Shown piece by piece: positions 1-64,000 of a stretch of DNA of 64,000 bases. Position 1 is the stretch's first letter, and each line of letters starts with the position of its first letter. A model generated the notes under the pieces. That model did no database searches. It saw only the letters and a list, made by a program, of their open reading frames with translations, and was not told the origin of the DNA. Where the stretch lies: the NCBI GenBank assembly GCA_963765675.1, contig CAVXXK010000001.1, forward strand, positions 32,001-96,000, in the 5' to 3' direction. Origin of the DNA: an uncultured delta proteobacterium (GTDB lineage: Bacteria; Desulfobacterota; Binatia; Binatales; Binataceae). The position numbers and the translations under genes were made by a program.

Positions 1-71
1 TCAAGCGCTGTGGGGTGCAATCGCACCGGAAGGTCGGCTAATCTTCCACAGGAGGGGATGCGTCAAGGACG

Positions 72-1682
72 ATGGCGAAAGCGCGAAAGACAGCCAAGCC
101 GCGGAAGATTTTCGTTCCGGTGGTTCCACAAGGCGCGACTTGGATCGAAAGCGACAGCTACGACCGCCGCGCCTGGAGCGAGATTCTGTCCGGCACTCCT
201 GCGTTCAAGGACCTGACCGAGGCGGGCGGCGCGCTGGTCCCGCACTTCGACGCGCTGCTCGCGGATTTTTTCCTCGCGCTGTTCAAGTTCAACCTCGTAT
301 GGCACAAGCCCGGCGCCGTGCGCCGCGCGGCTGCCCTCAACCGCACAATCCTGGATGAAATTTTGCCTTCGCCCGCTTTCGAGGCGCTGAAAAACCGCAC
401 TCTGCTCGAAGAAGACAAGGCCGCGATCGCGGCGATTGTGCTCGGCGAGCGGGCGCTCGAAATGATTCGCAGCGAACGCTTCCTGAATCGGCGCGAGATG
501 GTCGATCTGTGGGATCTCGAGCATCAGGAACAGGACCTCGCCGCGCGCGCCGACGCGCTCAAGACGATCCAGGAGATGACCGAGAAGCCCGAAGAGGAAG
601 GCGCCGGCGGCAATCCCAAGGCGAGCGACGACGCAAAAAAGAAGATGGCTGCGATGCTCGAAACGGCGGCGCGCGCCGCGCAGGTCTCCGAGGCGCGGCT
701 CAATCAGAAATCACGGCAGGTCGAGAGCGATCTCAAGAATAGCGATCACACCGAACTGCGCCGGATGCAGCTCAAAGCCGGAGAACTCGCCGCCGAGATC
801 GATCGCGCCGCCGAGGACAGCCACGATTTCAGCCGCGAGTTCGGGCAAGGCGGACGGATGAACGCTGGCGAGCGGCTCGAGCTGGGACGCCATCTGGCGA
901 AAAGCCGCAAGCTCGGCGAGCTGGCGCGGATGGTCGGCCGCATGAAACAGGACGCGCGCGCGATTCGCCACAAGACGCTCGAGCGCGGCGTCGCCGAAGC
1001 CTACGATATCGAGCGCGGCGCCGACCTCGGCAGGATGATCCCGTCGGAGCTGGTCGCGATGCATCATCCAATTCTCGCGATCGATTTCCGTCGCCGTCTG
1101 CTCGAATCCGATCTTCTCCAATACCGGCTGCGCGACGACGAGCAGAAGGGCAAGGGCCCGATGATCGTTTGTATCGACGTCAGCTCCTCGATGCAGGGGG
1201 ACAAGGAGCTGTGGGCGAAGGCGGTGGGGCTGACGCTGATGGATATCGCGCGGCGCGGGCGGCGCCTTTTTCGCGCCGTGATGTTTTCCTCGGGCGACAC
1301 GAGCCTCAAGGTGCTCGATCTGAATCGCGAGCGGCGCTATCAACCCGAGCTCGCGAAGGTGATCGAGATGGCCGAATATTTTCCGGGCGGCGGCACCGAT
1401 TTTCAGCAGCCGCTCGACGCTGCCGTGGCGCTGCTCGAAGAGCGCAAGCTGAAGCGCGGCGATATCGTGATAATCACCGACGGAGAATCGCAAGTCGCGC
1501 CCGAGTGGCTCGCGCATCTGAAAGAGCGCAAGGAAGCTTTGCAATTTTCGATCTTCGGCGTGCTCGTCGATGTCGGATCGTCGGAGATGTCGTCGCTGCG
1601 GCAATTCGCCGACCGGATCACGTCGGTAAAAACGCTAAGCGACTCCGCCACCCGCGACATCTTTCTGCACGTGCAATCATGA
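72..1682 (+). CDS. VWA domain protein (ViaA/CoxE-like)
   Basis: 536 aa; C-terminal VWA with MIDAS DVSSSM, GGGTDF and IITDGES motifs; coiled-coil middle. Confidence 0.85.
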   Translation: MAKARKTAKPRKIFVPVVPQGATWIESDSYDRRAWSEILSGTPAFKDLTEAGGALVPHFDALLADFFLALFKFNLVWHKPGAVRRAAALNRTILDEILPSPAFEALKNRTLLEEDKAAIAAIVLGERALEMIRSERFLNRREMVDLWDLEHQEQDLAARADALKTIQEMTEKPEEEGAGGNPKASDDAKKKMAAMLETAARAAQVSEARLNQKSRQVESDLKNSDHTELRRMQLKAGELAAEIDRAAEDSHDFSREFGQGGRMNAGERLELGRHLAKSRKLGELARMVGRMKQDARAIRHKTLERGVAEAYDIERGADLGRMIPSELVAMHHPILAIDFRRRLLESDLLQYRLRDDEQKGKGPMIVCIDVSSSMQGDKELWAKAVGLTLMDIARRGRRLFRAVMFSSGDTSLKVLDLNRERRYQPELAKVIEMAEYFPGGGTDFQQPLDAAVALLEERKLKRGDIVIITDGESQVAPEWLAHLKERKEALQFSIFGVLVDVGSSEMSSLRQFADRITSVKTLSDSATRDIFLHVQS

Positions 1683-2182
1683 AATCGACCGAATCGAAAA
1701 TCGTGCTCGAGCCTATCGATCGCGGGAACTATCGCGCGCTGTTCAGGATGCAACTGCGGCCAGAGCAGGAGAACTTCGTCACTCCGCCGCGATGGACCCT
1801 CGCGCGATGCTACGTGCGGATGTTCGGCGACAACTTCGAGCATCTGCCGCATCTCATCCGCGCGGAGGGTAAAGTCGTCGGCTACTGTACCACCGTGTGC
1901 GATGCGGCAAGCGAGGAAGAGTACTGGATCGACGACATCATGATCGACGCCGTGCATCAGAGAAAAGGCTACGGACGCGCCGCGATGCGCGATACGATCG
2001 CGATGATCGCGGCGCGCTATCCGCGATGCCGCGCCGTCCAGCTCACCTGTTTCCGCGACAACCTCAACGCAGCGGCGCTGTACAAGAGCCTCGGCTTCGA
2101 GCCAACCGGCGCAGTAGATAACGAGTTCGGCGAACCAAACTACATCCTGCGCGGCGCAGCCCTCGACGCCTTCCGCCGCTGA
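1679..2182 (+). CDS. GNAT family N-acetyltransferase (spermidine/diamine acetyltransferase-like)
   Basis: ATG overlaps upstream TGA (ATGA); acetyl-CoA motif HQRKGYGR and NLNAAALYKSLGF. Confidence 0.85.
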   Translation: MKSTESKIVLEPIDRGNYRALFRMQLRPEQENFVTPPRWTLARCYVRMFGDNFEHLPHLIRAEGKVVGYCTTVCDAASEEEYWIDDIMIDAVHQRKGYGRAAMRDTIAMIAARYPRCRAVQLTCFRDNLNAAALYKSLGFEPTGAVDNEFGEPNYILRGAALDAFRR

Positions 2183-2194
2183 GCCTCGCCCTCT

Positions 2195-2373
2195 GTCTGA
2201 TTCCTCGCCCAGTATGGGAGAGGTTAGGTGAGGGACCTTATTCAGCGCGGCGCTCGAGCGCCGCGCGATTATAAAGAAAGCTCTGAGCAAGGCCGCCCTC
2301 ACCCACGCGTCACGATGCTTGCGAAAAGAATCGCAAGCATCGCGCCACGCCGCCCTCTGCCGGGGGAGCGTAC
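2195..2373 (+). repeat. Dispersed palindromic intergenic repeat family A (BoxC-like), copy 1
   Basis: Closely matches reverse complement of 17652-17834 and partly 29702-29777; internal hairpins such as cgatgcttgcga-aaagaa-tcgcaagcatcg. Confidence 0.85.
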
Positions 2374-2400
2374 CCAGCAGCGATCCGCAGCAGAAAAAAT

Positions 2401-2433
2401 AAAAGGGCCGGCGATTTGATCGCCGGCCCTTTT
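2401..2433. terminator. Bidirectional rho-independent terminator
   Basis: aaaagggccggcgat-ttg-atcgccggccctttt between convergent genes. Confidence 0.8.
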
Positions 2434-2457
2434 CCTGACATTTCGCGAACTTCGCGC

Positions 2458-3456
2458 TTACGCCGCTGAGGCCATCTCCATCACGCCGAGCTGCTTATAC
2501 CAGGACTCGGTGCGATCGTTGATCAGATCAAGCTGGCGCAGGCACGGGATGATCGTGTCGACGAACAGGAACGAGTTGAACTGGCGATCGAGCTGGCTCT
2601 CGGCCTCGGCCCACGCCGGATTACGATGCATCTCGTCCTCGATATCTTTCATCGAGATACCGACCTCTTCAAACACTGAGCTGCCCGACAGGAAGCCGTC
2701 GCGCGGCACGCCGTCTTCGACCTTGGTCACCATCAGATCGCACGCGGTGAAGGAAAATTCCTCGAGCTCCTTCTTTTCCTTGCCGTGAAGCTTGCGGACC
2801 GCGTCGCGCAGCGCGAGCATCCCGAAGCCCACGTGGCGCGACTCGTCCTTCATGATGTACTCGAGCAGCTCCTTGAGCAGATCGTCCTTGGTCTCGCGCT
2901 GCATGAAACGGAACGCCGCAATCGCCAGCCCCTCGGCGACAATCTGCATCCCGACGTACTTCGGCTCCCATCGCTCGTTCTTCATGATCGCAGTAAGCAG
3001 CTTTTCCAGCGTCGGATCGATCGGATAGATGCGATCGAGCTTGGTGATGTACTTGCGGAAGCCCTCGACGTGGCGGGCTTCATCGAAGACCTGCGCCGCG
3101 GCGTTCATCTTCGCGTCCAGGTCGGGAACCGCATCGACGAGCTGTCCGCATACCAGCAACGCGCCCTGCTCTCCGTGCAGAAACTGCGACAGCCGCCATG
3201 CCGCGAATTTGCGGTTGAGCTGAAGCTTCTTCTCCTCGGACAGCGAGCGATAAAGCTCCGTCTGGAACATCGGCATGATCGTCATGTCGAGAACTTCCTT
3301 CTCGATCGGCCGGTCCCAGTTGATCGTGGTCGAGACGTTCCACTGATCGCGCTTGGCGTTCTCGTACAGGCGGTCCATCTGCGGAAACCGCACTTCGTAG
3401 TTCCAATCGAACACGCTGTCGAGCGGGGTGTGTACGTCAGTCCGTTCGTGAGCCAT
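2458..3456 (-). CDS. Ferritin-like diiron protein (AurF-like/diiron oxygenase family)
   Basis: HGEQGA, DEARH and DESRH diiron ExxH motifs. Confidence 0.8.
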   Translation of the reverse strand: MAHERTDVHTPLDSVFDWNYEVRFPQMDRLYENAKRDQWNVSTTINWDRPIEKEVLDMTIMPMFQTELYRSLSEEKKLQLNRKFAAWRLSQFLHGEQGALLVCGQLVDAVPDLDAKMNAAAQVFDEARHVEGFRKYITKLDRIYPIDPTLEKLLTAIMKNERWEPKYVGMQIVAEGLAIAAFRFMQRETKDDLLKELLEYIMKDESRHVGFGMLALRDAVRKLHGKEKKELEEFSFTACDLMVTKVEDGVPRDGFLSGSSVFEEVGISMKDIEDEMHRNPAWAEAESQLDRQFNSFLFVDTIIPCLRQLDLINDRTESWYKQLGVMEMASAA

Positions 3457-3473
3457 AAAAAATCCTCCAGTAA

Positions 3474-4088
3474 TTAACGGTTCTCGAGACGAACAGCTCG
3501 TTCGAGTCCGCCTAATGCGAAGTTAACGGTCGCGTCCTTGAGTTCGTCGAGCGGCAGATCGCCGCGTTCCAAAAGCCACGAGATCGCTTGCGACAGCATC
3601 CCGATCGTCAGATTAGCAACCACTTCCGCGCGCGCGCCGATCGCCGGCGCGAGTTCGTCGCGTAAGTCGTTGATAAAAGTCTCATGCACCCGAACCATCA
3701 GGTCCAGGAATGCCGGGCTATGCCCAAATACGATCCGGAAGCCCTCTGGATTCTCGGCGGCGGCGTCGAGAATCGTGCTGATCGTGATGCGCAGCATGTC
3801 CGCCGGGCTGTCGAACCCCTTTTTTGCTTCGGCCAATTTCTCGCGCAGCGACTGCGCGCCGTTCGCGGTGAGCTCGATGAAGATTTCGTTTTTGGTCTTG
3901 AAGTGAAGATAGAAGGTGCCGAGACCCACGTCGGCGTCGGTCGCGATATCGGCGATCCGCGTGTCGTGGTAGCCCTTGCGCGCGATTACACGTTCGGCAG
4001 CCTCCAAGAGATCAACCCGCGTCTTCTCACGACGTCGATCAAACCGGGTCGGTGCCTGCTCACTCGCCTTACGTGCAACTTCCGCCAT
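3474..4088 (-). CDS. TetR/AcrR family regulator
   Basis: N-terminal HTH IADIATDADVGLGTFYLHFKTK. Confidence 0.9.
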   Translation of the reverse strand: MAEVARKASEQAPTRFDRRREKTRVDLLEAAERVIARKGYHDTRIADIATDADVGLGTFYLHFKTKNEIFIELTANGAQSLREKLAEAKKGFDSPADMLRITISTILDAAAENPEGFRIVFGHSPAFLDLMVRVHETFINDLRDELAPAIGARAEVVANLTIGMLSQAISWLLERGDLPLDELKDATVNFALGGLERAVRLENR

Positions 4089-4092
4089 TAAC

Positions 4093-4160
4093 TGAATATG
4101 TACTCGATTATGAATCTTGAGTCAAACACGACCGCGACTTCAATTATGAAATATTATTCA
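4093..4160 (-). promoter_or_regulatory. Promoter of tetR-diiron operon with candidate TetR operators
   Basis: Minus strand TTGACT-N17-TACATA, 8 nt before ATG (leaderless-like); imperfect TGAA..TCA palindromes at 4093-4106, 4111-4124 and 4147-4160. Confidence 0.55.
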
Positions 4161-4238
4161 GTTATGAGCTGAGACTCGGCAAAAGTTCCGCGTAGTAGAA
4201 CCGTTGTCTAGGCTTAGGCCCAATCGATCGGGAGTAGG

Positions 4239-4967
4239 CTAATTGCCGCCGGGAGGCTCGTCGGGCGGCTGGTCCGAGGTACCCGGACTGTCAGGCGAGC
4301 TTTCGTCGGGTGTGACTTCTTCCGGGACGATTACCGGCTCGGTGAAATCGGCCGCCAGGTTGCAGCACATCACGTAACTCGAACCCGCGCGCGGCTGAGC
4401 GGCGTAGGCCTCGAGCGATCCATCGGCAAGGACCTTTACCGCCTGGTAGCTGGTCGAACCCGACGCGCGTTCGATCGTGAAGACATAGAATGAGCCGCGG
4501 TCGAGTGGTTCCGGCGGCCCTTCGTCCGGAATCATCTGCTGGTAGTGCGAGGGGAGTTTTCCGTACTCGAGGTTCTTCGGCGCGTAGTCTGCCTTTCCGA
4601 ATGCAGAAATCTCCTCGGTGATGCCGCGGTCAGATTTTATATCCCAGATGGGCACACCGCCGTCGAAGCGGACCACCGAGGCGACCTTGCCGCCGCTTCC
4701 CGCCGCGTTCGCGATAATCTCGGCGCCGAAGAATTTCGTCACCGTCGCGCGCACAAGCGTGTCGCCGCTCTTGTGATAGGTGATTTCGACGGTGGCCTTC
4801 GGCGGCGGCATCGGCTCGCCCGGTCCGGCGTCGGCGGTGTCGTCGGTGTCGTCGTTGTTGGTTGTCGAGCAGCCCGCGACCATGAGCGCAACCATCAGAA
4901 TGGCGGCGATCGCGCTGGCCCATAGGCGCCGTCGTGCACTGGCGCGCAGTTCATTATGCATCAGCAT
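4239..4967 (-). CDS. Hypothetical lipoprotein
   Basis: Signal peptide with lipobox VAGC; acidic, Pro-rich tail. Confidence 0.65.
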   Translation of the reverse strand: MLMHNELRASARRRLWASAIAAILMVALMVAGCSTTNNDDTDDTADAGPGEPMPPPKATVEITYHKSGDTLVRATVTKFFGAEIIANAAGSGGKVASVVRFDGGVPIWDIKSDRGITEEISAFGKADYAPKNLEYGKLPSHYQQMIPDEGPPEPLDRGSFYVFTIERASGSTSYQAVKVLADGSLEAYAAQPRAGSSYVMCCNLAADFTEPVIVPEEVTPDESSPDSPGTSDQPPDEPPGGN

Positions 4968-4993
4968 ACCGATCGGCTAGTCTCTGCGGCCGG

Positions 4994-6370
4994 GTGGACA
5001 TCGGGGATAAAAGCGAAAAGATCGGGCTCCGGCCTCTTCTAATCTACGCACAGGGACAGACCGGCCTCAACCTGTGCGCGACGCTTTCCGCGATGCATCT
5101 GCTGTATTTCTACAGCGATCGGCGCGGATTGTCGCCGGCGCTGGCCGGACTCGCATTTTTTATCGCGCTGGTGCTCGACGCTCTGACCGACCCGCTGGTC
5201 GGCAATATTTCGGACAGTGCGCGCTTCAAGTCGGGACGCCGGCGGCCGTTTTTTCTGACCGCGATCCCGATGGGTATCTGCTACTACCTGCTGCTCTCGC
5301 CGCCGGCGTTGAACAAGGGACTGTTCGCGTGGTTCCTGGTTTTCTACTTCCTGCAACTGACCTCGCGGAAGTTTTACGAGACCGCGTACGGCGCGCTGAT
5401 GCCCGAGTTGACGCTCGACTACGACGAGCGCACCCGCCTTTCTACCTATCGGCAACTGTTCGGTACGGCGGGCGATATCAGCGGAGCGCTGCTGCCGTTC
5501 GCCGCCGCCTGGATTTTCGCGAAGGGACTCGATTTCCAGATCACCGGCGGCGTCTGCGCGGTGATCGTCGCGGGCGGTGCTCTGTTCGCCTACGTCAATC
5601 TGCGCGAGCGACCGGGCTTCGCCGACCGCGAACGCTTCAACCTGCGCGAGTCGATGAAGAGCGCGCTCGCGAACCGCCCGTTTATCATCCTGATGCTCGC
5701 GACCACGCTCGCGATCATGGCGATCAATATCCCGACCGTCCTGATCCGCTTCCTGGCGAAGTATTGGGTGCATGACGAAAACGCGGCCGCACGGTGGCTT
5801 ATCGCGTACTTCGCGGGCTCGATGGTTTCGTATCCGTTCTGGTTTCGGATCACGGTGCGGTTCGAGAAAAAGCCCGCGTACGTCGTCGCGATGCTCGCCA
5901 ATGCGAGTTGCTCGCTGATGTTCATGCTGCTCACTCCGCGCAACACGCTGTGGATGCTGGTGCTGATGGTGCTCAGCGGATTTTCCGCGATCGGAATCTG
6001 GGTGACGCAGATGTCCGCCGCCGCCGACGTGATCGAATGGGACGAAGAGCGGACCGGACGCCGGCAGGAAGGCGCGTACGGCGGAATCACCTCGATGGGA
6101 ATAAAAATCGCGACCGCGCTCTCACTGGTCCTGGTCGGTCCGGTGATGGGATGGATCGGCTACCGGCCCGGGATGGCCGAGCTGCCGCGCGCGGCGGCCG
6201 AAAATCTGCGCACGCTGTTCGCGGTCGCGCCGGCGATAATTTATGTGCTGAGCGCGATCGTGTTTGCGCGCTATCCAATCACCCGCGCCAGCCATCGCGC
6301 GATGCGCGATCGCCTGGCCGCCCGCGGCGCTCCCGGCGAAGAAGCACCCGCCGAAAAATCGATCGCGTGA
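4994..6370 (+). CDS. MFS transporter, glycoside-pentoside-hexuronide (MelB/GPH) family
   Basis: DALTDPLVGNISD, GRRRPF, ELTLDYDERTRLS and GRRQEG motifs; about 12 TM segments; GTG start inferred. Confidence 0.85.
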   Translation: MDIGDKSEKIGLRPLLIYAQGQTGLNLCATLSAMHLLYFYSDRRGLSPALAGLAFFIALVLDALTDPLVGNISDSARFKSGRRRPFFLTAIPMGICYYLLLSPPALNKGLFAWFLVFYFLQLTSRKFYETAYGALMPELTLDYDERTRLSTYRQLFGTAGDISGALLPFAAAWIFAKGLDFQITGGVCAVIVAGGALFAYVNLRERPGFADRERFNLRESMKSALANRPFIILMLATTLAIMAINIPTVLIRFLAKYWVHDENAAARWLIAYFAGSMVSYPFWFRITVRFEKKPAYVVAMLANASCSLMFMLLTPRNTLWMLVLMVLSGFSAIGIWVTQMSAAADVIEWDEERTGRRQEGAYGGITSMGIKIATALSLVLVGPVMGWIGYRPGMAELPRAAAENLRTLFAVAPAIIYVLSAIVFARYPITRASHRAMRDRLAARGAPGEEAPAEKSIA

Positions 6371-6419
6371 AAGGTCTGCTTGAGCCTGTTCGCCAGCGGC
6401 GGTAAACAACGTCAATCCG
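6291..6419 (+). repeat. Direct repeat, left boundary of Rhs islet (3' end of MFS gene plus downstream)
   Basis: Imperfect ~129 bp direct repeat with 10636-10763. Confidence 0.9.
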
Positions 6420-6473
6420 CCAGCACATGAGCCCGCACAAACGCAGGCACCGCCCTACTGCGCCAACGGCAAC

Positions 6474-8033
6474 GTGACCACCTACACTTACGATCCGATG
6501 GATCGCCGCGCATCAAGGACCGATGCGCTGGGCGCCGTGGAGAGCTACGCCTACGACGGAATGAGTAACCTTACCAGCCACACGGATCGCAATGGGAACG
6601 TAACCAGCTACAGCTACGACGGGCTGAACCGCAGGACGTTTGCGGGTTTTGGATACAACGGCAGCGGGTATCAGAGCACGATTAACTATACGTGGGACGG
6701 GGGCGACCGCCTGACGCAGGTGGTGGATTCAATTGCGGGAACCATCTCGCGGACTTACGACGGGCTCGACGACCTGACCGACGAGCAGACGCCGACGGGC
6801 GAGGTCAGCTACGCGTATGACAACGCGAGGAGGCGGACGTCGATGACGGTGGTGGGGCAGCCTGCGGCGGCCTCCTACGCGTGGGACAACGCCAACCGAT
6901 TGACCGGAATTACCCAGGGGAGCGCGTCGGTTGCGTTCAATTATGACAGCGCGAGCCGAAGGACTACGCTGACGCTGCCCAACGGGATCGAGGTGGGGTA
7001 TAGTTACGACAACAACTCGCGGATAAGCGGGATGACCTGGACGTTGGCCGGCAACCAGATCGGAGACCTCGAGTACGATTACGATGCGGATGGGCGCGTG
7101 GTCGAGAAGACGGGGAGCCTCGCGCAGACCAACCTGCCGCAGCCGGTGACCGGAAATACCTTCAATGCCGATAACGAGATGACGGCGTTCAACGGCACTC
7201 CGATGACTTACGACGCAAACGGCAACCTGCTCAACGATGGGAGCAACGCCTACGCTTGGGATGCGCGCAATCATCTGAGCGCGATCAGCGGTGCGAATGC
7301 AGCCAGTTTCGTCTATGACCCGTTGGGGCGGCGGATCAGCAAGACTATCGGGAGTACGACGACGAGCTTCCTGTACGATGGGCTCAACCCAGTACAGGAA
7401 CTTCAATCGGGCGCGCCGAGCGCGAACATGCTGACGGGGCTCGGGATCGACGAATACTTCCAGCGCAGCGATGCCTCGGGTGCGAGCAGCTACCTGACAG
7501 ATGCGCTGGGCAGCACGCTGGCGCTCGCAAACCCGGCGGGCGGCTTAGCGACCAGCTATACGTATGATCCGTTTGGGACCACTGCGGTGTCGGGTTCGGG
7601 TACAAATCCCTTCCAGTTCACCGGCCGAGAAAATGACCTCAACGGTCTTTATTATTTGCGTGCCCGTTACTACAACCCAGCGTTGCAGCGATTCCTGAGT
7701 CAGGATCCCATAGGAGTCCGAGGCGGGATGAATCTTTATGGCTATGTCGGAAATAACCCTGTAAACTCTTTCGATTTGTTGGGATTGGGCGGTACACCCT
7801 CGACGACGCCCACGCCGACCAGTTGTCCAACGCCGATTCCCGTGGATCCAACCCAGGCACCAACAACATGCCAAAAGCACCTAGCCTGTGAAATAGGATG
7901 GGAGGGCACATGTGACCAGTGCAACGAATTCGAGAATCCCCAGCCGGTATTTGTTTGTCACGTTGGCTGTGTCATTACAGGGGCGGTAGTATGCGAGATT
8001 GAGTTTCCCTGCAGCCTCCGGGGTAATGACTGA
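6474..8033 (+). CDS. N-terminally truncated Rhs/YD-repeat protein with Cys-rich C-terminal tip
   Basis: YD repeats; core motif NPFQFTGRE..GLYYLRARYYNP..RFLSQDPIG..NNPVNSFDLLG; ~80 aa tip with 9 Cys. Confidence 0.9.
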   Translation: MTTYTYDPMDRRASRTDALGAVESYAYDGMSNLTSHTDRNGNVTSYSYDGLNRRTFAGFGYNGSGYQSTINYTWDGGDRLTQVVDSIAGTISRTYDGLDDLTDEQTPTGEVSYAYDNARRRTSMTVVGQPAAASYAWDNANRLTGITQGSASVAFNYDSASRRTTLTLPNGIEVGYSYDNNSRISGMTWTLAGNQIGDLEYDYDADGRVVEKTGSLAQTNLPQPVTGNTFNADNEMTAFNGTPMTYDANGNLLNDGSNAYAWDARNHLSAISGANAASFVYDPLGRRISKTIGSTTTSFLYDGLNPVQELQSGAPSANMLTGLGIDEYFQRSDASGASSYLTDALGSTLALANPAGGLATSYTYDPFGTTAVSGSGTNPFQFTGRENDLNGLYYLRARYYNPALQRFLSQDPIGVRGGMNLYGYVGNNPVNSFDLLGLGGTPSTTPTPTSCPTPIPVDPTQAPTTCQKHLACEIGWEGTCDQCNEFENPQPVFVCHVGCVITGAVVCEIEFPCSLRGND

Positions 8034-8218
8034 TTGAGTATAGGCTCCTACCAGCAGACGCTATCCATGGCTATCACACGAAAGCAGTATTACTAAGAGG
8101 TGGCTTGCCGTTTCCCATAGATGGGCACGAGTGATTAGCAACTATCAAGTGCTAAGTTGTTTATGAGAATAGATCTCGTAAGTATTAGTGGTTGTAAACG
8201 TAGCTTATAGGCATTGAA

Positions 8219-8635
8219 ATGCGGGGTGAGAAGAAATATGTCGGCAAGCATGTAGCACTTTTCATTGGTGTAGTGTACGCGATTATCTGGTATCGAATTC
8301 CATATATAGCGGCTGGAGAAGGCTGGCTTAGTGTCTACTTGCCAGCCATTTCTCTGCTATTTGCGGTAATGCTCGTGCTCACGCTCTATTCCGATGACAC
8401 GCCATGGTTGAATCTGACATACTTTTTCCCGGGCGTGATCATCGGCGTATCTATCGATACTCTAGTGTTCCACAGCAAGGCCTCGAGAATTGCGTGGCTA
8501 TTCGAATCCCTAAGCCTTTGCGTGTTTCTAGCACCGATCGCTGTTTTGGCGACAGCGCTTGGTCGCTGGATTAGCAGGAGACGGAAAAGGCCTGGCAATG
8601 AAATTCCTGTTCATGATGAAAGCGAGACTCCATGA
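8219..8635 (+). CDS. Membrane protein, putative Rhs immunity protein
   Basis: Lower-GC ORF downstream of the Rhs tip; about 4 hydrophobic segments. Confidence 0.55.
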   Translation: MRGEKKYVGKHVALFIGVVYAIIWYRIPYIAAGEGWLSVYLPAISLLFAVMLVLTLYSDDTPWLNLTYFFPGVIIGVSIDTLVFHSKASRIAWLFESLSLCVFLAPIAVLATALGRWISRRRKRPGNEIPVHDESETP

Positions 8636-8715
8636 GATCGGCGGGGGAACGGAGTGATCATCCTCCAGTGCGTTGACAAAGCAAGCGAGAAGGTTCGACC
8701 GGTGCGCGTACGCGA

Positions 8716-8961
8716 CTGGCGATCACACTATACGTTAGAAGCCTAGGGCGGACGGTGAACGGTTACGATCTCGTCGAGATGTTCTCTGAGGTTGGTAAAG
8801 TCCTGAGTTCGCAGATCATCTATGACCGCAAGACGAATCGTTCGCGGGGATTTGGCTTTCTCTTCGCGATCCGTTTTCTCGCGGCGTTTTCTCTGGTTGC
8901 TCTCGTGAGACCCAGCGATATCATTCGAAGTTGGAGATACCGTCCAGGCGATCCGCTCTGA
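8716..8961 (+). pseudogene. RRM RNA-binding protein remnant
   Basis: LYVRSL (RNP2-like) and DRKTNRSRGFGF (RNP1); no good start codon, diverges after RNP1. Confidence 0.6.
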
Positions 8962-9094
8962 GAAGGAACTCGTAGCAGTCGTGGTGCGCTCGAGAAGCAC
9001 CCTGGCTAGCGAAACATGTTCCGGCGAATAATGCTAGGGTTCGACGGTCTTCCAGAACGGGTTAGAAAATATTCCTTACAAACTCACAGTTGCA

Positions 9095-10156
9095 TTCGGC
9101 TACAACGGGAGCGGCTATCAGAGCACGATCGGCTACACCTGGGACGGGGGTGACCGTCTGACGCAGGTGGTCGATTCAATTGCGGGAACGATCGCGCGGA
9201 CCTATGACGGGCTCGACGACCTGACCGACGAGCAGACGCCGCCGGGCGAGGTCAGCTACGGGTATGACAACGCGAGGCGGCGGACGTCGATGACTGTTGT
9301 GGGGCAACCTGCGGCGGCATCATACGCGTGGGACAACGCGAACCGGCTGACCGGAATTACCCAAGGGAGCGCTTCGGTTGCGTTCAATTATGACAGCGCG
9401 AGCCGAAGGACAACGCTGACGCTGCCCAACGGAATTGTGGTGGCGTATAGTTATGATAAAGATTCGCGGGTAAGCGCGATGACCTGGACGTTGGCTGGCA
9501 ACCAGATTGGAGACCTCGAGTACGATTACGATCCGGACGGACGCGTGATCGAGAAGACGGGGAGCATGGCGGCGACCAATCTGCCGCAGCCGGTGACTGG
9601 AAACGCCTTCAATGCGGACAACGAGATGACGGCGTTCAACGGTACCGCGTTGAGCTACGATCCGAACGGCAACCTGCTCAACGATGGGAGCAACACCTAC
9701 GCCTGGGACACGCGCAATCATCTGAGCGCGATCACGGGCGCAAATACCGCGAGCTTCGTCTATGACCCGTTCGGGCGGCGGATGAGCAAGACGATTGGAG
9801 GAGCGGCGACGAGTTTCCTCTACGACGGCCTAAATCCCGTGCAAGAGCTTCAAGCTGGAACGCCGAGTGCAAACATGTTTACGGGACTGGGGATCGACGA
9901 ATACTTTCAGCGTACCGACGCCTCGGGTGCGAGCAGTTATCTCACAGATGCGCTCGGCAGCACACTCGCATTGGCAAACTCGGCAGGCAGCCTCGCGACC
10001 AGCTACAACAAGGCCTTGGTTAGCTGTCTTGAAGGTTTGCGTGACGATCCGCACAACTGGCCTTTCCCGCCGGATCCAAGTGACGATCCGGGAGACATTG
10101 GCGCACATGAGTATAGAGAAGGCGCAATCTATATATTCCAGCATGGGGTGTGGTGA
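9095..10156 (+). pseudogene. Orphan Rhs fragment: paralogous core fused to a different C-terminal tail
   Basis: 9095-10005 aligns with 6648-7558; lacks the terminal core/DPxG motif and jumps to an unrelated tail. Confidence 0.8.
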
Positions 10157-10212
10157 TCTATCAATCGAACGGAAGGAGGGGGCTGACTGTGGGGGCCGCT
10201 GACGATAAGCAA

Positions 10213-10512
10213 ATGTTAGTATTTAATGCGTTTCTAGCGGCGTTGGCGGCGCTATTGCCCTTTTGGTTTTATCATATTGGGTTAGAGTATTCGTTCCTCC
10301 AGAAGCTGCCCTACATGTTCAGAGGCTTGGCGTGGGATCCAATCGCCTTGAACGTTCTGCTATCAATTCCTTTCGTATTTCTAGCAATTCGCGCTCTCAG
10401 GTTGGCCGGCTCATTTCGGAGGAGCGTTCGTCTGCTAATTATAGCAGCTCGGGTTTGTGTGTTTCATTTACATTTTGCGAACATTGTTCCTGTTGATAGT
10501 CTGGTCAATTAA
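10213..10512 (+). CDS. Small hydrophobic protein, putative second immunity protein
   Basis: AT-rich membrane ORF directly after the second Rhs tail. Confidence 0.4.
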   Translation: MLVFNAFLAALAALLPFWFYHIGLEYSFLQKLPYMFRGLAWDPIALNVLLSIPFVFLAIRALRLAGSFRRSVRLLIIAARVCVFHLHFANIVPVDSLVN

Positions 10513-10635
10513 TGGCTTCGCGCCCTAACGGCTGCATCGAAGTCGCGCCCGCAATATAAACACGCCGCCTCGAATGCGTGGTTGAGCGCGAGACCGAGCG
10601 TCCCGCTCACGATGCTGGCAGCGGAATAGGGTACG

Positions 10636-10763
10636 GCCATCGCGCGATGCGCGATCGGCTGGCCGCACGAGGCGCGCCCGGCGAAGAAGCATCCGCCGAA
10701 AAATCGATCGCGTGAGAGTCGGCTTGAGACTGTTCGCGAGCGGCGGTAAACAACATCAATCCG
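10636..10763 (+). repeat. Direct repeat, right boundary of Rhs islet
   Basis: Diverged copy of 6291-6419, still encoding HRAMRDRLAARGAPGEEA.AEKSIA*. Confidence 0.9.
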
Positions 10764-10812
10764 TTGGCACGTGAGCTCGCACCAGCGAAAGCAGCGCCAT
10801 ACTGGACCTACA

Positions 10813-11955
10813 ATGCAATTCGACTCGATAGTGGTGGGCGTCGGCGGGATGGGCAGCGCAGCCGCCTATCATTTGGCGCACCGCGGACAACGCGTGCTTG
10901 GACTTGAGCGCTTCGACATCCCTAACGCGATGGGTTCCTCCCACGGCGTCACGCGCATCTTCCGGCTGCCGTACTACGAGGACCCGGCCTATGTCCCCCT
11001 GCTGCGCCGGGCGTTTCAGCTATGGCGCGAAATCGAGACTCGCGCGGGTGAGCCTCTTCTGTTCGTGACCGGCTCGATTGATTCCAGCCTGGAGGACGAC
11101 GCGCTGTTTGCAGGCGCGCTTGCCTCCGCGCGCCAGCATAAGCTCCCGCACGAGGTGCTGACCGGCGCGGAAGTGAACCAACGTTTCCCAGGCTATCGTC
11201 TGCCGCCGCGTCATCGCGCGGTGTTTCAGCGCGACGGTGGGTTTGTTGCGAGCGAGCGTGCGATCGTCGCGCATGTGTGCGCCGCACAATCCGCCGGCGC
11301 CGAGATTCATGCGCGCGAGCGCGTGCTCGGCTGGGATGCCAGTAGCGGCGGGGTGCGAGTGACTACCGACAAGGGCCGCTATGACTGCGCGCATCTGATT
11401 CTCGCCGCGGGCGCGTGGATGAGCGAGCTTGCCAGTCCGCTCGGACGCCTTGCGATTCCCGAGCGCCAGGTTCTCGCGTGGTTCCAGCCTCTTCGGACCG
11501 AGTTGTATCAGCCCGATCGGTTTCCAGTCTTCAATCTATCGGTCGAGGAAGGGCGTTTTTACGGATTGCCGATCTTCCAGGTCCCGGGATTCAAGGTGGG
11601 CCGCTACCATCACCGCGAGGAAACCTCCCCTGCTGACGAGATCCGGCGCGAGATCGACGCGGAAGACGAACGCATCCTGCGCCAGTTCACCGAACGCTAT
11701 TTCCCCGCGGCCAGCGGCTCGACGATGGCACTGCGGACCTGCATTTTTACCAACACGCCTGACGAGCACTTTGTGCTCGATCGTCATCCGCAATTTCCGC
11801 AGGTGATCATCGCGTCGCCATGCTCGGGGCACGGGTATAAGTTCTGCAGCGTCATCGGCGAGATAATCGCCGACCTCGCAACTGGTGACGGAACCACGCG
11901 GCACGAGATCGGTTTCCTGAGATTGAATCGATTTACACGGGCCGCCAAAAGTTAG
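10813..11955 (+). CDS. solA: N-methyl-L-tryptophan oxidase / monomeric sarcosine oxidase family
   Basis: GxGGMG FAD motif, GSSHGVTR, C-x-FTNTPD and CSGHGYKF. Confidence 0.85.
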   Translation: MQFDSIVVGVGGMGSAAAYHLAHRGQRVLGLERFDIPNAMGSSHGVTRIFRLPYYEDPAYVPLLRRAFQLWREIETRAGEPLLFVTGSIDSSLEDDALFAGALASARQHKLPHEVLTGAEVNQRFPGYRLPPRHRAVFQRDGGFVASERAIVAHVCAAQSAGAEIHARERVLGWDASSGGVRVTTDKGRYDCAHLILAAGAWMSELASPLGRLAIPERQVLAWFQPLRTELYQPDRFPVFNLSVEEGRFYGLPIFQVPGFKVGRYHHREETSPADEIRREIDAEDERILRQFTERYFPAASGSTMALRTCIFTNTPDEHFVLDRHPQFPQVIIASPCSGHGYKFCSVIGEIIADLATGDGTTRHEIGFLRLNRFTRAAKS

Positions 11956-11987
11956 CGATCGGCCGCCAGGCAACACCGAGTCACAGC

Positions 11988-13649
11988 ATGAGCGCAATCA
12001 CGGTTTTTCAGGCACGCAAGATCATCACGATGGATCCGGGCCGCCCGGCCGCGGACTCTATCGCGGTCAGAGACGGCCGAATCGTGTCGGTTGGCACGCG
12101 CGACTCGATCGGACCGTGGTTGCGGCGTTATGAACACGTATTCGACGACTCTTTCGCCGACCGGATCATCGTGCCGGGTTTCATCGATCCGCATACTCAC
12201 TTGAGCCAATCAGGCGGTTACATGCTGCTCAACTACGTCGGTCCGATACCGTCTCCGGGAGCCGAAGGAATAAATCCCGCGCTCCCGACTCGCGAGGCGG
12301 TGTGCAATCGGCTGCGCGAGCTGGATTTGGAGTTGAAGGATCCGGACGAGCCGCTGTTCGCCTGGGGCTACGACGCCGCGATGCAGGGTGGTCATCTGGA
12401 TCGCGGCGCGCTCGACACGATCTCGAGCGAACGTCCGGTCTCGGTGCTCTCGTACGCACCGCACTTTGTGTACACGAACAGCGCGATGCTGCGGCTATTG
12501 GGGGCGACGCCGGAACTCAAGATTCACGGCGTCGGACGAACCGATGACGGGCGACTCAATGGTGTCTTCACCGAGATCGAGGCAATCGGATATGCACTGG
12601 CGCCATTTCACGGAAAAATTCTGCGGCCCGAGCAGGCGCGGCAGGGACTTCGGCGGCTGGCTGACGTCGCCAAAGCCGCGGGCGTCACCACCACCGCCGA
12701 TATGCTGTTCGGGATGAGAAATTTCGAATCCGAGTGGCGGACTCATCAAGAGGTCGTTGGCAACGAGTCGTTTCCGCTGCGGATGCTGCTGGTGCCGTGG
12801 GAGGCGCCGATTCGAGAAAAGTTCGCCGCAGACCCAGGCTCATTCATGTCCGACCTCGAATCACGCGCGAGTGAGAAGCTTCGCTTTCACGGGGTCAAGT
12901 TTTTCAGCGACGGATCGTATCCTTCGATGTCGCTGCGGCTGAAGTACCCGGGTTATCTCGACGGCGGCAATGGACTGCGCGCCGACATCCCATGGGATCA
13001 GCTCGCGCAGCGGATGTTGCCGTTCTGGAAAGCGGGCGTGCAAATTCATGCTCACGCCAACGGCGACGAAGCGATCGAGGCAGTGCTCGACGCACTTGCG
13101 CGCCTGCAATCAATCCATCCGCGCTTCGACCATCGCTTCACCATCGAGCATTACTGCATCAGCTCCCCCGACCAGGCCAGACGGCTGAAAGCGCTCGGCG
13201 GCCTCGCCAGCGTCAATCCATATTTCGTCCACTATCGAAGCCAACTTCATAGCGAGCACGGATTTGGGCCCGACCGCTCCGAGGCGACCGCGCGCCTGGG
13301 CTCGCTCGAACGCGAGGGGGTTATCTTCGCGCTGCATTCCGACTTCTCGCTCGTGGTGGCGCCGATACATCCATTGACGGCCGTCTGGATCGCGGTAAAT
13401 CGAATCGCCGCTGATGGAACGACGGTCCAGGCGCCGGGCGAACGTATCGGAGTGGAGCGGGCATTTCGCGCGATCACGATCGATGCGGCCTATGTGCTGG
13501 GGCTCGAACGCGAGCTCGGGAGCCTCGAAGCCGGCAAGCTCGCTGACTTCACGATCCTTGATGATGATCCGTTCACCTGCGACGTCAAATCGATTCACGA
13601 AATAGGGATTTGGGGCACGGTCCTGGCCGGCCGCAAACAACCGGCCTGA
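11988..13649 (+). CDS. Amidohydrolase family 3 (YtcJ-like)
   Basis: PGFIDPHTH, KFFSDGS, HANGD, IEH and GSLEAGKLADF motifs. Confidence 0.85.
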   Translation: MSAITVFQARKIITMDPGRPAADSIAVRDGRIVSVGTRDSIGPWLRRYEHVFDDSFADRIIVPGFIDPHTHLSQSGGYMLLNYVGPIPSPGAEGINPALPTREAVCNRLRELDLELKDPDEPLFAWGYDAAMQGGHLDRGALDTISSERPVSVLSYAPHFVYTNSAMLRLLGATPELKIHGVGRTDDGRLNGVFTEIEAIGYALAPFHGKILRPEQARQGLRRLADVAKAAGVTTTADMLFGMRNFESEWRTHQEVVGNESFPLRMLLVPWEAPIREKFAADPGSFMSDLESRASEKLRFHGVKFFSDGSYPSMSLRLKYPGYLDGGNGLRADIPWDQLAQRMLPFWKAGVQIHAHANGDEAIEAVLDALARLQSIHPRFDHRFTIEHYCISSPDQARRLKALGGLASVNPYFVHYRSQLHSEHGFGPDRSEATARLGSLEREGVIFALHSDFSLVVAPIHPLTAVWIAVNRIAADGTTVQAPGERIGVERAFRAITIDAAYVLGLERELGSLEAGKLADFTILDDDPFTCDVKSIHEIGIWGTVLAGRKQPA

Positions 13650-13740
13650 AAATCCTGAACAAATAAGAGGCGCGCGCCCGTGAGCCACCGTATGGGATTA
13701 GATTCTTCGGGGCGAGGATCTGTTCTCCGTTCGCGCGCGC

Positions 13741-14571
13741 CTATTTGATCGGCGGCAGAAAATCCGGGAAATCTTTCGACGGCTTCATCTTCCATGCTGG
13801 CTTGCGTTTTTGCAGGAACGCAGTGACGCCCTCATGCGAGTCCGGCTGCTTGCCGACCCACCAGAAGGCGTTCGAATCGACCGCCTGCGCCTTCTCGATA
13901 CTGTCCTCGGCGAGCAGGCCCCACGTGAGCCGCTTGGTCATCGCGACGGAAACCGGCGCGGTATTCTCGGCGATATCGAGCGCCATCTCGCGCACCTTGC
14001 CCATGAACTCCGCGTCGGGCCATACGTGGCTGACGATTCCGAACTCGAGCGCCTCTTTGGCGTTGATAATCTTCCCGGTCAGCAGCAGCTCGTTGGTTTT
14101 CGCAAGCCCGATCTGCCGCGCGACGGTCCACAGGCTCAGCGCCTCCGGGATAATTCCGCGGCGCACGAAAACGAACCCAATTCGCGCGCTCTCGGCCGCG
14201 ACACGAATATCCCACTGCATCGGCAGCGTGATTCCCATTCCGACCGCTGGACCGTTGATCGCCGCGATGATCGGCTTCTTCATATTCCAGGGACGCACCG
14301 CCGGACGCCGCGGCGTCTCGCCACGTTCGGCGCGTTTATCGGCGTTGAAAGTGTCGCCGCCGCCACCCGAAAGATCGGCGCCGGCGGAAAACGCGCGGCC
14401 CGCGCCAGTCACGACGATCACGCGCACGCTGTCGTCGCCATCAAGATCGGCGAACGCCTGGTAGAGTTCGCCACCCATCGCGGCGTTGAACGCATTAAGC
14501 TTCTCCGGCCGGTTGAGCGTGATCGTTGCCACGCTCTGCTTGATGTCGACGAGAATTGCTGTCTGAGCCAT
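13741..14571 (-). CDS. Enoyl-CoA hydratase/isomerase (crotonase)
   Basis: LNRPEKLNA, AFSAGADL and AAINGPAVG motifs. Confidence 0.9.
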   Translation of the reverse strand: MAQTAILVDIKQSVATITLNRPEKLNAFNAAMGGELYQAFADLDGDDSVRVIVVTGAGRAFSAGADLSGGGGDTFNADKRAERGETPRRPAVRPWNMKKPIIAAINGPAVGMGITLPMQWDIRVAAESARIGFVFVRRGIIPEALSLWTVARQIGLAKTNELLLTGKIINAKEALEFGIVSHVWPDAEFMGKVREMALDIAENTAPVSVAMTKRLTWGLLAEDSIEKAQAVDSNAFWWVGKQPDSHEGVTAFLQKRKPAWKMKPSKDFPDFLPPIK

Positions 14572-14649
14572 CGCACTAGCCTCCAATATGATCGCGCCCG
14601 CCCTGTCCCGCTTATACCGCGCATCGGCGGCGCTCGAAAAGCCGCAGCG

Positions 14650-14690
14650 TCCGGGATTCCTCGCGCGCCAGCCACGCGCGGGAATGACAC
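14650..14690 (-). repeat. REP-like repeat family B, partial copy
   Basis: Reverse complement gtgtcattcccgcgcg..gcgaggaatcccgga matches 21364-21408. Confidence 0.6.
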
Positions 14691-14802
14691 GCGAACTGCT
14701 TCACACGATCTCAGATCCACCGCCTCTTCGTAGGACCGCGCCGAGACGCGCCCTTCTGATGACATCCCGTTAGTACGCCACTACAATCGCATTCGAACGG
14801 AT

Positions 14803-15312
14803 TTGCAGGATGCGGAGCACGCAACCGACGATCATCTCACCGCAAGAATCCTCGGTGCTGAAGCCAAGTTGAAAATACAAACGGCACAGGCGATCGGCTT
14901 TCTGGTTGGCGCGGTGGGGGGACTGGTGGGGTTTTCACCGGCCAGCCGAATTGGAGCGGTGCTGTGGGGATTTCCCCCCACTAGTCGCGGGGGTTGGATG
15001 GCCGTCTCGGTCGTTATTCTAAGCCTTGCGACCGCCCATGGGATCGCCGCGATCTTAGCGTTGAACCAGCGACCGGCAGATTGGCACGGCAGCTTCCGGT
15101 CTCAATGGCGCCAGCTTCGGCAGGTCACCGACAAGTGCTCGTTGGGTTTCTTCCTGGCGGTGTTGGGGTGGCTTACGTACAACAGATTCACGGGCGACAT
15201 ATCGACAGAAAACTTTGTTGTGTCAGGTTCAATATTCCTTCTGATCGTGCTGTTTCTAGGCGGCGGGGTGAACAGCTTTCTGCCGCATCGACGAGAGAGG
15301 GTGCGACGGTGA
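14803..15312 (+). CDS. Hypothetical membrane protein
   Basis: About 4 hydrophobic segments; start uncertain. Confidence 0.45.
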   Translation: MQDAEHATDDHLTARILGAEAKLKIQTAQAIGFLVGAVGGLVGFSPASRIGAVLWGFPPTSRGGWMAVSVVILSLATAHGIAAILALNQRPADWHGSFRSQWRQLRQVTDKCSLGFFLAVLGWLTYNRFTGDISTENFVVSGSIFLLIVLFLGGGVNSFLPHRRERVRR

Positions 15313-15563
15313 CGCAAAACTTCCTGTCTATAGTACTTCTTTTCGCGGTCGCCGCATTTTCCGCCGTGCTCTGGTATGGCACCTATCGGCGATGGCGAGG
15401 GCTATGCGACCCTCCTGTCAAAGCTTGGTACTTCTATTCGCACTCCGCGATCAAAAAATTCTTTGGATCGCGAGCAGTCGTTGCTTTCAACTATTTCCTG
15501 GTTTTGTGGGGTATCGGATTCTGCGTGATCATCGTGGTGTCGCTGCTCCACCCGTCGCGCTGA
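15309..15563 (+). CDS. Small hypothetical two-TM protein
   Basis: GTG overlapping upstream TGA; two hydrophobic helices. Confidence 0.45.
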   Translation: MTQNFLSIVLLFAVAAFSAVLWYGTYRRWRGLCDPPVKAWYFYSHSAIKKFFGSRAVVAFNYFLVLWGIGFCVIIVVSLLHPSR

Positions 15564-15579
15564 GCGGTTTCCCCTAAAA

Positions 15580-16062
15580 CTACTTGGTGAATTCGATTGG
15601 CTGGCCGCAGGCGTTGCCGCCGGCGTTGTAGTCGTAGACCATCCGGCCGCCATAGTCGGCGCCGCGCGCGAGTACTGCGCACATCACCAGCAGGCCTACA
15701 AGGAATGCCCACCGAAACCGCGAGGGCATCGGGCGCGCCGCGAGCGCCCAGATTGTCAACGCGGCGGCGATCACGCCGGTTGCGATCATCAGATGCTCAT
15801 GATGCTCGAGCAGCGCGGTGCGCACCGACTCGGCGATCATCACGCCTTCGCCCGCTTCTAGGCCGGTTGCGATCGCCACGGCGCCGCCCACCGCGCCGAG
15901 TATCAGCGACCAGAACGCCGCCCACTTGAGCGACTCGCTGCCGATAGCTGCGGCAAGAAAGTACAGGAGCGCCGCACCACACAGAAACGCGATCGGAAAA
16001 TGAACTACGATCGGGTGAAAGTTCTGTAGATGCGACGCTCCGGGAAAGACCCGTTCGAGCAA
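15580..16062 (-). CDS. DUF2231-like membrane protein
   Basis: HPIVVHFPIA, ATG..A, HE and GG.MVY motifs. Confidence 0.75.
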   Translation of the reverse strand: MLERVFPGASHLQNFHPIVVHFPIAFLCGAALLYFLAAAIGSESLKWAAFWSLILGAVGGAVAIATGLEAGEGVMIAESVRTALLEHHEHLMIATGVIAAALTIWALAARPMPSRFRWAFLVGLLVMCAVLARGADYGGRMVYDYNAGGNACGQPIEFTK

Positions 16063-16066
16063 ACCC

Positions 16067-16432
16067 TTACTTCACGGAATCGACGGTCAGGAAATTCACG
16101 CCGCCCTTGCTGTATTCCTTGCCCGACACGGTGACCGTGTCTTCCATCTTGCTGATGACGTCGTCGGGCAGTGACTGCGCGTTCTTGGCCGGGAGCAGGA
16201 TGTAGATCTTCTTGGTGTCCGATTCGACCAGCGAAACCGGGATTCCCGCCTTGGCGCATCCGATCGCGCACTTCTGATGGCTCGCGCCGTGCGCGCCCAT
16301 CGTGCCGTAGCAGAAGCTGTCCTCGAGCGTGCCGGTTACCGACTTAGAGGTTCCGGTCTCCGCCGCCATCGCTACCGACGCGAGGCCGACTGACAGTATC
16401 AAGCCCAGACCAGCAATAAGAAATCGTTTCAT
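16067..16432 (-). CDS. Secreted OB-fold-like Cys/His protein
   Basis: Signal peptide; DSFCY..HQKCAIGCAKAG motif; good SD (GGGAGG). Confidence 0.7.
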   Translation of the reverse strand: MKRFLIAGLGLILSVGLASVAMAAETGTSKSVTGTLEDSFCYGTMGAHGASHQKCAIGCAKAGIPVSLVESDTKKIYILLPAKNAQSLPDDVISKMEDTVTVSGKEYSKGGVNFLTVDSVK

Positions 16433-16582
16433 GAGAGTCCTCCCAGGTTACTTGCCCAGCTACTTGTTTGTCGCGACAACGCCCGCAAAGGCGCCTCAAA
16501 CTCAAAGCGGAACTCGGATGCGGGTAACTCGTCGATTATTGCGGAAATGGGGCCTTCCCGCCAAGAGAGAAGATTGCGCTCT

Positions 16583-17509
16583 TTAACGGCGCGCCGAGGG
16601 CGCTTCGACCCGCGGATCGACTTCGCCGATCATCTCGCGCCATCGCGCGCGCTTGCCGGCACTGCGCGGACGCGCGCCGAGCTTCACCAAATGATGCTCG
16701 AGGACCTCTTTCAGATCCTCGGCCAGGCGCTCGATCTCGACTTCCTCGGGCATCTTGGGACGTGGTTGTCCCTCGGTCAGGCCTCCGCGCCGCCGTCCAT
16801 AGAGCTGCTGGAGCCGCAACTCCGCCTTCGCCAGCATCGCCTTGTACTTGTAATCAAGCCGGCTCAGATCTTCGGACAGATTCGCGAGCGCCACATAGCG
16901 CCGGCGCATCCGCCACCATTCGAACAGTGTGACGATCATCACCCCGAACATCAGCACCGCCGCGACGGTGGTTGAAACCGCAGTCGCGCGCCACCACGGC
17001 ATTATTCGCAGGCTCGAGGTCAGGGATTGGTTGTCTTCGCCCAGCTCCTGATTCTTTTCCTGCAGCGCGTTCAGATCGTGCTGCTCGGTTTCGGCCTTCT
17101 GCTCGGCGGTCTGCGCCTCGGCGGCAAGCGAATCGATCTGCTTTTGCATCGATTTCGCCTGCGCTTCGTACGGATTGGGCACTTTCAACTCGTCGCCGGC
17201 AATTAGTTCCTCGTCGGGACTGATCCGATTTGTATGCGCCAATTGCTCGGCCGTGAGCCCGAACATCGCCGCGACGGTTCCGAGCGTGTCGCCCGGACGA
17301 ATCGTGTACGGAATGATCGCGCGCGGATGCGGCGGCGGTTTTGGCGCGGTGTCGGCCGCGGCGGCTGGTGCGGCAGGAGCGCTCGACGCCGGAATATCTT
17401 CGTCGGAGAAGCTGCCGCTCTGCGCGAACGCGGGCGCAGCTATAGCGAAGGCAAGAATCGCCGCGAGGCAGATTCGCGAGGTTTTATCGATTATCCGTAG
17501 CGCGGGCAT
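16583..17509 (-). CDS. LysM domain membrane protein
   Basis: Signal peptide, LysM (YTIRPGDTL..LIAGDELKVP), coiled coil, TM helix, cytoplasmic tail. Confidence 0.8.
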   Translation of the reverse strand: MPALRIIDKTSRICLAAILAFAIAAPAFAQSGSFSDEDIPASSAPAAPAAAADTAPKPPPHPRAIIPYTIRPGDTLGTVAAMFGLTAEQLAHTNRISPDEELIAGDELKVPNPYEAQAKSMQKQIDSLAAEAQTAEQKAETEQHDLNALQEKNQELGEDNQSLTSSLRIMPWWRATAVSTTVAAVLMFGVMIVTLFEWWRMRRRYVALANLSEDLSRLDYKYKAMLAKAELRLQQLYGRRRGGLTEGQPRPKMPEEVEIERLAEDLKEVLEHHLVKLGARPRSAGKRARWREMIGEVDPRVEAPSARR

Positions 17510-17651
17510 AAAGCGCCACCGGGGGGCTTGACAAACAGGCTATTATAAGCGCGCAGCTAAGCAAATGGGTTAATTTTGCGCCAGTTCATCGGGGCGTAAC
17601 TATCGGATGGCGCCGCCGAAAGTGCCATTGGCACGCAAGCGGCGCGCCTGC

Positions 17652-17834
17652 CGATACCCTCTCCCACCGGGAGAGGGCGACGCGGCGCGATGCTTGCGAT
17701 TCTTTTTCGCAAGCATCGTGACGCGTGGGTGAGGGTGCTGCTCCGCTCTTCACTTTTATAATCGCGCGGCGCTGCGCGCCGCGCTGAATAAGGTCCCTCA
17801 CCTAACCTCTCCCATACTGGGCGAGGAATCAGAC
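17652..17834 (-). repeat. Dispersed palindromic repeat family A, copy 2
   Basis: Reverse complement of 2195-2373. Confidence 0.85.
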
Positions 17835-17860
17835 GGCGGATGCGCGTGCCGGAGGCGTGG

Positions 17861-18829
17861 TCATCGATGCGCGGGGTTCATCGCCGCGTAGGCGGCGCCT
17901 ACTACGCCGCCGATCGGGCCTAGCGCTGCGCGGACGATTCGCGCCTGAGCGGCGATCGCGGTGAAGGCGCGCAGGCGAACCTCGGCGGTCATCGTTTTGC
18001 GCATGTAGGGAAGCGCTCCCGCGACTCCTCCGCCGATCACAACCAGGTCGGGATTGAAGACGTTCAGCAGCGACGCGATCGCGATCCCCAGGTAGCGTCC
18101 CGACGCCGCAAACGTCTCGAGTGCGAGCCGATCGTGCGCGCGTGCACAAACCGTCATCGCGCGCACGCTAAAATTTCCGTCGGCATCGAGATACTTCGCC
18201 GGAATTCTCCTGCGCGCGCCGATCCGCCGCGCGACCAGCCCGCGTATCCCGCTCGACGACGCGTACGCCTCGACGCATCCGCGCGATCCGCAATCGCACG
18301 GCATCCCGTCCGGCTCGACCGTGATATGGCCCATCTCGCCCGCCATCCCGCTGCGTCCGTGAAAGATCTTTCCGCCGACGATCAGCCCGCCGCCGATTCC
18401 GGTGCCGAGCGTCAGCAACACAACGTCGCGATGACCCCGCGCGGCGCCGCGCCAGAACTCGCCGAGCGCCCACGCGTTGGCGTCGTTCTCGACCACGACG
18501 CGCCTGCCGAGTTCCGCTTCGAGCTTCGCTCTGAGTGGAAATGCGCGCCACGCCTTGACGTGCGGCGCCGCCATCACGATGCCCTGGTAGACGTCGAGCG
18601 GACCGGGAACGGCGACTCCGATCGCGCCCGGCGCGCCCATCCCGCGCCGTCTCGCGTCGGCTTCGAGCGCGCGAACCTGCCGCGCGATATTCGACGCGAC
18701 CGCAGGTCCATTCGAGTCCGCCTGCGACGGCGCGCGCCGCATGAACAGCACGCGGCCGTCGTGCGATACTGCGGCGCAGCGGATATTGGTTCCGCCCATG
18801 TCGAGTCCGATCACGTAGCGCGCAGGCAT
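17861..18829 (-). CDS. ROK family sugar kinase (glucokinase)
   Basis: GLDMGGT, ENDANA, GTGIGGG, GEMGH and CDCGSRGCVE motifs. Confidence 0.9.
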   Translation of the reverse strand: MPARYVIGLDMGGTNIRCAAVSHDGRVLFMRRAPSQADSNGPAVASNIARQVRALEADARRRGMGAPGAIGVAVPGPLDVYQGIVMAAPHVKAWRAFPLRAKLEAELGRRVVVENDANAWALGEFWRGAARGHRDVVLLTLGTGIGGGLIVGGKIFHGRSGMAGEMGHITVEPDGMPCDCGSRGCVEAYASSSGIRGLVARRIGARRRIPAKYLDADGNFSVRAMTVCARAHDRLALETFAASGRYLGIAIASLLNVFNPDLVVIGGGVAGALPYMRKTMTAEVRLRAFTAIAAQARIVRAALGPIGGVVGAAYAAMNPAHR

Positions 18830-18890
18830 AGCTCCTCTTCTCACCACGCCGCTCCAGCGCCGCGGGATTTTCATCGTTCGATCCGTGCGG

Positions 18891-19622
18891 TTATCGCCGC
18901 ATCACCGCCAGGTACTCGCGATTCCCCTTCGCGCCCTCGATCGGCGATTCGAGCGGGCCGTCAACCGCAAGTCCGAGACCGCGAGCGAATTCGATGATCC
19001 CCGCGACCGCTGCGATCCGCACCGTATCGTCGCGCACGATTCCGCCCTTGCCGACTTTTCCCTTGCCGACTTCGAACTGCGGCTTGATAAGCGCGATAAC
19101 TTCGGCCTTTGGGGCGGCAAGTGCAAGCACCGCCGGAATCACGAGTTTCAGCGAGATGAAGCTCGCGTCGATCGTCACGAGTTCCGGCGCATACGGAAGC
19201 TCGCCGGGATTGACGCGCCGAATATTCGTCCGGTCGAGGACGGTCACGCGCGGATCGACGCGCAGGCGTTCGAGAATCTGCCCGTAGCCGACGTCGAGTG
19301 CGATCACGTGCGCCGCGCCGCGCTTGAGCAGCACGTCGGTGAAGCCTCCCGTCGATGCGCCGACATCGAGCGCCCGGCGGCCCTCAACCGGCACCGCAAA
19401 ATGATCGAGTGCCGCGATAAGTTTGTGCGCGCCGCGGCTCGCCCACTCGGGCGGCCCGGCCAACACGACGATCTCGGCCTCCGCGGTGACGCGCTGATCG
19501 GGTTTACCGGCGGGACGCGAGTTCACGCGCACGCGCCCCGCCATGATGAGCCGCTGCGCAGCCTCGCGGCTGGGCGCAAGTCCGCGCCGCGCCATCGCCG
19601 AGTCCAGCCGCTCACGCGTCAT
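18891..19622 (-). CDS. tlyA: TlyA family rRNA 2'-O-methyltransferase
   Basis: S4 domain; SRGAHKL, DVGASTGGFTD and LIKPQFE motifs. Confidence 0.92.
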   Translation of the reverse strand: MTRERLDSAMARRGLAPSREAAQRLIMAGRVRVNSRPAGKPDQRVTAEAEIVVLAGPPEWASRGAHKLIAALDHFAVPVEGRRALDVGASTGGFTDVLLKRGAAHVIALDVGYGQILERLRVDPRVTVLDRTNIRRVNPGELPYAPELVTIDASFISLKLVIPAVLALAAPKAEVIALIKPQFEVGKGKVGKGGIVRDDTVRIAAVAGIIEFARGLGLAVDGPLESPIEGAKGNREYLAVMRR

Positions 19623-19671
19623 CGTCGGAAGCCTCGGCGCGCGCACGAAATCGCGATAGAAGCTGCGCTAT

Positions 19672-19950
19672 TCAGAACGGAATATCGTCGTCGTCAACAG
19701 GGGCCCGGCGCGGGGCGGGTTCGCCGTCGTCGAGCAGGCCGGTTGCGAGCTTGCCCTCGGCGTCGCGGGTCAGTACTTCGACTTTGCGTTCGACCTCGTC
19801 GAGTTTCTGGCTGAGCGACTTGACCAGCGCGACGCCGCGCTCGAATGCGCCGATCGATTCGTCGAGCGAGAGCTCTCCGGAATCGATCTGGTTGACAATC
19901 GTCTCGAGGTCTTTCAATTCGTCTTCGAATTTGTTCGTCTTCGCAACCAT
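19672..19950 (-). CDS. xseB: Exodeoxyribonuclease VII small subunit
   Basis: FE..L..LE.IV..I.SGELSLDESI..FERG pattern; follows xseA. Confidence 0.9.
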   Translation of the reverse strand: MVAKTNKFEDELKDLETIVNQIDSGELSLDESIGAFERGVALVKSLSQKLDEVERKVEVLTRDAEGKLATGLLDDGEPAPRRAPVDDDDIPF

Positions 19951-19972
19951 CGAGAGTCTCCCGAAGATCTCG

Positions 19973-21280
19973 TTAATTTCTTCGCGCAGTTACGCGCGCC
20001 GTGAGGCTGCCGTGCATCAGCCTTATGTCCAGTTCGTCGCCCAGCTCGACCGCTGCCGAATCGACAACCACTTTCGCGGTGCGCAGATCGGTGACGACGG
20101 CGTATCCGCGCTCGAGCACCTTGAGCGGCGACATCGAATCCATCCGGCCGGCGAGCTCTGCTACCCGAGATCGCCCCGCCGCGATCGTTTTCGCGCCTGC
20201 CGCCGCGAGCCTTTGTGCGAGGGCATTTGCGGCGAGTTCATCTTCACGCGCCCGCGTGCGCATCGCACGCGCCAGCGAGAGCACGGCGCGCGCGAGATTC
20301 TCGCGCGCCTCGATGAGCATCGCACCCGGATGCCGCAGCCTGACCGTGAGATCGTCGAGCGTCTCGCGTAGGCCGTCGAGCGTCCGCTCCATCGCAACCG
20401 ACAGCGACTCAGCCGCGGCGGCGACGCGTTCGGCGAGTTCGGCCTTGGCCGCGATCACCATCTGCGCGGCGGCGGTCGGCGTGGGCGCGCGAACGTCGGC
20501 CACGAAATCGGCAATCGTGTAGTCGATCTCGTGGCCGACGGCCGAGATGATCGGAATTACGGAACGAGCTATCGCGCGCGCGACGATCTCTTCGTTAAAC
20601 GCCCACAAATCTTCGAGCGAGCCGCCGCCGCGGCCGACGATCAGCACATGGGCGCGGCCGTCGCGGTTGAGATCGTCGATCGCCTCGGCGATGTCACTCG
20701 CCGCGAATTCGCCCTGCACGATCGCGGGGCGGAAAATCAGATGACGGTCGGGATAACGATCACCGAGCACGCGCAGGATATCGCGCAAACCGGCGCCCGA
20801 GCGCGCGGTGACGATTCCGATCACCGTCGGCAAAAACGGAATCGGGCGTTTGCGTTCGGCGGCGAACAGGCCCTCAGCTTCGAGCCGCTTCTTGAGCTGC
20901 TCGAAGGCGAGCTGCAGTGCGCCCGCGCCGCGCGGCTCGACCGCGTCGGCGATAACCTGCAACTGGCCGCGCGCCTCGAACAGGTTTGCGCGCCCTCGCA
21001 CCAGGATCGCCATCCCGTCAGCGACGCGGAATTTGGTCCTCGCGTACGCGCTCTTGAACATCACGACGCTGATCGAGCTGCGGTCATCCTTGAGCGTGAA
21101 ATAGAGATGCCCGGAGCCGGGGATGCGCGTGTTCGAGACCTCGCCGGTCACCCAGAATTCATCGAGGCTGGCTTCGAGGGTGCCGCTGATGAGCCGCACC
21201 AGCTCGGTGACGCCGAGCGCCTTGCGCGGCGCGGGAGCCGCGGGCGGCAGCGTCAAATTGAGTTGTGCGTCGGTCGGCAT
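19973..21280 (-). CDS. xseA: Exodeoxyribonuclease VII large subunit
   Basis: SGHLYFTLKD, GRGGGSLEDLWAFNEE, SAVGHEID and APTPTAAA motifs. Confidence 0.95.
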   Translation of the reverse strand: MPTDAQLNLTLPPAAPAPRKALGVTELVRLISGTLEASLDEFWVTGEVSNTRIPGSGHLYFTLKDDRSSISVVMFKSAYARTKFRVADGMAILVRGRANLFEARGQLQVIADAVEPRGAGALQLAFEQLKKRLEAEGLFAAERKRPIPFLPTVIGIVTARSGAGLRDILRVLGDRYPDRHLIFRPAIVQGEFAASDIAEAIDDLNRDGRAHVLIVGRGGGSLEDLWAFNEEIVARAIARSVIPIISAVGHEIDYTIADFVADVRAPTPTAAAQMVIAAKAELAERVAAAAESLSVAMERTLDGLRETLDDLTVRLRHPGAMLIEARENLARAVLSLARAMRTRAREDELAANALAQRLAAAGAKTIAAGRSRVAELAGRMDSMSPLKVLERGYAVVTDLRTAKVVVDSAAVELGDELDIRLMHGSLTARVTARRN

Positions 21281-21363
21281 ATGGGCAGAGCGCGATTACG
21301 CATCGTTCGCCCTAAACTTACCAGATGAGACAAGTGCACTCCTACTGGGATAGCGACTCTGAT

Positions 21364-21494
21364 GTGTCATTCCCGCGCGCGTTGCTGCCGCGTGCGAGGA
21401 GTCCCGGATCTCTTGCGATTACGGCAGACACGCCGCCGGTTGAAGACTTGCGGCGTTCGCAGAGTCCGGGCTTTCTCCCTTCGGTCGAAATGAC
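21364..21494. repeat. REP-like repeat family B, paired copy (GTCATT...GAAATGAC)
   Basis: Inverted GTCATT/AATGAC ends; left half matches 14650-14690. Confidence 0.6.
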
Positions 21495-21520
21495 GAATCG
21501 AGTCTCACTGGGCAGCAAAG

Positions 21521-22669
21521 CTACCTGCCGATGCCAAGGCGGACGCGGGCGTAGGTTTCGGCGGACGAATCGAAATCGATACTGGCGTGCTGCGCGCCTA
21601 CGTTGATGTTGCGGAACGCGGCCTGGAGTGGACTCGACTCGTACACTGAATGCGCTCCCGATCCGGAATAGAGCCGCGCGACGGCGCGACGGCATAGCTC
21701 GGCTGAATATGCAGCGTTCCACTTCACCCGCGCACGCTCCGCGAAGTTCATGCCCGCGCCTATTTCCATCAAACGCTCGAACTCGTTTTGCGTGTCGCCC
21801 TCGAGCAGCTCCGCACTGCGGATTTCCGCCGCCGCCTCAGCCAGGCGTATCTGGGTCGGGGCGTGCTCGGCCTTGCTCGCGCCGGTCAGGATCACGCGGC
21901 GCTCGCGCGTTCGCTCGATAAATTTGTCGAGCGCGAATTTCGCCGAGCCCAGCACCGCGGTCGCGACCGAATTCGAGAGCATCGCCTCGGCCGACAGCCG
22001 GTAGAGATTGCTCGCGTGATTGCGCGCGTGCGGACTCGATCCGCCGAACAGCACGCGCGTGTCGATCGCGCGATACGTCGGCACAAAGACTCCGTGCGCG
22101 ACCAAATCCTTGCTGCCCGAGCCGCGCAACCCGAGCACGCGCCAGGTATCGTCGACCTCGATCACATCGCGCGGGATCACGACGTGAACTTTGGGTCCGC
22201 GCGTCTGCGAATCGGCGCATCCGAGCATCACCCAGTCGGCATGGTCGATCCCGCTGCCGAATTGCCATCGCCCATCGATACGGTAGCCGCCATCGACGTC
22301 GCTCGCCGTCCCCTGCCACGAGAGCGTACCCGCGACCAGACCGTCGCTGCCGCCCGTGAAGACGTCATCCTGCGCAGCTTCGGGAAACGAGCCCATGCAC
22401 CAATGATGCGCCCCCATCACCATCAGCACCCATCCGCTCGACGGACACGCCATCGAGATCGTCGTGACGGCGTCGGCAAGGGTGCGGAGCGTAAGCTCGT
22501 AGCCGCCGGCGCGCGCGGGAATCGGGATCCGGAACATTCCCGCGTCGCGCAGGATGCGCATGCTCTCGGGCGCGAGCATCCGCGCCTCGTCGGACGCGCG
22601 CGCATTGCGCTCGAGCGCGGGCGCAATCTCCGCGACCCGGCGCAAAACTTCCGCGCGATCGATTTTCAT
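21521..22669 (-). CDS. Flavin-dependent monooxygenase, acyl-CoA dehydrogenase fold (HsaA-like)
   Basis: CPSSGW, GRWQFGSG.DHADW and W.VLGLRGSGS motifs. Confidence 0.85.
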   Translation of the reverse strand: MKIDRAEVLRRVAEIAPALERNARASDEARMLAPESMRILRDAGMFRIPIPARAGGYELTLRTLADAVTTISMACPSSGWVLMVMGAHHWCMGSFPEAAQDDVFTGGSDGLVAGTLSWQGTASDVDGGYRIDGRWQFGSGIDHADWVMLGCADSQTRGPKVHVVIPRDVIEVDDTWRVLGLRGSGSKDLVAHGVFVPTYRAIDTRVLFGGSSPHARNHASNLYRLSAEAMLSNSVATAVLGSAKFALDKFIERTRERRVILTGASKAEHAPTQIRLAEAAAEIRSAELLEGDTQNEFERLMEIGAGMNFAERARVKWNAAYSAELCRRAVARLYSGSGAHSVYESSPLQAAFRNINVGAQHASIDFDSSAETYARVRLGIGR

Positions 22670-22779
22670 CGCGGTATGGTTCCTCCCTGCACGATTCACT
22701 CCTAACCCGCGCGCGACGCGTCCGGCAACTGCCGCGGGTGCCTCGCGCGGCGCGGCGGCGGTGTGCTAACAAGCCGCGT

Positions 22780-24141
22780 ATGGCGTCGATGAAATTTCCT
22801 GAGGGATTTTTGTGGGGCACCGCGAGCGCCTCTTACCAGATCGAAGGAGCGTGGGACCACGACGGCAAGGGCGAATCGATCTGGGACCGCTTTTCACACA
22901 CACCCGGCCGGATCAAAAACTCGTGGACCGGCGACGTCGCGTGCGATTTCTACCATCGCTTCAAGGACGATATCGCGCTTGAGGCCGAACTCGGGCTGAA
23001 TGCCTCGCGCATCTCGCTTTCGTGGCCGCGCATCATGCCCGAAGGCAAGGGGCGCATCAACCAGAAGGGAATCGACTTCTACAAACGCGTCGCCGACGAA
23101 TTGCTCGCACGCAAGATCCAGCCTTGGGTCACGCTCTATCATTGGGATCTGCCGCAGGCGCTCGAGGAGCTCGGCGGATGGACCAATCGCGATCTCGCGG
23201 GCTACTTCGGCGACTATGCCGCCGCGTGCGCCGACGCGCTCGGTGATCGGGTCAAGCATTGGATGGTCTTCAACGAGCCGTGGATTTTTACCATCTTCGG
23301 CTACCTACTCGGTAATCATGCGCCCGGCCGGCGTGACGGCGCGCAGGCGATCCGGGCGACGCACGTCGTCAACCTGGCGCAGGGACTCGGGGTGCGCGCG
23401 CTGCGCGAGTCGCGTCACAAGCCGGCGGCGGTCGGAACCGCGTTCAGCATGTCGTCGGTCGAGCCCAACACCAATTCGCCCGAAGATAAAAGCGCCGCCG
23501 AACGATGGCATAGATTCAATAACCTGTGGTTCCTCGACACGGTGATGAAGGGTGAATATCCGAGGATCTACGACACCGGCGACGTCGCCGACCGGGTCGA
23601 TATGCGGCCCGGTGATATGGAGACGATCAAGGCGCCGCTCGATTTTATCGGAATCAATCTCTACTTCCGGAGCATTGTCGCGCACGACAACAACGCCGCG
23701 ACACTCAACGTGCGGCAGATTCATCCGGAAACCAAGGAGCTGACCGATTTCGGATGGGAGATTTCGCCGCGCGCGCTTTCGGACATGACGAAGACGATCG
23801 CCGCCGACTATCCCGGCCTGCCGATCTATATCACCGAAAACGGATGCTCTTACGGTGACGCGCCGGGCGCCGACGGACGGGTGCATGACACGCGGCGGAT
23901 CGATTTCACCCGGCGCTATCTGGCGGAGCTATGGCGCGCGATCGAGAAAGGCGCCGACGTGCGCGGCTACTTCCATTGGACGTTGACGGACAATTTCGAA
24001 TGGGCGGAAGGCTTCGCGCAGCGCTTCGGAATCGTCTACTGCGACTTCGATACTCTTGCCCGGACCGTCAAGGACAGCGGGCGATGGTACGGGCAGATCG
24101 CGCGTAACAACGCGCTCGATCGCGACCCGGGCGCGCAATGA
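22780..24141 (+). CDS. GH1 beta-glucosidase
   Basis: FLWGTASASYQIEG, FNEP, ITENG and DNFEWAEG motifs. Confidence 0.95.
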   Translation: MASMKFPEGFLWGTASASYQIEGAWDHDGKGESIWDRFSHTPGRIKNSWTGDVACDFYHRFKDDIALEAELGLNASRISLSWPRIMPEGKGRINQKGIDFYKRVADELLARKIQPWVTLYHWDLPQALEELGGWTNRDLAGYFGDYAAACADALGDRVKHWMVFNEPWIFTIFGYLLGNHAPGRRDGAQAIRATHVVNLAQGLGVRALRESRHKPAAVGTAFSMSSVEPNTNSPEDKSAAERWHRFNNLWFLDTVMKGEYPRIYDTGDVADRVDMRPGDMETIKAPLDFIGINLYFRSIVAHDNNAATLNVRQIHPETKELTDFGWEISPRALSDMTKTIAADYPGLPIYITENGCSYGDAPGADGRVHDTRRIDFTRRYLAELWRAIEKGADVRGYFHWTLTDNFEWAEGFAQRFGIVYCDFDTLARTVKDSGRWYGQIARNNALDRDPGAQ

Positions 24142-24740
24142 CGCCCGCAATGAACGGCGCGGAAATCCTGGTCTGGATCCACGTGCTCGCCTGGGCCGCC
24201 TACTTCGGCGCTCAGTTCGCGGTCATCTATATGCTGATGCCCGCGGCCGAGGGCGCGCCCGACGAGGCGCACCGCCGCGCGAGCTTGATAACCGGCTTCA
24301 AATTTTACAATCCGTTTTCGATCGGGATGCTGGGGATCGTCGTGATCACGGGCGCGATGCGGCTGACCGATCTCAAGGCGGAGATGAAGTTCGATTACTT
24401 TGCGCGAATCGGAGAGCCGCTCGCGATAAAGCTAGGGCTCGCGTTTCTGCTGATCTTCATCCAGACCTACATCACGTTCGGCTTATCATTCAGAATCGGC
24501 CGGCAGGAAGAGGTTGCCGCACACGGCGACGGACCTGCGTTCACGGTCGAGCAGTTGAACTCGATGCTGAAGCGGATTCGCGCGATGATCTGGGTAACGA
24601 TCGTACTGACTGCCGCGGTGGTACTCGTGTCGCTGACTATTGTGCGGCGCGCGGCGGATGAGGCGACTACTGAGTCGCGCATCTCCGCGCGCGCCGCATT
24701 GGATTTGGACTTTACCCGGCCGCAGGTTCCAGCCGGTTAG
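24138..24740 (+). CDS. CopD/DUF4149-like membrane protein
   Basis: Four TM helices, WIHVLA, TG..., KL.L pattern; ATGA coupling to the GH1 gene. Confidence 0.6.
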   Translation: MTPAMNGAEILVWIHVLAWAAYFGAQFAVIYMLMPAAEGAPDEAHRRASLITGFKFYNPFSIGMLGIVVITGAMRLTDLKAEMKFDYFARIGEPLAIKLGLAFLLIFIQTYITFGLSFRIGRQEEVAAHGDGPAFTVEQLNSMLKRIRAMIWVTIVLTAAVVLVSLTIVRRAADEATTESRISARAALDLDFTRPQVPAG

Positions 24741-24777
24741 GCGGCGCGCGCGTCGCAGGCGACCCTTGCCAGATCGC

Positions 24778-24957
24778 TCAGGCGAGCGCGAGGAACGAGC
24801 AGACGAGATAGGCGAGCGTGATGAGCCCAAACGCCACGCCGGGAAGCTCGGTAAGGAAGCTATTCTGCGCGTAACGGATGTAGTCAGTCGGCGCCGCCGT
24901 CTCAGTCGCGGGCGTCAGTCCTGCAAACCGGGTACGGTTGGTGGTCGTCGCATTCAT
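24778..24957 (-). CDS. 59-aa single-TM microprotein, paralog 3
   Basis: MNATTTNRTRFAGLTPATETAAPTDYIRYAQNSFLTELPGVAFGLITLAYLVCSFLALA*; SD GGGAG; below the ORF-track cutoff. Confidence 0.85.
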   Translation of the reverse strand: MNATTTNRTRFAGLTPATETAAPTDYIRYAQNSFLTELPGVAFGLITLAYLVCSFLALA

Positions 24958-24990
24958 GGTCGTAATTCTCCCGTGAGTTATCTTTTCGTG

Positions 24991-25170
24991 TTATGCCAAT
25001 GCCAGCAGGGACATCGCGATGTACGCCAGCGTGATAATTCCGAACGCCAGGCCCGGAAGCTCCGTCAGGAAGCTGTTCTGGGCGTAACGGATGTAGTCGA
25101 TCGGCGCCGCCGTCTCAGTCGCGTGAGTCAATCCTGCAATCTCGGTACGGTTGGTGGTCGTCGCATTCAT
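24991..25170 (-). CDS. 59-aa single-TM microprotein, paralog 2
   Basis: MNATTTNRTEIAGLTHATETAAPIDYIRYAQNSFLTELPGLAFGIITLAYIAMSLLALA*; SD GGGAG. Confidence 0.85.
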   Translation of the reverse strand: MNATTTNRTEIAGLTHATETAAPIDYIRYAQNSFLTELPGLAFGIITLAYIAMSLLALA

Positions 25171-25201
25171 GGTCGTCTTCTCCCTTCGATTGTTTCGGTT
25201 G

Positions 25202-25381
25202 TTATGCCAAGGCCAGCAGGGAAGTCACGATGTACGCCAGCGTGAGCAGCCCAAACACGAGTCCCGGCACTTCGTCGAGCCAGCTGTACTGCGCCAGCCG
25301 AACGGCATCGGTCGACGCCGCGGCTTCTGCCACTTCCTCATACCCAGCCAGCCTTGCCTCATTGGTCGTCGTCGCGTTCAT
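25202..25381 (-). CDS. 59-aa single-TM microprotein, paralog 1
   Basis: MNATTTNEARLAGYEEVAEAAASTDAVRLAQYSWLDEVPGLVFGLLTLAYIVTSLLALA*; SD GGAGG. Confidence 0.85.
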   Translation of the reverse strand: MNATTTNEARLAGYEEVAEAAASTDAVRLAQYSWLDEVPGLVFGLLTLAYIVTSLLALA

Positions 25382-25416
25382 TTTAAGTTCCTCCGAAACT
25401 TGACTTCGGGAGGTAA

Positions 25417-25432
25417 AGCAGGACCTGTGCCA
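25417..25432 (-). promoter_or_regulatory. Sigma54 (-24/-12) promoter for the microprotein operon
   Basis: Minus strand TGGCAC-AGGTC-CTGCT with exact GG-N10-GC spacing, ~35 nt upstream of the first ATG. Confidence 0.7.
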
Positions 25433-25693
25433 TTGGAAAAACTCTCGATTTCAGAAGGATTTTGCTTTCGCAGCCTGTGCATAATCTCAGTCAAAAGCCA
25501 AATAGTTAAGGATTTGTAAGGATTTTTCTGGAATCGCGTTTTGCGATACGCAAATTTCTTGTTTTCGACATTCGCGTGAATTTTCGGTTTTTGCGAAACA
25601 CTGCAAGCAATCCAATGCAGTAAACTGATTGCATTAGACCCTCCTTCACGGAGTCTTTTAACCGTCATCACAATCTGCGACAGTGCCTTCATC

Positions 25694-26455
25694 ATGGACG
25701 ACACGCCACCTGCTCCTTCGCCTCGCACGACCGGCGAGCTAATTGCTCCGACCGCAATCGCATCCGACGCGCCCCAGAGCGACCACCGGACCGCATTGAC
25801 CCGCGAGTCGATTGTGCGCTTCGGCGAGCAAATCATTTTCGTCACGGCGGTCGTCGGCGCGGTGGCGCTCGGGCTCGGTATCACCGACTACTTTCGCGAC
25901 CACCGGTACATCTCGGCCTATCTGATCGCGTACATCGGATTTCGTTTTGCGGAACTGATGGTCGGCGAGGATCCGCGGCATCCGGCCGAGGCTGCCCAGG
26001 CGCACGCGCAGCGCATCCAGACCCAGATCGCGGTGCTGATATTGTTTGCGGCCGCTCCGTTCGAGCGGACCTATCTATACGGCGGCGACCCGGAGAAATG
26101 GGTTGGCGCACTTGGACTGTTGCTCGAGCTTGGCGGCCTGTGGCTCGCGCTGGGAGCGCGTATCCAGTTGCATTTTTTTTCGTCCGACAAAAGCGGACGC
26201 GAACGGATGATCCTCGTAAAGACCGGATTTTTCCGCTACGTGCGCCATCCGGTTTACGCCGGCGTGCTGCTGGTGATGCTCGCGTGGCCGCTCGTGTTTG
26301 CGGCGCCGATCGTCGCGATCGCGACGCTGGCCGTGGGACTCACTATCGCGCGGCGTCAAATTCGCGCCGACGAAGCGATTCTGGCCGCGCGCTTTGGCAA
26401 AGAGTTCGAGGAATACTGTCACACGACGGACGCGCTCATCCCGAGCATCTGGTGA
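25694..26455 (+). CDS. Isoprenylcysteine carboxylmethyltransferase/PEMT family membrane protein
   Basis: LVKTGFFRYVRHPVYAG and DE..L..RFG.EFEEY....LIP motifs. Confidence 0.85.
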   Translation: MDDTPPAPSPRTTGELIAPTAIASDAPQSDHRTALTRESIVRFGEQIIFVTAVVGAVALGLGITDYFRDHRYISAYLIAYIGFRFAELMVGEDPRHPAEAAQAHAQRIQTQIAVLILFAAAPFERTYLYGGDPEKWVGALGLLLELGGLWLALGARIQLHFFSSDKSGRERMILVKTGFFRYVRHPVYAGVLLVMLAWPLVFAAPIVAIATLAVGLTIARRQIRADEAILAARFGKEFEEYCHTTDALIPSIW

Positions 26456-26485
26456 GCTTGGCAAAAACCAATTCGCGATACGTGA

Positions 26486-27058
26486 TTATGCGGTGCGGGC
26501 GCGGCGCTGGCAGCGGACTTGATTGCAAAACTTCTCGTCGGCGCGCGCGGCGATGAATTCGCTGCCACATCGCGCACACTTCACGATCGATTCTCCCGCC
26601 GCGAGCTGCGGCGGGGGCGCGGATTGCGCCACCGCGGCGGTCATGCTCTCGGTCGATTCGCCGTGCGCGCCGAGAGTTGCCAGAGCGTCGGCGCGTTCGT
26701 TGAGATCGTCGCCGGCGTGGCCGCGCACCCATTCGAATTCGACCTTGCGCTGCGCAGCTTCGGCGTCGAGCTGGCTCCACAGCTCCAGGTTCGCTTTGCG
26801 TTTCCATGCGCGCGTCATCGTGTTGACGACGTACTGGCTGTCGCTGCGCAGGATCACGCGCGCGCCAGGCTGGATCGCGCGCAAGGCCTGAATCGCCGCG
26901 GTCAGCTCCATCTGGTTGTTGGTGGTATGGCCGCCGTGGCCGTTGATCTCGCGGCGCGATCCGTCGGGCGCAATAATCACGACGCCCCATCCGCCGCGCC
27001 CGGGATTTCCATGGCACGCGCCGTCGGCGTACGCGAGATAGGCATCGCGAGAGGGCAT
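26486..27058 (-). CDS. rnhA: Ribonuclease HI with C-terminal Cys motif
   Basis: DGACHGNPGRGGWG, TTNNQMEL, SDSQY, WVRGHAG and NERADALA motifs. Confidence 0.92.
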   Translation of the reverse strand: MPSRDAYLAYADGACHGNPGRGGWGVVIIAPDGSRREINGHGGHTTNNQMELTAAIQALRAIQPGARVILRSDSQYVVNTMTRAWKRKANLELWSQLDAEAAQRKVEFEWVRGHAGDDLNERADALATLGAHGESTESMTAAVAQSAPPPQLAAGESIVKCARCGSEFIAARADEKFCNQVRCQRRARTA

Positions 27059-27067
27059 CGTGAGATT

Positions 27068-28526
27068 CTACGCTGCGCCCCGCGTACGAGTTAAGGCGTC
27101 GAACCAATCGAGATAGCGGCGTGCGGATTGCGCCCAGGAAAAATCCTGCGCGAAGCAGTTCGTCACGAGCTTGCGCCACGCCGGCGGCTTCGCGAATGCG
27201 GCGGTCATCCGCGTGATCGCGGCGACCAACTCGTCGGCGGTCATATTTCTCGAACACAAAACCGGTTCCGCGTCCGGTCGCGGGATCAAATTCGGTGACG
27301 GTGTCGCGCAAGCCTCCGGTCGCGCGGACGATCGGCGCGGTGCCGTACTTGAGCGCGTACATCTGGGTCAGCCCGCACGGCTCGAACCGCGACGGCATCA
27401 GGAACGCGTCGCAGCCAGCCTGGATGCGATGCGCCATCGGGTTGTCGAATTCCAGAATCACGCGGAACTGGTCCGGGAAGCGTTTGCGCGCGGCGCTGAA
27501 AAATTCCTCGAGCGCCTTGTCGCCACTCGCCAGCATCACGAGCTGCACCCCGAGCGCCATCACCTCGTCGAGCGCGTCGCGCAACAGGTCGCAGCCCTTT
27601 TGCGTGGTAAGCCGCGTGACCATCCCGATAAGCGCGCGATCGTCCCATCCCGGCAGTTCGAGCGAGTCGCGCAGGTCGCGCGCGCATACGCGCTTGCCGT
27701 CGGGCATCGCCGGCGTATATTGCGCGGCGATCAGATCGTCGTGCGCGGGGTTCCATTCGCGATAGTCCGCACCGTTCAAGATTCCCACAAAGCGCTCGCC
27801 CTTGTTCCGCAGCACGCCTTCGAGGCCAAAACCGAGATCAGGATCGGCGGTGACTTCGCGCGCGTAGCTCGGGCTGACGGTCGAGACACCATCGGCGAGG
27901 ATGATTGCGCCCTTCATCAGATTCATGCGGCCGAAGAATTCGAGCCCGTCGATTCCGAAGTACGCGGGATCGATTCCGAGCAGCGGAAATTTCGCGGCGT
28001 CGTAGATTCCCTGGAAGGCAAGATTGTGAATCGTAAAGGCGGTCGTGGCGCGCGCAAAACGTTCGCGTATCGCCGCGTCGGCGCGCGCAACGATCGGCGC
28101 GACCGCGGCATGCCAGTCATGCGCATGCAAAACGTCGGGCCTGATAATTTCGGCGGCCGCCATCGCAGCGGCTTTTCCGAAGAAGGCGAAGCGGCGCAGA
28201 TTGTCGGGAAAGTCGCCTTCCTTGTCGCCGTATACTCCGTCGCGCGCGAAGAACTCCGGATGGTCGATCATAAAGATCGGCACGCCGTGGGAATCCTCGG
28301 CGCGCAGCACGCGGAACCGATGCGCCTCAGCGCCGAGATGCGCCGTCATCGCGGGGCCGACCGGCTCCGCCTTGAGCTTCGAGGTGATTGACTTGTAACC
28401 GGGAACGATAACGGCAGCCTCGGCGCCCGAATCTTTCAATGCGGCCGGCAGCGCACCGATGACATCGGCGAGTCCGCCGACTTTCGCCCACGGAGAAATT
28501 TCTGCTGCGACGATCGCGATCTTCAC
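27068..28526 (-). CDS. glgA: Glycogen synthase (apparent +1 frameshift near 27240)
   Basis: KVGGLADV, HAHDWH, MPSRFEPCGLTQ; C-terminal DFSW.QSA..Y lies in another frame. Confidence 0.9.
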
Positions 28527-28610
28527 TACATGATCAGTAAAACATCAGAAGCCATCGCGCGCCAGAGAATCATATGAGGCGCGGCTCTTTCTGAAACCCT
28601 CTCCTTCGAA

Positions 28611-29447
28611 TCAGGGATAGAGCTTTACCGACTCCACATCCGAGCGAAATGCTGTGGTAGACAACGCGAAGCGCGGCGACGATGAGCAGTTCAATGCGGG
28701 CGCATGCAGGATCATCGGATGCACGAGGATTACGTCGCCGGGTTCGCCGGTCATCTCAACCACCCGCACCTCGACTCCGTCAATCACCGTTCCCTCACTC
28801 ATAAACCTCTGAACCCGATTCCCTGCCTCGTCCATCGAGCACAGCTTCTTCACCCAAGGATGTGCGCTGATCAGACGCTTGCGAGCATCATGAGAAGAGA
28901 GACGTTCGTCCTCGCGCACGAGCTTTTGGACGAGCCGATGCGAGCCGGCCACGAAGAGAGTCCCGCCCATCATCGGCGACAATTTCGCCAGGCATGTGAA
29001 GATCCGCACCGCCGTGAGTCCCAATGAAGAATGCGATGCGGGAAGATCCAGGTGCCAGGCGCTGCTCGGAACGTCCCACTGGCCCGTGGATTCCGGAAAC
29101 GTGACGAGAAGCGATCCCCATCGCTTCGGTCGTTGCCACTGTCCCGAGCCCAGAAGTTCATCAATCGCGCCACAGACAACAGCGTTACCGACTTGTTCGA
29201 ACGTCACCGACTTGGGCAGGTGACGAGTGCCAAGGAACCCATGAGTTGCGCGAGTCTGCTCCATCCGAGTGCTTCCAGCCTTGGGTTCCGGCCAGGTATT
29301 CGGTGCGTCGCGGTGGATGTAGTGTCGGTCGCGAAGGCAGTTCCAGATCGTCCGCAGCATATCCTCGGCGGCAGATTCGGCGACGGCGCCGCGCATTCGG
29401 ACAATTCCGCTTCGATCGAATTCCTGCCGCTGTTCAGTCGTAAGCAT
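28611..29447 (-). CDS. Phytanoyl-CoA dioxygenase (PhyH) family 2OG-Fe(II) protein
   Basis: WHLD, GGT..AGSH and GDVILVHP.ILH motifs; SD GAGGTG. Confidence 0.8.
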   Translation of the reverse strand: MLTTEQRQEFDRSGIVRMRGAVAESAAEDMLRTIWNCLRDRHYIHRDAPNTWPEPKAGSTRMEQTRATHGFLGTRHLPKSVTFEQVGNAVVCGAIDELLGSGQWQRPKRWGSLLVTFPESTGQWDVPSSAWHLDLPASHSSLGLTAVRIFTCLAKLSPMMGGTLFVAGSHRLVQKLVREDERLSSHDARKRLISAHPWVKKLCSMDEAGNRVQRFMSEGTVIDGVEVRVVEMTGEPGDVILVHPMILHAPALNCSSSPRFALSTTAFRSDVESVKLYP

Positions 29448-29484
29448 TGAGCACCTCACTTTTGATTATTTACATCCGCTCCAA

Positions 29485-29620
29485 CGAAAACGCCCCGTGC
29501 TTGCCCATTTTTGATCTGGATGGGCAAACACGGGGCATCCCCGTGTTCAGGCCTGCTTCGATACCGCGGAACAGGCGCAGATATTTATTTTACAATCTAG
29601 CGGGAATTATGAAGCCCGCT
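29485..29620 (-). promoter_or_regulatory. Structured 5' leader with terminator/antiterminator upstream of the phyH-like gene
   Basis: Long hairpin gccccgtgtttgcccat..atgggcaagcacggggc followed by gttttcgtt; competing hairpin aacacgggg-atg-ccccgtgtt. Confidence 0.5.
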
Positions 29621-29701
29621 CGATTTCAGAGATCATTTCTTCCAGAGTCTCGGCGCCGCGTCAACTCCGAGAACGATAGCCCGCGTTTTCAAGGCACCTT
29701 T

Positions 29702-29777
29702 TAATCGCGCGGCGCTGGCACGCCGCGCTGAATAAGGTCCCTCACCTGGCCTCTCCCTTTCAGGGCGAGGAATCAGA
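29702..29777 (-). repeat. Dispersed palindromic repeat family A, partial copy 3
   Basis: taatcgcgcggcgct..gccgcgctgaataaggtccctcacct..cctctccc..gggcgaggaatcaga. Confidence 0.8.
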
Positions 29778-29779
29778 GA

Positions 29780-30532
29780 TCACGATTTGCGGGACTTCGA
29801 GGTGAATGCTGCTATGCGCTCGCGCATGTCGGGGCCCACTCCGGCGCTGCGATAGACTTCGTGCGCGAGGCCCGCTTCGAGCGGGAGCGCGTCGGTCTCG
29901 ATTAGCAGGCGCTTGTTCGCGCGATGACTATGCCACGAGTTGGCGAGGATCATCTTCGCGAGTCCAGCGAGCTCGCGATCGAATGCGTCGTCGGCGACGC
30001 AAAAGTTCGCAAGGCCGATCGCAAGCGCCTCGGCGCCGGGATATGTGCGGCACGTGAACATCATCTCGCGCGCCTTCGACGGACCGACGCGACGCGGCAG
30101 CCGCTGGCTCATCCCCCACGCGGGAGTTAGCGCCCAGCGCGCATGCGTGTCGGCGAACTTCGCGGACTCGGCGGCGAAAATAATATCGCCGGCCAGCGCA
30201 AGCTCGAGCGCGCCGGTGTAGCAATGCCCATGCACCGCCGAAATGACCGGTTGCGGAAGATTAGCCAGACGCTCGATCGTGTCGGCCTGAAAGTTCGGGC
30301 GCGGAGGCCGCTCACCAGCCGCGATATCGGCCAGATCGTGACCCGCCGAGAAACACTTGCCCGCGCCGCGCACGACGACCAGCCCGACGCGATCGGTCTC
30401 GCCCGCGATCGCATCGACATGCTCGCGCAGCTCTACGAACATCGGCACGTTGAGCGAGTTGAGTTTCTCGGGGCGGTTCAGCGTGAGCGTCGCGAGCCCG
30501 TCCTTGTCTTCTCGGAGCACGAGTCCTGCCAT
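29780..30532 (-). CDS. Enoyl-CoA hydratase/isomerase
   Basis: LNRPEKLNSL, FSAGHDL and FADTHARW motifs. Confidence 0.9.
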   Translation of the reverse strand: MAGLVLREDKDGLATLTLNRPEKLNSLNVPMFVELREHVDAIAGETDRVGLVVVRGAGKCFSAGHDLADIAAGERPPRPNFQADTIERLANLPQPVISAVHGHCYTGALELALAGDIIFAAESAKFADTHARWALTPAWGMSQRLPRRVGPSKAREMMFTCRTYPGAEALAIGLANFCVADDAFDRELAGLAKMILANSWHSHRANKRLLIETDALPLEAGLAHEVYRSAGVGPDMRERIAAFTSKSRKS

Positions 30533-30640
30533 GGCGATTCCTCCCGCAAAATTCGACTCTACCTGAGCATCGGAAACCGCGTCGAGGGTCGCCGCACCGC
30601 GCCGCGTCTGCGCTATAGATGCAGGTTGAGGAATAGATCA

Positions 30641-31433
30641 ATGACAGCCCCGCACTATGGCGACGTATCGATCGCCGTGAATGAAACCGACCATGTCGCA
30701 CTCGCCGAGATTCATCGGCCGCCGCACAACTTTTTCGATCATCAATTGATCAAGGATCTCGCCGACGCGTTCGAAGCCCTCGACACCGACGCCGGATGCC
30801 GCGCGATCTTGCTCGCAGCGGAGGGGAAATCATTTTGCGCAGGCGCGGACTTCAGCAAGCGTCAGACGCCCGCGGCCGGCGCCACGCCCGCGACCGGGAA
30901 TCCGCTCTACTCGGAAGCGGTGCGGCTCTTTCGATGCAAGAAGCCTGATAGTCGCGGCGATCCAGGGTGCCGCGATCGGCGGAGGCTTCGGCCTTGCAAT
31001 GGCCGCCGACTTTCGCGTCGTCACTGCCGACGCGCGCTTCGCAGCGAACTTCGTCAAGCTCGGAATCCATCCGGGCTTCGGACTGACCTATACGCTGCCG
31101 CGGATTATCGGTATCCAGAAAGCGAATCTGATGTTCTACACCGGGCGCAGGATCAACGGCGAAGAAGCGCTTGCGTGGGGACTCGCTGATTCGATCGTCG
31201 CGCCAGAAAAGCTCCGCGAGACCGCTCGTGCACTCGCCGCCGAAATCGCGGAGAACGCGCCGCTTGCCGTCCTCTCGACGCGCGCGACGATGTGCGCGGG
31301 CCTCGCCGACGCGGTCAAGGCGCAGACCGATATCGAGTTCCGCGAACAGAGCTGGCTGATGCGTACCGAGGACCATCGCGAAGGCGTCAAGGCTGTCTCC
31401 GAGCGCCGCCCCGGCCGCTTCCAGAGCCGCTGA
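30641..31433 (+). CDS. Enoyl-CoA hydratase/isomerase (frameshift near 30945)
   Basis: RPPHNFF and SFCAGADF in one frame; FAANFVKLGIHPGFG in the next. Confidence 0.8.
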
Positions 31434-31559
31434 ACGCGCAGAGGCCAAGCGCATCGTCGTTGCTGCTGATGCGTCATTCCTACGCGGGGCTGCCGCGCAA
31501 TTGTAAGCGAAGTCTGCAAGTGCTACGAATACGCCATTCCATTGAGGGAGGTGCGTTTG

Positions 31560-31628
31560 ATGGTCCTTGAACATAAAGAACTTGCGCCCGAATTCCGCGA
31601 AGCGCATCTGCCGCCTCGTTGCCGCTGA
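31560..31628 (+). CDS. Candidate 22-aa leader peptide MVLEHKELAPEFREAHLPPRCR
   Basis: Strong SD GGGAGGTG upstream; lies 5' of the methyltransferase gene. Confidence 0.4.
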   Translation: MVLEHKELAPEFREAHLPPRCR

Positions 31629-31761
31629 CCATTTCGCGCCATTCGAAGATCGGCTGAGCGTTTCGCGCAGGCCCCGCTGCGTCCGCGGTACGCGGTTTCG
31701 CATCAATGCGCAACCGCTCCGCGCAAGAGAAACGACCGATGATCACGAATGGTGCAGAGAA

Positions 31762-32460
31762 ATGAGCAATCCTTTTCTTGAATTGAAAGATCGCGAACCG
31801 TGGGGGCCTGGATCCTTTGAGATGGCGTTGCCGCTGGTCGAGGATGTGGGAATCGCCGGCGGGATGCGCGTGCTCGAAGTCGGTGGAGGCTCGGGACAAA
31901 TCGCCGTCACGCTCGCCAAGCATTGGAACGTCACCGTTTTCACGCTCGAGCCGTGGTTCGGTGGTGAGCAGATCCAGGCGCGGGCGCAAGCCGCGGGCGT
32001 TTTCGACCGCGTGATCGCACTCAAGACTCGTGCGCAGAATCTGCGCTTCGCCGACGCGACGTTCGACGCGGTTATCAGCATCGGCTCGTTCGAGATGATC
32101 GCGGAGGATCGCGCCGCCGCGCTCGCGCAGATGGTCCGAGTCGCGAAACCGGGCGCGCGAATCGGAATCGCGGAGCCGATGTGCCTGCCAGCGCCGATTC
32201 CGGAGGCTGTCCGCGAGCTCGATCGCGTACGGTTCCCCGACGGCCGGGGATTCGAGTTTCACTTCCGCTCGGTGGATTGGAATGCGGAGCTTTTCGAGCA
32301 GGCCGGTCTCAGCGTGATCGAGCGCCGATATTTTCCGGAAGCCGCCAAATGGTGGCGTGAGTACAGCGAGCGTGTTTCCGAAGCCGAGCGCGCGCTGATC
32401 AACGCCGACGCCGGCGGATGGGCGACCCTCGGAATGGTGGTCGGGGAAAATCGAGGTTGA
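31762..32460 (+). CDS. Class I SAM-dependent methyltransferase
   Basis: VLEVGGGSG, FADATFDAV and RVAKPGARI motifs. Confidence 0.85.
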   Translation: MSNPFLELKDREPWGPGSFEMALPLVEDVGIAGGMRVLEVGGGSGQIAVTLAKHWNVTVFTLEPWFGGEQIQARAQAAGVFDRVIALKTRAQNLRFADATFDAVISIGSFEMIAEDRAAALAQMVRVAKPGARIGIAEPMCLPAPIPEAVRELDRVRFPDGRGFEFHFRSVDWNAELFEQAGLSVIERRYFPEAAKWWREYSERVSEAERALINADAGGWATLGMVVGENRG

Positions 32461-32465
32461 CAAAA

Positions 32466-32496
32466 GAAACTCGCGGCGAGTCCCGCCGCGAGTTTC
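32466..32496. terminator. Rho-independent terminator between convergent genes
   Basis: gaaactcgcggcg-agtcc-cgccgcgagtttc; T-run on the minus strand. Confidence 0.75.
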
Positions 32497-32497
32497 C

Positions 32498-34943
32498 TCA
32501 GTTCAGAATCGTGCGTTCCGTGCGCGGGCCTGTCGCAGGCTTTTCTGGCGCAGGCGCGGCGGCTTGCGCGGCGTCGCCATTGACCAGCGCGGCGGCCAGG
32601 ACTTCATCGACGGTGTCGACGAAGATCATTTTCAGCTCGCCACGGACCTCTGCGGGTATGTCCTCGAGGTCGCGCTCGTTTCGACGAGGCAGAATGATCG
32701 TCTTGATTCCTGCGCGACGTGCCGCGAGCACTTTTTCTTTGACTCCGCCGACCGGCATCACCTTGCCCCGCAGCGTGATCTCGCCAGTCATCGCGACTTC
32801 CGCCCTGATCGGACGGCCGCTCAGGAGCGACGCGAGCGAAGCCGCGAGCGTCACACCAGCGGAGGGACCGTCCTTGGGAATCGCGCCGGCGGGAACGTGA
32901 ATGTGGATGTCCGACTTTTCGAAAAAGTCGGCCGGGATTCCAAGTCGCTCGGCGCGCGAGCGCACGTAGGACATCGCGGCCTGCGCCGATTCCTTCATCA
33001 CGTCGCCCAGCGACCCGGTCAGCATAAGACCCTTTTGCCCCGCCATCCGGGTGGCTTCGATAAACATGATCTCGCCGCCGTTGGGCGTCCATGCAAGCCC
33101 GGTTGCGACACCGGTTTCGTTGGTGCGTTCGGCGACTTCGGAGAAAAACCGCGGCAGCCCGAGATAGCGCGAGACGTCTTCCGCCGTGACCTGCGTCGGC
33201 ATCGCACCGCCTTCGGAGGTGGCGCGTGCGATTTTGCGGCATACGCGCGCGATCTCGCGCTCGAGGTTGCGCAGCCCCGACTCGCGCGTGTAGCTGCGGA
33301 TAATCTCGGCGATCGCGCCGGCGGTGAACTCGATCTTCGACTCGCCGAGTCCGTTTTCTTCAAGCTGCTTGCGAATCAGGTGGCGCTCGGCGATTTGCAG
33401 CTTTCTCTTCCTCGGTGTAACCCGGCAGCTCGAGCACTTCCATTCTGTCCCGCAGCGCCGGCGGAATCGGATCGAGCATATTGGCCGTGGTCAGGAACAG
33501 AACCTTCGAGAGATCGAACGGCACATCGAGATAGTGGTCGGAGAACGAATTGTTCTGCTCGGGATCGAGCACTTCGAGCAGCGCCGAGGCGGGATCGCCT
33601 CGGAAATCCATCCCGAGCTTGTCGACCTCGTCAAGGATGAAGAGCGGATTGTTCGAGCCCGCGTTGCGCAGCCCTTGGATAATCCTGCCGGGCAGCGAGC
33701 CGATGTAAGTGCGGCGATGGCCGCGGATCTCGGCTTCGTCGCGGATACCGCCGAGCGACAGGCGCACGAACTTGCGTCCGAGCGCGCGCGCGATCGATTT
33801 GCCCAGCGAAGTTTTGCCGGTTCCCGGGGGGCCGACGAAGCATAGGATCGGACCCTTGGTGTCTTTCTTGAGCTTGCGCACCGCGAGGAATTCGAGGATG
33901 CGCTCCTTAATCTTGTCGAGGTCGTAATGATCCTCGTCGAGCACCTTGCGCGCGTTGGCGATATCGAGGTTGTCCTCGGTCGAGACGCTCCACGGCAGGC
34001 TCACCAGCCAATCGATATACGTGCGGACGACGGTATGCTCCGCCGATTCGGGCGGGATCATGCGCAGGCGTTCGAGTTCCTTGTCGGCGGCCTTGCGCGC
34101 CTCGGGGGGCATCTTGGCCTCTTCGATTTTCTTCTCCAGCTCGTCGATCTCGCTGGTGCGCGCATCGCCTTCGCCGAGTTCTTTCTGGATCGCCTTGAGC
34201 TGCTGGCGCAGATAGTACTCGCGCTGATTCTTGTTGAGCTCGGTCTGGACCTGCGACTGGATTTTGTGGCCAAGCTCGAGCAGCTCGATTTCGCGGCCCA
34301 GGATAGCGATCAGCTTTTCCAGGCGCGCGCGTACGTCAACCGTGCCGAGCAGATCCTGCGATTCCTCGACCGCGATCTTCAGATACGACGCGACCATGTC
34401 GGCCAGCCGCCCCGGCTCGCGAACCTTCATCGCCTGCACCTGCAATTCGTCAGGCAGGTACGGCACGAGCGAAACGAACTTCGAGAATTGGCTCACCAGA
34501 TGCGCGTGCAGCGCTTCGATTTCCTTGTCGGGTGCGGATTGATCGACCACGCGGGTCGCGCGCGCGATAAAATATGGCTCGGCCTGGATATAGTTGGTCA
34601 GCTCGATCCGCGCGATTCCCTGCACCAGCACCCGAACGCTCTGATCCGGGTAGCGCAGCATCTTGAGAATCTGCACCGCGGTGCCGTATTGGAACAGCCC
34701 GTCGGCGTGAGGAGATTCCTCTTCGGGATTCTTCTGCGCCGCGAGCGCGATAATCTTTTGCGTCTGTCCGACATCCTCGATCAACTTGAGCGAAGACGCG
34801 CGAGAGACCAAAAACGGATGAATCTGGTTAGGAAAGATTACGATACCGCGCAGCGGCAGTACCGCCAGGACATCGGGGATCTCAACCTTGCTGAGATCTT
34901 CCTCGATATCGAAACCTTTTTCCCCTTTGGGTTTATCCGCCAT
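32498..34943 (-). CDS. lon: Lon protease (apparent frameshift near 33403)
   Basis: LON N-domain, [18 protein letters not shown] and PKDGPSAG catalytic Ser; split across ORFs by one extra base. Confidence 0.93.
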
Positions 34944-35099
34944 AGGACGATTGAAACCTCATTCAGGAGGGGACGCCGCCGCCCGTCGCTTCCACCCAAT
35001 CCACATTTTACCGTAGTATATGGATGCCGGGCAGACAAGGTAGCCTCTCTTTATTTGAAGGTAACCACGGTTTATTCCGGCGCCACTGGCGAGGTGATC

Positions 35100-35525
35100 T
35101 TGTCCAAATCCCGGTTCGAAAAGCTTTTCAGCCCCGACGAAGCGAACCATCTCATCCCGCGGCTCGAGATCATCATGCGCGACCTCCAGCTCATGGCGAA
35201 TTTCGTCCGCGCACGTATCAACGAGCTTGCAACCGAGGATCCCGACCTGCTCAACCATACGCTGCCGGAGATCGTCGAGCTTCATCCCGACCTCGACGAG
35301 CCGAGCACGCGGATGGCGCAGGCGGTGGAGCAGATCGAGGAGCTCGGGTGCTTTCTCAAGGATATCGATCAGGGCCTGGTCGATTTCCCGTTCGACAACG
35401 GCGAGGAAGTGGTCTTCCTGTGCTGGCAGTTCGGTGAGCAGAGCGTGATCGCATGGCATCCGATCGAAGGCGGCTTCGAGGGCCGGCGTCCGCTGCCGGG
35501 CGCGCCCAAGCCGTGGCTCAACTAA
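35100..35525 (+). CDS. DUF2203 family protein
   Basis: F+..EAN..IP and KD.DQGLVDFP..VFLCWQFGE..WH....GF.GRRP motifs; TTG start after GAGGTGA. Confidence 0.85.
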   Translation: MSKSRFEKLFSPDEANHLIPRLEIIMRDLQLMANFVRARINELATEDPDLLNHTLPEIVELHPDLDEPSTRMAQAVEQIEELGCFLKDIDQGLVDFPFDNGEEVVFLCWQFGEQSVIAWHPIEGGFEGRRPLPGAPKPWLN

Positions 35526-35583
35526 GTCGGTAGCTAAGTCTCGATGCTCCGCGCGGCGAAATGCGCGGGCGGAAATATCAATC

Positions 35584-36051
35584 ATGATTGCACTCTTCGT
35601 CTATCTGGTCGCGATCGCATGCTGGCTTGGCGGAATTGTGTTCTTTTCGTTCTTCACGGCACCGGTCATCTTCACCCAGCTCCCGATCGCGGAGGCCGGC
35701 AAGGTCGTGCACACGATCTTTCCGCGCTACTACGCGCTGGGTTACGTCGCGGGGACGATCGCGCTGGCGCTGGCAATCTACTTCACGGCGGTTCGCGATT
35801 CACGGCTATGGTGGGGCTTAAGCGTCGTGGCGCTCGTGCTTGCGCTGGGACTCACGTTCTATGCGGGCGCGGTCGTGCGGCCGCGAGTTGACGCGATCCG
35901 CGGCGTCGCCGAAGAGCAGAACCCCGATCCCACGCGCAAGGCGGAGTTCGATCATCTGCATCACCTGTCGGTTTACCTGAACGGCGCGGTGCTGCTGCTC
36001 AATCTCGCCGCGCTGGTTGCGACAGCAGAGGCGCTGACTCGCCGTGGCTGA
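35584..36051 (+). CDS. DUF4149/TMEM205-like membrane protein
   Basis: AP.IF..L....AG......FPRY and F..LH.LSV.LN motifs. Confidence 0.8.
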   Translation: MIALFVYLVAIACWLGGIVFFSFFTAPVIFTQLPIAEAGKVVHTIFPRYYALGYVAGTIALALAIYFTAVRDSRLWWGLSVVALVLALGLTFYAGAVVRPRVDAIRGVAEEQNPDPTRKAEFDHLHHLSVYLNGAVLLLNLAALVATAEALTRRG

Positions 36052-36799
36052 CCCGCGCTTCAAGGCTATCGTCCTGGACCTGTTCGATACGCTCGTCACG
36101 TGGAACCCCGCGTTGCTGCCGATGGTGAATTGGCGCGGACGTGAGTTCCGCAGCACCACCCCTCTGTTGTATCCGATCCTCGAAGATTCGCTCGGTGCGC
36201 GCTTTGACCGCGAGGCGTTCATGGACGCGCACAGCAAAGTGTACGAGGAGATTTTCGACGCACGCTCGCGCGACGAGATCGAAATCTCGTGCCTGGATCG
36301 CTTTACGCGCACGCTCGTGCGAACCGGCGTCGAGCCTGCTCTCGCCGCTCCTCTTGCCGAGCGCCTGCGCCGCACGCATATGGCGCGCGTGCGCGAAGTC
36401 ACCGCCGCGCCCGCCGCGCGACTGGAAGCGGTGCGCAGGCTGCACAAGCATTACCGGCTCGGCCTGCTCTCGAACTTCGACGACGCCGCGACCGGCCACG
36501 AAATCATGCACGACACCGGAATTCGCGAGCTGTTCGACGTCGTCGTCATCTCGGCCGAGCTGGGCCTGCGCAAACCGCATCGCGATATCTTTCGCCACAC
36601 GCTCGACGCGCTGGGGCTGAAGCCCAGCGAGATCCTGTTCGTCGGCGACACGCCGCACGAAGACGTTCTCGGGGCCAAGCGGATGGGAATCCATGTCGCG
36701 TGGATCAACAAGCATGGCAAACCGTTTCCAGAAGGAATCGGTGTGCCCGAAATTGAAATCGGCGACCTGACCGAGCTGCCGGAGCGACTCGGATGCTGA
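36044..36799 (+). CDS. HAD family hydrolase
   Basis: DLFDTLV, LSN, RKP and VGD...DV motifs. Confidence 0.85.
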   Translation: MADPRFKAIVLDLFDTLVTWNPALLPMVNWRGREFRSTTPLLYPILEDSLGARFDREAFMDAHSKVYEEIFDARSRDEIEISCLDRFTRTLVRTGVEPALAAPLAERLRRTHMARVREVTAAPAARLEAVRRLHKHYRLGLLSNFDDAATGHEIMHDTGIRELFDVVVISAELGLRKPHRDIFRHTLDALGLKPSEILFVGDTPHEDVLGAKRMGIHVAWINKHGKPFPEGIGVPEIEIGDLTELPERLGC

Positions 36800-36817
36800 C
36801 GCGGCGCTGAAATCGCG

Positions 36818-37228
36818 ATGTCCGCAAAAGATCGCAAAGCCTCTTTCGAGTCGATCGAGCGCGCGCCCTTCGCCGCGATACTCGCGCTGCGGATCGAATC
36901 GTCCGAGGACGGCGTGGTAGTCGCGCGGATGCCGTTTCGTCCGGCGATTCTGAATCCCGGCGGCCCGTCGGCACCCGTTCATGGCGGCGCGATCGCGACA
37001 CTCGCTGATTTTGCGGCGTGCGCTGCGGCCTGGACGCTCGAGCAGACGGTGCGCAGCGCAACAATCGCGATGTCGATAAATTTCACCGGCCCCGCGATCC
37101 AGAGCGATCTCATCGCGCGCGCGACAGTGAAACGCGCGGGCAGACGTATCGCGAGTATCGCGGTCGAAATTCGCGACAGCACGGACGCGCTGATTGCCGA
37201 CGCGCTCGTGACCTACAAAATCAGCTAG
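36818..37228 (+). CDS. PaaI family thioesterase
   Basis: N....HGGAIATLAD hotdog motif. Confidence 0.85.
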   Translation: MSAKDRKASFESIERAPFAAILALRIESSEDGVVVARMPFRPAILNPGGPSAPVHGGAIATLADFAACAAAWTLEQTVRSATIAMSINFTGPAIQSDLIARATVKRAGRRIASIAVEIRDSTDALIADALVTYKIS

Positions 37229-37235
37229 GGTGACA

Positions 37236-38000
37236 ATGCCCGCTGCGATAATTATCGAGAAGATCCGCCGCGCCGGCGCGCCCTACGGACTCAACCTTGT
37301 CGCGACCGCCGCGGTCGAGCGCTATGACGCCGCGGTAACAGAACCCTATCGCGCGCGCGCAATCGCTCCAGACGCGCGCACGATCATCGTGGTCGCCAAT
37401 GGCGGCGGTGAATTATGGGCCGCGCTGAAGCGCCACGCCGACAGCCATCCCGGATGGTGGCAGCGCGCCAATCCGCTCGACGACTTCACGCACGAGATAG
37501 TCGAGCACGAGATCGCACCCGCCGCACGCGCCGGCGGCGCAAACGTGCGCATCGTTTATCCATTCATGAACAACGCCGCGACGCTTAATTTTATCGAGCT
37601 CGGAAAAGCCGCAGGCCTTGCCGGGCCGAGCATCCTTGGCGTCGTCGTGCATCCGGTATACGGACCGTGGATCGCGTTTCGCGCGGCAATCCTGATCGAT
37701 CAATCGATCGACGCGCCGGGTGCCGCGGTCGCGTTCGATCCCTGCCCCTCGTGCACCGTGCGCAGTTGCATTCCCGCCTGCCCGGTTGGCGCGGTCGCGT
37801 TTCCAACCGGATGGGACATCCCCAGATGCCTAACGCATCGCGTCGAAGACGAACCCGACTGCGCGCCGCGATGCCACGCGCGCGCGGGATGCGTGCTCGG
37901 CCCCGAGCATCGCTATCCCGACGACGAACTCGCCCATCATCAAGCGCGCGCCCTGCGCGCGATGCGCCCGTGGTACGAGAAGAACGTGAAGCCGAAGTAA
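37236..38000 (+). CDS. 4Fe-4S protein related to QueG/CblC-like cobalamin proteins
   Basis: NPLD, HPVYGPW.AFRAA, CPSC...SC..ACP and C..RC.AR..C motifs. Confidence 0.6.
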   Translation: MPAAIIIEKIRRAGAPYGLNLVATAAVERYDAAVTEPYRARAIAPDARTIIVVANGGGELWAALKRHADSHPGWWQRANPLDDFTHEIVEHEIAPAARAGGANVRIVYPFMNNAATLNFIELGKAAGLAGPSILGVVVHPVYGPWIAFRAAILIDQSIDAPGAAVAFDPCPSCTVRSCIPACPVGAVAFPTGWDIPRCLTHRVEDEPDCAPRCHARAGCVLGPEHRYPDDELAHHQARALRAMRPWYEKNVKPK

Positions 38001-38013
38001 AACAAAACCCAAC

Positions 38014-38473
38014 CGGCCACAAAGACACCAAGACACGAAGATGAAAGGGTTTGATCCGATTCCTGCCGCGACCGAAGAGGCTGCTGCCATCGTGATCGAC
38101 GCTGCCTTTGCCGTTCACCGCTCACTTGGACCGGGATTGTTGGAATCGATCTATGAGGCATGCCTGGCGCACGAGCTCTTTCTCAGACACATTCCGTTTC
38201 AAACGCAGGTCTCGCTTCCGATTCAATACAAAGACCTGAAATTGGAAAGTGCGCTCAGATTGGATCTTTTGGTGGCGGATTCTCTCGTCGTCGAACTGAA
38301 GGCGACCGAGAGAATGTTGCCCCTATATAAAGCGCAACTGCTGACCTATCTAAAGCTATCGGGACTCAGGCTCGGTCTCCTGATCAATTTCAATGTCGGT
38401 ATAATCAAAGAAGGAATTAAACGAATCGTGCGTTAGCACGATTCGCCTTCGTGTCTTTGTGTCTTAGTGGCCG
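38014..38473. repeat. 27-bp inverted repeats flanking the GxxExxY gene
   Basis: 38014-38040 cggccacaaagacaccaagacacgaag versus reverse complement of 38447-38473 (2 mismatches). Confidence 0.8.
38041..38436 (+). CDS. GxxExxY protein (PD-(D/E)XK nuclease-like)
   Basis: LGPGLLESIYE, RLDLLV, VELKA, AQLLTYLK and GLLINF motifs. Confidence 0.92.
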   Translation: MKGFDPIPAATEEAAAIVIDAAFAVHRSLGPGLLESIYEACLAHELFLRHIPFQTQVSLPIQYKDLKLESALRLDLLVADSLVVELKATERMLPLYKAQLLTYLKLSGLRLGLLINFNVGIIKEGIKRIVR

Positions 38474-38493
38474 CCCGGTCTTCGTCTTGTTTT

Positions 38494-39468
38494 TTACCGC
38501 CCGAGCTTGCGCGCCACTTCCTTCGCGAAGTAGGTCAGGATCAAATCCGCGCCGGCGCGGCGGATGCTGGTCAGCACTTCCATTGTCGCGCGCTCTTCGT
38601 CGATCCAACCGTTGATTCCCGCCGCTTTGATCATCGAGTACTCCCCCGAGACGTTGTACGCCGCAACCGGAACATTGAATTTCTGCTTCACCCGCCAGAT
38701 CAGATCGAGATACGGCAGAGCCGGCTTGACCATCACGATATCGGCGCCCTCCTCGAGATCGAGCGCGACCTCGCGCAGCGCCTCATCGCCGTTTGGCGGA
38801 TCCATCTGGTATGAGCGGCGATCACCGAACTGCGGGGCCGAATCGGCCGCATCACGAAACGGACCATAGAAAGCCGATGCGAACTTCGCTGAGTACGCCA
38901 TTATCGCGACATGCGCGAAGCCGTTTTCATCCAGCGCGCGGCGAATCGCGCCGACGCGCCCGTCCATCATATCCGACGGCGCGACGATATCGGCGCCGGC
39001 GCGCGCGTGCGAAAGCGCTTCGCGCACGAGCAGCTCGAGGGTCGCGTCGTTATCGACGTCGCCGCCTTTGACCGCGCCGCAATGCCCGTGGTCGGTGTAT
39101 TCGCACATGCATACGTCGGTGATAACCGCGAGTGCGGGGACGCGTTCCTTGACTTCGCGAATCGCGCGCTGCACTTCGCCGTCGTCGTTCCACGCCTCGC
39201 TGCCGATCGCATCTTTACGCTCCGGGATTCCGAACAGGATCAGCGCGGGCACGCCGGCCGCGTGAAGCTCGCGCGCCTCGGCGACAATATTGTCCACCGA
39301 CATCTGCGCGACTCCCGGCATCGAGGGGATCGGCCGCTTGATTCCGCGGCCGGGGCATACGAAGAGCGGCTGGATCAGGTTGTCGGCGGCGAGCCGCGTC
39401 TCCCGCGTCATCCTGCGCAGCGTTTCGGTGCGCCGCAGGCGCCTTGGGCGATTTATCGGAAATGCCAT
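38494..39468 (-). CDS. hemB: Porphobilinogen synthase
   Basis: [29 protein letters not shown] and MVKPA motifs. Confidence 0.97.
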
Positions 39469-39525
39469 TTTTGAACTGACCCCGCTTGCGAACCCAGCGG
39501 ACGGATTATATCGCGCGCGCGAGTC

Positions 39526-41100
39526 TTAAAAAGCCCCGCGGGCTCGCGGCCTGGCCGCGGTTTCGTAGTGTTCGCGAATCGCCCCGATCAACGCCGGAAC
39601 CGTGTATTCCGAGGGCTGCACCACAACTTTGAACCCGCGCGCGACCGCGGTCGCCGCCGTGATTGGACCGATCACCGCAGCGTTGAGTCCGCGAGCAGAG
39701 GCGCCGACCAGGTCGCAAAAATTCTCGACCGTGCTCGAGCTTGTGAATGCGACGAGATCGATCTCTCCGGCCGCCACCATCGCGCGGATCCTCGCGGACT
39801 GCGCGCCCGATGGTTTGACTGTGCGATAGACTGGCGCAACTTCTACCATGCGCGCGCCCTGCTCGAGCAGAATTTTCGGCAGAATCTCACGCGCTACCTG
39901 CGCGCGCGGAATCAGGATACTCGCACCGCGAATCCGGCGCGCGCCGATCGCCGGGATAATCGCCTCGGCGCGGTACTCGGACGGCACCGCCGCGACGCGC
40001 AGCGCGTAATGCTCGAGCGCGCGCGCCGTCGCGGGACCGATCGCGCACAGGCGCGCACGTCCGAGGCCGCGCAGATCGTGGCCGAGCGCGCGCAGGCGCG
40101 CGACGAAGCCATCGACCCCGGTCGCACTGGTGAAGATCACCCAGTCGAATTTCTCGATCTTGGCGATCGCGCGGTCCAGCGCGGAGTAGCTTGACGGTTC
40201 CGCAGTGGCGATAGTGGGAAACTCGATCGCGTCAGCTCCGAGGGCGCGCAACTCCATCGCGAATGCGCCGCCGTGGGCGCGCGACCGCGTCACAACGATC
40301 CGCCGACCGAACAGCGGCATCTTCTCGAACCATCCGAGCTCGCCGCGCAGCGCGGCGCATTCGCCCACAACCAGGACGGCCGGTGCGCCGAGCTTTGCGC
40401 GTTCGCATTCAGCCGCCAGCGTCTTGAGAGTCGCCAGTACCGTCGCCTGCGCGGCGGTCGTGCCCCACTGGACGGCGGCGGCGGGTGTCGCGTCGGGAAG
40501 GCCTGCGGCTGAGAGGCGTGCAAGCACTGAGCGCATCCGCGAGGTGGCCATCAGGATAACGATCGTCCCGCGATTTTTCGCCGCGCGCGCCAGATCGGTC
40601 CACGGTATCGAGCCGCGCGCCGTCTTCGACTCGTCCTCGTGTCCCGTGACGAACGCGACGAACGAACCTAACCGGCGATGCGTCAGCGGGATACCCGCGA
40701 ATGCGGGCGCGGCAATCGCGGACGTGATTCCGGGAACGATCTCGAATTTCACTCCGGCTTTCGCAAGCGCCTGCGCCTCTTCACCGCCGCGGCCGAAGAT
40801 AAACGGATCGCCGCCTTTGAGCCGCACGACCTGATGTCCCTTGCGCGCACGCTCGATAAGCATCCGGTTGATTTCGGCCTGCTCGACAATTTCTCCGCCA
40901 CCGCTCTTCTTTCCGGCGTAAATCAATTCCGCGCCGGAGGGCGCGAGTTCGAGCAATTCGGGATTCACCAGATTGTCGTACAGAACCACCTCGGCGCGCC
41001 CGAGGCACTGCGCGCCGCGAACGGTTATCAGGTCCGGCGCGCCGGGTCCGGCGCCAACCAGATATACTGTGCCGGCGCGCGCGCTCCCGCGCTCACTCAT
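39526..41100 (-). CDS. cobA: Uroporphyrinogen-III C-methyltransferase / uroporphyrinogen-III synthase fusion
   Basis: GAGPG, RLKGGDPFIFGRGGEE; C-terminal HemD domain with IFTS, IGPAT and FTSSST. Confidence 0.92.
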   Translation of the reverse strand: MSERGSARAGTVYLVGAGPGAPDLITVRGAQCLGRAEVVLYDNLVNPELLELAPSGAELIYAGKKSGGGEIVEQAEINRMLIERARKGHQVVRLKGGDPFIFGRGGEEAQALAKAGVKFEIVPGITSAIAAPAFAGIPLTHRRLGSFVAFVTGHEDESKTARGSIPWTDLARAAKNRGTIVILMATSRMRSVLARLSAAGLPDATPAAAVQWGTTAAQATVLATLKTLAAECERAKLGAPAVLVVGECAALRGELGWFEKMPLFGRRIVVTRSRAHGGAFAMELRALGADAIEFPTIATAEPSSYSALDRAIAKIEKFDWVIFTSATGVDGFVARLRALGHDLRGLGRARLCAIGPATARALEHYALRVAAVPSEYRAEAIIPAIGARRIRGASILIPRAQVAREILPKILLEQGARMVEVAPVYRTVKPSGAQSARIRAMVAAGEIDLVAFTSSSTVENFCDLVGASARGLNAAVIGPITAATAVARGFKVVVQPSEYTVPALIGAIREHYETAARPRARGAF

Positions 41101-42067
41101 CGGCGATCAACGCCTTCGCGCCGCGCGCGAGCATCCGCTCGGCCAGCGCCCGTCCGGCGCCAGCCGCGATCGGTGGCGACAGATTGAACTCTACCGGCGC
41201 TTCCAGATCGTCGGCGATCGACTGCTTGCCGTCCGGGCTGAAGAGGATCGCGCGAATCGAGAGCTTCTCGTCGTCGGCGATCGCGCGCACTCCGAGCGGC
41301 GTGGTGCATGAAGCTCCAAGCTTTGCCAGAAACGCACGCTCGGCCGCAGTCTCGTAATGCGCACGCGAATCGTCGAGAGCTTCGAGCGCGCCGCCAAGCT
41401 CTGCCGAAATTCCGCTGGAACGGATTTCGATCGCAAGGGCGCCTTGCCCTCCGGCCGGTATGAAATCGCGCTCATCGAGGATCGTGAATTTGATCTCGGC
41501 CGCCCGCCCGAGGCGATTGAGTCCCGCAGCCGCGATTATGATCGCATCGAAGGTGCCCTCAGCCACTTTTTTGAGCCGCGTATCGACATTGCCGCGCAGC
41601 GCAACGATTTCGAGCGCGGGATTTTTTCGCAGCGCCTGAAATCGCCGCCGCATTGAGGAGGTTCCAACCCGCGCGCCCGCCGGCAATGCGGCAAAATCGC
41701 CACCCGCCGCCGACACCAGGATATCGCACACGTCCTCGCGCTCCGGCACCGCCGCAATTCGGAAACCGTCGGGAAGCACCGCGGGTAGATCCTTCATCGA
41801 ATGCACCGCGAGATCGATCTTCCCGTCGGCGAGCGCCTGCTCGAGCTCGCGGATGAAAAGCCCCTTGCCTCCCACGCGTGCGAGCGACGCGTCCTTCATT
41901 TTGTCGCCACTGGTGCGAATCGGAGTGATCTCGATCGCTTTGCCCGGCATAACCGCCGCCAGGCGCGACTTGACGTACTCGGCTTGTGCTGTCGCGAGCG
42001 CGCTCGGACGCGTCCCGATTCTGATTGTGGCAAGTTTTGACGCGCGCGCGCCCGGACTAGAACTCAT
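41093..42067 (-). CDS. hemC: Hydroxymethylbilane synthase
   Basis: IGTR.S.LA, GGKGLF, AVHSMKD and LRGNVDTRL motifs. Confidence 0.95.
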   Translation of the reverse strand: MSSSPGARASKLATIRIGTRPSALATAQAEYVKSRLAAVMPGKAIEITPIRTSGDKMKDASLARVGGKGLFIRELEQALADGKIDLAVHSMKDLPAVLPDGFRIAAVPEREDVCDILVSAAGGDFAALPAGARVGTSSMRRRFQALRKNPALEIVALRGNVDTRLKKVAEGTFDAIIIAAAGLNRLGRAAEIKFTILDERDFIPAGGQGALAIEIRSSGISAELGGALEALDDSRAHYETAAERAFLAKLGASCTTPLGVRAIADDEKLSIRAILFSPDGKQSIADDLEAPVEFNLSPPIAAGAGRALAERMLARGAKALIADE

Positions 42068-43409
42068 CGTCCTGGTCGTCCTGATCATCCTGATCGTCGG
42101 CGCCTAATGCTTCCAGCTCAGCGCTGGCGGCGGAGATCTCGCCGCACAGAAGCTTGCGCGCGACTTCGGCCGCGTATGCGCCCTCGGCGGCGTTTGCGCC
42201 GCTGGTACGCAGGCCCTGCAAAATCCGATGCAGCAGCTTGTTGGTGAGGCCGCGGGTCAGCACCTCGACCCGCTCGCGCTCGGCAGGTTCGAGCGCCGAG
42301 AGCCATCCGCGATGCCGCCCCATTTCGAGGTCGCGCAGACGGTCGATACTGTAGCGGATATCCTTGATCGTCGGCACGAGATCGAGCCCGTTCATCCAGC
42401 GCCAGAACGCTTCGAGTTCGAGTTCGACGATCTCCTCGGCCTTCGCGGCTTCGCGTTCGCGTTCGGCGCGCGATTTGTGCACCACCTGCGCGAGATCGTC
42501 GATATCGTAGAGGTAAACGTTTTCGAGCGAGTTCATCCGCTCGTCGAAGTTGCGCGGCACGCCGAGATCGATCAGGAAGATCGGCTTGTAGCGCCGCTCC
42601 TTTATGATCGTTTCGAATTCATCGAGTGCGATTACCGGACGCGTCACCGCGACCGAACCGATCACGACGTCGGCAATCTTGAGATAGGGCCTGTAGTTGT
42701 CGAACGGGACCGCGGTGCCGCCAAGCTCGCGCGCGAGCGCGACCGCGTGATCGAAAGTGCGCGAGGTGATGATGAGCGATTCGATTCCGATCGCGCGCAA
42801 TTGCCGCGCGGTCAGCTCCGCCATCTTTCCCGCCCCCATCAGCATCACGGTCTTGTCTTTGAGCGAGTCGAAAATCTGTCCGGCCAGCGCCACCGCAGCC
42901 GCGCTCACCGAGACCGAGCCGTGCCCGATGAGAGTTGCCTTGCGAATTCTCTTGGCGACCGTGAAGCCCTTGTGGAATGCGCGATGCAGCACCAGCCCGA
43001 CGGTGCCCGCCTCCGCCGCGTTCGCGTACGCGAGCTTCACCTGGCCCAAAATCTGCGGCTCTCCGACCATCATCGAGTCCAGGCTCGCGCCGACGCGAAA
43101 CAGATGCCGCGCGGCCTCGCGCCCCGTCAGGCGATAGAGCGCGGGGGCGAACGCCTCGAGCGCGACTGCGCGATCAGTCGCGATAAATTCAGCCGCGTCC
43201 GCCAGTGCGCGCTCGCAATCCGCGGCGACGCCGACAATCTCAACCCGATTGCAGGTCGAGAGGATTGCCGCTTCGCTGATCGACGCCACGCGCTCCCTCA
43301 GGCGCACGAGCGCCGGCGCGATATCGCCGTCCGCGTACGCCAGCCGCTCGCGCACCGCGACCGCGGCAGTGCGATGGTTCAGCCCGAGTATGAAGAGATT
43401 CTGCTCCAT
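42057..43409 (-). CDS. hemA: Glutamyl-tRNA reductase
   Basis: STCNRVE, SLDSMMVGEPQILGQVK and GAGKM motifs. Confidence 0.96.
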   Translation of the reverse strand: MEQNLFILGLNHRTAAVAVRERLAYADGDIAPALVRLRERVASISEAAILSTCNRVEIVGVAADCERALADAAEFIATDRAVALEAFAPALYRLTGREAARHLFRVGASLDSMMVGEPQILGQVKLAYANAAEAGTVGLVLHRAFHKGFTVAKRIRKATLIGHGSVSVSAAAVALAGQIFDSLKDKTVMLMGAGKMAELTARQLRAIGIESLIITSRTFDHAVALARELGGTAVPFDNYRPYLKIADVVIGSVAVTRPVIALDEFETIIKERRYKPIFLIDLGVPRNFDERMNSLENVYLYDIDDLAQVVHKSRAEREREAAKAEEIVELELEAFWRWMNGLDLVPTIKDIRYSIDRLRDLEMGRHRGWLSALEPAERERVEVLTRGLTNKLLHRILQGLRTSGANAAEGAYAAEVARKLLCGEISAASAELEALGADDQDDQDDQDDEF

Positions 43410-43412
43410 CGC

Positions 43413-44240
43413 CTAACCGAAACTGCCTCCGTGCTTGCCCGGATAAATCAGCGACACGCCCACGAACGAACCCACCAGTACCACGAAAACGACGATTGTC
43501 AGCGCAGCGGCGCGCCGCCCGCGCCATCCTACCGTCAGCCGCGATTCGAGCAGGCCGGCGTAGAGGATCCAGATCGCGAGCGACCACGACTCGACCGGCT
43601 CCCATGACCAGAAATGGCCCCAGGTCGCATCCGCCCAAATCGCGCCGGTCACGATCGCGAGGCTCAGCAGCGCGAAACCCCATCCGAGCAGCGAATAGTT
43701 GATCCGGTCAAGCTTCTCGAGGCTCGGCAGCCGCTCTGACGGCGGACCGAGCGGGCGCTTGGCCTTGAGCCGCGATTCATACGCCAGATACACCAAGCTC
43801 ACGCTGGCTGCCAGCACGAACATCGAGTAGCCCAAAATCGCGAGCGTGACGTGGATCGGCAGCCACACGCTTTGCAGGGTCGCGGGCAGCACGATCCTGC
43901 CGCCTTTCATAATGATTGTCGACGCACCCAGGGCGAGCGCCACTGCCGCGGCCGTGTACGCGCCGATCGCGGCCATCTGCAGCCTGACGATCAAAATCAA
44001 TCCGGCCAGAGCAGTCAGCCACGCCAGAAACGACAACGCCTGCGGAAAGTTCGCGACCGGGATATTGCCGGCCTGGAGTCCGCGCGTCGCCAGATCGAAC
44101 GCGTGAAAAACCGCGCCCGCACCAAGCAGCAAGGTGGCCCATCCGGACGCGCGCGAGACTCGCGCGACCCGGCCAACGATAAAAATCGCCGCCGCGAGCG
44201 CGTAACAAACCAGCGCCGGTGCGAGCCACAACGTTTCCAT
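43413..44240 (-). CDS. ccsA: Cytochrome c assembly protein CcsA/HemX-like
   Basis: TGAIWA..WG.FWSWEPVE tryptophan-rich motif; position in the hem operon. Confidence 0.8.
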   Translation of the reverse strand: METLWLAPALVCYALAAAIFIVGRVARVSRASGWATLLLGAGAVFHAFDLATRGLQAGNIPVANFPQALSFLAWLTALAGLILIVRLQMAAIGAYTAAAVALALGASTIIMKGGRIVLPATLQSVWLPIHVTLAILGYSMFVLAASVSLVYLAYESRLKAKRPLGPPSERLPSLEKLDRINYSLLGWGFALLSLAIVTGAIWADATWGHFWSWEPVESWSLAIWILYAGLLESRLTVGWRGRRAAALTIVVFVVLVGSFVGVSLIYPGKHGGSFG

Positions 44241-44266
44241 AATAATCAGACGGCACTCAGCGGCGA

Positions 44267-44980
44267 TCAGCCGCCGCTCGAGGCCTCATGCGGCGCGAAG
44301 CGGAACCACTCGCGCGCGTCCTCGCCCGTGCCCTTCGCGAGCGTATCAAGCCCTACGCCAAGATGTGCCATCAGAATCCGCTCGACAGCCGCGCGATCGC
44401 CGGCGCGCAACTGGCCGGTGAGATCCGACGCCGCCAGCGCCGCGAGCTTTCTTCCGCGCGAAGAAATATCGTCGTCGTTCGCCAACAGAAACTCGCGCGC
44501 GACGCGCAACAGCTTGAGCGCCACTGCGTATTCCCATCCGAACTGATCCTCGAGCTCGCGCCGGATTCGCGCCGCCGTGGCGGGACTCGCGCCCGAGGTC
44601 GACACTGCTATTTGCAAATCGCCGCGCCGCACGACCGCGGGCGCGATAAAGTCGCACAGCTCGGGCTCGTCCGCGACGTTGAGCATGACGCCAAGCTCGC
44701 GCGCTTCAGCCGAGATCTCGCGATGCACTCCCGGATCATCAGTAGCGGCGAATGCGAGGTCGAATCCGCGCAGGTCGCCGCGCTTCCATTTGCGCGCGTG
44801 ATAAGTGATCGCCGCCGATTCGGCCAGGATCGCCAACTCCCGCACCAGCCGCGGGCTGATGACGGTGACCTGCGCTCCCGCCGCGAGCAGTTGCGTGACC
44901 TTGCGCGCGGCAATATCGCCGCCGCCGACCACCACGCATCGGCGCCGTTCCATCGCGAGAAATATCGGCAGATAGCCCAT
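44267..44980 (-). CDS. Precorrin-2 dehydrogenase/sirohydrochlorin ferrochelatase (CysG N-terminal/SirC-like)
   Basis: VVGGG.IA.RK, NVAD.PELCDF and STSGASP motifs. Confidence 0.9.
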   Translation of the reverse strand: MGYLPIFLAMERRRCVVVGGGDIAARKVTQLLAAGAQVTVISPRLVRELAILAESAAITYHARKWKRGDLRGFDLAFAATDDPGVHREISAEARELGVMLNVADEPELCDFIAPAVVRRGDLQIAVSTSGASPATAARIRRELEDQFGWEYAVALKLLRVAREFLLANDDDISSRGRKLAALAASDLTGQLRAGDRAAVERILMAHLGVGLDTLAKGTGEDAREWFRFAPHEASSGG

Positions 44981-45091
44981 CGAATCAGGCTGATTCTAGT
45001 ACAGGCGGTAAATCCTAGACAGTCCCGCCGCAATGCCCGTATTGACGACCCTGCCGCGCGCGCCGACAATCTGGCGGGTTACACAGCCATC

Positions 45092-45472
45092 ATGGAGCAT
45101 CCGCTGCGCGCGATTAATCGCACTCGGAGCACCGTCGTGTGCGAATTCCTGGAGGACGCGGGCGGCCTGAGCGGACAGAGCCGCGGGCTGCTCGGGCGCG
45201 AGCGCCTCGATCCGGGCCACGGGTTGCTGTTCAACAATGGCCGCTTCACGCCGTTCATGTGGATGCACATGTTCTTCATGAAGTTCGCGATCGACATCGT
45301 ATTTCTCGGCCGCGGCGGACGGGTGCTCAAGATCAGCCACGTGCTTAAGCCGTGGCGAGTATCCGCGATGGTCTTTGGCGCGCGCCAGGCGCTCGAAATC
45401 GAAGCGGGCGCCGCGGCCGCGAGCGGCACGCAGATCGGCGACATCGTCGAGCTCGAGCCGCGCACCGCCTGA
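45092..45472 (+). CDS. DUF192 family protein
   Basis: RGLLGR, HMFFMKFAIDIVFL and ALEIEAG motifs. Confidence 0.85.
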   Translation: MEHPLRAINRTRSTVVCEFLEDAGGLSGQSRGLLGRERLDPGHGLLFNNGRFTPFMWMHMFFMKFAIDIVFLGRGGRVLKISHVLKPWRVSAMVFGARQALEIEAGAAAASGTQIGDIVELEPRTA

Positions 45473-45528
45473 GCCTCTCGCGATTCACTTTGGATCAACC
45501 CTGCGGGAATCCGCTATGCTCGCGCGTC

Positions 45529-46452
45529 ATGGGGATCGCGGACACTACTGACAGCGAGCCGTGGCATTTTGAGAAGCTCGTCCTCGCCTCCGGACTGAAC
45601 ATGCGGATCGCGCGTGCGGGCGCCGTCGGAGCGCCGATGGTTGTGATGCTGCACGGATTTCCGGAGTGCTGGTACTCGTGGCGGCATCAGCTACGCGCAC
45701 TGTCGAGCTCGTTCGATTGCGTGGTTCCGGAGATGCGCGGCTATGGCGAGACCGACGCGCCGCACGGAGTTGCGAATTACACCCTCGACAAGCTGGTTGG
45801 CGACGTTGCCGATCTGGTGCACGCGCTCGGGCGCGAGCGTGCCGTGATCGTCGGACACGATTGGGGCGGAGGCGTCGCGTGGGCGACCGCGCTCAAGCGG
45901 CCCGAGGTCGTCGAGCGGCTAATCGTGCTGAACTGCCCGCATCTGAAGCGGATGTCCGAGGAGCTCCGGCACAACCCGCGCCAGATGATGCGGAGCTGGT
46001 ACATGGCGTTCTTCCAGCTTCCGTGGCTGCCGGAGGCGATGTTCCGTGCAGGGAATTTTCGCGCACTCGACCGCGCGCTTAAGGGCAACTCGATCCGCAA
46101 GGACGCGATCACCGACAACGACCTGCGCTACTTCCACGAAGCGTTTCGCAATCCTTACTCGATGACCGCCGCGATCAATTACTATCGCGCCAACTTCCGC
46201 TCCGGGTTCATGGCGCGGACCGGAAGCGACGACTGGATCGATCGCAAGATCGCGGCGCCGACGATGCTCATCTGGGGCGAGCAGGATTTCGCGCTCGGCA
46301 AGGAGCTCACCTACAACATGGAGCCGCTGTTCACCGGACCCTTCGAGATCGACTATATCCCGAGCGCGGGCCACTGGGTGCAGCAGGAAGAGCCCGAGCT
46401 GGTGAGCGCCTACATGCGCGAGTTTCTCAAACCGCTGCTCGCGTCCAGGTAA
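45529..46452 (+). CDS. Alpha/beta hydrolase (epoxide hydrolase-like)
   Basis: HGFPECWYSWRHQ, GHDWGG and GHWVQQE motifs. Confidence 0.9.
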   Translation: MGIADTTDSEPWHFEKLVLASGLNMRIARAGAVGAPMVVMLHGFPECWYSWRHQLRALSSSFDCVVPEMRGYGETDAPHGVANYTLDKLVGDVADLVHALGRERAVIVGHDWGGGVAWATALKRPEVVERLIVLNCPHLKRMSEELRHNPRQMMRSWYMAFFQLPWLPEAMFRAGNFRALDRALKGNSIRKDAITDNDLRYFHEAFRNPYSMTAAINYYRANFRSGFMARTGSDDWIDRKIAAPTMLIWGEQDFALGKELTYNMEPLFTGPFEIDYIPSAGHWVQQEEPELVSAYMREFLKPLLASR

Positions 46453-46475
46453 ATGCTCTCTGTGAGGTACTGACG

Positions 46476-46856
46476 ATGGAAAAGGTGATGGCGAAGTTCG
46501 ACCACATGGGTCTGCCGGTCACGAATCTGCGGCGCTCGCGCGACTGGTACGTCAAGAATCTGGGCTTCACGGTCGAGTTCGGACACGCCGATGTGATCGC
46601 GATTCAGGATAGCGCCGGCTTCACGATCTTCCTGACCAAGGCGGCCAAGCGGCTTACGGGCGCCAAGTGCACGCTGACGATTCAGGTCAAAGACGTGGAC
46701 CAGAAATCGCGCGAGCTCGAGCGCAGAGGCGTTAAATTCGTCAATACTCCGCGCCGATTGTTCTGGGGCTACGGCGCGGAGCTCCTCGATCCCGACGGCT
46801 ACATGATCAACCTGTGGGATCGCGTCTCGATGCGCCGCGCGTCACGAATGCCTTAG
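46476..46856 (+). CDS. VOC/glyoxalase family protein
   Basis: DH.G..V....S..WY...LGF and WG.....DPDG motifs. Confidence 0.85.
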   Translation: MEKVMAKFDHMGLPVTNLRRSRDWYVKNLGFTVEFGHADVIAIQDSAGFTIFLTKAAKRLTGAKCTLTIQVKDVDQKSRELERRGVKFVNTPRRLFWGYGAELLDPDGYMINLWDRVSMRRASRMP

Positions 46857-46862
46857 CACGCG

Positions 46863-48464
46863 TCAGATCTTCGGCGCGGCTCCCGAGCGCTGCATCTCCT
46901 GATCGAAGCCTGGCGTGATTGCCTGCACGAACGCGTTGCGCACCAGCTCTACGATTGCTTCCCAGGTGCTGACGTCGGGCTGATCGACTTTTCCGGACAG
47001 CTGCACTTCGGTGGCGACGTTGCCGGTCGAGCGATTCTTGAATAGGTGAGCCGCCCCACCAATTAACAATTTGTATGCCTGGGTCGTAAGCGGCTTTCGT
47101 TTATCCTGTTCCCAACTGTAAACCTGCAGGTTGCTGAACAGCGGCTTCACGTAGCCGTGAATCTCGCCCTCGCGCACACCCATCTGCGTATACAGCGAGA
47201 GCGTTCCCGAGGCGACGTCGATTTTTTCATACGCGCGCAGCACGTCGTTGAGCGATACCAGGTTCACATTTTCCGCGCGCGCGTCGATATCGAAATCAGG
47301 CCCGCTCTTTACCGAACGGAAATCTCCGGAAATCGTGGTCGCGCCGGTCCCCATGAGTTTTCCGGTGAGATCGAAGTGCGTAGGCTGCGGCTCGCTGCGA
47401 TTCGAGATCGAGGTCGCCTTCACATTCAGGCTGGTGACGAAAATCTTGTAATTGGGATCCTTGGTCTGGTCGATGTAGGCGAGCGAGCTTCGTCCGATAT
47501 CAAATTCGTCAACCGCGAGCTCCATGGTCTGCGACTTGGCGACTTTTTTCGCACTTTGCTTGACCTCGTCGATTCGGCGCTGCTCGCCGGCTTCAGTTTT
47601 CGGCGAGTGCGTGTAGTCGATATCGACTCCGTCGAGAAAGGCGTATTTCACGCGGGCGCGCTGGACCTTGGGTCCGTACTCGAACTTGCCGTCGCTGGCG
47701 AGAGTTCCGCCGCGAATCGAAAAATTGGCGCGCTTGATCTCCGGCTCGAACTCCGCGAGCGGAACCTGGCGCATCGAGTAGTTTGCTTTGACTGACGCGA
47801 ACGGCTTCTCGAGAAAATTCGCGTGGCCGTCAAGCCGCATCCTGCCGGTTCCGAACGCAACCATCGTCGCATGGATCGGCGACGGGTAGGCGTCCGACGC
47901 CGCGTGGACGTTGCGGATATTGTCGGCATTAAGCTCGAGCTCCGTCACATGCAGCGCGTGATGCGGATCGGTATCGACGTAGACTAAATCGCCATCAACG
48001 ATACTCATACGATTGATCTTGAATGGATATACCGCTTGCAGCGCGTCCTGCCATCCGACCTTTGATAGCGAAACTTTGGCCGACGCCTGCTCTTGGAGCT
48101 GCGGCAAATCGATATGTACCTTCGGCCGCGTGAGCGTCACGTCGGCCACCACGTGCAGCGAAACCAGTTCGCTCCACTGGATATGCACGTAGAGAATCGG
48201 AAGATCGGCGACCGCGGGATGCGGATGCGCGTCCTGGCGCACAATCAGATTGGACAAGGTGAGCGCTCCGCCGAGCAATTGCAGATGCGCGTGGCCGAGG
48301 GTCGTGTGGTAGCCGGTCAGCTTCGCATTCATCGCGCTTTCCATCCGTCCGCGCAGAAATGGATCGATCAGGTACGACGCCGCAAAAATCGCGACCACCA
48401 GGACGACGACAGCGACGATCCAGCGCGCGGCGCGCGTTGGAGGTGATTGCGGTGACGAACTCAT
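46863..48464 (-). CDS. DUF748/AsmA-like protein
   Basis: N-terminal TM, repeated beta-rich domains, GYVKPLF and NAFVQAI motifs. Confidence 0.75.
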   Translation of the reverse strand: MSSSPQSPPTRAARWIVAVVVLVVAIFAASYLIDPFLRGRMESAMNAKLTGYHTTLGHAHLQLLGGALTLSNLIVRQDAHPHPAVADLPILYVHIQWSELVSLHVVADVTLTRPKVHIDLPQLQEQASAKVSLSKVGWQDALQAVYPFKINRMSIVDGDLVYVDTDPHHALHVTELELNADNIRNVHAASDAYPSPIHATMVAFGTGRMRLDGHANFLEKPFASVKANYSMRQVPLAEFEPEIKRANFSIRGGTLASDGKFEYGPKVQRARVKYAFLDGVDIDYTHSPKTEAGEQRRIDEVKQSAKKVAKSQTMELAVDEFDIGRSSLAYIDQTKDPNYKIFVTSLNVKATSISNRSEPQPTHFDLTGKLMGTGATTISGDFRSVKSGPDFDIDARAENVNLVSLNDVLRAYEKIDVASGTLSLYTQMGVREGEIHGYVKPLFSNLQVYSWEQDKRKPLTTQAYKLLIGGAAHLFKNRSTGNVATEVQLSGKVDQPDVSTWEAIVELVRNAFVQAITPGFDQEMQRSGAAPKI

Positions 48465-48629
48465 CGTGATGCTGTCGCCGTCATTGCATCGCTCTGCTTA
48501 TTTCTTTTCGGGCCGGGCCGAGCCCGGAAATTTCTGCCGGTTTCCATATTCCTGATAGCCGCGCATCTGCGATTTGATAGGTTCGATCGCAACTCGCGGC
48601 TGATTACTCGCGGATGGCGCTTTGGTATC

Positions 48630-49538
48630 GTGCAGGGCGTGCAAAAACCGAACCATCGCTATTACCGCTCGTTTCCCGGCATTTTCTGCCCTCGCACGAA
48701 CCGCCTCGCGGTATTCGCGCTGCTGATTGCGTCCTCGGCGCTGATGCTTTCGCTCGCGGCCGCGCCGTCCGCGTCCGCCGACGACAGCGTGCCCTCGCAG
48801 ACGCTGCGCAATGTCGCCGGAATCGTGGCGCATCGCAATGGCCATTCGGTTCCGATCGGCACAGCATTTTTCGTCTCGGTACCGAGCAGAGTATTCGAGG
48901 GTCGCTCGTTTGTTTACGTCGTGACCGCGCATCACAACCTGCTCGATTCCGCCGGCCAGCCCGCCGCCGGACTGTTCCTCACGCTCGAGGATTCTGGCAC
49001 CGGCGCGATGCGCGAAGAGGCGCTGCCGCCGGAATCACGATGGGTCCTTGATCCGGTGACGCAGAATTCCGACGTCGCGGCGACTCCGCTGAATCCCGCG
49101 GGCGCCCGAATCGCGCCGATCTCGCTCGATTCGATCATGGTATCGAGCGCCGAGATGAACGCTCTCGCCGACACCGGCGCGCAGGCCTACTACCTGACTG
49201 CCGCGAGCGCCGGGATCGCGCATCCGCGGTTCGAAGCGCTGGCGAGGTTCGGGCGCGTGTCGGTCTCGCGTCCCGTCGACGCCGAGGTTCCGGGCGCCGG
49301 AACGCAGCAGCTATGCTTCATGGACGGCGGCATCACGCCCGGCTTTTCGAGCGGCGCGCCGGTGTTCGTGCAGGCTGGCCTGCGCTTCGTGCTGTGGGGA
49401 ATCCTGGAATCGTCCAACTCAGCCAGCGATTCGCCGGTGTTCGAGGGACTCTCCGGAGTGCTGCCGGCGAGTTACGTCGCGGAGACGGTGATGGCGATGG
49501 CGGAGGCGCAGGAGAAAGGCCTGCAGAAGAAGAAGTAG
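48630..49538 (+). CDS. Secreted trypsin-like serine protease domain protein
   Basis: GTAFFV, VVTAHH, D and GFSSGAPVF triad-like motifs; signal peptide; start uncertain. Confidence 0.6.
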   Translation: MQGVQKPNHRYYRSFPGIFCPRTNRLAVFALLIASSALMLSLAAAPSASADDSVPSQTLRNVAGIVAHRNGHSVPIGTAFFVSVPSRVFEGRSFVYVVTAHHNLLDSAGQPAAGLFLTLEDSGTGAMREEALPPESRWVLDPVTQNSDVAATPLNPAGARIAPISLDSIMVSSAEMNALADTGAQAYYLTAASAGIAHPRFEALARFGRVSVSRPVDAEVPGAGTQQLCFMDGGITPGFSSGAPVFVQAGLRFVLWGILESSNSASDSPVFEGLSGVLPASYVAETVMAMAEAQEKGLQKKK

Positions 49539-49620
49539 AGCCGCGCGCGGTTTTATCGCGCCACGGGGCGCGCCACTTGATTTGGTTCGCCAAGCTGGAT
49601 AGCAAAGAAGGTTCCGGTTG

Positions 49621-50916
49621 TTATCTGAGTGCTCCCCGGTAGCTCAGTCGGTAGAGCAGACGGCTGTTAACCGTCGGGTCGCTGGTTCGAATCCGGCCCG
49701 GGGAGCCAATCCTAAGTGATTGATATTCCAAGCTTTTGTTATCGCTCTGGGACAAAGCAGTAGATCCGTTAGCAGGCGACTGTGTGGACTTTTGTGGGGA
49801 CCCGCTCCTTGGACCGGAATGATCCACCGTTACGTCCGGTTCAAGCGTTGCGATCGCATCGCGGCGCGCCTGCACGCGAATGTGCGCATACCGACCGAGC
49901 ATTCGCGGACTGACGTGCCCAGCCAGTTGACGAATCGTTTCCTCCGAGACGGTCGGATTCTCCGCGAGCCGGGTAACGAACGTATGGCGGGCGTCGTAAA
50001 AACGGATGTTGACGCCCGCCTTCGCGCGAGCGGTATCGAACGCCGTCCGATAGCTCGAATAACTCATGGGCCGGTCGGCATTAACGCCATAGATGTGCGG
50101 GATGCGGTCGTTTCCTGCGATTGCGACATGATGGAACGGGAACACAAACGATTCTGGATTGGCGTCCGGAAAATGCGACAGCCAGAGCGTCAGCGCGGCG
50201 CAGGCTCGTTGGGTCAGTGGGATCATGCGACCGGTTCCCGCCTCCGTCTTCGAGCGTCCAACTACGATTTCACCCTTGGCGATCACGGCATCGCGCCATT
50301 CAAGCAGAAGACTCGAGCGGCGCAGCGCGCGAGTCTCGGACGGCCGCAGGCCGGCGTCGATCGAAAGAACGAAGAAGGGATATAGCGAAGCCGAGCGGCT
50401 TTGCCTGATCGCATCAAGCAGCCGCTGCTCATCTTCTCGGCTAAGTGCCTGGCCCACATCCGATCGCTGACGTAACATCCTGACGCGACCAGAGATGTGG
50501 GACCAAATACCGAAGTGGCGAAGTATCGCGCGAAGCGTGCCGACTTCGGCATTGATCTGGCGCCCGGAAAGCCCCTCAGCTTGGCGTTTGCGCTGAAGGT
50601 CCGCAACATCATCAGCCGAAAAGTCGGTAACCAGCCGGCTCCCAAACTGGCGTGAAAGCTTCGCGATGTATTGCCGGTAATAACGTTCCCCCAGAGGTGA
50701 GAGGCCGGTCTTGGATTGAAACCATTGGCGCGCTGCCGCCGAGAAGAGCGGTCTTTCCCGTTTCGTCAGACCGTTAACGCCGAGTTCGAGATCGCGTCGG
50801 CGGGCAAGCTCCGCCTGACGGGCAATTGTCTTCGAGTCGGTGCGTGTGCTCTCTCGAATTCGAGCGCCGTCGAATTCAAACTCGAACCACCAAATATTTC
50901 CTCGCTTGTAGAGCAT
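49621..50916 (-). CDS. Tyrosine recombinase/integrase
   Basis: AGLRPSE, KT, YDARHTF, LAGH and RYAH catalytic motifs; ORF continues antisense through the tRNA. Confidence 0.92.
   Translation of the reverse strand: MLYKRGNIWWFEFEFDGARIRESTRTDSKTIARQAELARRRDLELGVNGLTKRERPLFSAAARQWFQSKTGLSPLGERYYRQYIAKLSRQFGSRLVTDFSADDVADLQRKRQAEGLSGRQINAEVGTLRAILRHFGIWSHISGRVRMLRQRSDVGQALSREDEQRLLDAIRQSRSASLYPFFVLSIDAGLRPSETRALRRSSLLLEWRDAVIAKGEIVVGRSKTEAGTGRMIPLTQRACAALTLWLSHFPDANPESFVFPFHHVAIAGNDRIPHIYGVNADRPMSYSSYRTAFDTARAKAGVNIRFYDARHTFVTRLAENPTVSEETIRQLAGHVSPRMLGRYAHIRVQARRDAIATLEPDVTVDHSGPRSGSPQKSTQSPANGSTALSQSDNKSLEYQSLRIGSPGRIRTSDPTVNSRLLYRLSYRGALR
49633..49708 (+). tRNA. tRNA-Asn (GTT)
   Basis: 76-nt cloverleaf, anticodon loop ctGTTaa, TTCGAAT T-loop, encoded CCA. 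Confidence 0.97.
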
Positions 50917-51023
50917 GGCGTCACCTGTTTTTCGCGATCCGGGTGGATCGCTCCGCCCTGAGGTCACGGGATTTTAGGATGAAGGAAATGATTCTCGGAG
51001 AGCATCGGGTTAAAGCATTTCGG

Positions 51024-51257
51024 TTAATGCACGCTGCTTGCCTCAGCGACGTAACGGCGGACTTCGGGATCTAGCACGACGACTCGACGGCCAAAATGGG
51101 CGGCTCGCAGGTGGCCGCGCTTGATCTCAAGACGCAGGAAGGGAACCGAGACGCTCAGGCTCTGAGCCAGATCGTTGAGGGTCCACCCCAGTTTCGGAGC
51201 AACGTGCCGGGCGGCGTCGGAATTGGATGGGATTGGAGAATTGGTATGAACAAACAT
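51024..51257 (-). CDS. Excisionase-like HTH protein
   Basis: WTLNDLAQSLSVS...L..EIKRG.L.A..FGRRV (HTH_17-like); adjacent to the integrase. Confidence 0.75.
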   Translation of the reverse strand: MFVHTNSPIPSNSDAARHVAPKLGWTLNDLAQSLSVSVPFLRLEIKRGHLRAAHFGRRVVVLDPEVRRYVAEASSVH

Positions 51258-51320
51258 GATGACAAAAAACCTCGGAGATTGCTTTCACCGGACGGAAAGA
51301 GCGTTTCAGTGGAGTTACTA

Positions 51321-51351
51321 GCTACATAGCTATATCCACGCATTATGTCAA
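51321..51351 (-). promoter_or_regulatory. xis-int promoter with operator
   Basis: TTGACA-N17-TATGTA; palindrome GCTACATAGC at 51321-51330. Confidence 0.65.
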
Positions 51352-51747
51352 GCCCCGCTGCACCAGGTCGCGCGTGCGAACCGCGATGGCAGGGAACGGC
51401 ACGCGACTGTCCGCGCCCGCGTCCCGAAGGGAAGGGCGCTCCGATACCTGCTTGGGTGCGCAGCATTTTGAAAGCGCCGCCCTCTCAACCGAGTCTGGAG
51501 GGCGGCGCAGGATTCTGAGACGCGTGTGGCGGAGCGTAGCAACCGTGCCGAGCGCAGCGTCCGGCGCGGGTGCCGGCGGCGCGGTTGCCCGCGGAGCGCG
51601 CGCCACCTTTACAGCGGCGCGAAGCGGAGCGCGAGGCGTGCGATGCACGCCGTGTCCGAGCGGCGAAGCTTGCGGAGCCCGAGCGTCCGCGCTCATAGCG
51701 AAGCGCCGATGAAAAAATGATTCGACGACAGCGTTCGGCAAGACCAG

Positions 51748-54469
51748 TCACCTTCTGATGCCGTGGGCAGGGGTGATGCTCTGGCGCGGCGGTTCTGGAA
51801 CCATCTTGAGGTCTCGCGCCCAGGTTTAGGTTGAGCCGTTCCAGGGCGATCGACTTTTCGCGGTTGCGGCCGACCGCGTGCCGGAGGGCGGAACTGTCGT
51901 CGGTGTAGACGGTGACCCCGTGGCGCGCGCGGCTGATCGAGACGTAAAACTGTTTGCGGTTCACGAGTTCAGCCGAGCGAGCGGTATCGATGTTGACGAT
52001 GACGCGGTCGACCGTCGCGCCCTGGCTGGAATGCGAAGTCGAGGCGTAACCGTAGTCGATGTGGCGGAGCCGACTGGCCGCGGCTTTGACTTCGCGCCCG
52101 TCGTCCATCCGCAGCGCGGCCTTTCGGTCGTCGATTGCAACGACCGTCGCAAAATCTCCGTTCGCGACGCCGAGCGCGCGGTCGGGTGCGCGGAACTGGA
52201 TGCGGTCGCCCTTGGCGATGACTCTGCGCTCCTCGCGGAACAGATCGACGCCGGTGAGCCGCGCTGGGTTGTATTCAACTGCTCGACCGTCTTCGGTGCG
52301 CACGGTGATCCGGTTGAGATCCGAGTCTGTACTCTCGACTCGTGCGTACGTGTCCTTGCCGAGCCCAAGATGGCGGCTGCCACGGCGGTAGCGAATCACG
52401 TCGCCAACTTCGTAACTCTGAGCGCGCTGGCGCTGTGCGGTGGTTAGGTTGCGGTTGACGAGGATGATCTGCTCTTTCCCTTCGGCGCCGACATGGGAGC
52501 GCTGCTTCAGGAGTTCGCGAATGGCGGAGTTGAGTTGCCGGCGCTCGTCGTTGGCAGGACTGACGACCAATACGCGCTCTCCGGCCTCGTGCGCGGTGAC
52601 GTATTCCTGTGCGATGGATTTATATCGCGCATCAGGATTGTCGATCTCGCGGATGCGGTCATGCTGCTCGAGCAGCGCGAGCGCGCGATCGATCTCTCCT
52701 TTGGCCGCAAGCTCCACTGCTTCGCGAAGGATAGGGTCCCGCTGGCGGCGAATCGTGTCCAGCCGCGCCACCGCATCCCGGCCTGCTGCATCTGGTGGAT
52801 CGGGTCGTCCCGCCTCGATCGCATGGTGCTGATGCTGGTCGCCGACGAACACGATCCGTTCCACGCCTGCGTCGCGGGCCTGATGAAGGAGGCGGTTGAC
52901 CTGGCGCGTCGCGAGCAAACTCGACTCATCGACGATCCATAATTCCTGACGGCCAGAAGCGGAGATTTTATTTTCGATCAGACTTGCCACGGTTCGGGAC
53001 TCGACTCCGGCTTCGGATAGCGCCTTGACCGCGCGCGTGGTCGGAGCAAAGCCGCGCACGGCGTAGCCGTGCTCTTCGGCGAACTCGCGGATCGCTCCGA
53101 CCGTGGTGGTCTTCGCGCTGCCGGCGCGGCCTTCGATCGAGGTGAGCCAGTCGGGCGTCGTGAGGATAAGTTGCGCGACTTCGATTTGATCGGCGAACAA
53201 TCCTCGGTCCGTTGCCCATCGGCGAATCTCTGTGTCATTCGCGATGGGCAGAATTTGGCCTTGGCCCGCGCGCATCAGGTCGAGGTTATCGCGCTCAAGG
53301 GCGAGCATCTCGGAAGTGGTGAAGGTGCCGCCCGGTGAGGCGATGGAAGCGTCCAGGACGATCAGCGCGCGGCGTTGTTCCCAAGCCATGCCCTCGCGGC
53401 GCAACTGGTCGAGATCAATTACTCCCATCGCGTGCTGGAGGGCGGTTGCTTCGAGCGCGCGACGGTCGATCACCGCCTCGCGCTCGGTGCTGTGCGCCAC
53501 GGCGAAGCGAAGCGCCTCCTCGATCCTTGCCTGGGTGGAGACCCGAACGGCGGCCTGGGTGTGGGAATGGCCCTCGAAGCGGATTCCGTAATCTCGCGCG
53601 CGCATGCGCCACTCCTCGCGAAGCTCGCCCTCGTCGCGCTGCTGCTTTGAGAGCCGGCTCTGATGAGCGATATTCTGCGCCGCGGCCGCTCCGCTGAGGC
53701 CGTTTCGCGCGAGCGTCTGCTCGATGTCCCGGCGGCGGCGCGAGAACGCCATCACCTGTTCTCGGCTATAACCTTCGAGCTCCCAGCGTCCATCGCCGCC
53801 GGTAACCGTGATGCCGTAGCCAAGTGAACGTACTTCGCGAGCCAGCTCGGAGCGATAAACCGCGCTGGCGAAGCTCTGTGAGCGATAGATCTCGACCGGG
53901 TCGAGCCCACGCCATGCGCCGTCGGGCCGGCGAGTCATGTTGGCGATGACGACGTGGGTGTGGAGATGCGGATCGGGACCGTAGCCGTCATCTGCACCTT
54001 TGGCTGGACGCGCCGCGATATGGTCGAAACGCGCGGCGACGATGTTCCGGGTGAGTACCCATTCGCTGCCGCCCTTCTGACGCGACAGCGCGTAATGCTC
54101 CAGCTCCGTCAGCGCGGTGCTGACCGCGCGGCGATGCGCATCGGTCAATCCGGCGTCTCCACCCGCCAGCGCCTGAATGCTGACCGACTTGGGCGCGTTG
54201 AAGGTCGCGTCCCATCCCGCGCGGCGTTCGGTTCGTCCATTGGCGTTGCGGACGAGAACTTCGGCAGTGCCCGGCTGTTGGCCGCGAAGTATCGCGCGAA
54301 AATCTTCGGGAGCGACTTCGTCAGAGAGCCCGAGTGCGTCGGCGCCCTGCCCGAACCATTGACCGACGACTCGATGTTCTTCGGTGTAGTAATCGTCCTG
54401 CGAGTACTTCTCTTCGTAGTAGGTCTCGGCCTGACCGGCGCTGAGCGCCCCGCTCGACATGACCAGCAT
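51748..54469 (-). CDS. MOBF (TrwC/TraI-like) relaxase-helicase
   Basis: YY..DDYY, DATFNAPKSVS, DPHLHTH, GRAGSAKT, VDESS and YASTSHSSQGAT motifs; compensating frameshifts near 52775-52805 and a likely one near 51820. Confidence 0.9.
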
Positions 54470-54472
54470 GAC

Positions 54473-56284
54473 TCATGCCCTCAATCTGCGGGGAGGACGT
54501 GGCGGTCGCGGGCCGCCGCTTCCCGGCGGCACAAGGAGCGGCCCGCTGCTGTCGTTTGGCGAGTCCGGCGGCAAGTCAGCGGGTTCAGTCCGGCAGATGA
54601 ACCCCGGATGACGCCGGAGCGGCGCGAGATACGGAATCGTGACTTTCGCTCGACGGTAGCCGGTGATGCAGAGATAACCCTCGAACGGGCGCAGCATCTG
54701 AACCTCACTCGCGAGCGCGACGCTCTCCACCTGCCGATGCGGGTGGATAGTAAAGCCGTCGCGGGAGTCGCCCAGCCGGGTGCTCTGACCGACGAGACCT
54801 CGGCTGACTTCGCGCTCACCGATCTGCGCACTCGACCACCGCGCGGTCTCGGCCTCGCCGGTACGCAGGATCAGCTTGGTGGCGGGCGCGGCGGCCAGAG
54901 TTGCGGTCTGGTCGTGCCCGTAGATGGCGCGAAGCTGGGTGATGGCTTGAAGGCCCAGCACCGCGCAGAGCCCGCGCTTGCGTCCGCGCACCACCAGCGT
55001 TTCGAGCTCGGCCTGACGGCGGAGCACGGGCAGCTCGTCGGCGATGATCCAGACTTTGCCGCGTGATCCGTCGTCGGTCATCAGACGTCGCACGATGCAA
55101 TCTAGCCAGACGCTCTGGAGCGGCAGCGCCGCCTCGCGCGAGTCCTCGGTTGAGCTGAGAAACAGCCACCCCTCACGGGTTCGCGCCCATTCGAGCGCGC
55201 TCCAGGCGTGGACGGCGGATCGCGGAAGATGCCGAAACGAACTGGTCGCGTTGAACGCCGTCGCGACGATTCCGGCGCCCTGCTCGTGCGCGCCTGGATC
55301 GATGAGGACCTCGGCGGGAGTCCCTCGGAGCGCTTCCTTCAGCTTGGCGCGGGGCAGCGCGAGCAGCTTCGGAAGCTCGCCCGGTTCCCTGGACTTGGCC
55401 GCGTCGAGCAGGCCGACGATGAGCGTGCGGGCCGACTGCCGGAAGAAGAAGTCGGCGCCGCCCTGACCGAAGGTATTCGCCGGGTCGGGAACCAGCGCCG
55501 CCGCGAGCGCTTCGGCGTCCATCGCCTCGCTTCCGGGTCTGAGCTCCGACCATGGTGTCCACGCCGGGCAGCGGGTATCGAGCGGGTTGAGGATCAGATC
55601 GCCGCGCTCGGGCCGGAAGAACTCAGGCAGGTACTCGCACTCGGGATCGAGCACGACCGCACTCTCTCCGCGTGCTTCGATCTGCCGGAGCATCCGCCGG
55701 ATCGCGGTGGACTTGCCCGAGCCGGGCGCGCCGACCAACAGAAAGTGTTGCGACTCCAGCGCGCGGGGAATCAAGACGCCGCCGAGTTCGACGCCGTCGC
55801 CGCTTAAGTCCCGGCGCAACCGCCGGCTCGGGATTACATCGGTCCCGCGCACGTACTCGTCTTCATCTCCTGCGCCACGGGGCGGAAAGATGATCAGGAG
55901 GCAGGCTCCGACTATCAGAGCGGTGATGACCGCGCCCCAAGGTGCATAATGCCAGAACCAGCCCGCGAACGAGCCGCCGAGGTAGTACCTGCGGTTGAGG
56001 AAGTCGTACATGCTGGCGATGGTGTAGCGCTGGCCGCGGTACGGCAGTGACGCGAACGTTAGTAGAATCTCCTGGGTTAGAAACCACGCCAGGAACCATC
56101 TCACGAAGTACCGGTGCGCCGCGGTCCCGCCGTAGTGGCCAGTCCAGTACCAGACCAGCGCAACCGTCAAAAGCGCCCACAGAAGCGCGATGAGGAGCAC
56201 CGCGCGGAGCGCCGTTTGCGCCCAGACATGCAGCGATGCGAGGTCGGCGCGTCGTCTGACCGCCCGATCAACATATGCGTTCAT
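54473..56284 (-). CDS. Type IV coupling protein (TrwB/TraD-like)
   Basis: Two N-terminal TMs, GAPGSGKS, LNPLDTR..W, IADELP and GRKRG motifs. Confidence 0.9.
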   Translation of the reverse strand: MNAYVDRAVRRRADLASLHVWAQTALRAVLLIALLWALLTVALVWYWTGHYGGTAAHRYFVRWFLAWFLTQEILLTFASLPYRGQRYTIASMYDFLNRRYYLGGSFAGWFWHYAPWGAVITALIVGACLLIIFPPRGAGDEDEYVRGTDVIPSRRLRRDLSGDGVELGGVLIPRALESQHFLLVGAPGSGKSTAIRRMLRQIEARGESAVVLDPECEYLPEFFRPERGDLILNPLDTRCPAWTPWSELRPGSEAMDAEALAAALVPDPANTFGQGGADFFFRQSARTLIVGLLDAAKSREPGELPKLLALPRAKLKEALRGTPAEVLIDPGAHEQGAGIVATAFNATSSFRHLPRSAVHAWSALEWARTREGWLFLSSTEDSREAALPLQSVWLDCIVRRLMTDDGSRGKVWIIADELPVLRRQAELETLVVRGRKRGLCAVLGLQAITQLRAIYGHDQTATLAAAPATKLILRTGEAETARWSSAQIGEREVSRGLVGQSTRLGDSRDGFTIHPHRQVESVALASEVQMLRPFEGYLCITGYRRAKVTIPYLAPLRRHPGFICRTEPADLPPDSPNDSSGPLLVPPGSGGPRPPRPPRRLRA

Positions 56285-56287
56285 TGC

Positions 56288-56660
56288 CTAATACCTCCGT
56301 CGCCTCCGAGGCGGTCGATGTAGTCGCGCGCGGCCTTCTCCGACGCCTCGATGATCTCGTCCACCGCAGACTCGCTCAGGCTCTGGTCGAGCGCGTGCAG
56401 GAACGCCGAGCGAGTCTTCACCACCTCGAATAACAGCCGCGTGAATCTCTCCGAGCGTTCTGTTCGAGCCGTTCGCAGGCTTTGCTGAGTGCGGCGGAGC
56501 CGCCAACTGCTGTTTCGGCGAGGTGCATGTACGTATCGACGACCAGCGACTGAATCAGCGTGGTCGGCGATAAGCCTGAACTTGCCGCCTGCTTTTCGAC
56601 TCGCGCGGCGAGCGTCTCAGGCAGCCTGATCGTGTAGGTTCTCTTGCTCTCCTGGCTCAT
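56288..56660 (-). CDS. Ribbon-helix-helix relaxosome accessory protein (frameshifted)
   Basis: RTYTIRLPETL..RVEKQA RHH pattern; TrwA-like position before T4CP and relaxase; indels split the C-terminus. Confidence 0.6.
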
Positions 56661-56899
56661 CTGACTGGACCTCCGCGCTGCAAGCATCTGTTTGCAATGG
56701 AAAATCAAGGGTTTCCGACGGTTCGCTGATTCGCTTCCACGTCTGTGTACACGTCGCGAAGCACGCGTTTACGCTGAAAGATCGCGGGCTTTTCTCCATC
56801 TCCGTACTCGTTGCTGCAAGCAGGCTTCATTCGCGAATGAGTGACGTGTCATCAACTCACACGCGCAAAGCGCGTCTGCGCATTTGGTACTGCTGCGAG

Positions 56900-57175
56900 T
56901 CAGCCTTGTGACTTGGCGTCGCCGTTGGACAAAGAGGAACTGGGGCGGCGATGATGACTGCCGCCGCCGCTGGAACGTGACCAGGTCTGGAACTCACGGT
57001 CAGCTTGCAGGAAGGCACTGAGAATCTCCGGAATCAGCGCCTTCGAATCCACGGCGTCGCCGTGAACGTGCTCGTAGTAGCGCGCGTAGCCCTCGAGCGC
57101 GGCATTCAGGTCGCCGGCCAGCGTCACGCGCACCTGTAGGGAACGAAGCGGCTTTGCGATGCGTGCGAGTTTCAT
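56900..57175 (-). CDS. DUF2274 family protein
   Basis: L...L..YA.YY...G.......LIPEIL..FL..DR.F pattern. Confidence 0.75.
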   Translation of the reverse strand: MKLARIAKPLRSLQVRVTLAGDLNAALEGYARYYEHVHGDAVDSKALIPEILSAFLQADREFQTWSRSSGGGSHHRRPSSSLSNGDAKSQG

Positions 57176-57212
57176 ATCGGACCTCCATTAATGGTTACTC
57201 GGAAAGGACTGC

Positions 57213-57542
57213 TCAGAAGGGCGCGAGGTAAGTCAGCAAATGGACCGCAATCAGCGCGGCCCAAGCTGCTACTCCGCCAGCCAGCAGGCGCCCTGCTCGC
57301 GGGTAGCTGCCGATCGCGTACAAGATCGCCGACAGCGCGAAGTTCAGCGCTATCGCGGCGTGAGCCACGGGGCCGACCAGGATGCCTTGAATCGCGCCGA
57401 GCGTCTGGTCCCATGGCATGGCACCGGCGTATTGTGCGGCCCACGATGGCTCGGCTCGAAGCGCGAACAGCGCGGCGGCACAGGCGGCGATGAGCCATCT
57501 GACGTTCGATTTCGGCGCTTGCTTTACTGCGACTGGGATCAT
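57213..57542 (-). CDS. TrbC/VirB2 family pilin
   Basis: Signal peptide, GAMPWD..L..I....GPVA motif, two TM helices. Confidence 0.75.
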   Translation of the reverse strand: MIPVAVKQAPKSNVRWLIAACAAALFALRAEPSWAAQYAGAMPWDQTLGAIQGILVGPVAHAAIALNFALSAILYAIGSYPRAGRLLAGGVAAWAALIAVHLLTYLAPF

Positions 57543-57576
57543 GGGGAGTACTTTTGCGTGGCTACGTGACTAGCTC

Positions 57577-57607
57577 GCTATGTAGCGAGATATCGGACGA
57601 GTGTCAA
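57577..57607 (-). promoter_or_regulatory. trbC/mob promoter with operator
   Basis: TTGACA-N17-TACATA; palindrome GCTATGTAGC at 57577-57586. Confidence 0.65.
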
Positions 57608-57653
57608 GCGTGAAGATCGATCAGCGCGAAACGGTCGGGAGCTTGTTGGCGGG

Positions 57654-58320
57654 CTACTCGGTCAGATAGCCGAGCTGGGAGAGCCGCACGGTGGCGGCTT
57701 CGACGGATACATCGAACGCAAGCGAAATACGCTGGCAGAGCGCTGACGCTTCAGGCGATCCCTTGGCCACCGGCGGGCGCTCAGAGCGATTCTGGAAATA
57801 AGCCTCGACCGCGCGCCGCGCGAAGCTCTCCGGCATCAGCAAGGCACCCGAGGCATAGCCCGCCTGCCATTCAAACCAGTCAACGACCGCGCTCGGTCGG
57901 AAGCAGGCTCTGCCAGTAACAGCGGTGCGGACTGCGGGCAGCGCCGTACTTGTCGTACAGCCAAGCGTGGAGCATCACGTGGCCATATTCGTGGGTCAGG
58001 GTCGTGCGCAACCGGTTGTTACGATGCCGTTGCTCCCACAGTTCCCGCGCGATTGTGACCCGCGGCTTTCGGCCGCGCTCGAACTGGGTGAAACCAAAGA
58101 CCTCGTGAATGTCATCGGAAAGATCCGTCGCCAAGTCGAGGTCGGCGGCGTCACGCTCGATCAGCATCGTGACCGCCTCGGTCGGCACCGGGATGCGTTC
58201 AAATCCGAAGTGCTGGCGCAGAAAGGAGGTGATCGTCTCCTCGCACATCTGCTCAAGCTCGCCGATCTCCCAGTGCGGACGCTCCGGAAAGCGCCCGGTC
58301 CTGTCCGGTATCATCTTCAC
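57654..58320 (-). CDS. ImmA/IrrE family metallopeptidase (frameshift near 57890)
   Basis: RTTLTHEYGHV; EWQA...GALLMP and F.VS.EAA..RL in the second frame. Confidence 0.85.
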
Positions 58321-58640
58321 GGCTTCTTCCTGCGCTTTACTTCCCGCCGGAACGCCTTCCAGCCTGCGGCGAGTTCCTGCGCACTGTTGACGGTCGTCGC
58401 GCTGAGGTCGGCTGGAAACCGCCCTGCCAGAAAGTAGAGCACATCCGAATCGACCTTGAGAACCTTGGCGAGTTGTTCAAGGACTTCGTCGGAAGGCTTG
58501 CGCCGGTCGTGTTCGAGGTCAACCAGGAACGGAATCGAGATCGGCTTGCCATCGGAGTTGCGCACCTCCGCCACCACCTCGCGTCCCGCCAACCCCAGCT
58601 CCTTGCGCCGCTCAACGATGAACTGTCCGAGTGTCTGCAT
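58317..58640 (-). CDS. XRE-family HTH repressor (ImmR-like)
   Basis: LGQFI.ERR.ELGL..., LE..RRKPS..L..LA.VL pattern; coupled to ImmA. Confidence 0.85.
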   Translation of the reverse strand: MQTLGQFIVERRKELGLAGREVVAEVRNSDGKPISIPFLVDLEHDRRKPSDEVLEQLAKVLKVDSDVLYFLAGRFPADLSATTVNSAQELAAGWKAFRREVKRRKKP

Positions 58641-58645
58641 TAATA

Positions 58646-58676
58646 GCTATGTAGCATAATGGAATGTGATTAGGAA
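58646..58676 (-). promoter_or_regulatory. Leaderless repressor promoter with operator
   Basis: TTCCTA-N17-TACATA, 7 nt before ATG; palindrome GCTATGTAGC at 58646-58655. Confidence 0.55.
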
Positions 58677-59065
58677 GATATGCTGCTCACATCATCCTCT
58701 TGCCGTAAGTGTGACACAACTATTCGACTTTTAAACAGTCTCCGCTCCGCTTTGTCTCAAAACCTAATTCTTCTTTTTCCTCTTCTTTCTTTTCTCCCCC
58801 TCCCCCCTCTCCCCCCCTCACCCCCTCCCCCCCCCTCTCCCCCCCGGAGATCTCCCCGATCCGGTGCTTGTCACGTTGCGTCTAAACATTGAGGTATGGA
58901 AGGTTGGCCGGACCCCGTCGCGCGTCGGACGACCCGACGTGCATCAATTGTGGCAGCAGCGCGTATCCCATTGCTGAACAAGCTGGCCGATCGGTCATCG
59001 AGTTTCGTTGAAGCCGCTCGCGCAGAGAATTTCGCACAATATCGGCTCCCCCCCCCCCCCATATA

Positions 59066-59976
59066 TCAGGCCAGGTTCCATCGACATTGGATTTCCTGAC
59101 TGTTCAAGACGTCGATCACGCGCACTGGTTCGCCGAGATCGCTCCATTCGCATCCGTGAACCGGAAGGACCGCAAGATTCGTCGGACGCCTCGCCAAAAC
59201 GTCCCGTGAAAAGTCCGTGTCATAGGAAGCGTACAGGATCTCGACGAATCGCTCCTCCGAGCTGGTCAGGAGTGCTCGACTTACGCGTGCGAAGGAGCGG
59301 TAGAGTTCCGGCGCCGATACCATGATAAGTCCCAAGAGCGTGGACAAACCAGCCACCATCACGAAGCTATTCCAGAGGCACGCGCGCTCCAGAAGTGTTT
59401 TGGCCAACTTCGGCGACGGTTTCACATCGCGAATGCCGGTATAATCCGCACCTACAGCCGGCCCCGGTTCGATCCAGCCGTAGGCGGTTTCACCACTGTC
59501 CGCGGCGATACCCAGGAGTACCGTCAACTCGGGGCGGAGTCTGACGGCGTGGAAGGCCAGATCAACGTGGCGCATGAAGTGGCGTTCGTCGCTCACGAAG
59601 TGATCCGACGGAAACAGTGCTACGTATGCGGTGGACTCCAATTTCGACAATCGGAGGAGCGAATAGAGGATCGCTGCGGCGGTGCCACGATTGTCGGGCT
59701 GAGATCACGAGATTTTGCTGCCGCACAGCTCCAAGCAGCGGTTCGTAGTAACGCTCATGCGCACGAGTCACCGCGATCAAGACTTGGTCGTCTGCGACCG
59801 ACAGGGAAACGCGATGGCGCGTTTGCTCGATCAGCGATGAGTCGCCGAGCACAGAGCGAAACTGTTTCGGCCTGGAATCATCCGCAATCCGTCGCGTTAG
59901 CGGAGATAATCGCTTCCCCCTCTCCGCCCGCCAAGATGATTGCCCAGAGGTTGCGATTCTCATTGTACGACCGCAT
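59066..59976 (-). pseudogene. Mannose-1-phosphate guanylyltransferase-like nucleotidyltransferase, frameshifted
   Basis: WAIILAGGEG, RPKQF, FPSDHF and WSDLGEP motifs spread over separate frames. Confidence 0.75.
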
Positions 59977-60444
59977 CAGATGCTTCCTTAAGGCTGGGCC
60001 TGCTTTGAACCGCCCAAATTCCGATCGAATCAATCTACTGGGGGAAAAAAATCGCGACCGCATCTGACTTCAATTTCTTTGCAAGAAGCATCCGCGCAAC
60101 TTCGCTCAGATGTAAAGCAGAGTTTTGTAATCTGAAGAACAAAATAGTGTCGATGGGCGGTGAGCCGCAGGCCTAATCTGCTAGGTTGAGCTTATAGGGC
60201 GCTCTTCGTATCTGGACGAAGCATTCTCTAGCTTAAGGGTGCCGGGGGGGAACCTCGTCCAACTCAGGTCCACAACCGGTGCTCTGCCAGTTCTTGAATC
60301 CAAGCAGAGGTAACTAAGTGTCAGCCAGGTTCGCGATCAACGGCTTTAGCTGCACGGGCCGCATGGGTTTTCAGGCTGCTTTACAATACGGTGGCCAGCG
60401 TCCAAGTAACCGAAACCGGCGACCGTCTGGGCGAAGGAGATCAC

Positions 60445-62898
60445 ATGTGCGTATCGGGAGGTCCGCACCTGACTGGCCTGGAATTCCGGCGCGTTGGACT
60501 TCCAGTGCCAAGGTCGCCGTCGGCACGGCCCTCAGCAACAAGAGCCGTGTCTGGTTTACGCTCAGCCACGGAATCTTCAACGAGAAATATTACCCTCGCA
60601 TCGACCAAGCCTGCGACCGCGACATGGGGCTGATAGTCACGGCTGGAAAGGATTTCTTCTCCGAGGAGAGAGGCGACTACAAATACTTAGGGGTGGAATG
60701 GCTGGCCGACGGCGTGCCCGCGTTCTGCCTGATTAACACCTGCGGTGAGGGCCCCTATCGCATCGAAAAGCAGATTGTGACCGATCCACGGGGGGACACG
60801 GTCTTGCAGTGTATCGCGCAGCAAGGCGCACTGTCCGATTATCACCTTAATATCCTGGCTCGTGCTGCACCTGGGAAACCACGGCGATGGAGATACCGGT
60901 TGGGTGGGCAAATTTGAAGGAACGCCGCTGCTGTTCGCCCAGCGCAAGGACTGCGCATTAGCGCTGGCCTGTTCTGTTCCATGGACCAAGCGGTCGGCCG
61001 GCTATGTGGGTTCATCAGACGGCTGGCAAGACCTGAAAGCGCACACCCAGCTGACTTGGGAATATATGTGGGCGGAAAACGGCAATGTGGCTCTGGCGGC
61101 CGAGATTGATCTTTCGAAATCGCAAGGAAACTTCGTCTTGGCCCTCGGTTTTGGAGAGGATCCGAACGGAGCAGCAAAGAATGCCATCGCCAGCTTGCGC
61201 GATGGTTTTGACAAGGCGAAGCAAGACTATATTTCCGGCTGGCAGGATTGGATGAAGACGCACGCATCGTTGAAGGAGAGTGAAGGCACTCCAGGCGATC
61301 TTGCCCGAAAAAGTCTCGCCGTCGTGCGCGTCCATGAATCCAAGTATGCGCCGGGCGCACTGATTGCCAGCCTCGCCATTCCTTGGGGATTTAGCAAAGG
61401 CGATGATGATCAGGGTGGTTACCACCTCGTCTGGTCGCGCGACATGGTGGAGACGGCGGGCGGTTTGCTCGCTATCGGTGCGCACGAGGACGTACGCCGA
61501 GTGCTCTCATTTTTGCAGAAAACCCAGCAGCCAAACGGTCACTGGTCTCAAAATATGTGGCTGGATGGCTCGCCCTATTGGAATGGGATCCAAATGGACG
61601 AGACCGCTTTGCCCATTCTTCTGGTGGATTTTGCCTATCGCGAGAAGGCATTGGTGGCGGAGACCGATGTGGCCCGGTTTTGGGAGATGGTGCGGAACGC
61701 TGCCGGATATTTGGTCCGTAATGGTCCGGTGAGTCCGCAGGATCGCTGGGAGGATGATCCCGTCTATTCGCCGTTCACGGTCGGGGCAGAAATCGCCGCG
61801 CTCTTGGCGGCGGCGGATATGGCCGACGCGAATCACGAAGCCGCTATTGCAACCTATCTCCGCGAAATCGCCGACGTCTGGAACACCTCCATCGAACGCT
61901 GGATGTATGCATCCCGCACGGATTGGTGCCGGAAGTTCTACGTTAAAGGCTATTACGTCCGGATCGCTTCGAACGAGACGGGGACAGGCGGGTCGAGTTT
62001 CCAAAAGAGTGTTCACGTCAAGAATGTTGCGGCCGCCGAGGACACCCGAATTGCGAGTCATCTGGTCAGTCCCGATACTCTTGCGTTGGTGCGTTTCGGC
62101 TTGCGCGCTGCCAACGACCCGCGCATTCAGGACACCGCGAAAATCATTGACGCATTGCTCAAGGTGGAAACGCCGTTCGGCTGCACCTGGCTTCGCTACA
62201 ACGACGACGGCTATGGCGAGCATGAAGATGGCGCGCCTTTTGACGGAAGCGGGATTGGCCGCGGGTGGCCCCTGCTCACCGGCGAGAGGGCACACTTCGA
62301 ACTGGCGGCAGGCCGAATCGAAAATGCCGAACGACTTCTGACCGCAATGGAATCCTTCGCCAACGAAGGCGGCTTAATCTCAGAGCAAGTCTGGGACTCT
62401 CCCGACATACCAGAACGCGGACTTCATTTCGGCCGGCCTTCCGGTTCAGCCATGCCGCTGGTGTGGGCACATGCGGAGTATCTCAAGCTGCGACGGTCGC
62501 TGCGCGACGGCCAGCTTTTCGACCAGCCGCCGCAAACGGTACAACGCTATCTCGTAGAGAAAACCATATCCCCGCGGATGGTGTGGCGGTTTAACCACAA
62601 GATTCGGTCTATGCCTGCCGGGAAAATATTGCGCATTGAGACGATGGCGCCTGCCATCATTCATTGGAGTTCCAATAATTGGAACACCGTCCACGAGGCA
62701 ACGACGCACGATGTCGAGTTGGGCATTCACTTCGCCGATCTAACGACCGAAGCGCTTTCCGAAGGCAAGCAGGTCAAATTCACGTTCTACTGGCCGGACG
62801 CTGATCATTGGGAAGGCAAGGACTTCACCGTCCCTGTCGTCTCTTTGCGAGCGGATGTGCCTGCGTCTGCTGATTGGACAGCGACCTATGAAGAATGA
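60445..62898 (+). CDS. Glucoamylase / glucan 1,4-alpha-glucosidase (GH15), frameshifted N-terminus
   Basis: WPGIPARWTSSAK, GGYHLVWSRD, QMDE, DRWE, ISEQVWD and SAMPLVWAHAEY motifs. Confidence 0.85.
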
Positions 62899-63602
62899 CG
62901 CCAACGCACACGAATCCTATCTCAGCGATGAGCCGATCGAATGAAGCAAAGTCTATGAAGAAAGCGGCCGCCATCACTTGCGTGTTTCTGGATATCGGCG
63001 GTGTCTTGCTCACCAACGGATGGGACCATCATGCGCGCAAACGAGCGGCGACGAACTTCAAACTCGAGTGGTCCGAGATGGAGGATCGGCATCACCTAAC
63101 CTTCGCCTCCTACGAAGAGGGAAAGCTCACGCTGGAAGAATATTTGGGTCGGGTGGTCTTTTACCAAAGGCGACCATTCACCCGGGCTCAGTTTCAGCGC
63201 TTCATGTTCGCGCAATCGAAACCTTATCCCGAGATGATCGAGTTGGTCGCTCGGCTCAAGGTAAGGCATCGGCTCAAGATCGGCGTGGTTAGCAACGAAG
63301 CGCGCGAACTGAATGCCTATCGAATTCGAAAGTTCAAATTGGAGGGGTTTGTGGATTTTTTTATTTCCTCCTGCTTCGTGCACGTCCGCAAGCCTGACGC
63401 GGACATTTTTAGGCTTGCGTTGGACGTCGCCCAATTACCAGCCCGGCAGGTCGTCTATATCGAAGACACTCCAATGTTCGTCCAGATCGCGGGAAGTCTG
63501 GGGATTCGAAGCATCCTTCACACGGATTACACGTCGACGTGCGCGAGACTGGCTTCGTTCGGATTACATGCTGGCGAAGGAGTCATCCATGAAGCCGGCT
63601 AG
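62895..63602 (+). CDS. HAD family phosphatase
   Basis: FLDIGGVL, VSNE and RKPD motifs. Confidence 0.85.
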   Translation: MTPTHTNPISAMSRSNEAKSMKKAAAITCVFLDIGGVLLTNGWDHHARKRAATNFKLEWSEMEDRHHLTFASYEEGKLTLEEYLGRVVFYQRRPFTRAQFQRFMFAQSKPYPEMIELVARLKVRHRLKIGVVSNEARELNAYRIRKFKLEGFVDFFISSCFVHVRKPDADIFRLALDVAQLPARQVVYIEDTPMFVQIAGSLGIRSILHTDYTSTCARLASFGLHAGEGVIHEAG

Positions 63603-63751
63603 CTCACACATTCTAACGATCAATGGCGGCTCATCGAGCATCAAATTCGCCTTGTTTGAAGTTGGCGAGCCGCTACGGCGTCCGGGTCATTCATACGAAT
63701 GAAGACCTCATGATCGCCAAGACCGTTTGCAGCGTTCTTGGCCTCAGCTGA
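63589..63751 (+). pseudogene. ackA: Acetate kinase remnant with large internal deletion
   Basis: N-terminus ILTINGGSSSIKFALF joined out of frame to C-terminus VIHTNEDLMIA..V. Confidence 0.8.
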
Positions 63752-63767
63752 AAAGGAGAATTGAAAC

Positions 63768-64000
63768 GTGAATACCGAAACTCTTTCCCCGGAACTATTG
63801 CACAAGATCGATGCTTACTGGCGCGCCGCCAACTATATCTCGGTCGGTCAGATTTATCTCTACGACAATCCGTTGTTGAAGGAGCCACTCAAACTGTCGC
63901 ACGTGAAGCCGCTGGTGGTCGGACATTGGGGCACCGTGCCAGGCCAGAATTTCATCTACGTGCATCTGAACCGGGTCATCAAGAAATATGACCTGAATAT
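63768..64000 (+). CDS. xfp: Phosphoketolase (partial, runs off the window)
   Basis: [42 protein letters not shown]; not in the ORF track. Confidence 0.9.

Follow-up and report, generated by a model that had tools for sequence, protein, structure and literature searches.

The regulins phospholamban and sarcolipin are tail-anchored single-helix regulators of membrane proteins. In bacteria, the small membrane proteins AcrZ, MgtS, KdpF, CydX and CcoQ/CcoS provide a comparison set (drawn partly from the accessible portion of PMC12648545). The locus described below lies in a 64-kb stretch of DNA from an uncultured member of the Binataceae, the whole of which we call the window, and encodes microproteins of two subtypes, A and B. 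These resemble the regulins and the AcrZ class in having fewer than about 60 residues, a segment predicted to lie on the cytoplasmic side and one helix that runs to the C-terminus or near to it, with no enzymatic domain. The likeness extends to a presumed mode of action by helix-helix packing, which a one-sided conserved face of A and B fits. Unlike members of this class, however, A and B have no sequence or profile similarity to them and no partner in the operon; they also occur as two subtypes in a fixed order, one of them duplicated, behind a dedicated sigma-54 type promoter and in a single uncultured lineage.

A second point of reference is the Psp response. PspB, PspC and PspG are small bitopic inner-membrane proteins that depend on sigma-54 and an enhancer-binding protein; they are signal-induced, and two of them act jointly. 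A and B would likewise be small, bitopic and paired, and are preceded by a sigma-54 type promoter. In contrast to the Psp proteins, none of 43 members matched a Psp model at E<=1, neither PspA nor PspF is encoded nearby, and the length, the motifs and the C-terminal anchor are all different.

Proteins of the PEP-CTERM class (TIGR02595) are defined by a PEP motif, a membrane helix, a basic cluster and an N-terminal signal peptide, as given in the part of PMC1569441 available. They share with A and B a proline-containing motif ahead of a C-terminal helix, a Thr/Asn-rich N-terminal part and a sigma-54 motif in the intergenic region, the last being served in the PEP-CTERM case by an NtrC-type regulator (PMC1569441, same portion). 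However, A and B have neither a signal peptide nor a basic cluster, carry ELPG rather than PEP, and were not matched by the PEP-CTERM model (0/43); no exosortase is encoded nearby. In A and B, moreover, the module makes up the entire protein, and among the best 8000 candidates no larger protein carries it.

Two further classes of small hydrophobic paralogs are relevant. The light-harvesting alpha and beta polypeptides are paired single-helix paralogs of 50-60 residues, encoded in tandem in a fixed order and sometimes in multiple copies, and a conserved His in the helix ligates bacteriochlorophyll. A and B differ from them in placing the helix at the extreme C-terminus, in having no His ligand and in giving no family match. 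The Flp/Tad and type IV pilins are small, hydrophobic and often encoded as tandem paralogs, with sigma-54 dependence in several bacteria, and their hydrophobic helix is N-terminal, behind a leader that is cleaved at a G/xxxxEY or G/FTLIE-type site. In A and B, by contrast, the helix is C-terminal, there is no leader and no G/xxxxEY motif, and genes for a prepilin peptidase or a secretion system are absent nearby. The first-pass annotation had already remarked that the Flp cleavage motif was lacking; none of the translated copies has it, and there is no Pfam match to a pilin.

A conserved family of paired microprotein genes

The array comprises the following genes, each defined by its ORF and translation.

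25202..25381, minus strand: gene 1, subtype A microprotein, 59 aa
24991..25170, minus strand: gene 2, subtype B microprotein (B1), 59 aa
24778..24957, minus strand: gene 3, subtype B microprotein (B2), 59 aa

Each ORF consists of 59 codons and a stop (180 nt), the spacers between them measure 31 and 33 nt, and a Shine-Dalgarno sequence, GGAGG or GGGAG, lies 8-10 nt 5' of every ATG. Coordinates and translations thus bear out the first-pass description of three 180-nt minus-strand ORFs, each with its own ribosome binding site and separated by 31-33 nt, and the sequence elements that it listed (MNATTTN at the N-terminus, an Ala/Thr-rich linker, D..R.AQ.S(F/W)L.E(L/V)PG and a terminal LALA) are all seen in the products. 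Genome contigs were scanned for relatives with a single pattern, [FL]LTELPG[VLI][AV]F. Homologous ORFs were recovered at 17 loci in other genomes, where the frame that the annotation had proposed to check is kept over 57-59 codons. A Shine-Dalgarno core is found no more than 20 nt upstream in all 42 copies from the window and these 17 loci.

Several lines of evidence bear on whether these are genes. Median dN/dS among orthologs is 0.18 for subtype A (119 pairs) and 0.17 for subtype B (299 pairs), in agreement with the purifying selection that had been claimed from the sequence. Variable columns at codon positions 1, 2 and 3 number 33, 20 and 51 of 61 for A and 35, 26 and 55 of 61 for B, and orthologous microproteins share 61-98% identity, level with the flanking enzymes, which reach 59-96% when the same pairs of genomes are compared. 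GC content by codon position agrees with the coding DNA of this genome (microprotein GC3 is 0.76-0.78). Synonymous sites are frozen at codons 3, 4 and 6, in the start region of every cistron. The window has antisense ORFs of 201 and 122 aa on the plus strand, but such ORFs are unconserved, their open stretches varying over 65-202 codons across 16 arrays. The three microprotein ORFs are confirmed as real genes under purifying selection, and their common orientation and close spacing support the view that they form one operon.

The three genes are not equivalent, so that the earlier description of three tandem paralogs holds for their relatedness but not for their equality: the subtypes stand in the order A, B, B'. 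Subtype A has the core AQY.WL(D/N)E(V/L)PG together with an acidic N-domain, and subtype B the core NRT..AG..PTDYIRYAQNSFLTELPG; in other family members an intermediate type takes the place of this clean split. In all 16 multi-copy arrays A comes first and B follows once or twice. The position-1 genes of these arrays form one clade (support 98/99), six position-2 genes form another (99/99), and the third gene, present in 8/16, nests on the B side of the tree. With dN of 0.116 and dS of 0.687 between genes 3 and 2, the tree places gene 3 (B2) as a later duplicate inside subtype B, which alone has been duplicated. Locus tags for A and B are also neighbouring in two more MAGs (NCBI names).

Clustered at 90% identity, the members recovered by a profile search make up 693 clusters, and a Pfam domain is present in none of them. 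Among the 120 clusters listed, organism labels are given for 12, in every case Ca. Binataceae or Binatus; the representative library contains 49 clusters at 50% identity. Family-level matches are absent in Pfam, NCBIfam, PHROGs and PADLOC, and a PDB profile search at E<=10 gave zero matches, in line with the annotation's statement that no family could be recognised. No microprotein match was obtained by tblastn against plasmids, and Rfam gave none between 24000 and 26200 at E<=1. In the ESM Atlas the closest clusters consist of hypotheticals without a name, of which one bears the label Binatota, while named families score 0.79-0.83, within the chance range. A hit to the multi-span domain of CvpA (PF02674), the Colicin V production protein, was set aside as hydrophobic similarity by chance: it scored 16.4 bits where the Pfam gathering cut-off is 29.3, covered 37/144 profile positions and was seen in 2/43 members. 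Other scattered NCBIfam and Pfam matches, each found in 1-2 of 43 members, were likewise at chance level. Literature searches turned up no description of this family. So far as the databases and literature searched reach, the microproteins stand as an undescribed family, and the suspicion that this might be an undescribed system stands within the same searches. On present sampling the operon appears to be lineage-specific to the Binataceae/Binatota.

Control region, transcript ends and neighbouring genes

The sequences that surround the array contain the following features.

25417..25432, minus strand: sigma-54 type -24/-12 element, TGGCACAGGTCCTGCT (GG at 25430-25431, GC at 25418-25419)
25442..25484, minus strand: two more blocks of conserved sequence, lying between promoter and enhancer-like sites: TTATGCACAGGCTGCGAA at 25467-25484 and CCTTCTGAAATCGAGAG at 25442-25458, from columns of alignment A2
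25532..25556, no strand assigned: enhancer-like block 2, AATTTGCGTATCGCAAAACGCGATT in minus-strand reading, near-invariant columns in the 17-sequence alignment A2
25570..25598, no strand assigned: enhancer-like block 1, TTTCGCAAAAACCGAAAATTCACGCGAAT in minus-strand reading, conserved in alignment A2
25390..25413, minus strand: inverted repeat in which a C-rich tract just past the -12 element pairs with the gene 1 Shine-Dalgarno sequence (folding)
24759..24777, minus strand: GC-rich stem-loop directly past the last stop, in the 37-nt gap to a convergent gene (folds)
25694..26455, plus strand: ICMT/PEMT-superfamily membrane methyltransferase, divergent from the common control region (Pfam PEMT, ICMT, DUF1295)

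Sigma-54 promoters follow a consensus of the TGGCAC-N5-TTGCW type and have zero basal activity without an activator. Upstream of the array, TGGCAY-N5-NTGCT is found 51-56 nt 5' of the ATG in 17/17 upstream regions, with a predicted transcription start in the window near 25406, about 11-12 nt past the -12 GC. The element occurs once in the 64-kb window, where 0.11 matches are expected, and 17 of the 18 matches in 320 kb of scanned DNA precede an array. It is kept at one locus, L017, although all the neighbours there differ. The GG and GC doublets lie one helical turn apart and at a fixed distance from the gene, which places the element in the sigma-54 class; a sigma-70-like site was not found within 24300-25800. 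These features suggest that the operon would depend on sigma-54 in vivo.

AAA+ activators typically bind enhancer sites some 80-200 bp from a sigma-54 promoter, and the two enhancer-like blocks here precede the -24 element by about 110-165 nt. Block 2 holds a perfect palindrome, TTGCG-TAT-CGCAA (25541-25553), that is unique in the window; across the 320 kb it is found at 14 sites before arrays and at 2 elsewhere. Block 1 is a related copy 50 bp further upstream (direct repeat D1, 81% identical over 16 nt and spaced by 50 nt), and in 15/17 sequences the TCGCAAA cores are exactly 50 bp apart and at a constant distance to the promoter. Closer to the promoter, the region 25442..25484 has a GC content of 41%, against 62% window-wide, with AAATCCTT-type repeats near its two conserved blocks. 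No Sigma54_activat domain was detected among 58 window proteins scanned, and the GAFTGA-type activator motif had no match in the 320 kb, that is, within 10 kb of any array. The combination of a sigma-54 type promoter and conserved enhancer-like sites argues for signal-induced expression and against constitutive, abundant expression. Of the abundant structural or membrane subunit that the first-pass annotation proposed, the membrane span is retained, whereas the abundance is disfavoured.

The leader and the 3' end were also considered. Minimum free energy structures pair the Shine-Dalgarno sequence in 11 of the 14 leaders that were folded, where z-scores run between +0.85 and -4.1, and the inner stem sequences of the repeat vary among lineages. 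Given canonical sigma-54 geometry, the 5' arm of the repeat falls upstream of the transcript. A conserved RNA hairpin in the leader was not taken into the model: on that geometry its 5' arm lies outside the mRNA, the single-sequence folds are mixed, and RNAalifold on a MAFFT alignment of the leaders returned 0 pairs. Past the last gene, folding of 75 nt in 18 sources gave a stem-loop without a T-tract, and a terminator scan of the minus strand found no canonical terminator; the stem-loop is probably the 3' end of the transcript or a stabiliser of it. The frozen synonymous codons 3, 4 and 6, together with the leader repeat, point to layers of control beyond the model proposed below.

The operon occupies a chromosomal site that is stable, syntenic and non-mobile. 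A 200-aa neighbour is encoded at 24138-24740. The methyltransferase is encoded divergently upstream in 16/18 sources, the exceptions being L008, which has no upstream DNA, and L017. All NCBIfam matches of this enzyme fall under the curated cut-offs, and the NCBIfam families nearest to it include methanethiol and lipid A methyltransferases; on gene order it is a conserved neighbour and only a candidate member of the system. The L017 array instead adjoins an efflux system with OEP, HlyD-type and YtcA components. Genes for secretion, maturation or export show no conservation near the arrays, and no partner candidate is genetically linked outside the Binataceae, the L017 neighbours being different ones.

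Protein architecture and a proposed mode of action

The most hydrophobic 19-residue window (mean Kyte-Doolittle value 2.3) spans residues 41-59, residue 59 being the last of the protein. Because the span reaches the C-terminal end, the protein is considered tail-anchored; it belongs to this class in structure, not by homology, as its one hydrophobic span is placed at the very C-terminus and the N-terminus lacks a signal peptide. A charged residue is present within the last 19 positions in 1/16 A copies and 1/25 B copies, and 31/41 copies end in LALA. AlphaFold2 models give a helix over residues 3-58 for subtype A (mean pLDDT 80.7) and over 23-58 for subtype B, in which residues 1-22 have a pLDDT of about 50 and residues 31-59 reach 93-98. 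The models thus predict a loosely structured N-tail and then one long helix that runs into the C-terminal membrane span. Both they and the hydrophobicity window agree with the C-terminal transmembrane segment without a polar tail that had been read from the sequence.

Conservation is concentrated in the C-terminal two-thirds of the protein, and the linker (residues 14-23) is the variable part. At the boundary of the span E37, P39 and G40 are present in 187, 184 and 186 of 187 members. Within it the conserved residues G40, F43, G44, T47, Y50, I51, S54, L55 and L58 fall on one helical face, with a conservation moment over residues 40-59 of 0.42 against a shuffle mean of 0.145; 0/5000 shuffles reach 0.42. 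Charge gives an ambiguous topology, with two to three Arg in the N-domain, none after the span and an N-domain that is acidic in A (over residues 1-40 the net charge averages -3.4, n=16). The translated copies have no signal peptide or prepilin motif, and the N-terminus (MNATTTN) is polar. No genuine fused or longer forms were found among the best 8000 candidates, 3 matches being over-extended starts or a read-through tail. For the pilin, coat or processed-precursor roles that the first-pass annotation had offered, this leaves neither signal peptide, prepilin motif nor fused form, and conserved secretion, maturation and export genes are likewise missing nearby; these proposals find no support.

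The reading that we prefer, and which we judge about evenly balanced between right and wrong, is that the operon encodes a signal-induced A/B membrane microprotein module that acts through helix packing and is switched by sigma-54, its function being a prediction. The operon would be silent until an enhancer-binding protein, encoded at a distance, acts from the two sites 50 bp apart. The activated sigma-54 promoter would then give rise to one A and one or two B proteins of some 59 residues each. Each protein would have a flexible N-tail with the conserved tip MNATT(T)N, followed by one long helix of which the last 19-20 residues, up to the very C-terminus, would form the span across the cytoplasmic membrane, with the N-terminus most likely in the cytoplasm. 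A and B would pack against one another by their conserved membrane-helix faces, and probably also against a larger membrane protein. The module would on this basis be an inducible membrane effector or regulator, comparable with the phospholamban-type regulins or the small membrane proteins of the Psp system. Membrane insertion, topology, A-B contact and the regulatory role are all inferred here. The fixed A-B order could stem from the common ancestry of closely related genomes and not from a need for contact. A complex prediction that combined the A alignment (A4) with the B alignment (A5) scored 0.03 against a mark of 0.32, a value that, obtained without controls, bears neither way.

Alternative readings and significance

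An unlikely alternative is that A and B form oligomers which open a leak or pore and so depolarise or silence the membrane of their own cell, in the manner of YohP, type I toxins or holins, which would account for the unusually tight control of expression. In its favour, A and B are small hydrophobic peptides with one span, and a small-and-polar face of the helix is conserved. The absence of basal transcription that is general for sigma-54 promoters, the placement of the Shine-Dalgarno sequence inside a predicted stem in 11/14 leaders and the nucleotide constraint at cistron starts, which could be a target for translational repression, would also fit. Type I toxins are, moreover, typically found as tandem paralog copies; their class is marked by an antisense RNA antitoxin, overlapping or adjacent, and by toxicity when overexpressed. 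Abstracts on YohP report a small membrane protein that depolarises the membrane. However, no antisense RNA or antitoxin is evident (the Rfam search over 24000-26200 at E<=1 is empty, and the antisense strand was scanned for ORFs), PADLOC and PHROGs give no match, and the locus keeps a stable, syntenic place in the chromosome and is not mobile. Strong purifying selection across the lineage, with the A/B pair fixed, also speaks against this reading, and a long, acidic and conserved N-domain is atypical of such toxins.

The (near-)invariant boundary residues E37, P39 and G40 in 187 members, together with the Thr- and Asn-rich N-terminal part, invite the suggestion that ELPG and the C-terminal helix form a sorting or processing signal, of the PEP-CTERM/exosortase or LPXTG/sortase kind, from which the N-terminal part is released or attached elsewhere. 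PEP-CTERM genes mostly form single-gene operons with large intergenic regions that contain a sigma-54 motif, and their products are enriched in Thr, Ser and Asn (PMC1569441, in the part available). We regard this suggestion as improbable. A signal peptide is lacking, as is a basic cluster past the helix (charge within the last 19 residues in 2/41 copies); PEP-CTERM and other sorting-domain models match 0/43 members at E<=1; exosortase, rhombosortase and sortase domains are absent from the scanned window genes; and the module was never seen on larger proteins among the best 8000 candidates. A helix with so strongly conserved a face is, furthermore, unlike a disposable anchor.

The conserved divergent neighbour raises a third, decidedly improbable reading, in which the microproteins are substrates or partners of the ICMT-like methyltransferase and are methyl-esterified at the C-terminal carboxylate (LALA-COOH). 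The proteins end exactly where the hydrophobic helix ends, so that this carboxylate would sit at the membrane surface, and an enzyme with an ICMT/PEMT-type domain is transcribed from the same control region in 16/18 sources. Operon and methyltransferase would then be one system, with carboxyl methylation switching insertion, assembly or activity of the microproteins, to which we assign the same low probability. Against it, the synteny is seen among close genomes only and is lost in L017, the enzyme family has many non-protein substrates, and the microproteins have no Cys and no prenylation motif. The favoured N-in topology would also leave the C-terminus on the side opposite to S-adenosylmethionine.

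It is very improbable that the tandem paralogs are precursors of ribosomally made secreted peptides (bacteriocins, pheromones or RiPPs), as tandem small paralogs with a conserved N-terminus and the efflux system next to the L017 array might suggest. Conservation of the C-terminal two-thirds with a variable linker is the reverse of a leader/core layout, the last 19 residues form an ordinary membrane span, leader motifs (double-glycine or other) are absent, and neither a maturation enzyme, a peptidase-ABC exporter nor an immunity gene is conserved nearby.

Finally, a His-less antenna scaffold for the orphan bacteriochlorophyll/carotenoid pathway of the Binatota is scarcely credible, even though two single-helix paralogs of about 59 aa occur in fixed order with extra copies of one, a cofactor could be hydrogen-bonded by the conserved T47, Y50 and S54 of the span, and the accessible part of PMC8262859 describes Binatota as having most of the genes for bacteriochlorophyll, without a reaction centre that could be recognised, and raises an unrecognisable photosystem as a possibility (its authors favouring a non-phototrophic reading there), since 0/41 copies have a His in the last 22 residues, in keeping with what the first-pass annotation had observed for the three copies in the window, the light-harvesting family matches 0/43 members at E<=1, the PDB profile search is empty at E<=10, the helix stops at the C-terminus without a periplasmic aromatic tail, and the sigma-54 type control and the neighbourhood are unrelated to photosynthesis clusters.

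Small membrane proteins routinely escape annotation, and for very few is the logic of their expression known. The Binatota are an uncultured soil lineage known from metagenomes alone, and they carry a microprotein pair as conserved as core enzymes. Its architecture is legible, with a sigma-54 type promoter, two phased enhancer-like sites and a frozen translation start for each cistron, and the enhancer-like motif offers a route to the activator and hence to the signal. For the preferred module, the fixed A/B order predicts a hetero-oligomer, and the conserved helix face predicts the residues in contact. Should the proteins regulate a transporter or respiratory complex, or be methylated by the neighbouring enzyme, the few bacterial microproteins that are understood would gain a new family and perhaps a new modification as well; if the methylation reading were true, this would be prokaryotic C-terminal carboxyl-methylation of proteins on dedicated microprotein substrates. 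Even as an ordinary stress-induced membrane peptide, the pair would still define a phylum-specific marker family, whose members are at present called 'hypothetical' or are misnamed.

Microprotein genes and subtypes

The microprotein operon lies on the minus strand, and its ORFs have exactly the coordinates claimed for them in the first-pass annotation:

25202-25381, minus strand, microprotein gene 1 (59 codons and stop)
24991-25170, minus strand, microprotein gene 2 (59 codons and stop)
24778-24957, minus strand, microprotein gene 3 (59 codons and stop)

The Shine-Dalgarno sites and short spacers reported there are likewise borne out (spacers of 31 and 33 nt; GGAGG or GGGAG 8-10 nt 5′ of each ATG), and the translations contain the common motifs and the hydrophobic C-terminus with its LALA end. 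Scanning one genome per species gave 17 loci, in each of which a six-frame profile search recovered microprotein ORFs of 57-59 codons, and a Shine-Dalgarno core is found at most 20 nt upstream of 42/42 copies. Median dN/dS is 0.18 among first-position genes (119 pairs), 0.17 among the remaining copies (299 pairs) and 0.26 between these two groups (325 pairs), with the third codon position being the most variable. The window's microproteins are 61-98% identical to those of the loci, and flanking genes in the same genome pairs 59-96% (glycogen synthase, methyltransferase, beta-glucosidase and an acyl-CoA dehydrogenase). Long plus-strand ORFs overlap the array, with an open length that varies from 65 to 202 codons depending on the locus, which marks them as high-GC artefacts. 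Intactness of the microprotein ORFs also counts as coding evidence, because at least three ordinary genes of the window carry frame breaks. Collectively this comparative evidence shows that the three ORFs are real genes.

The frame breaks were located by comparison with intact orthologues in the loci. Glycogen synthase, Lon protease and an enoyl-CoA hydratase each show one reading-frame switch (27236-27240, about 33402 and 30930-30946), probably reflecting assembly indels or pseudogenes, and the switches explain an odd 696-aa ORF (26436-28526) over the RNase H gene as well as the appearance of Lon as two ORFs. Elsewhere in the window there is a gap between two Rhs-repeat ORFs (6474-8033 and 9167-10156), and a glucoamylase (GH15 with a glucodextranase N-domain) is divided over two overlapping ORFs at 60318-62898; both may be additional frame breaks.

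The microproteins fall into two subtypes with a fixed gene order. In all 16 multi-copy arrays (at least two genes; the window and 15 loci), the first gene is of subtype A, while the second and, where present, the third are of subtype B. Subtype A is recognised by NEARLAG…, an acidic N-domain and AQY(S/A)WL(N/D)E, subtype B by NR(T/A)x(F/I)AG… and PTDYIRYAQNSFLTELPG, and the 16 A genes form a single clade (support 98/99). The third gene, found in 8/16 of these arrays, arises by duplication within B, with that of locus L015 looking independent in origin. The other two loci have one gene at a contig edge (L008) and a single divergent family gene (L017). In two further MAGs, A-type and B-type proteins carry adjacent NCBI locus tags. 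Among 173 retrieved homologues, 78 scored as A-like, 39 as B-like and 56 as intermediate, and a FastTree phylogeny of 187 non-redundant members groups 61 of them as an A clade (support 0.82), the remainder being unresolved.

Database searches place the microproteins in no described family. For the window's three proteins, curated families returned one sub-threshold Colicin_V match only, and when 43 diverse members were scanned singly (E≤1) no family was matched in more than two of them. No match was obtained in PHROGs, PADLOC or a plasmid tblastn, and a PDB sequence profile search (E≤10) was likewise empty. Tests of membership in the CvpA (Colicin_V), pilin and Psp families failed. In size, however, the family is considerable. 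A single-sequence search found 25 clusters and a 50%-identity representative library 49, including two long proteins that match over part of their length, probably through low complexity; with a profile built from the 43 members the number rose to 693 at 90% identity. The JGI names on a few clusters ('cyanate permease', for example) are plainly mistaken. An organism label is present on 12 of 120 listed clusters, in every case Ca. Binataceae or Ca. Binatus. Of the 17 locus records, nine have Ca. Binataceae in the title and the others bear older delta-proteobacterial, Thermodesulfobacteriota or Proteobacteria labels, of a kind that PMC8262859 describes as commonly assigned to Binatota. Among the best 8000 candidates scored, the apparently longer relatives were all mis-called starts or one read-through tail, so the module seems to stand alone, without fusion to other domains.

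Promoter and leader region

The first-pass annotation gave an account of the locus without a promoter, and thereby overlooked its key feature, the first of those listed here:

25417-25432, minus strand, sigma-54 type element TGGCACAGGTCCTGCT, with -24/-12 geometry
25390-25413, minus strand, inverted repeat in which a C-rich tract immediately 3′ of the -12 element pairs with the gene 1 Shine-Dalgarno site
25362-25381, 25151-25170 and 24938-24957, minus strand, 20-nt cistron start motif ATG AAY GCG ACG ACS ACC AA, with synonymous-site conservation

The assignment of the element follows the sigma-54 -24/-12 consensus. It matches once in the 64-kb window, where 0.11 matches would be expected, it lies 51-56 nt 5′ of the first ATG in 17/17 available upstream regions, and 17 of the 18 matches in 320 kb (window and loci) are at the array promoter position. 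Indeed, L017 retains it although every neighbouring gene differs, with an efflux system in place of the methyltransferase and beta-glucosidase, indicating that the promoter travels with the microprotein gene. A scan of the array region detected no sigma-70-like promoter.

The control region, between the operon and the divergent methyltransferase gene, is 310 nt long, has a GC content of 41% (62% in the window) and holds nearly invariant blocks. It includes two related 16-nt sites, 50 bp apart, whose TCGCAAA cores have the same spacing and promoter distance in 15/17 sequences. Sites for enhancer-binding proteins are usually arranged in this way, making these two candidates. One contains a perfect palindrome, TTGCG-TAT-CGCAA, presumably comparable to LuxO-type sites, a likeness we offer as a lead. 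Since neither the window nor the 10 kb around any array encodes an enhancer-binding activator, the predicted activator would act in trans. Between these sites and the promoter are three copies of a AAATCCTT-type repeat in the minus-strand reading (25455-25466 and 25507-25526), two in direct tandem; across the loci they are only partially conserved.

The inverted repeat pairs with the gene 1 Shine-Dalgarno site in 11/14 leaders folded, with mixed z-scores, lineage-specific inner stems and no RNAalifold consensus. Canonical sigma-54 geometry puts its 5′ arm upstream of the transcript; the repeat probably straddles the transcription start and could act either as a hairpin in the RNA or as an operator in the DNA. 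The start motif occurs in the window at the three microprotein cistrons only. Within it the four-fold degenerate codons 3, 4 and 6 are frozen in all cistrons (GCG 28/28, ACG 27/28, ACC 28/28), whereas synonymous sites of other invariant residues vary freely, which suggests an RNA-level constraint or a common target site for a translational regulator. After the last stop codon of the array is a GC-rich stem-loop without a T-tract.

Protein architecture and candidate functions

The most hydrophobic 19-residue stretch comprises residues 41-59 (mean Kyte-Doolittle 2.3), a charged residue occurs within the last 19 residues of only 2/41 copies, and a polar tail is absent. AlphaFold2 models subtype B (48-row alignment) as one helix, residues 23-58, with pLDDT 93-98 across residues 31-59 and about 50 for residues 1-22; subtype A (68 rows) is modelled as a helix from 3 to 58, its first third less confident. 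Across 187 members the N-terminal tip is near-invariant, as are E37, P39 and G40 at the span boundary and R28, A30, Q31 and L35 before it. In the same set, conservation along residues 40-59 shows strong periodicity: its moment at 100 degrees is 0.42, whereas shuffling gives a mean of 0.145 and 0/5000 shuffles attain the observed value, and G40, F43, G44, T47, Y50, I51, S54, L55 and L58 lie on a single helix face. We infer that this small and polar face is as expected of specific helix-helix contact and not of a passive anchor. Thr, Ala and Pro abound in the subtype B linker. N-X-T sequons are present in the tip (N2-A3-T4 in all three window proteins, N7-R8-T9 in the two B copies) and might be relevant were the N-domain to be glycosylated in the periplasm, which is an idea only.

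The reading we favour, at about an even chance, is that A and B are an inducible pair: once produced, these tail-anchored membrane microproteins would use the conserved helix face to act on one another and probably also on a larger membrane protein. Self-directed membrane-perturbing peptides, under very tight control, are an unlikely alternative. Somewhat more doubtful still is a PEP-CTERM-like sorting signal that is cleaved off; the PEP-CTERM membership test failed.

That the neighbouring methyltransferase has the microproteins as its substrate or partner, an idea compatible with the favoured A/B pair, seems improbable. In Binataceae the array has a conserved neighbour on each side. The divergent ICMT/PEMT-type membrane methyltransferase gene is upstream of the array in 16/18 sources, but functional linkage cannot be inferred from neighbours because the genomes are closely related and L017 breaks the pattern. 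The same applies downstream, where a convergent gene for an unclassified membrane protein adjoins that for a GH1 beta-glucosidase, the latter being present in 16/18 sources:

24138-24740, plus strand, 200-aa multi-span membrane protein, its start overlapping the beta-glucosidase stop (ATGA)

The membrane protein gene adjoins the array in several loci; its product matches no family, with weak CopD, CbtA and DUF2269-like matches far below threshold. In L017 a 34-aa ORF (10313-10417, plus strand), about 220 nt downstream of the single family member, encodes a hydrophobic core with a basic tail at the C-terminus, and its sequence bears no relation to the microproteins. Farther away in the window, a phage-type integrase, TrwC relaxase and TrwB/TraG coupling protein are encoded consecutively, and small ORFs of unknown type and a DUF2274 protein come next (49621-56284); the whole looks like an integrative conjugative element or remnant. 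A minus-strand tetrapyrrole cluster (38494-44980) encodes ALA dehydratase, fused uroporphyrinogen methylase/synthase, porphobilinogen deaminase, glutamyl-tRNA reductase, a cytochrome c assembly protein and a siroheme synthase-like protein.

Secreted peptide precursors are very improbable, and His-less antenna-like polypeptides, whose membership test failed, scarcely credible.

Literature on the lineage, sigma-54, tail-anchored and small proteins yielded no description of these proteins. The microproteins make up a new protein family among the small membrane proteins of bacteria, in general terms a known class, and the family is distinguished by its two-subtype layout and dedicated sigma-54 type control.
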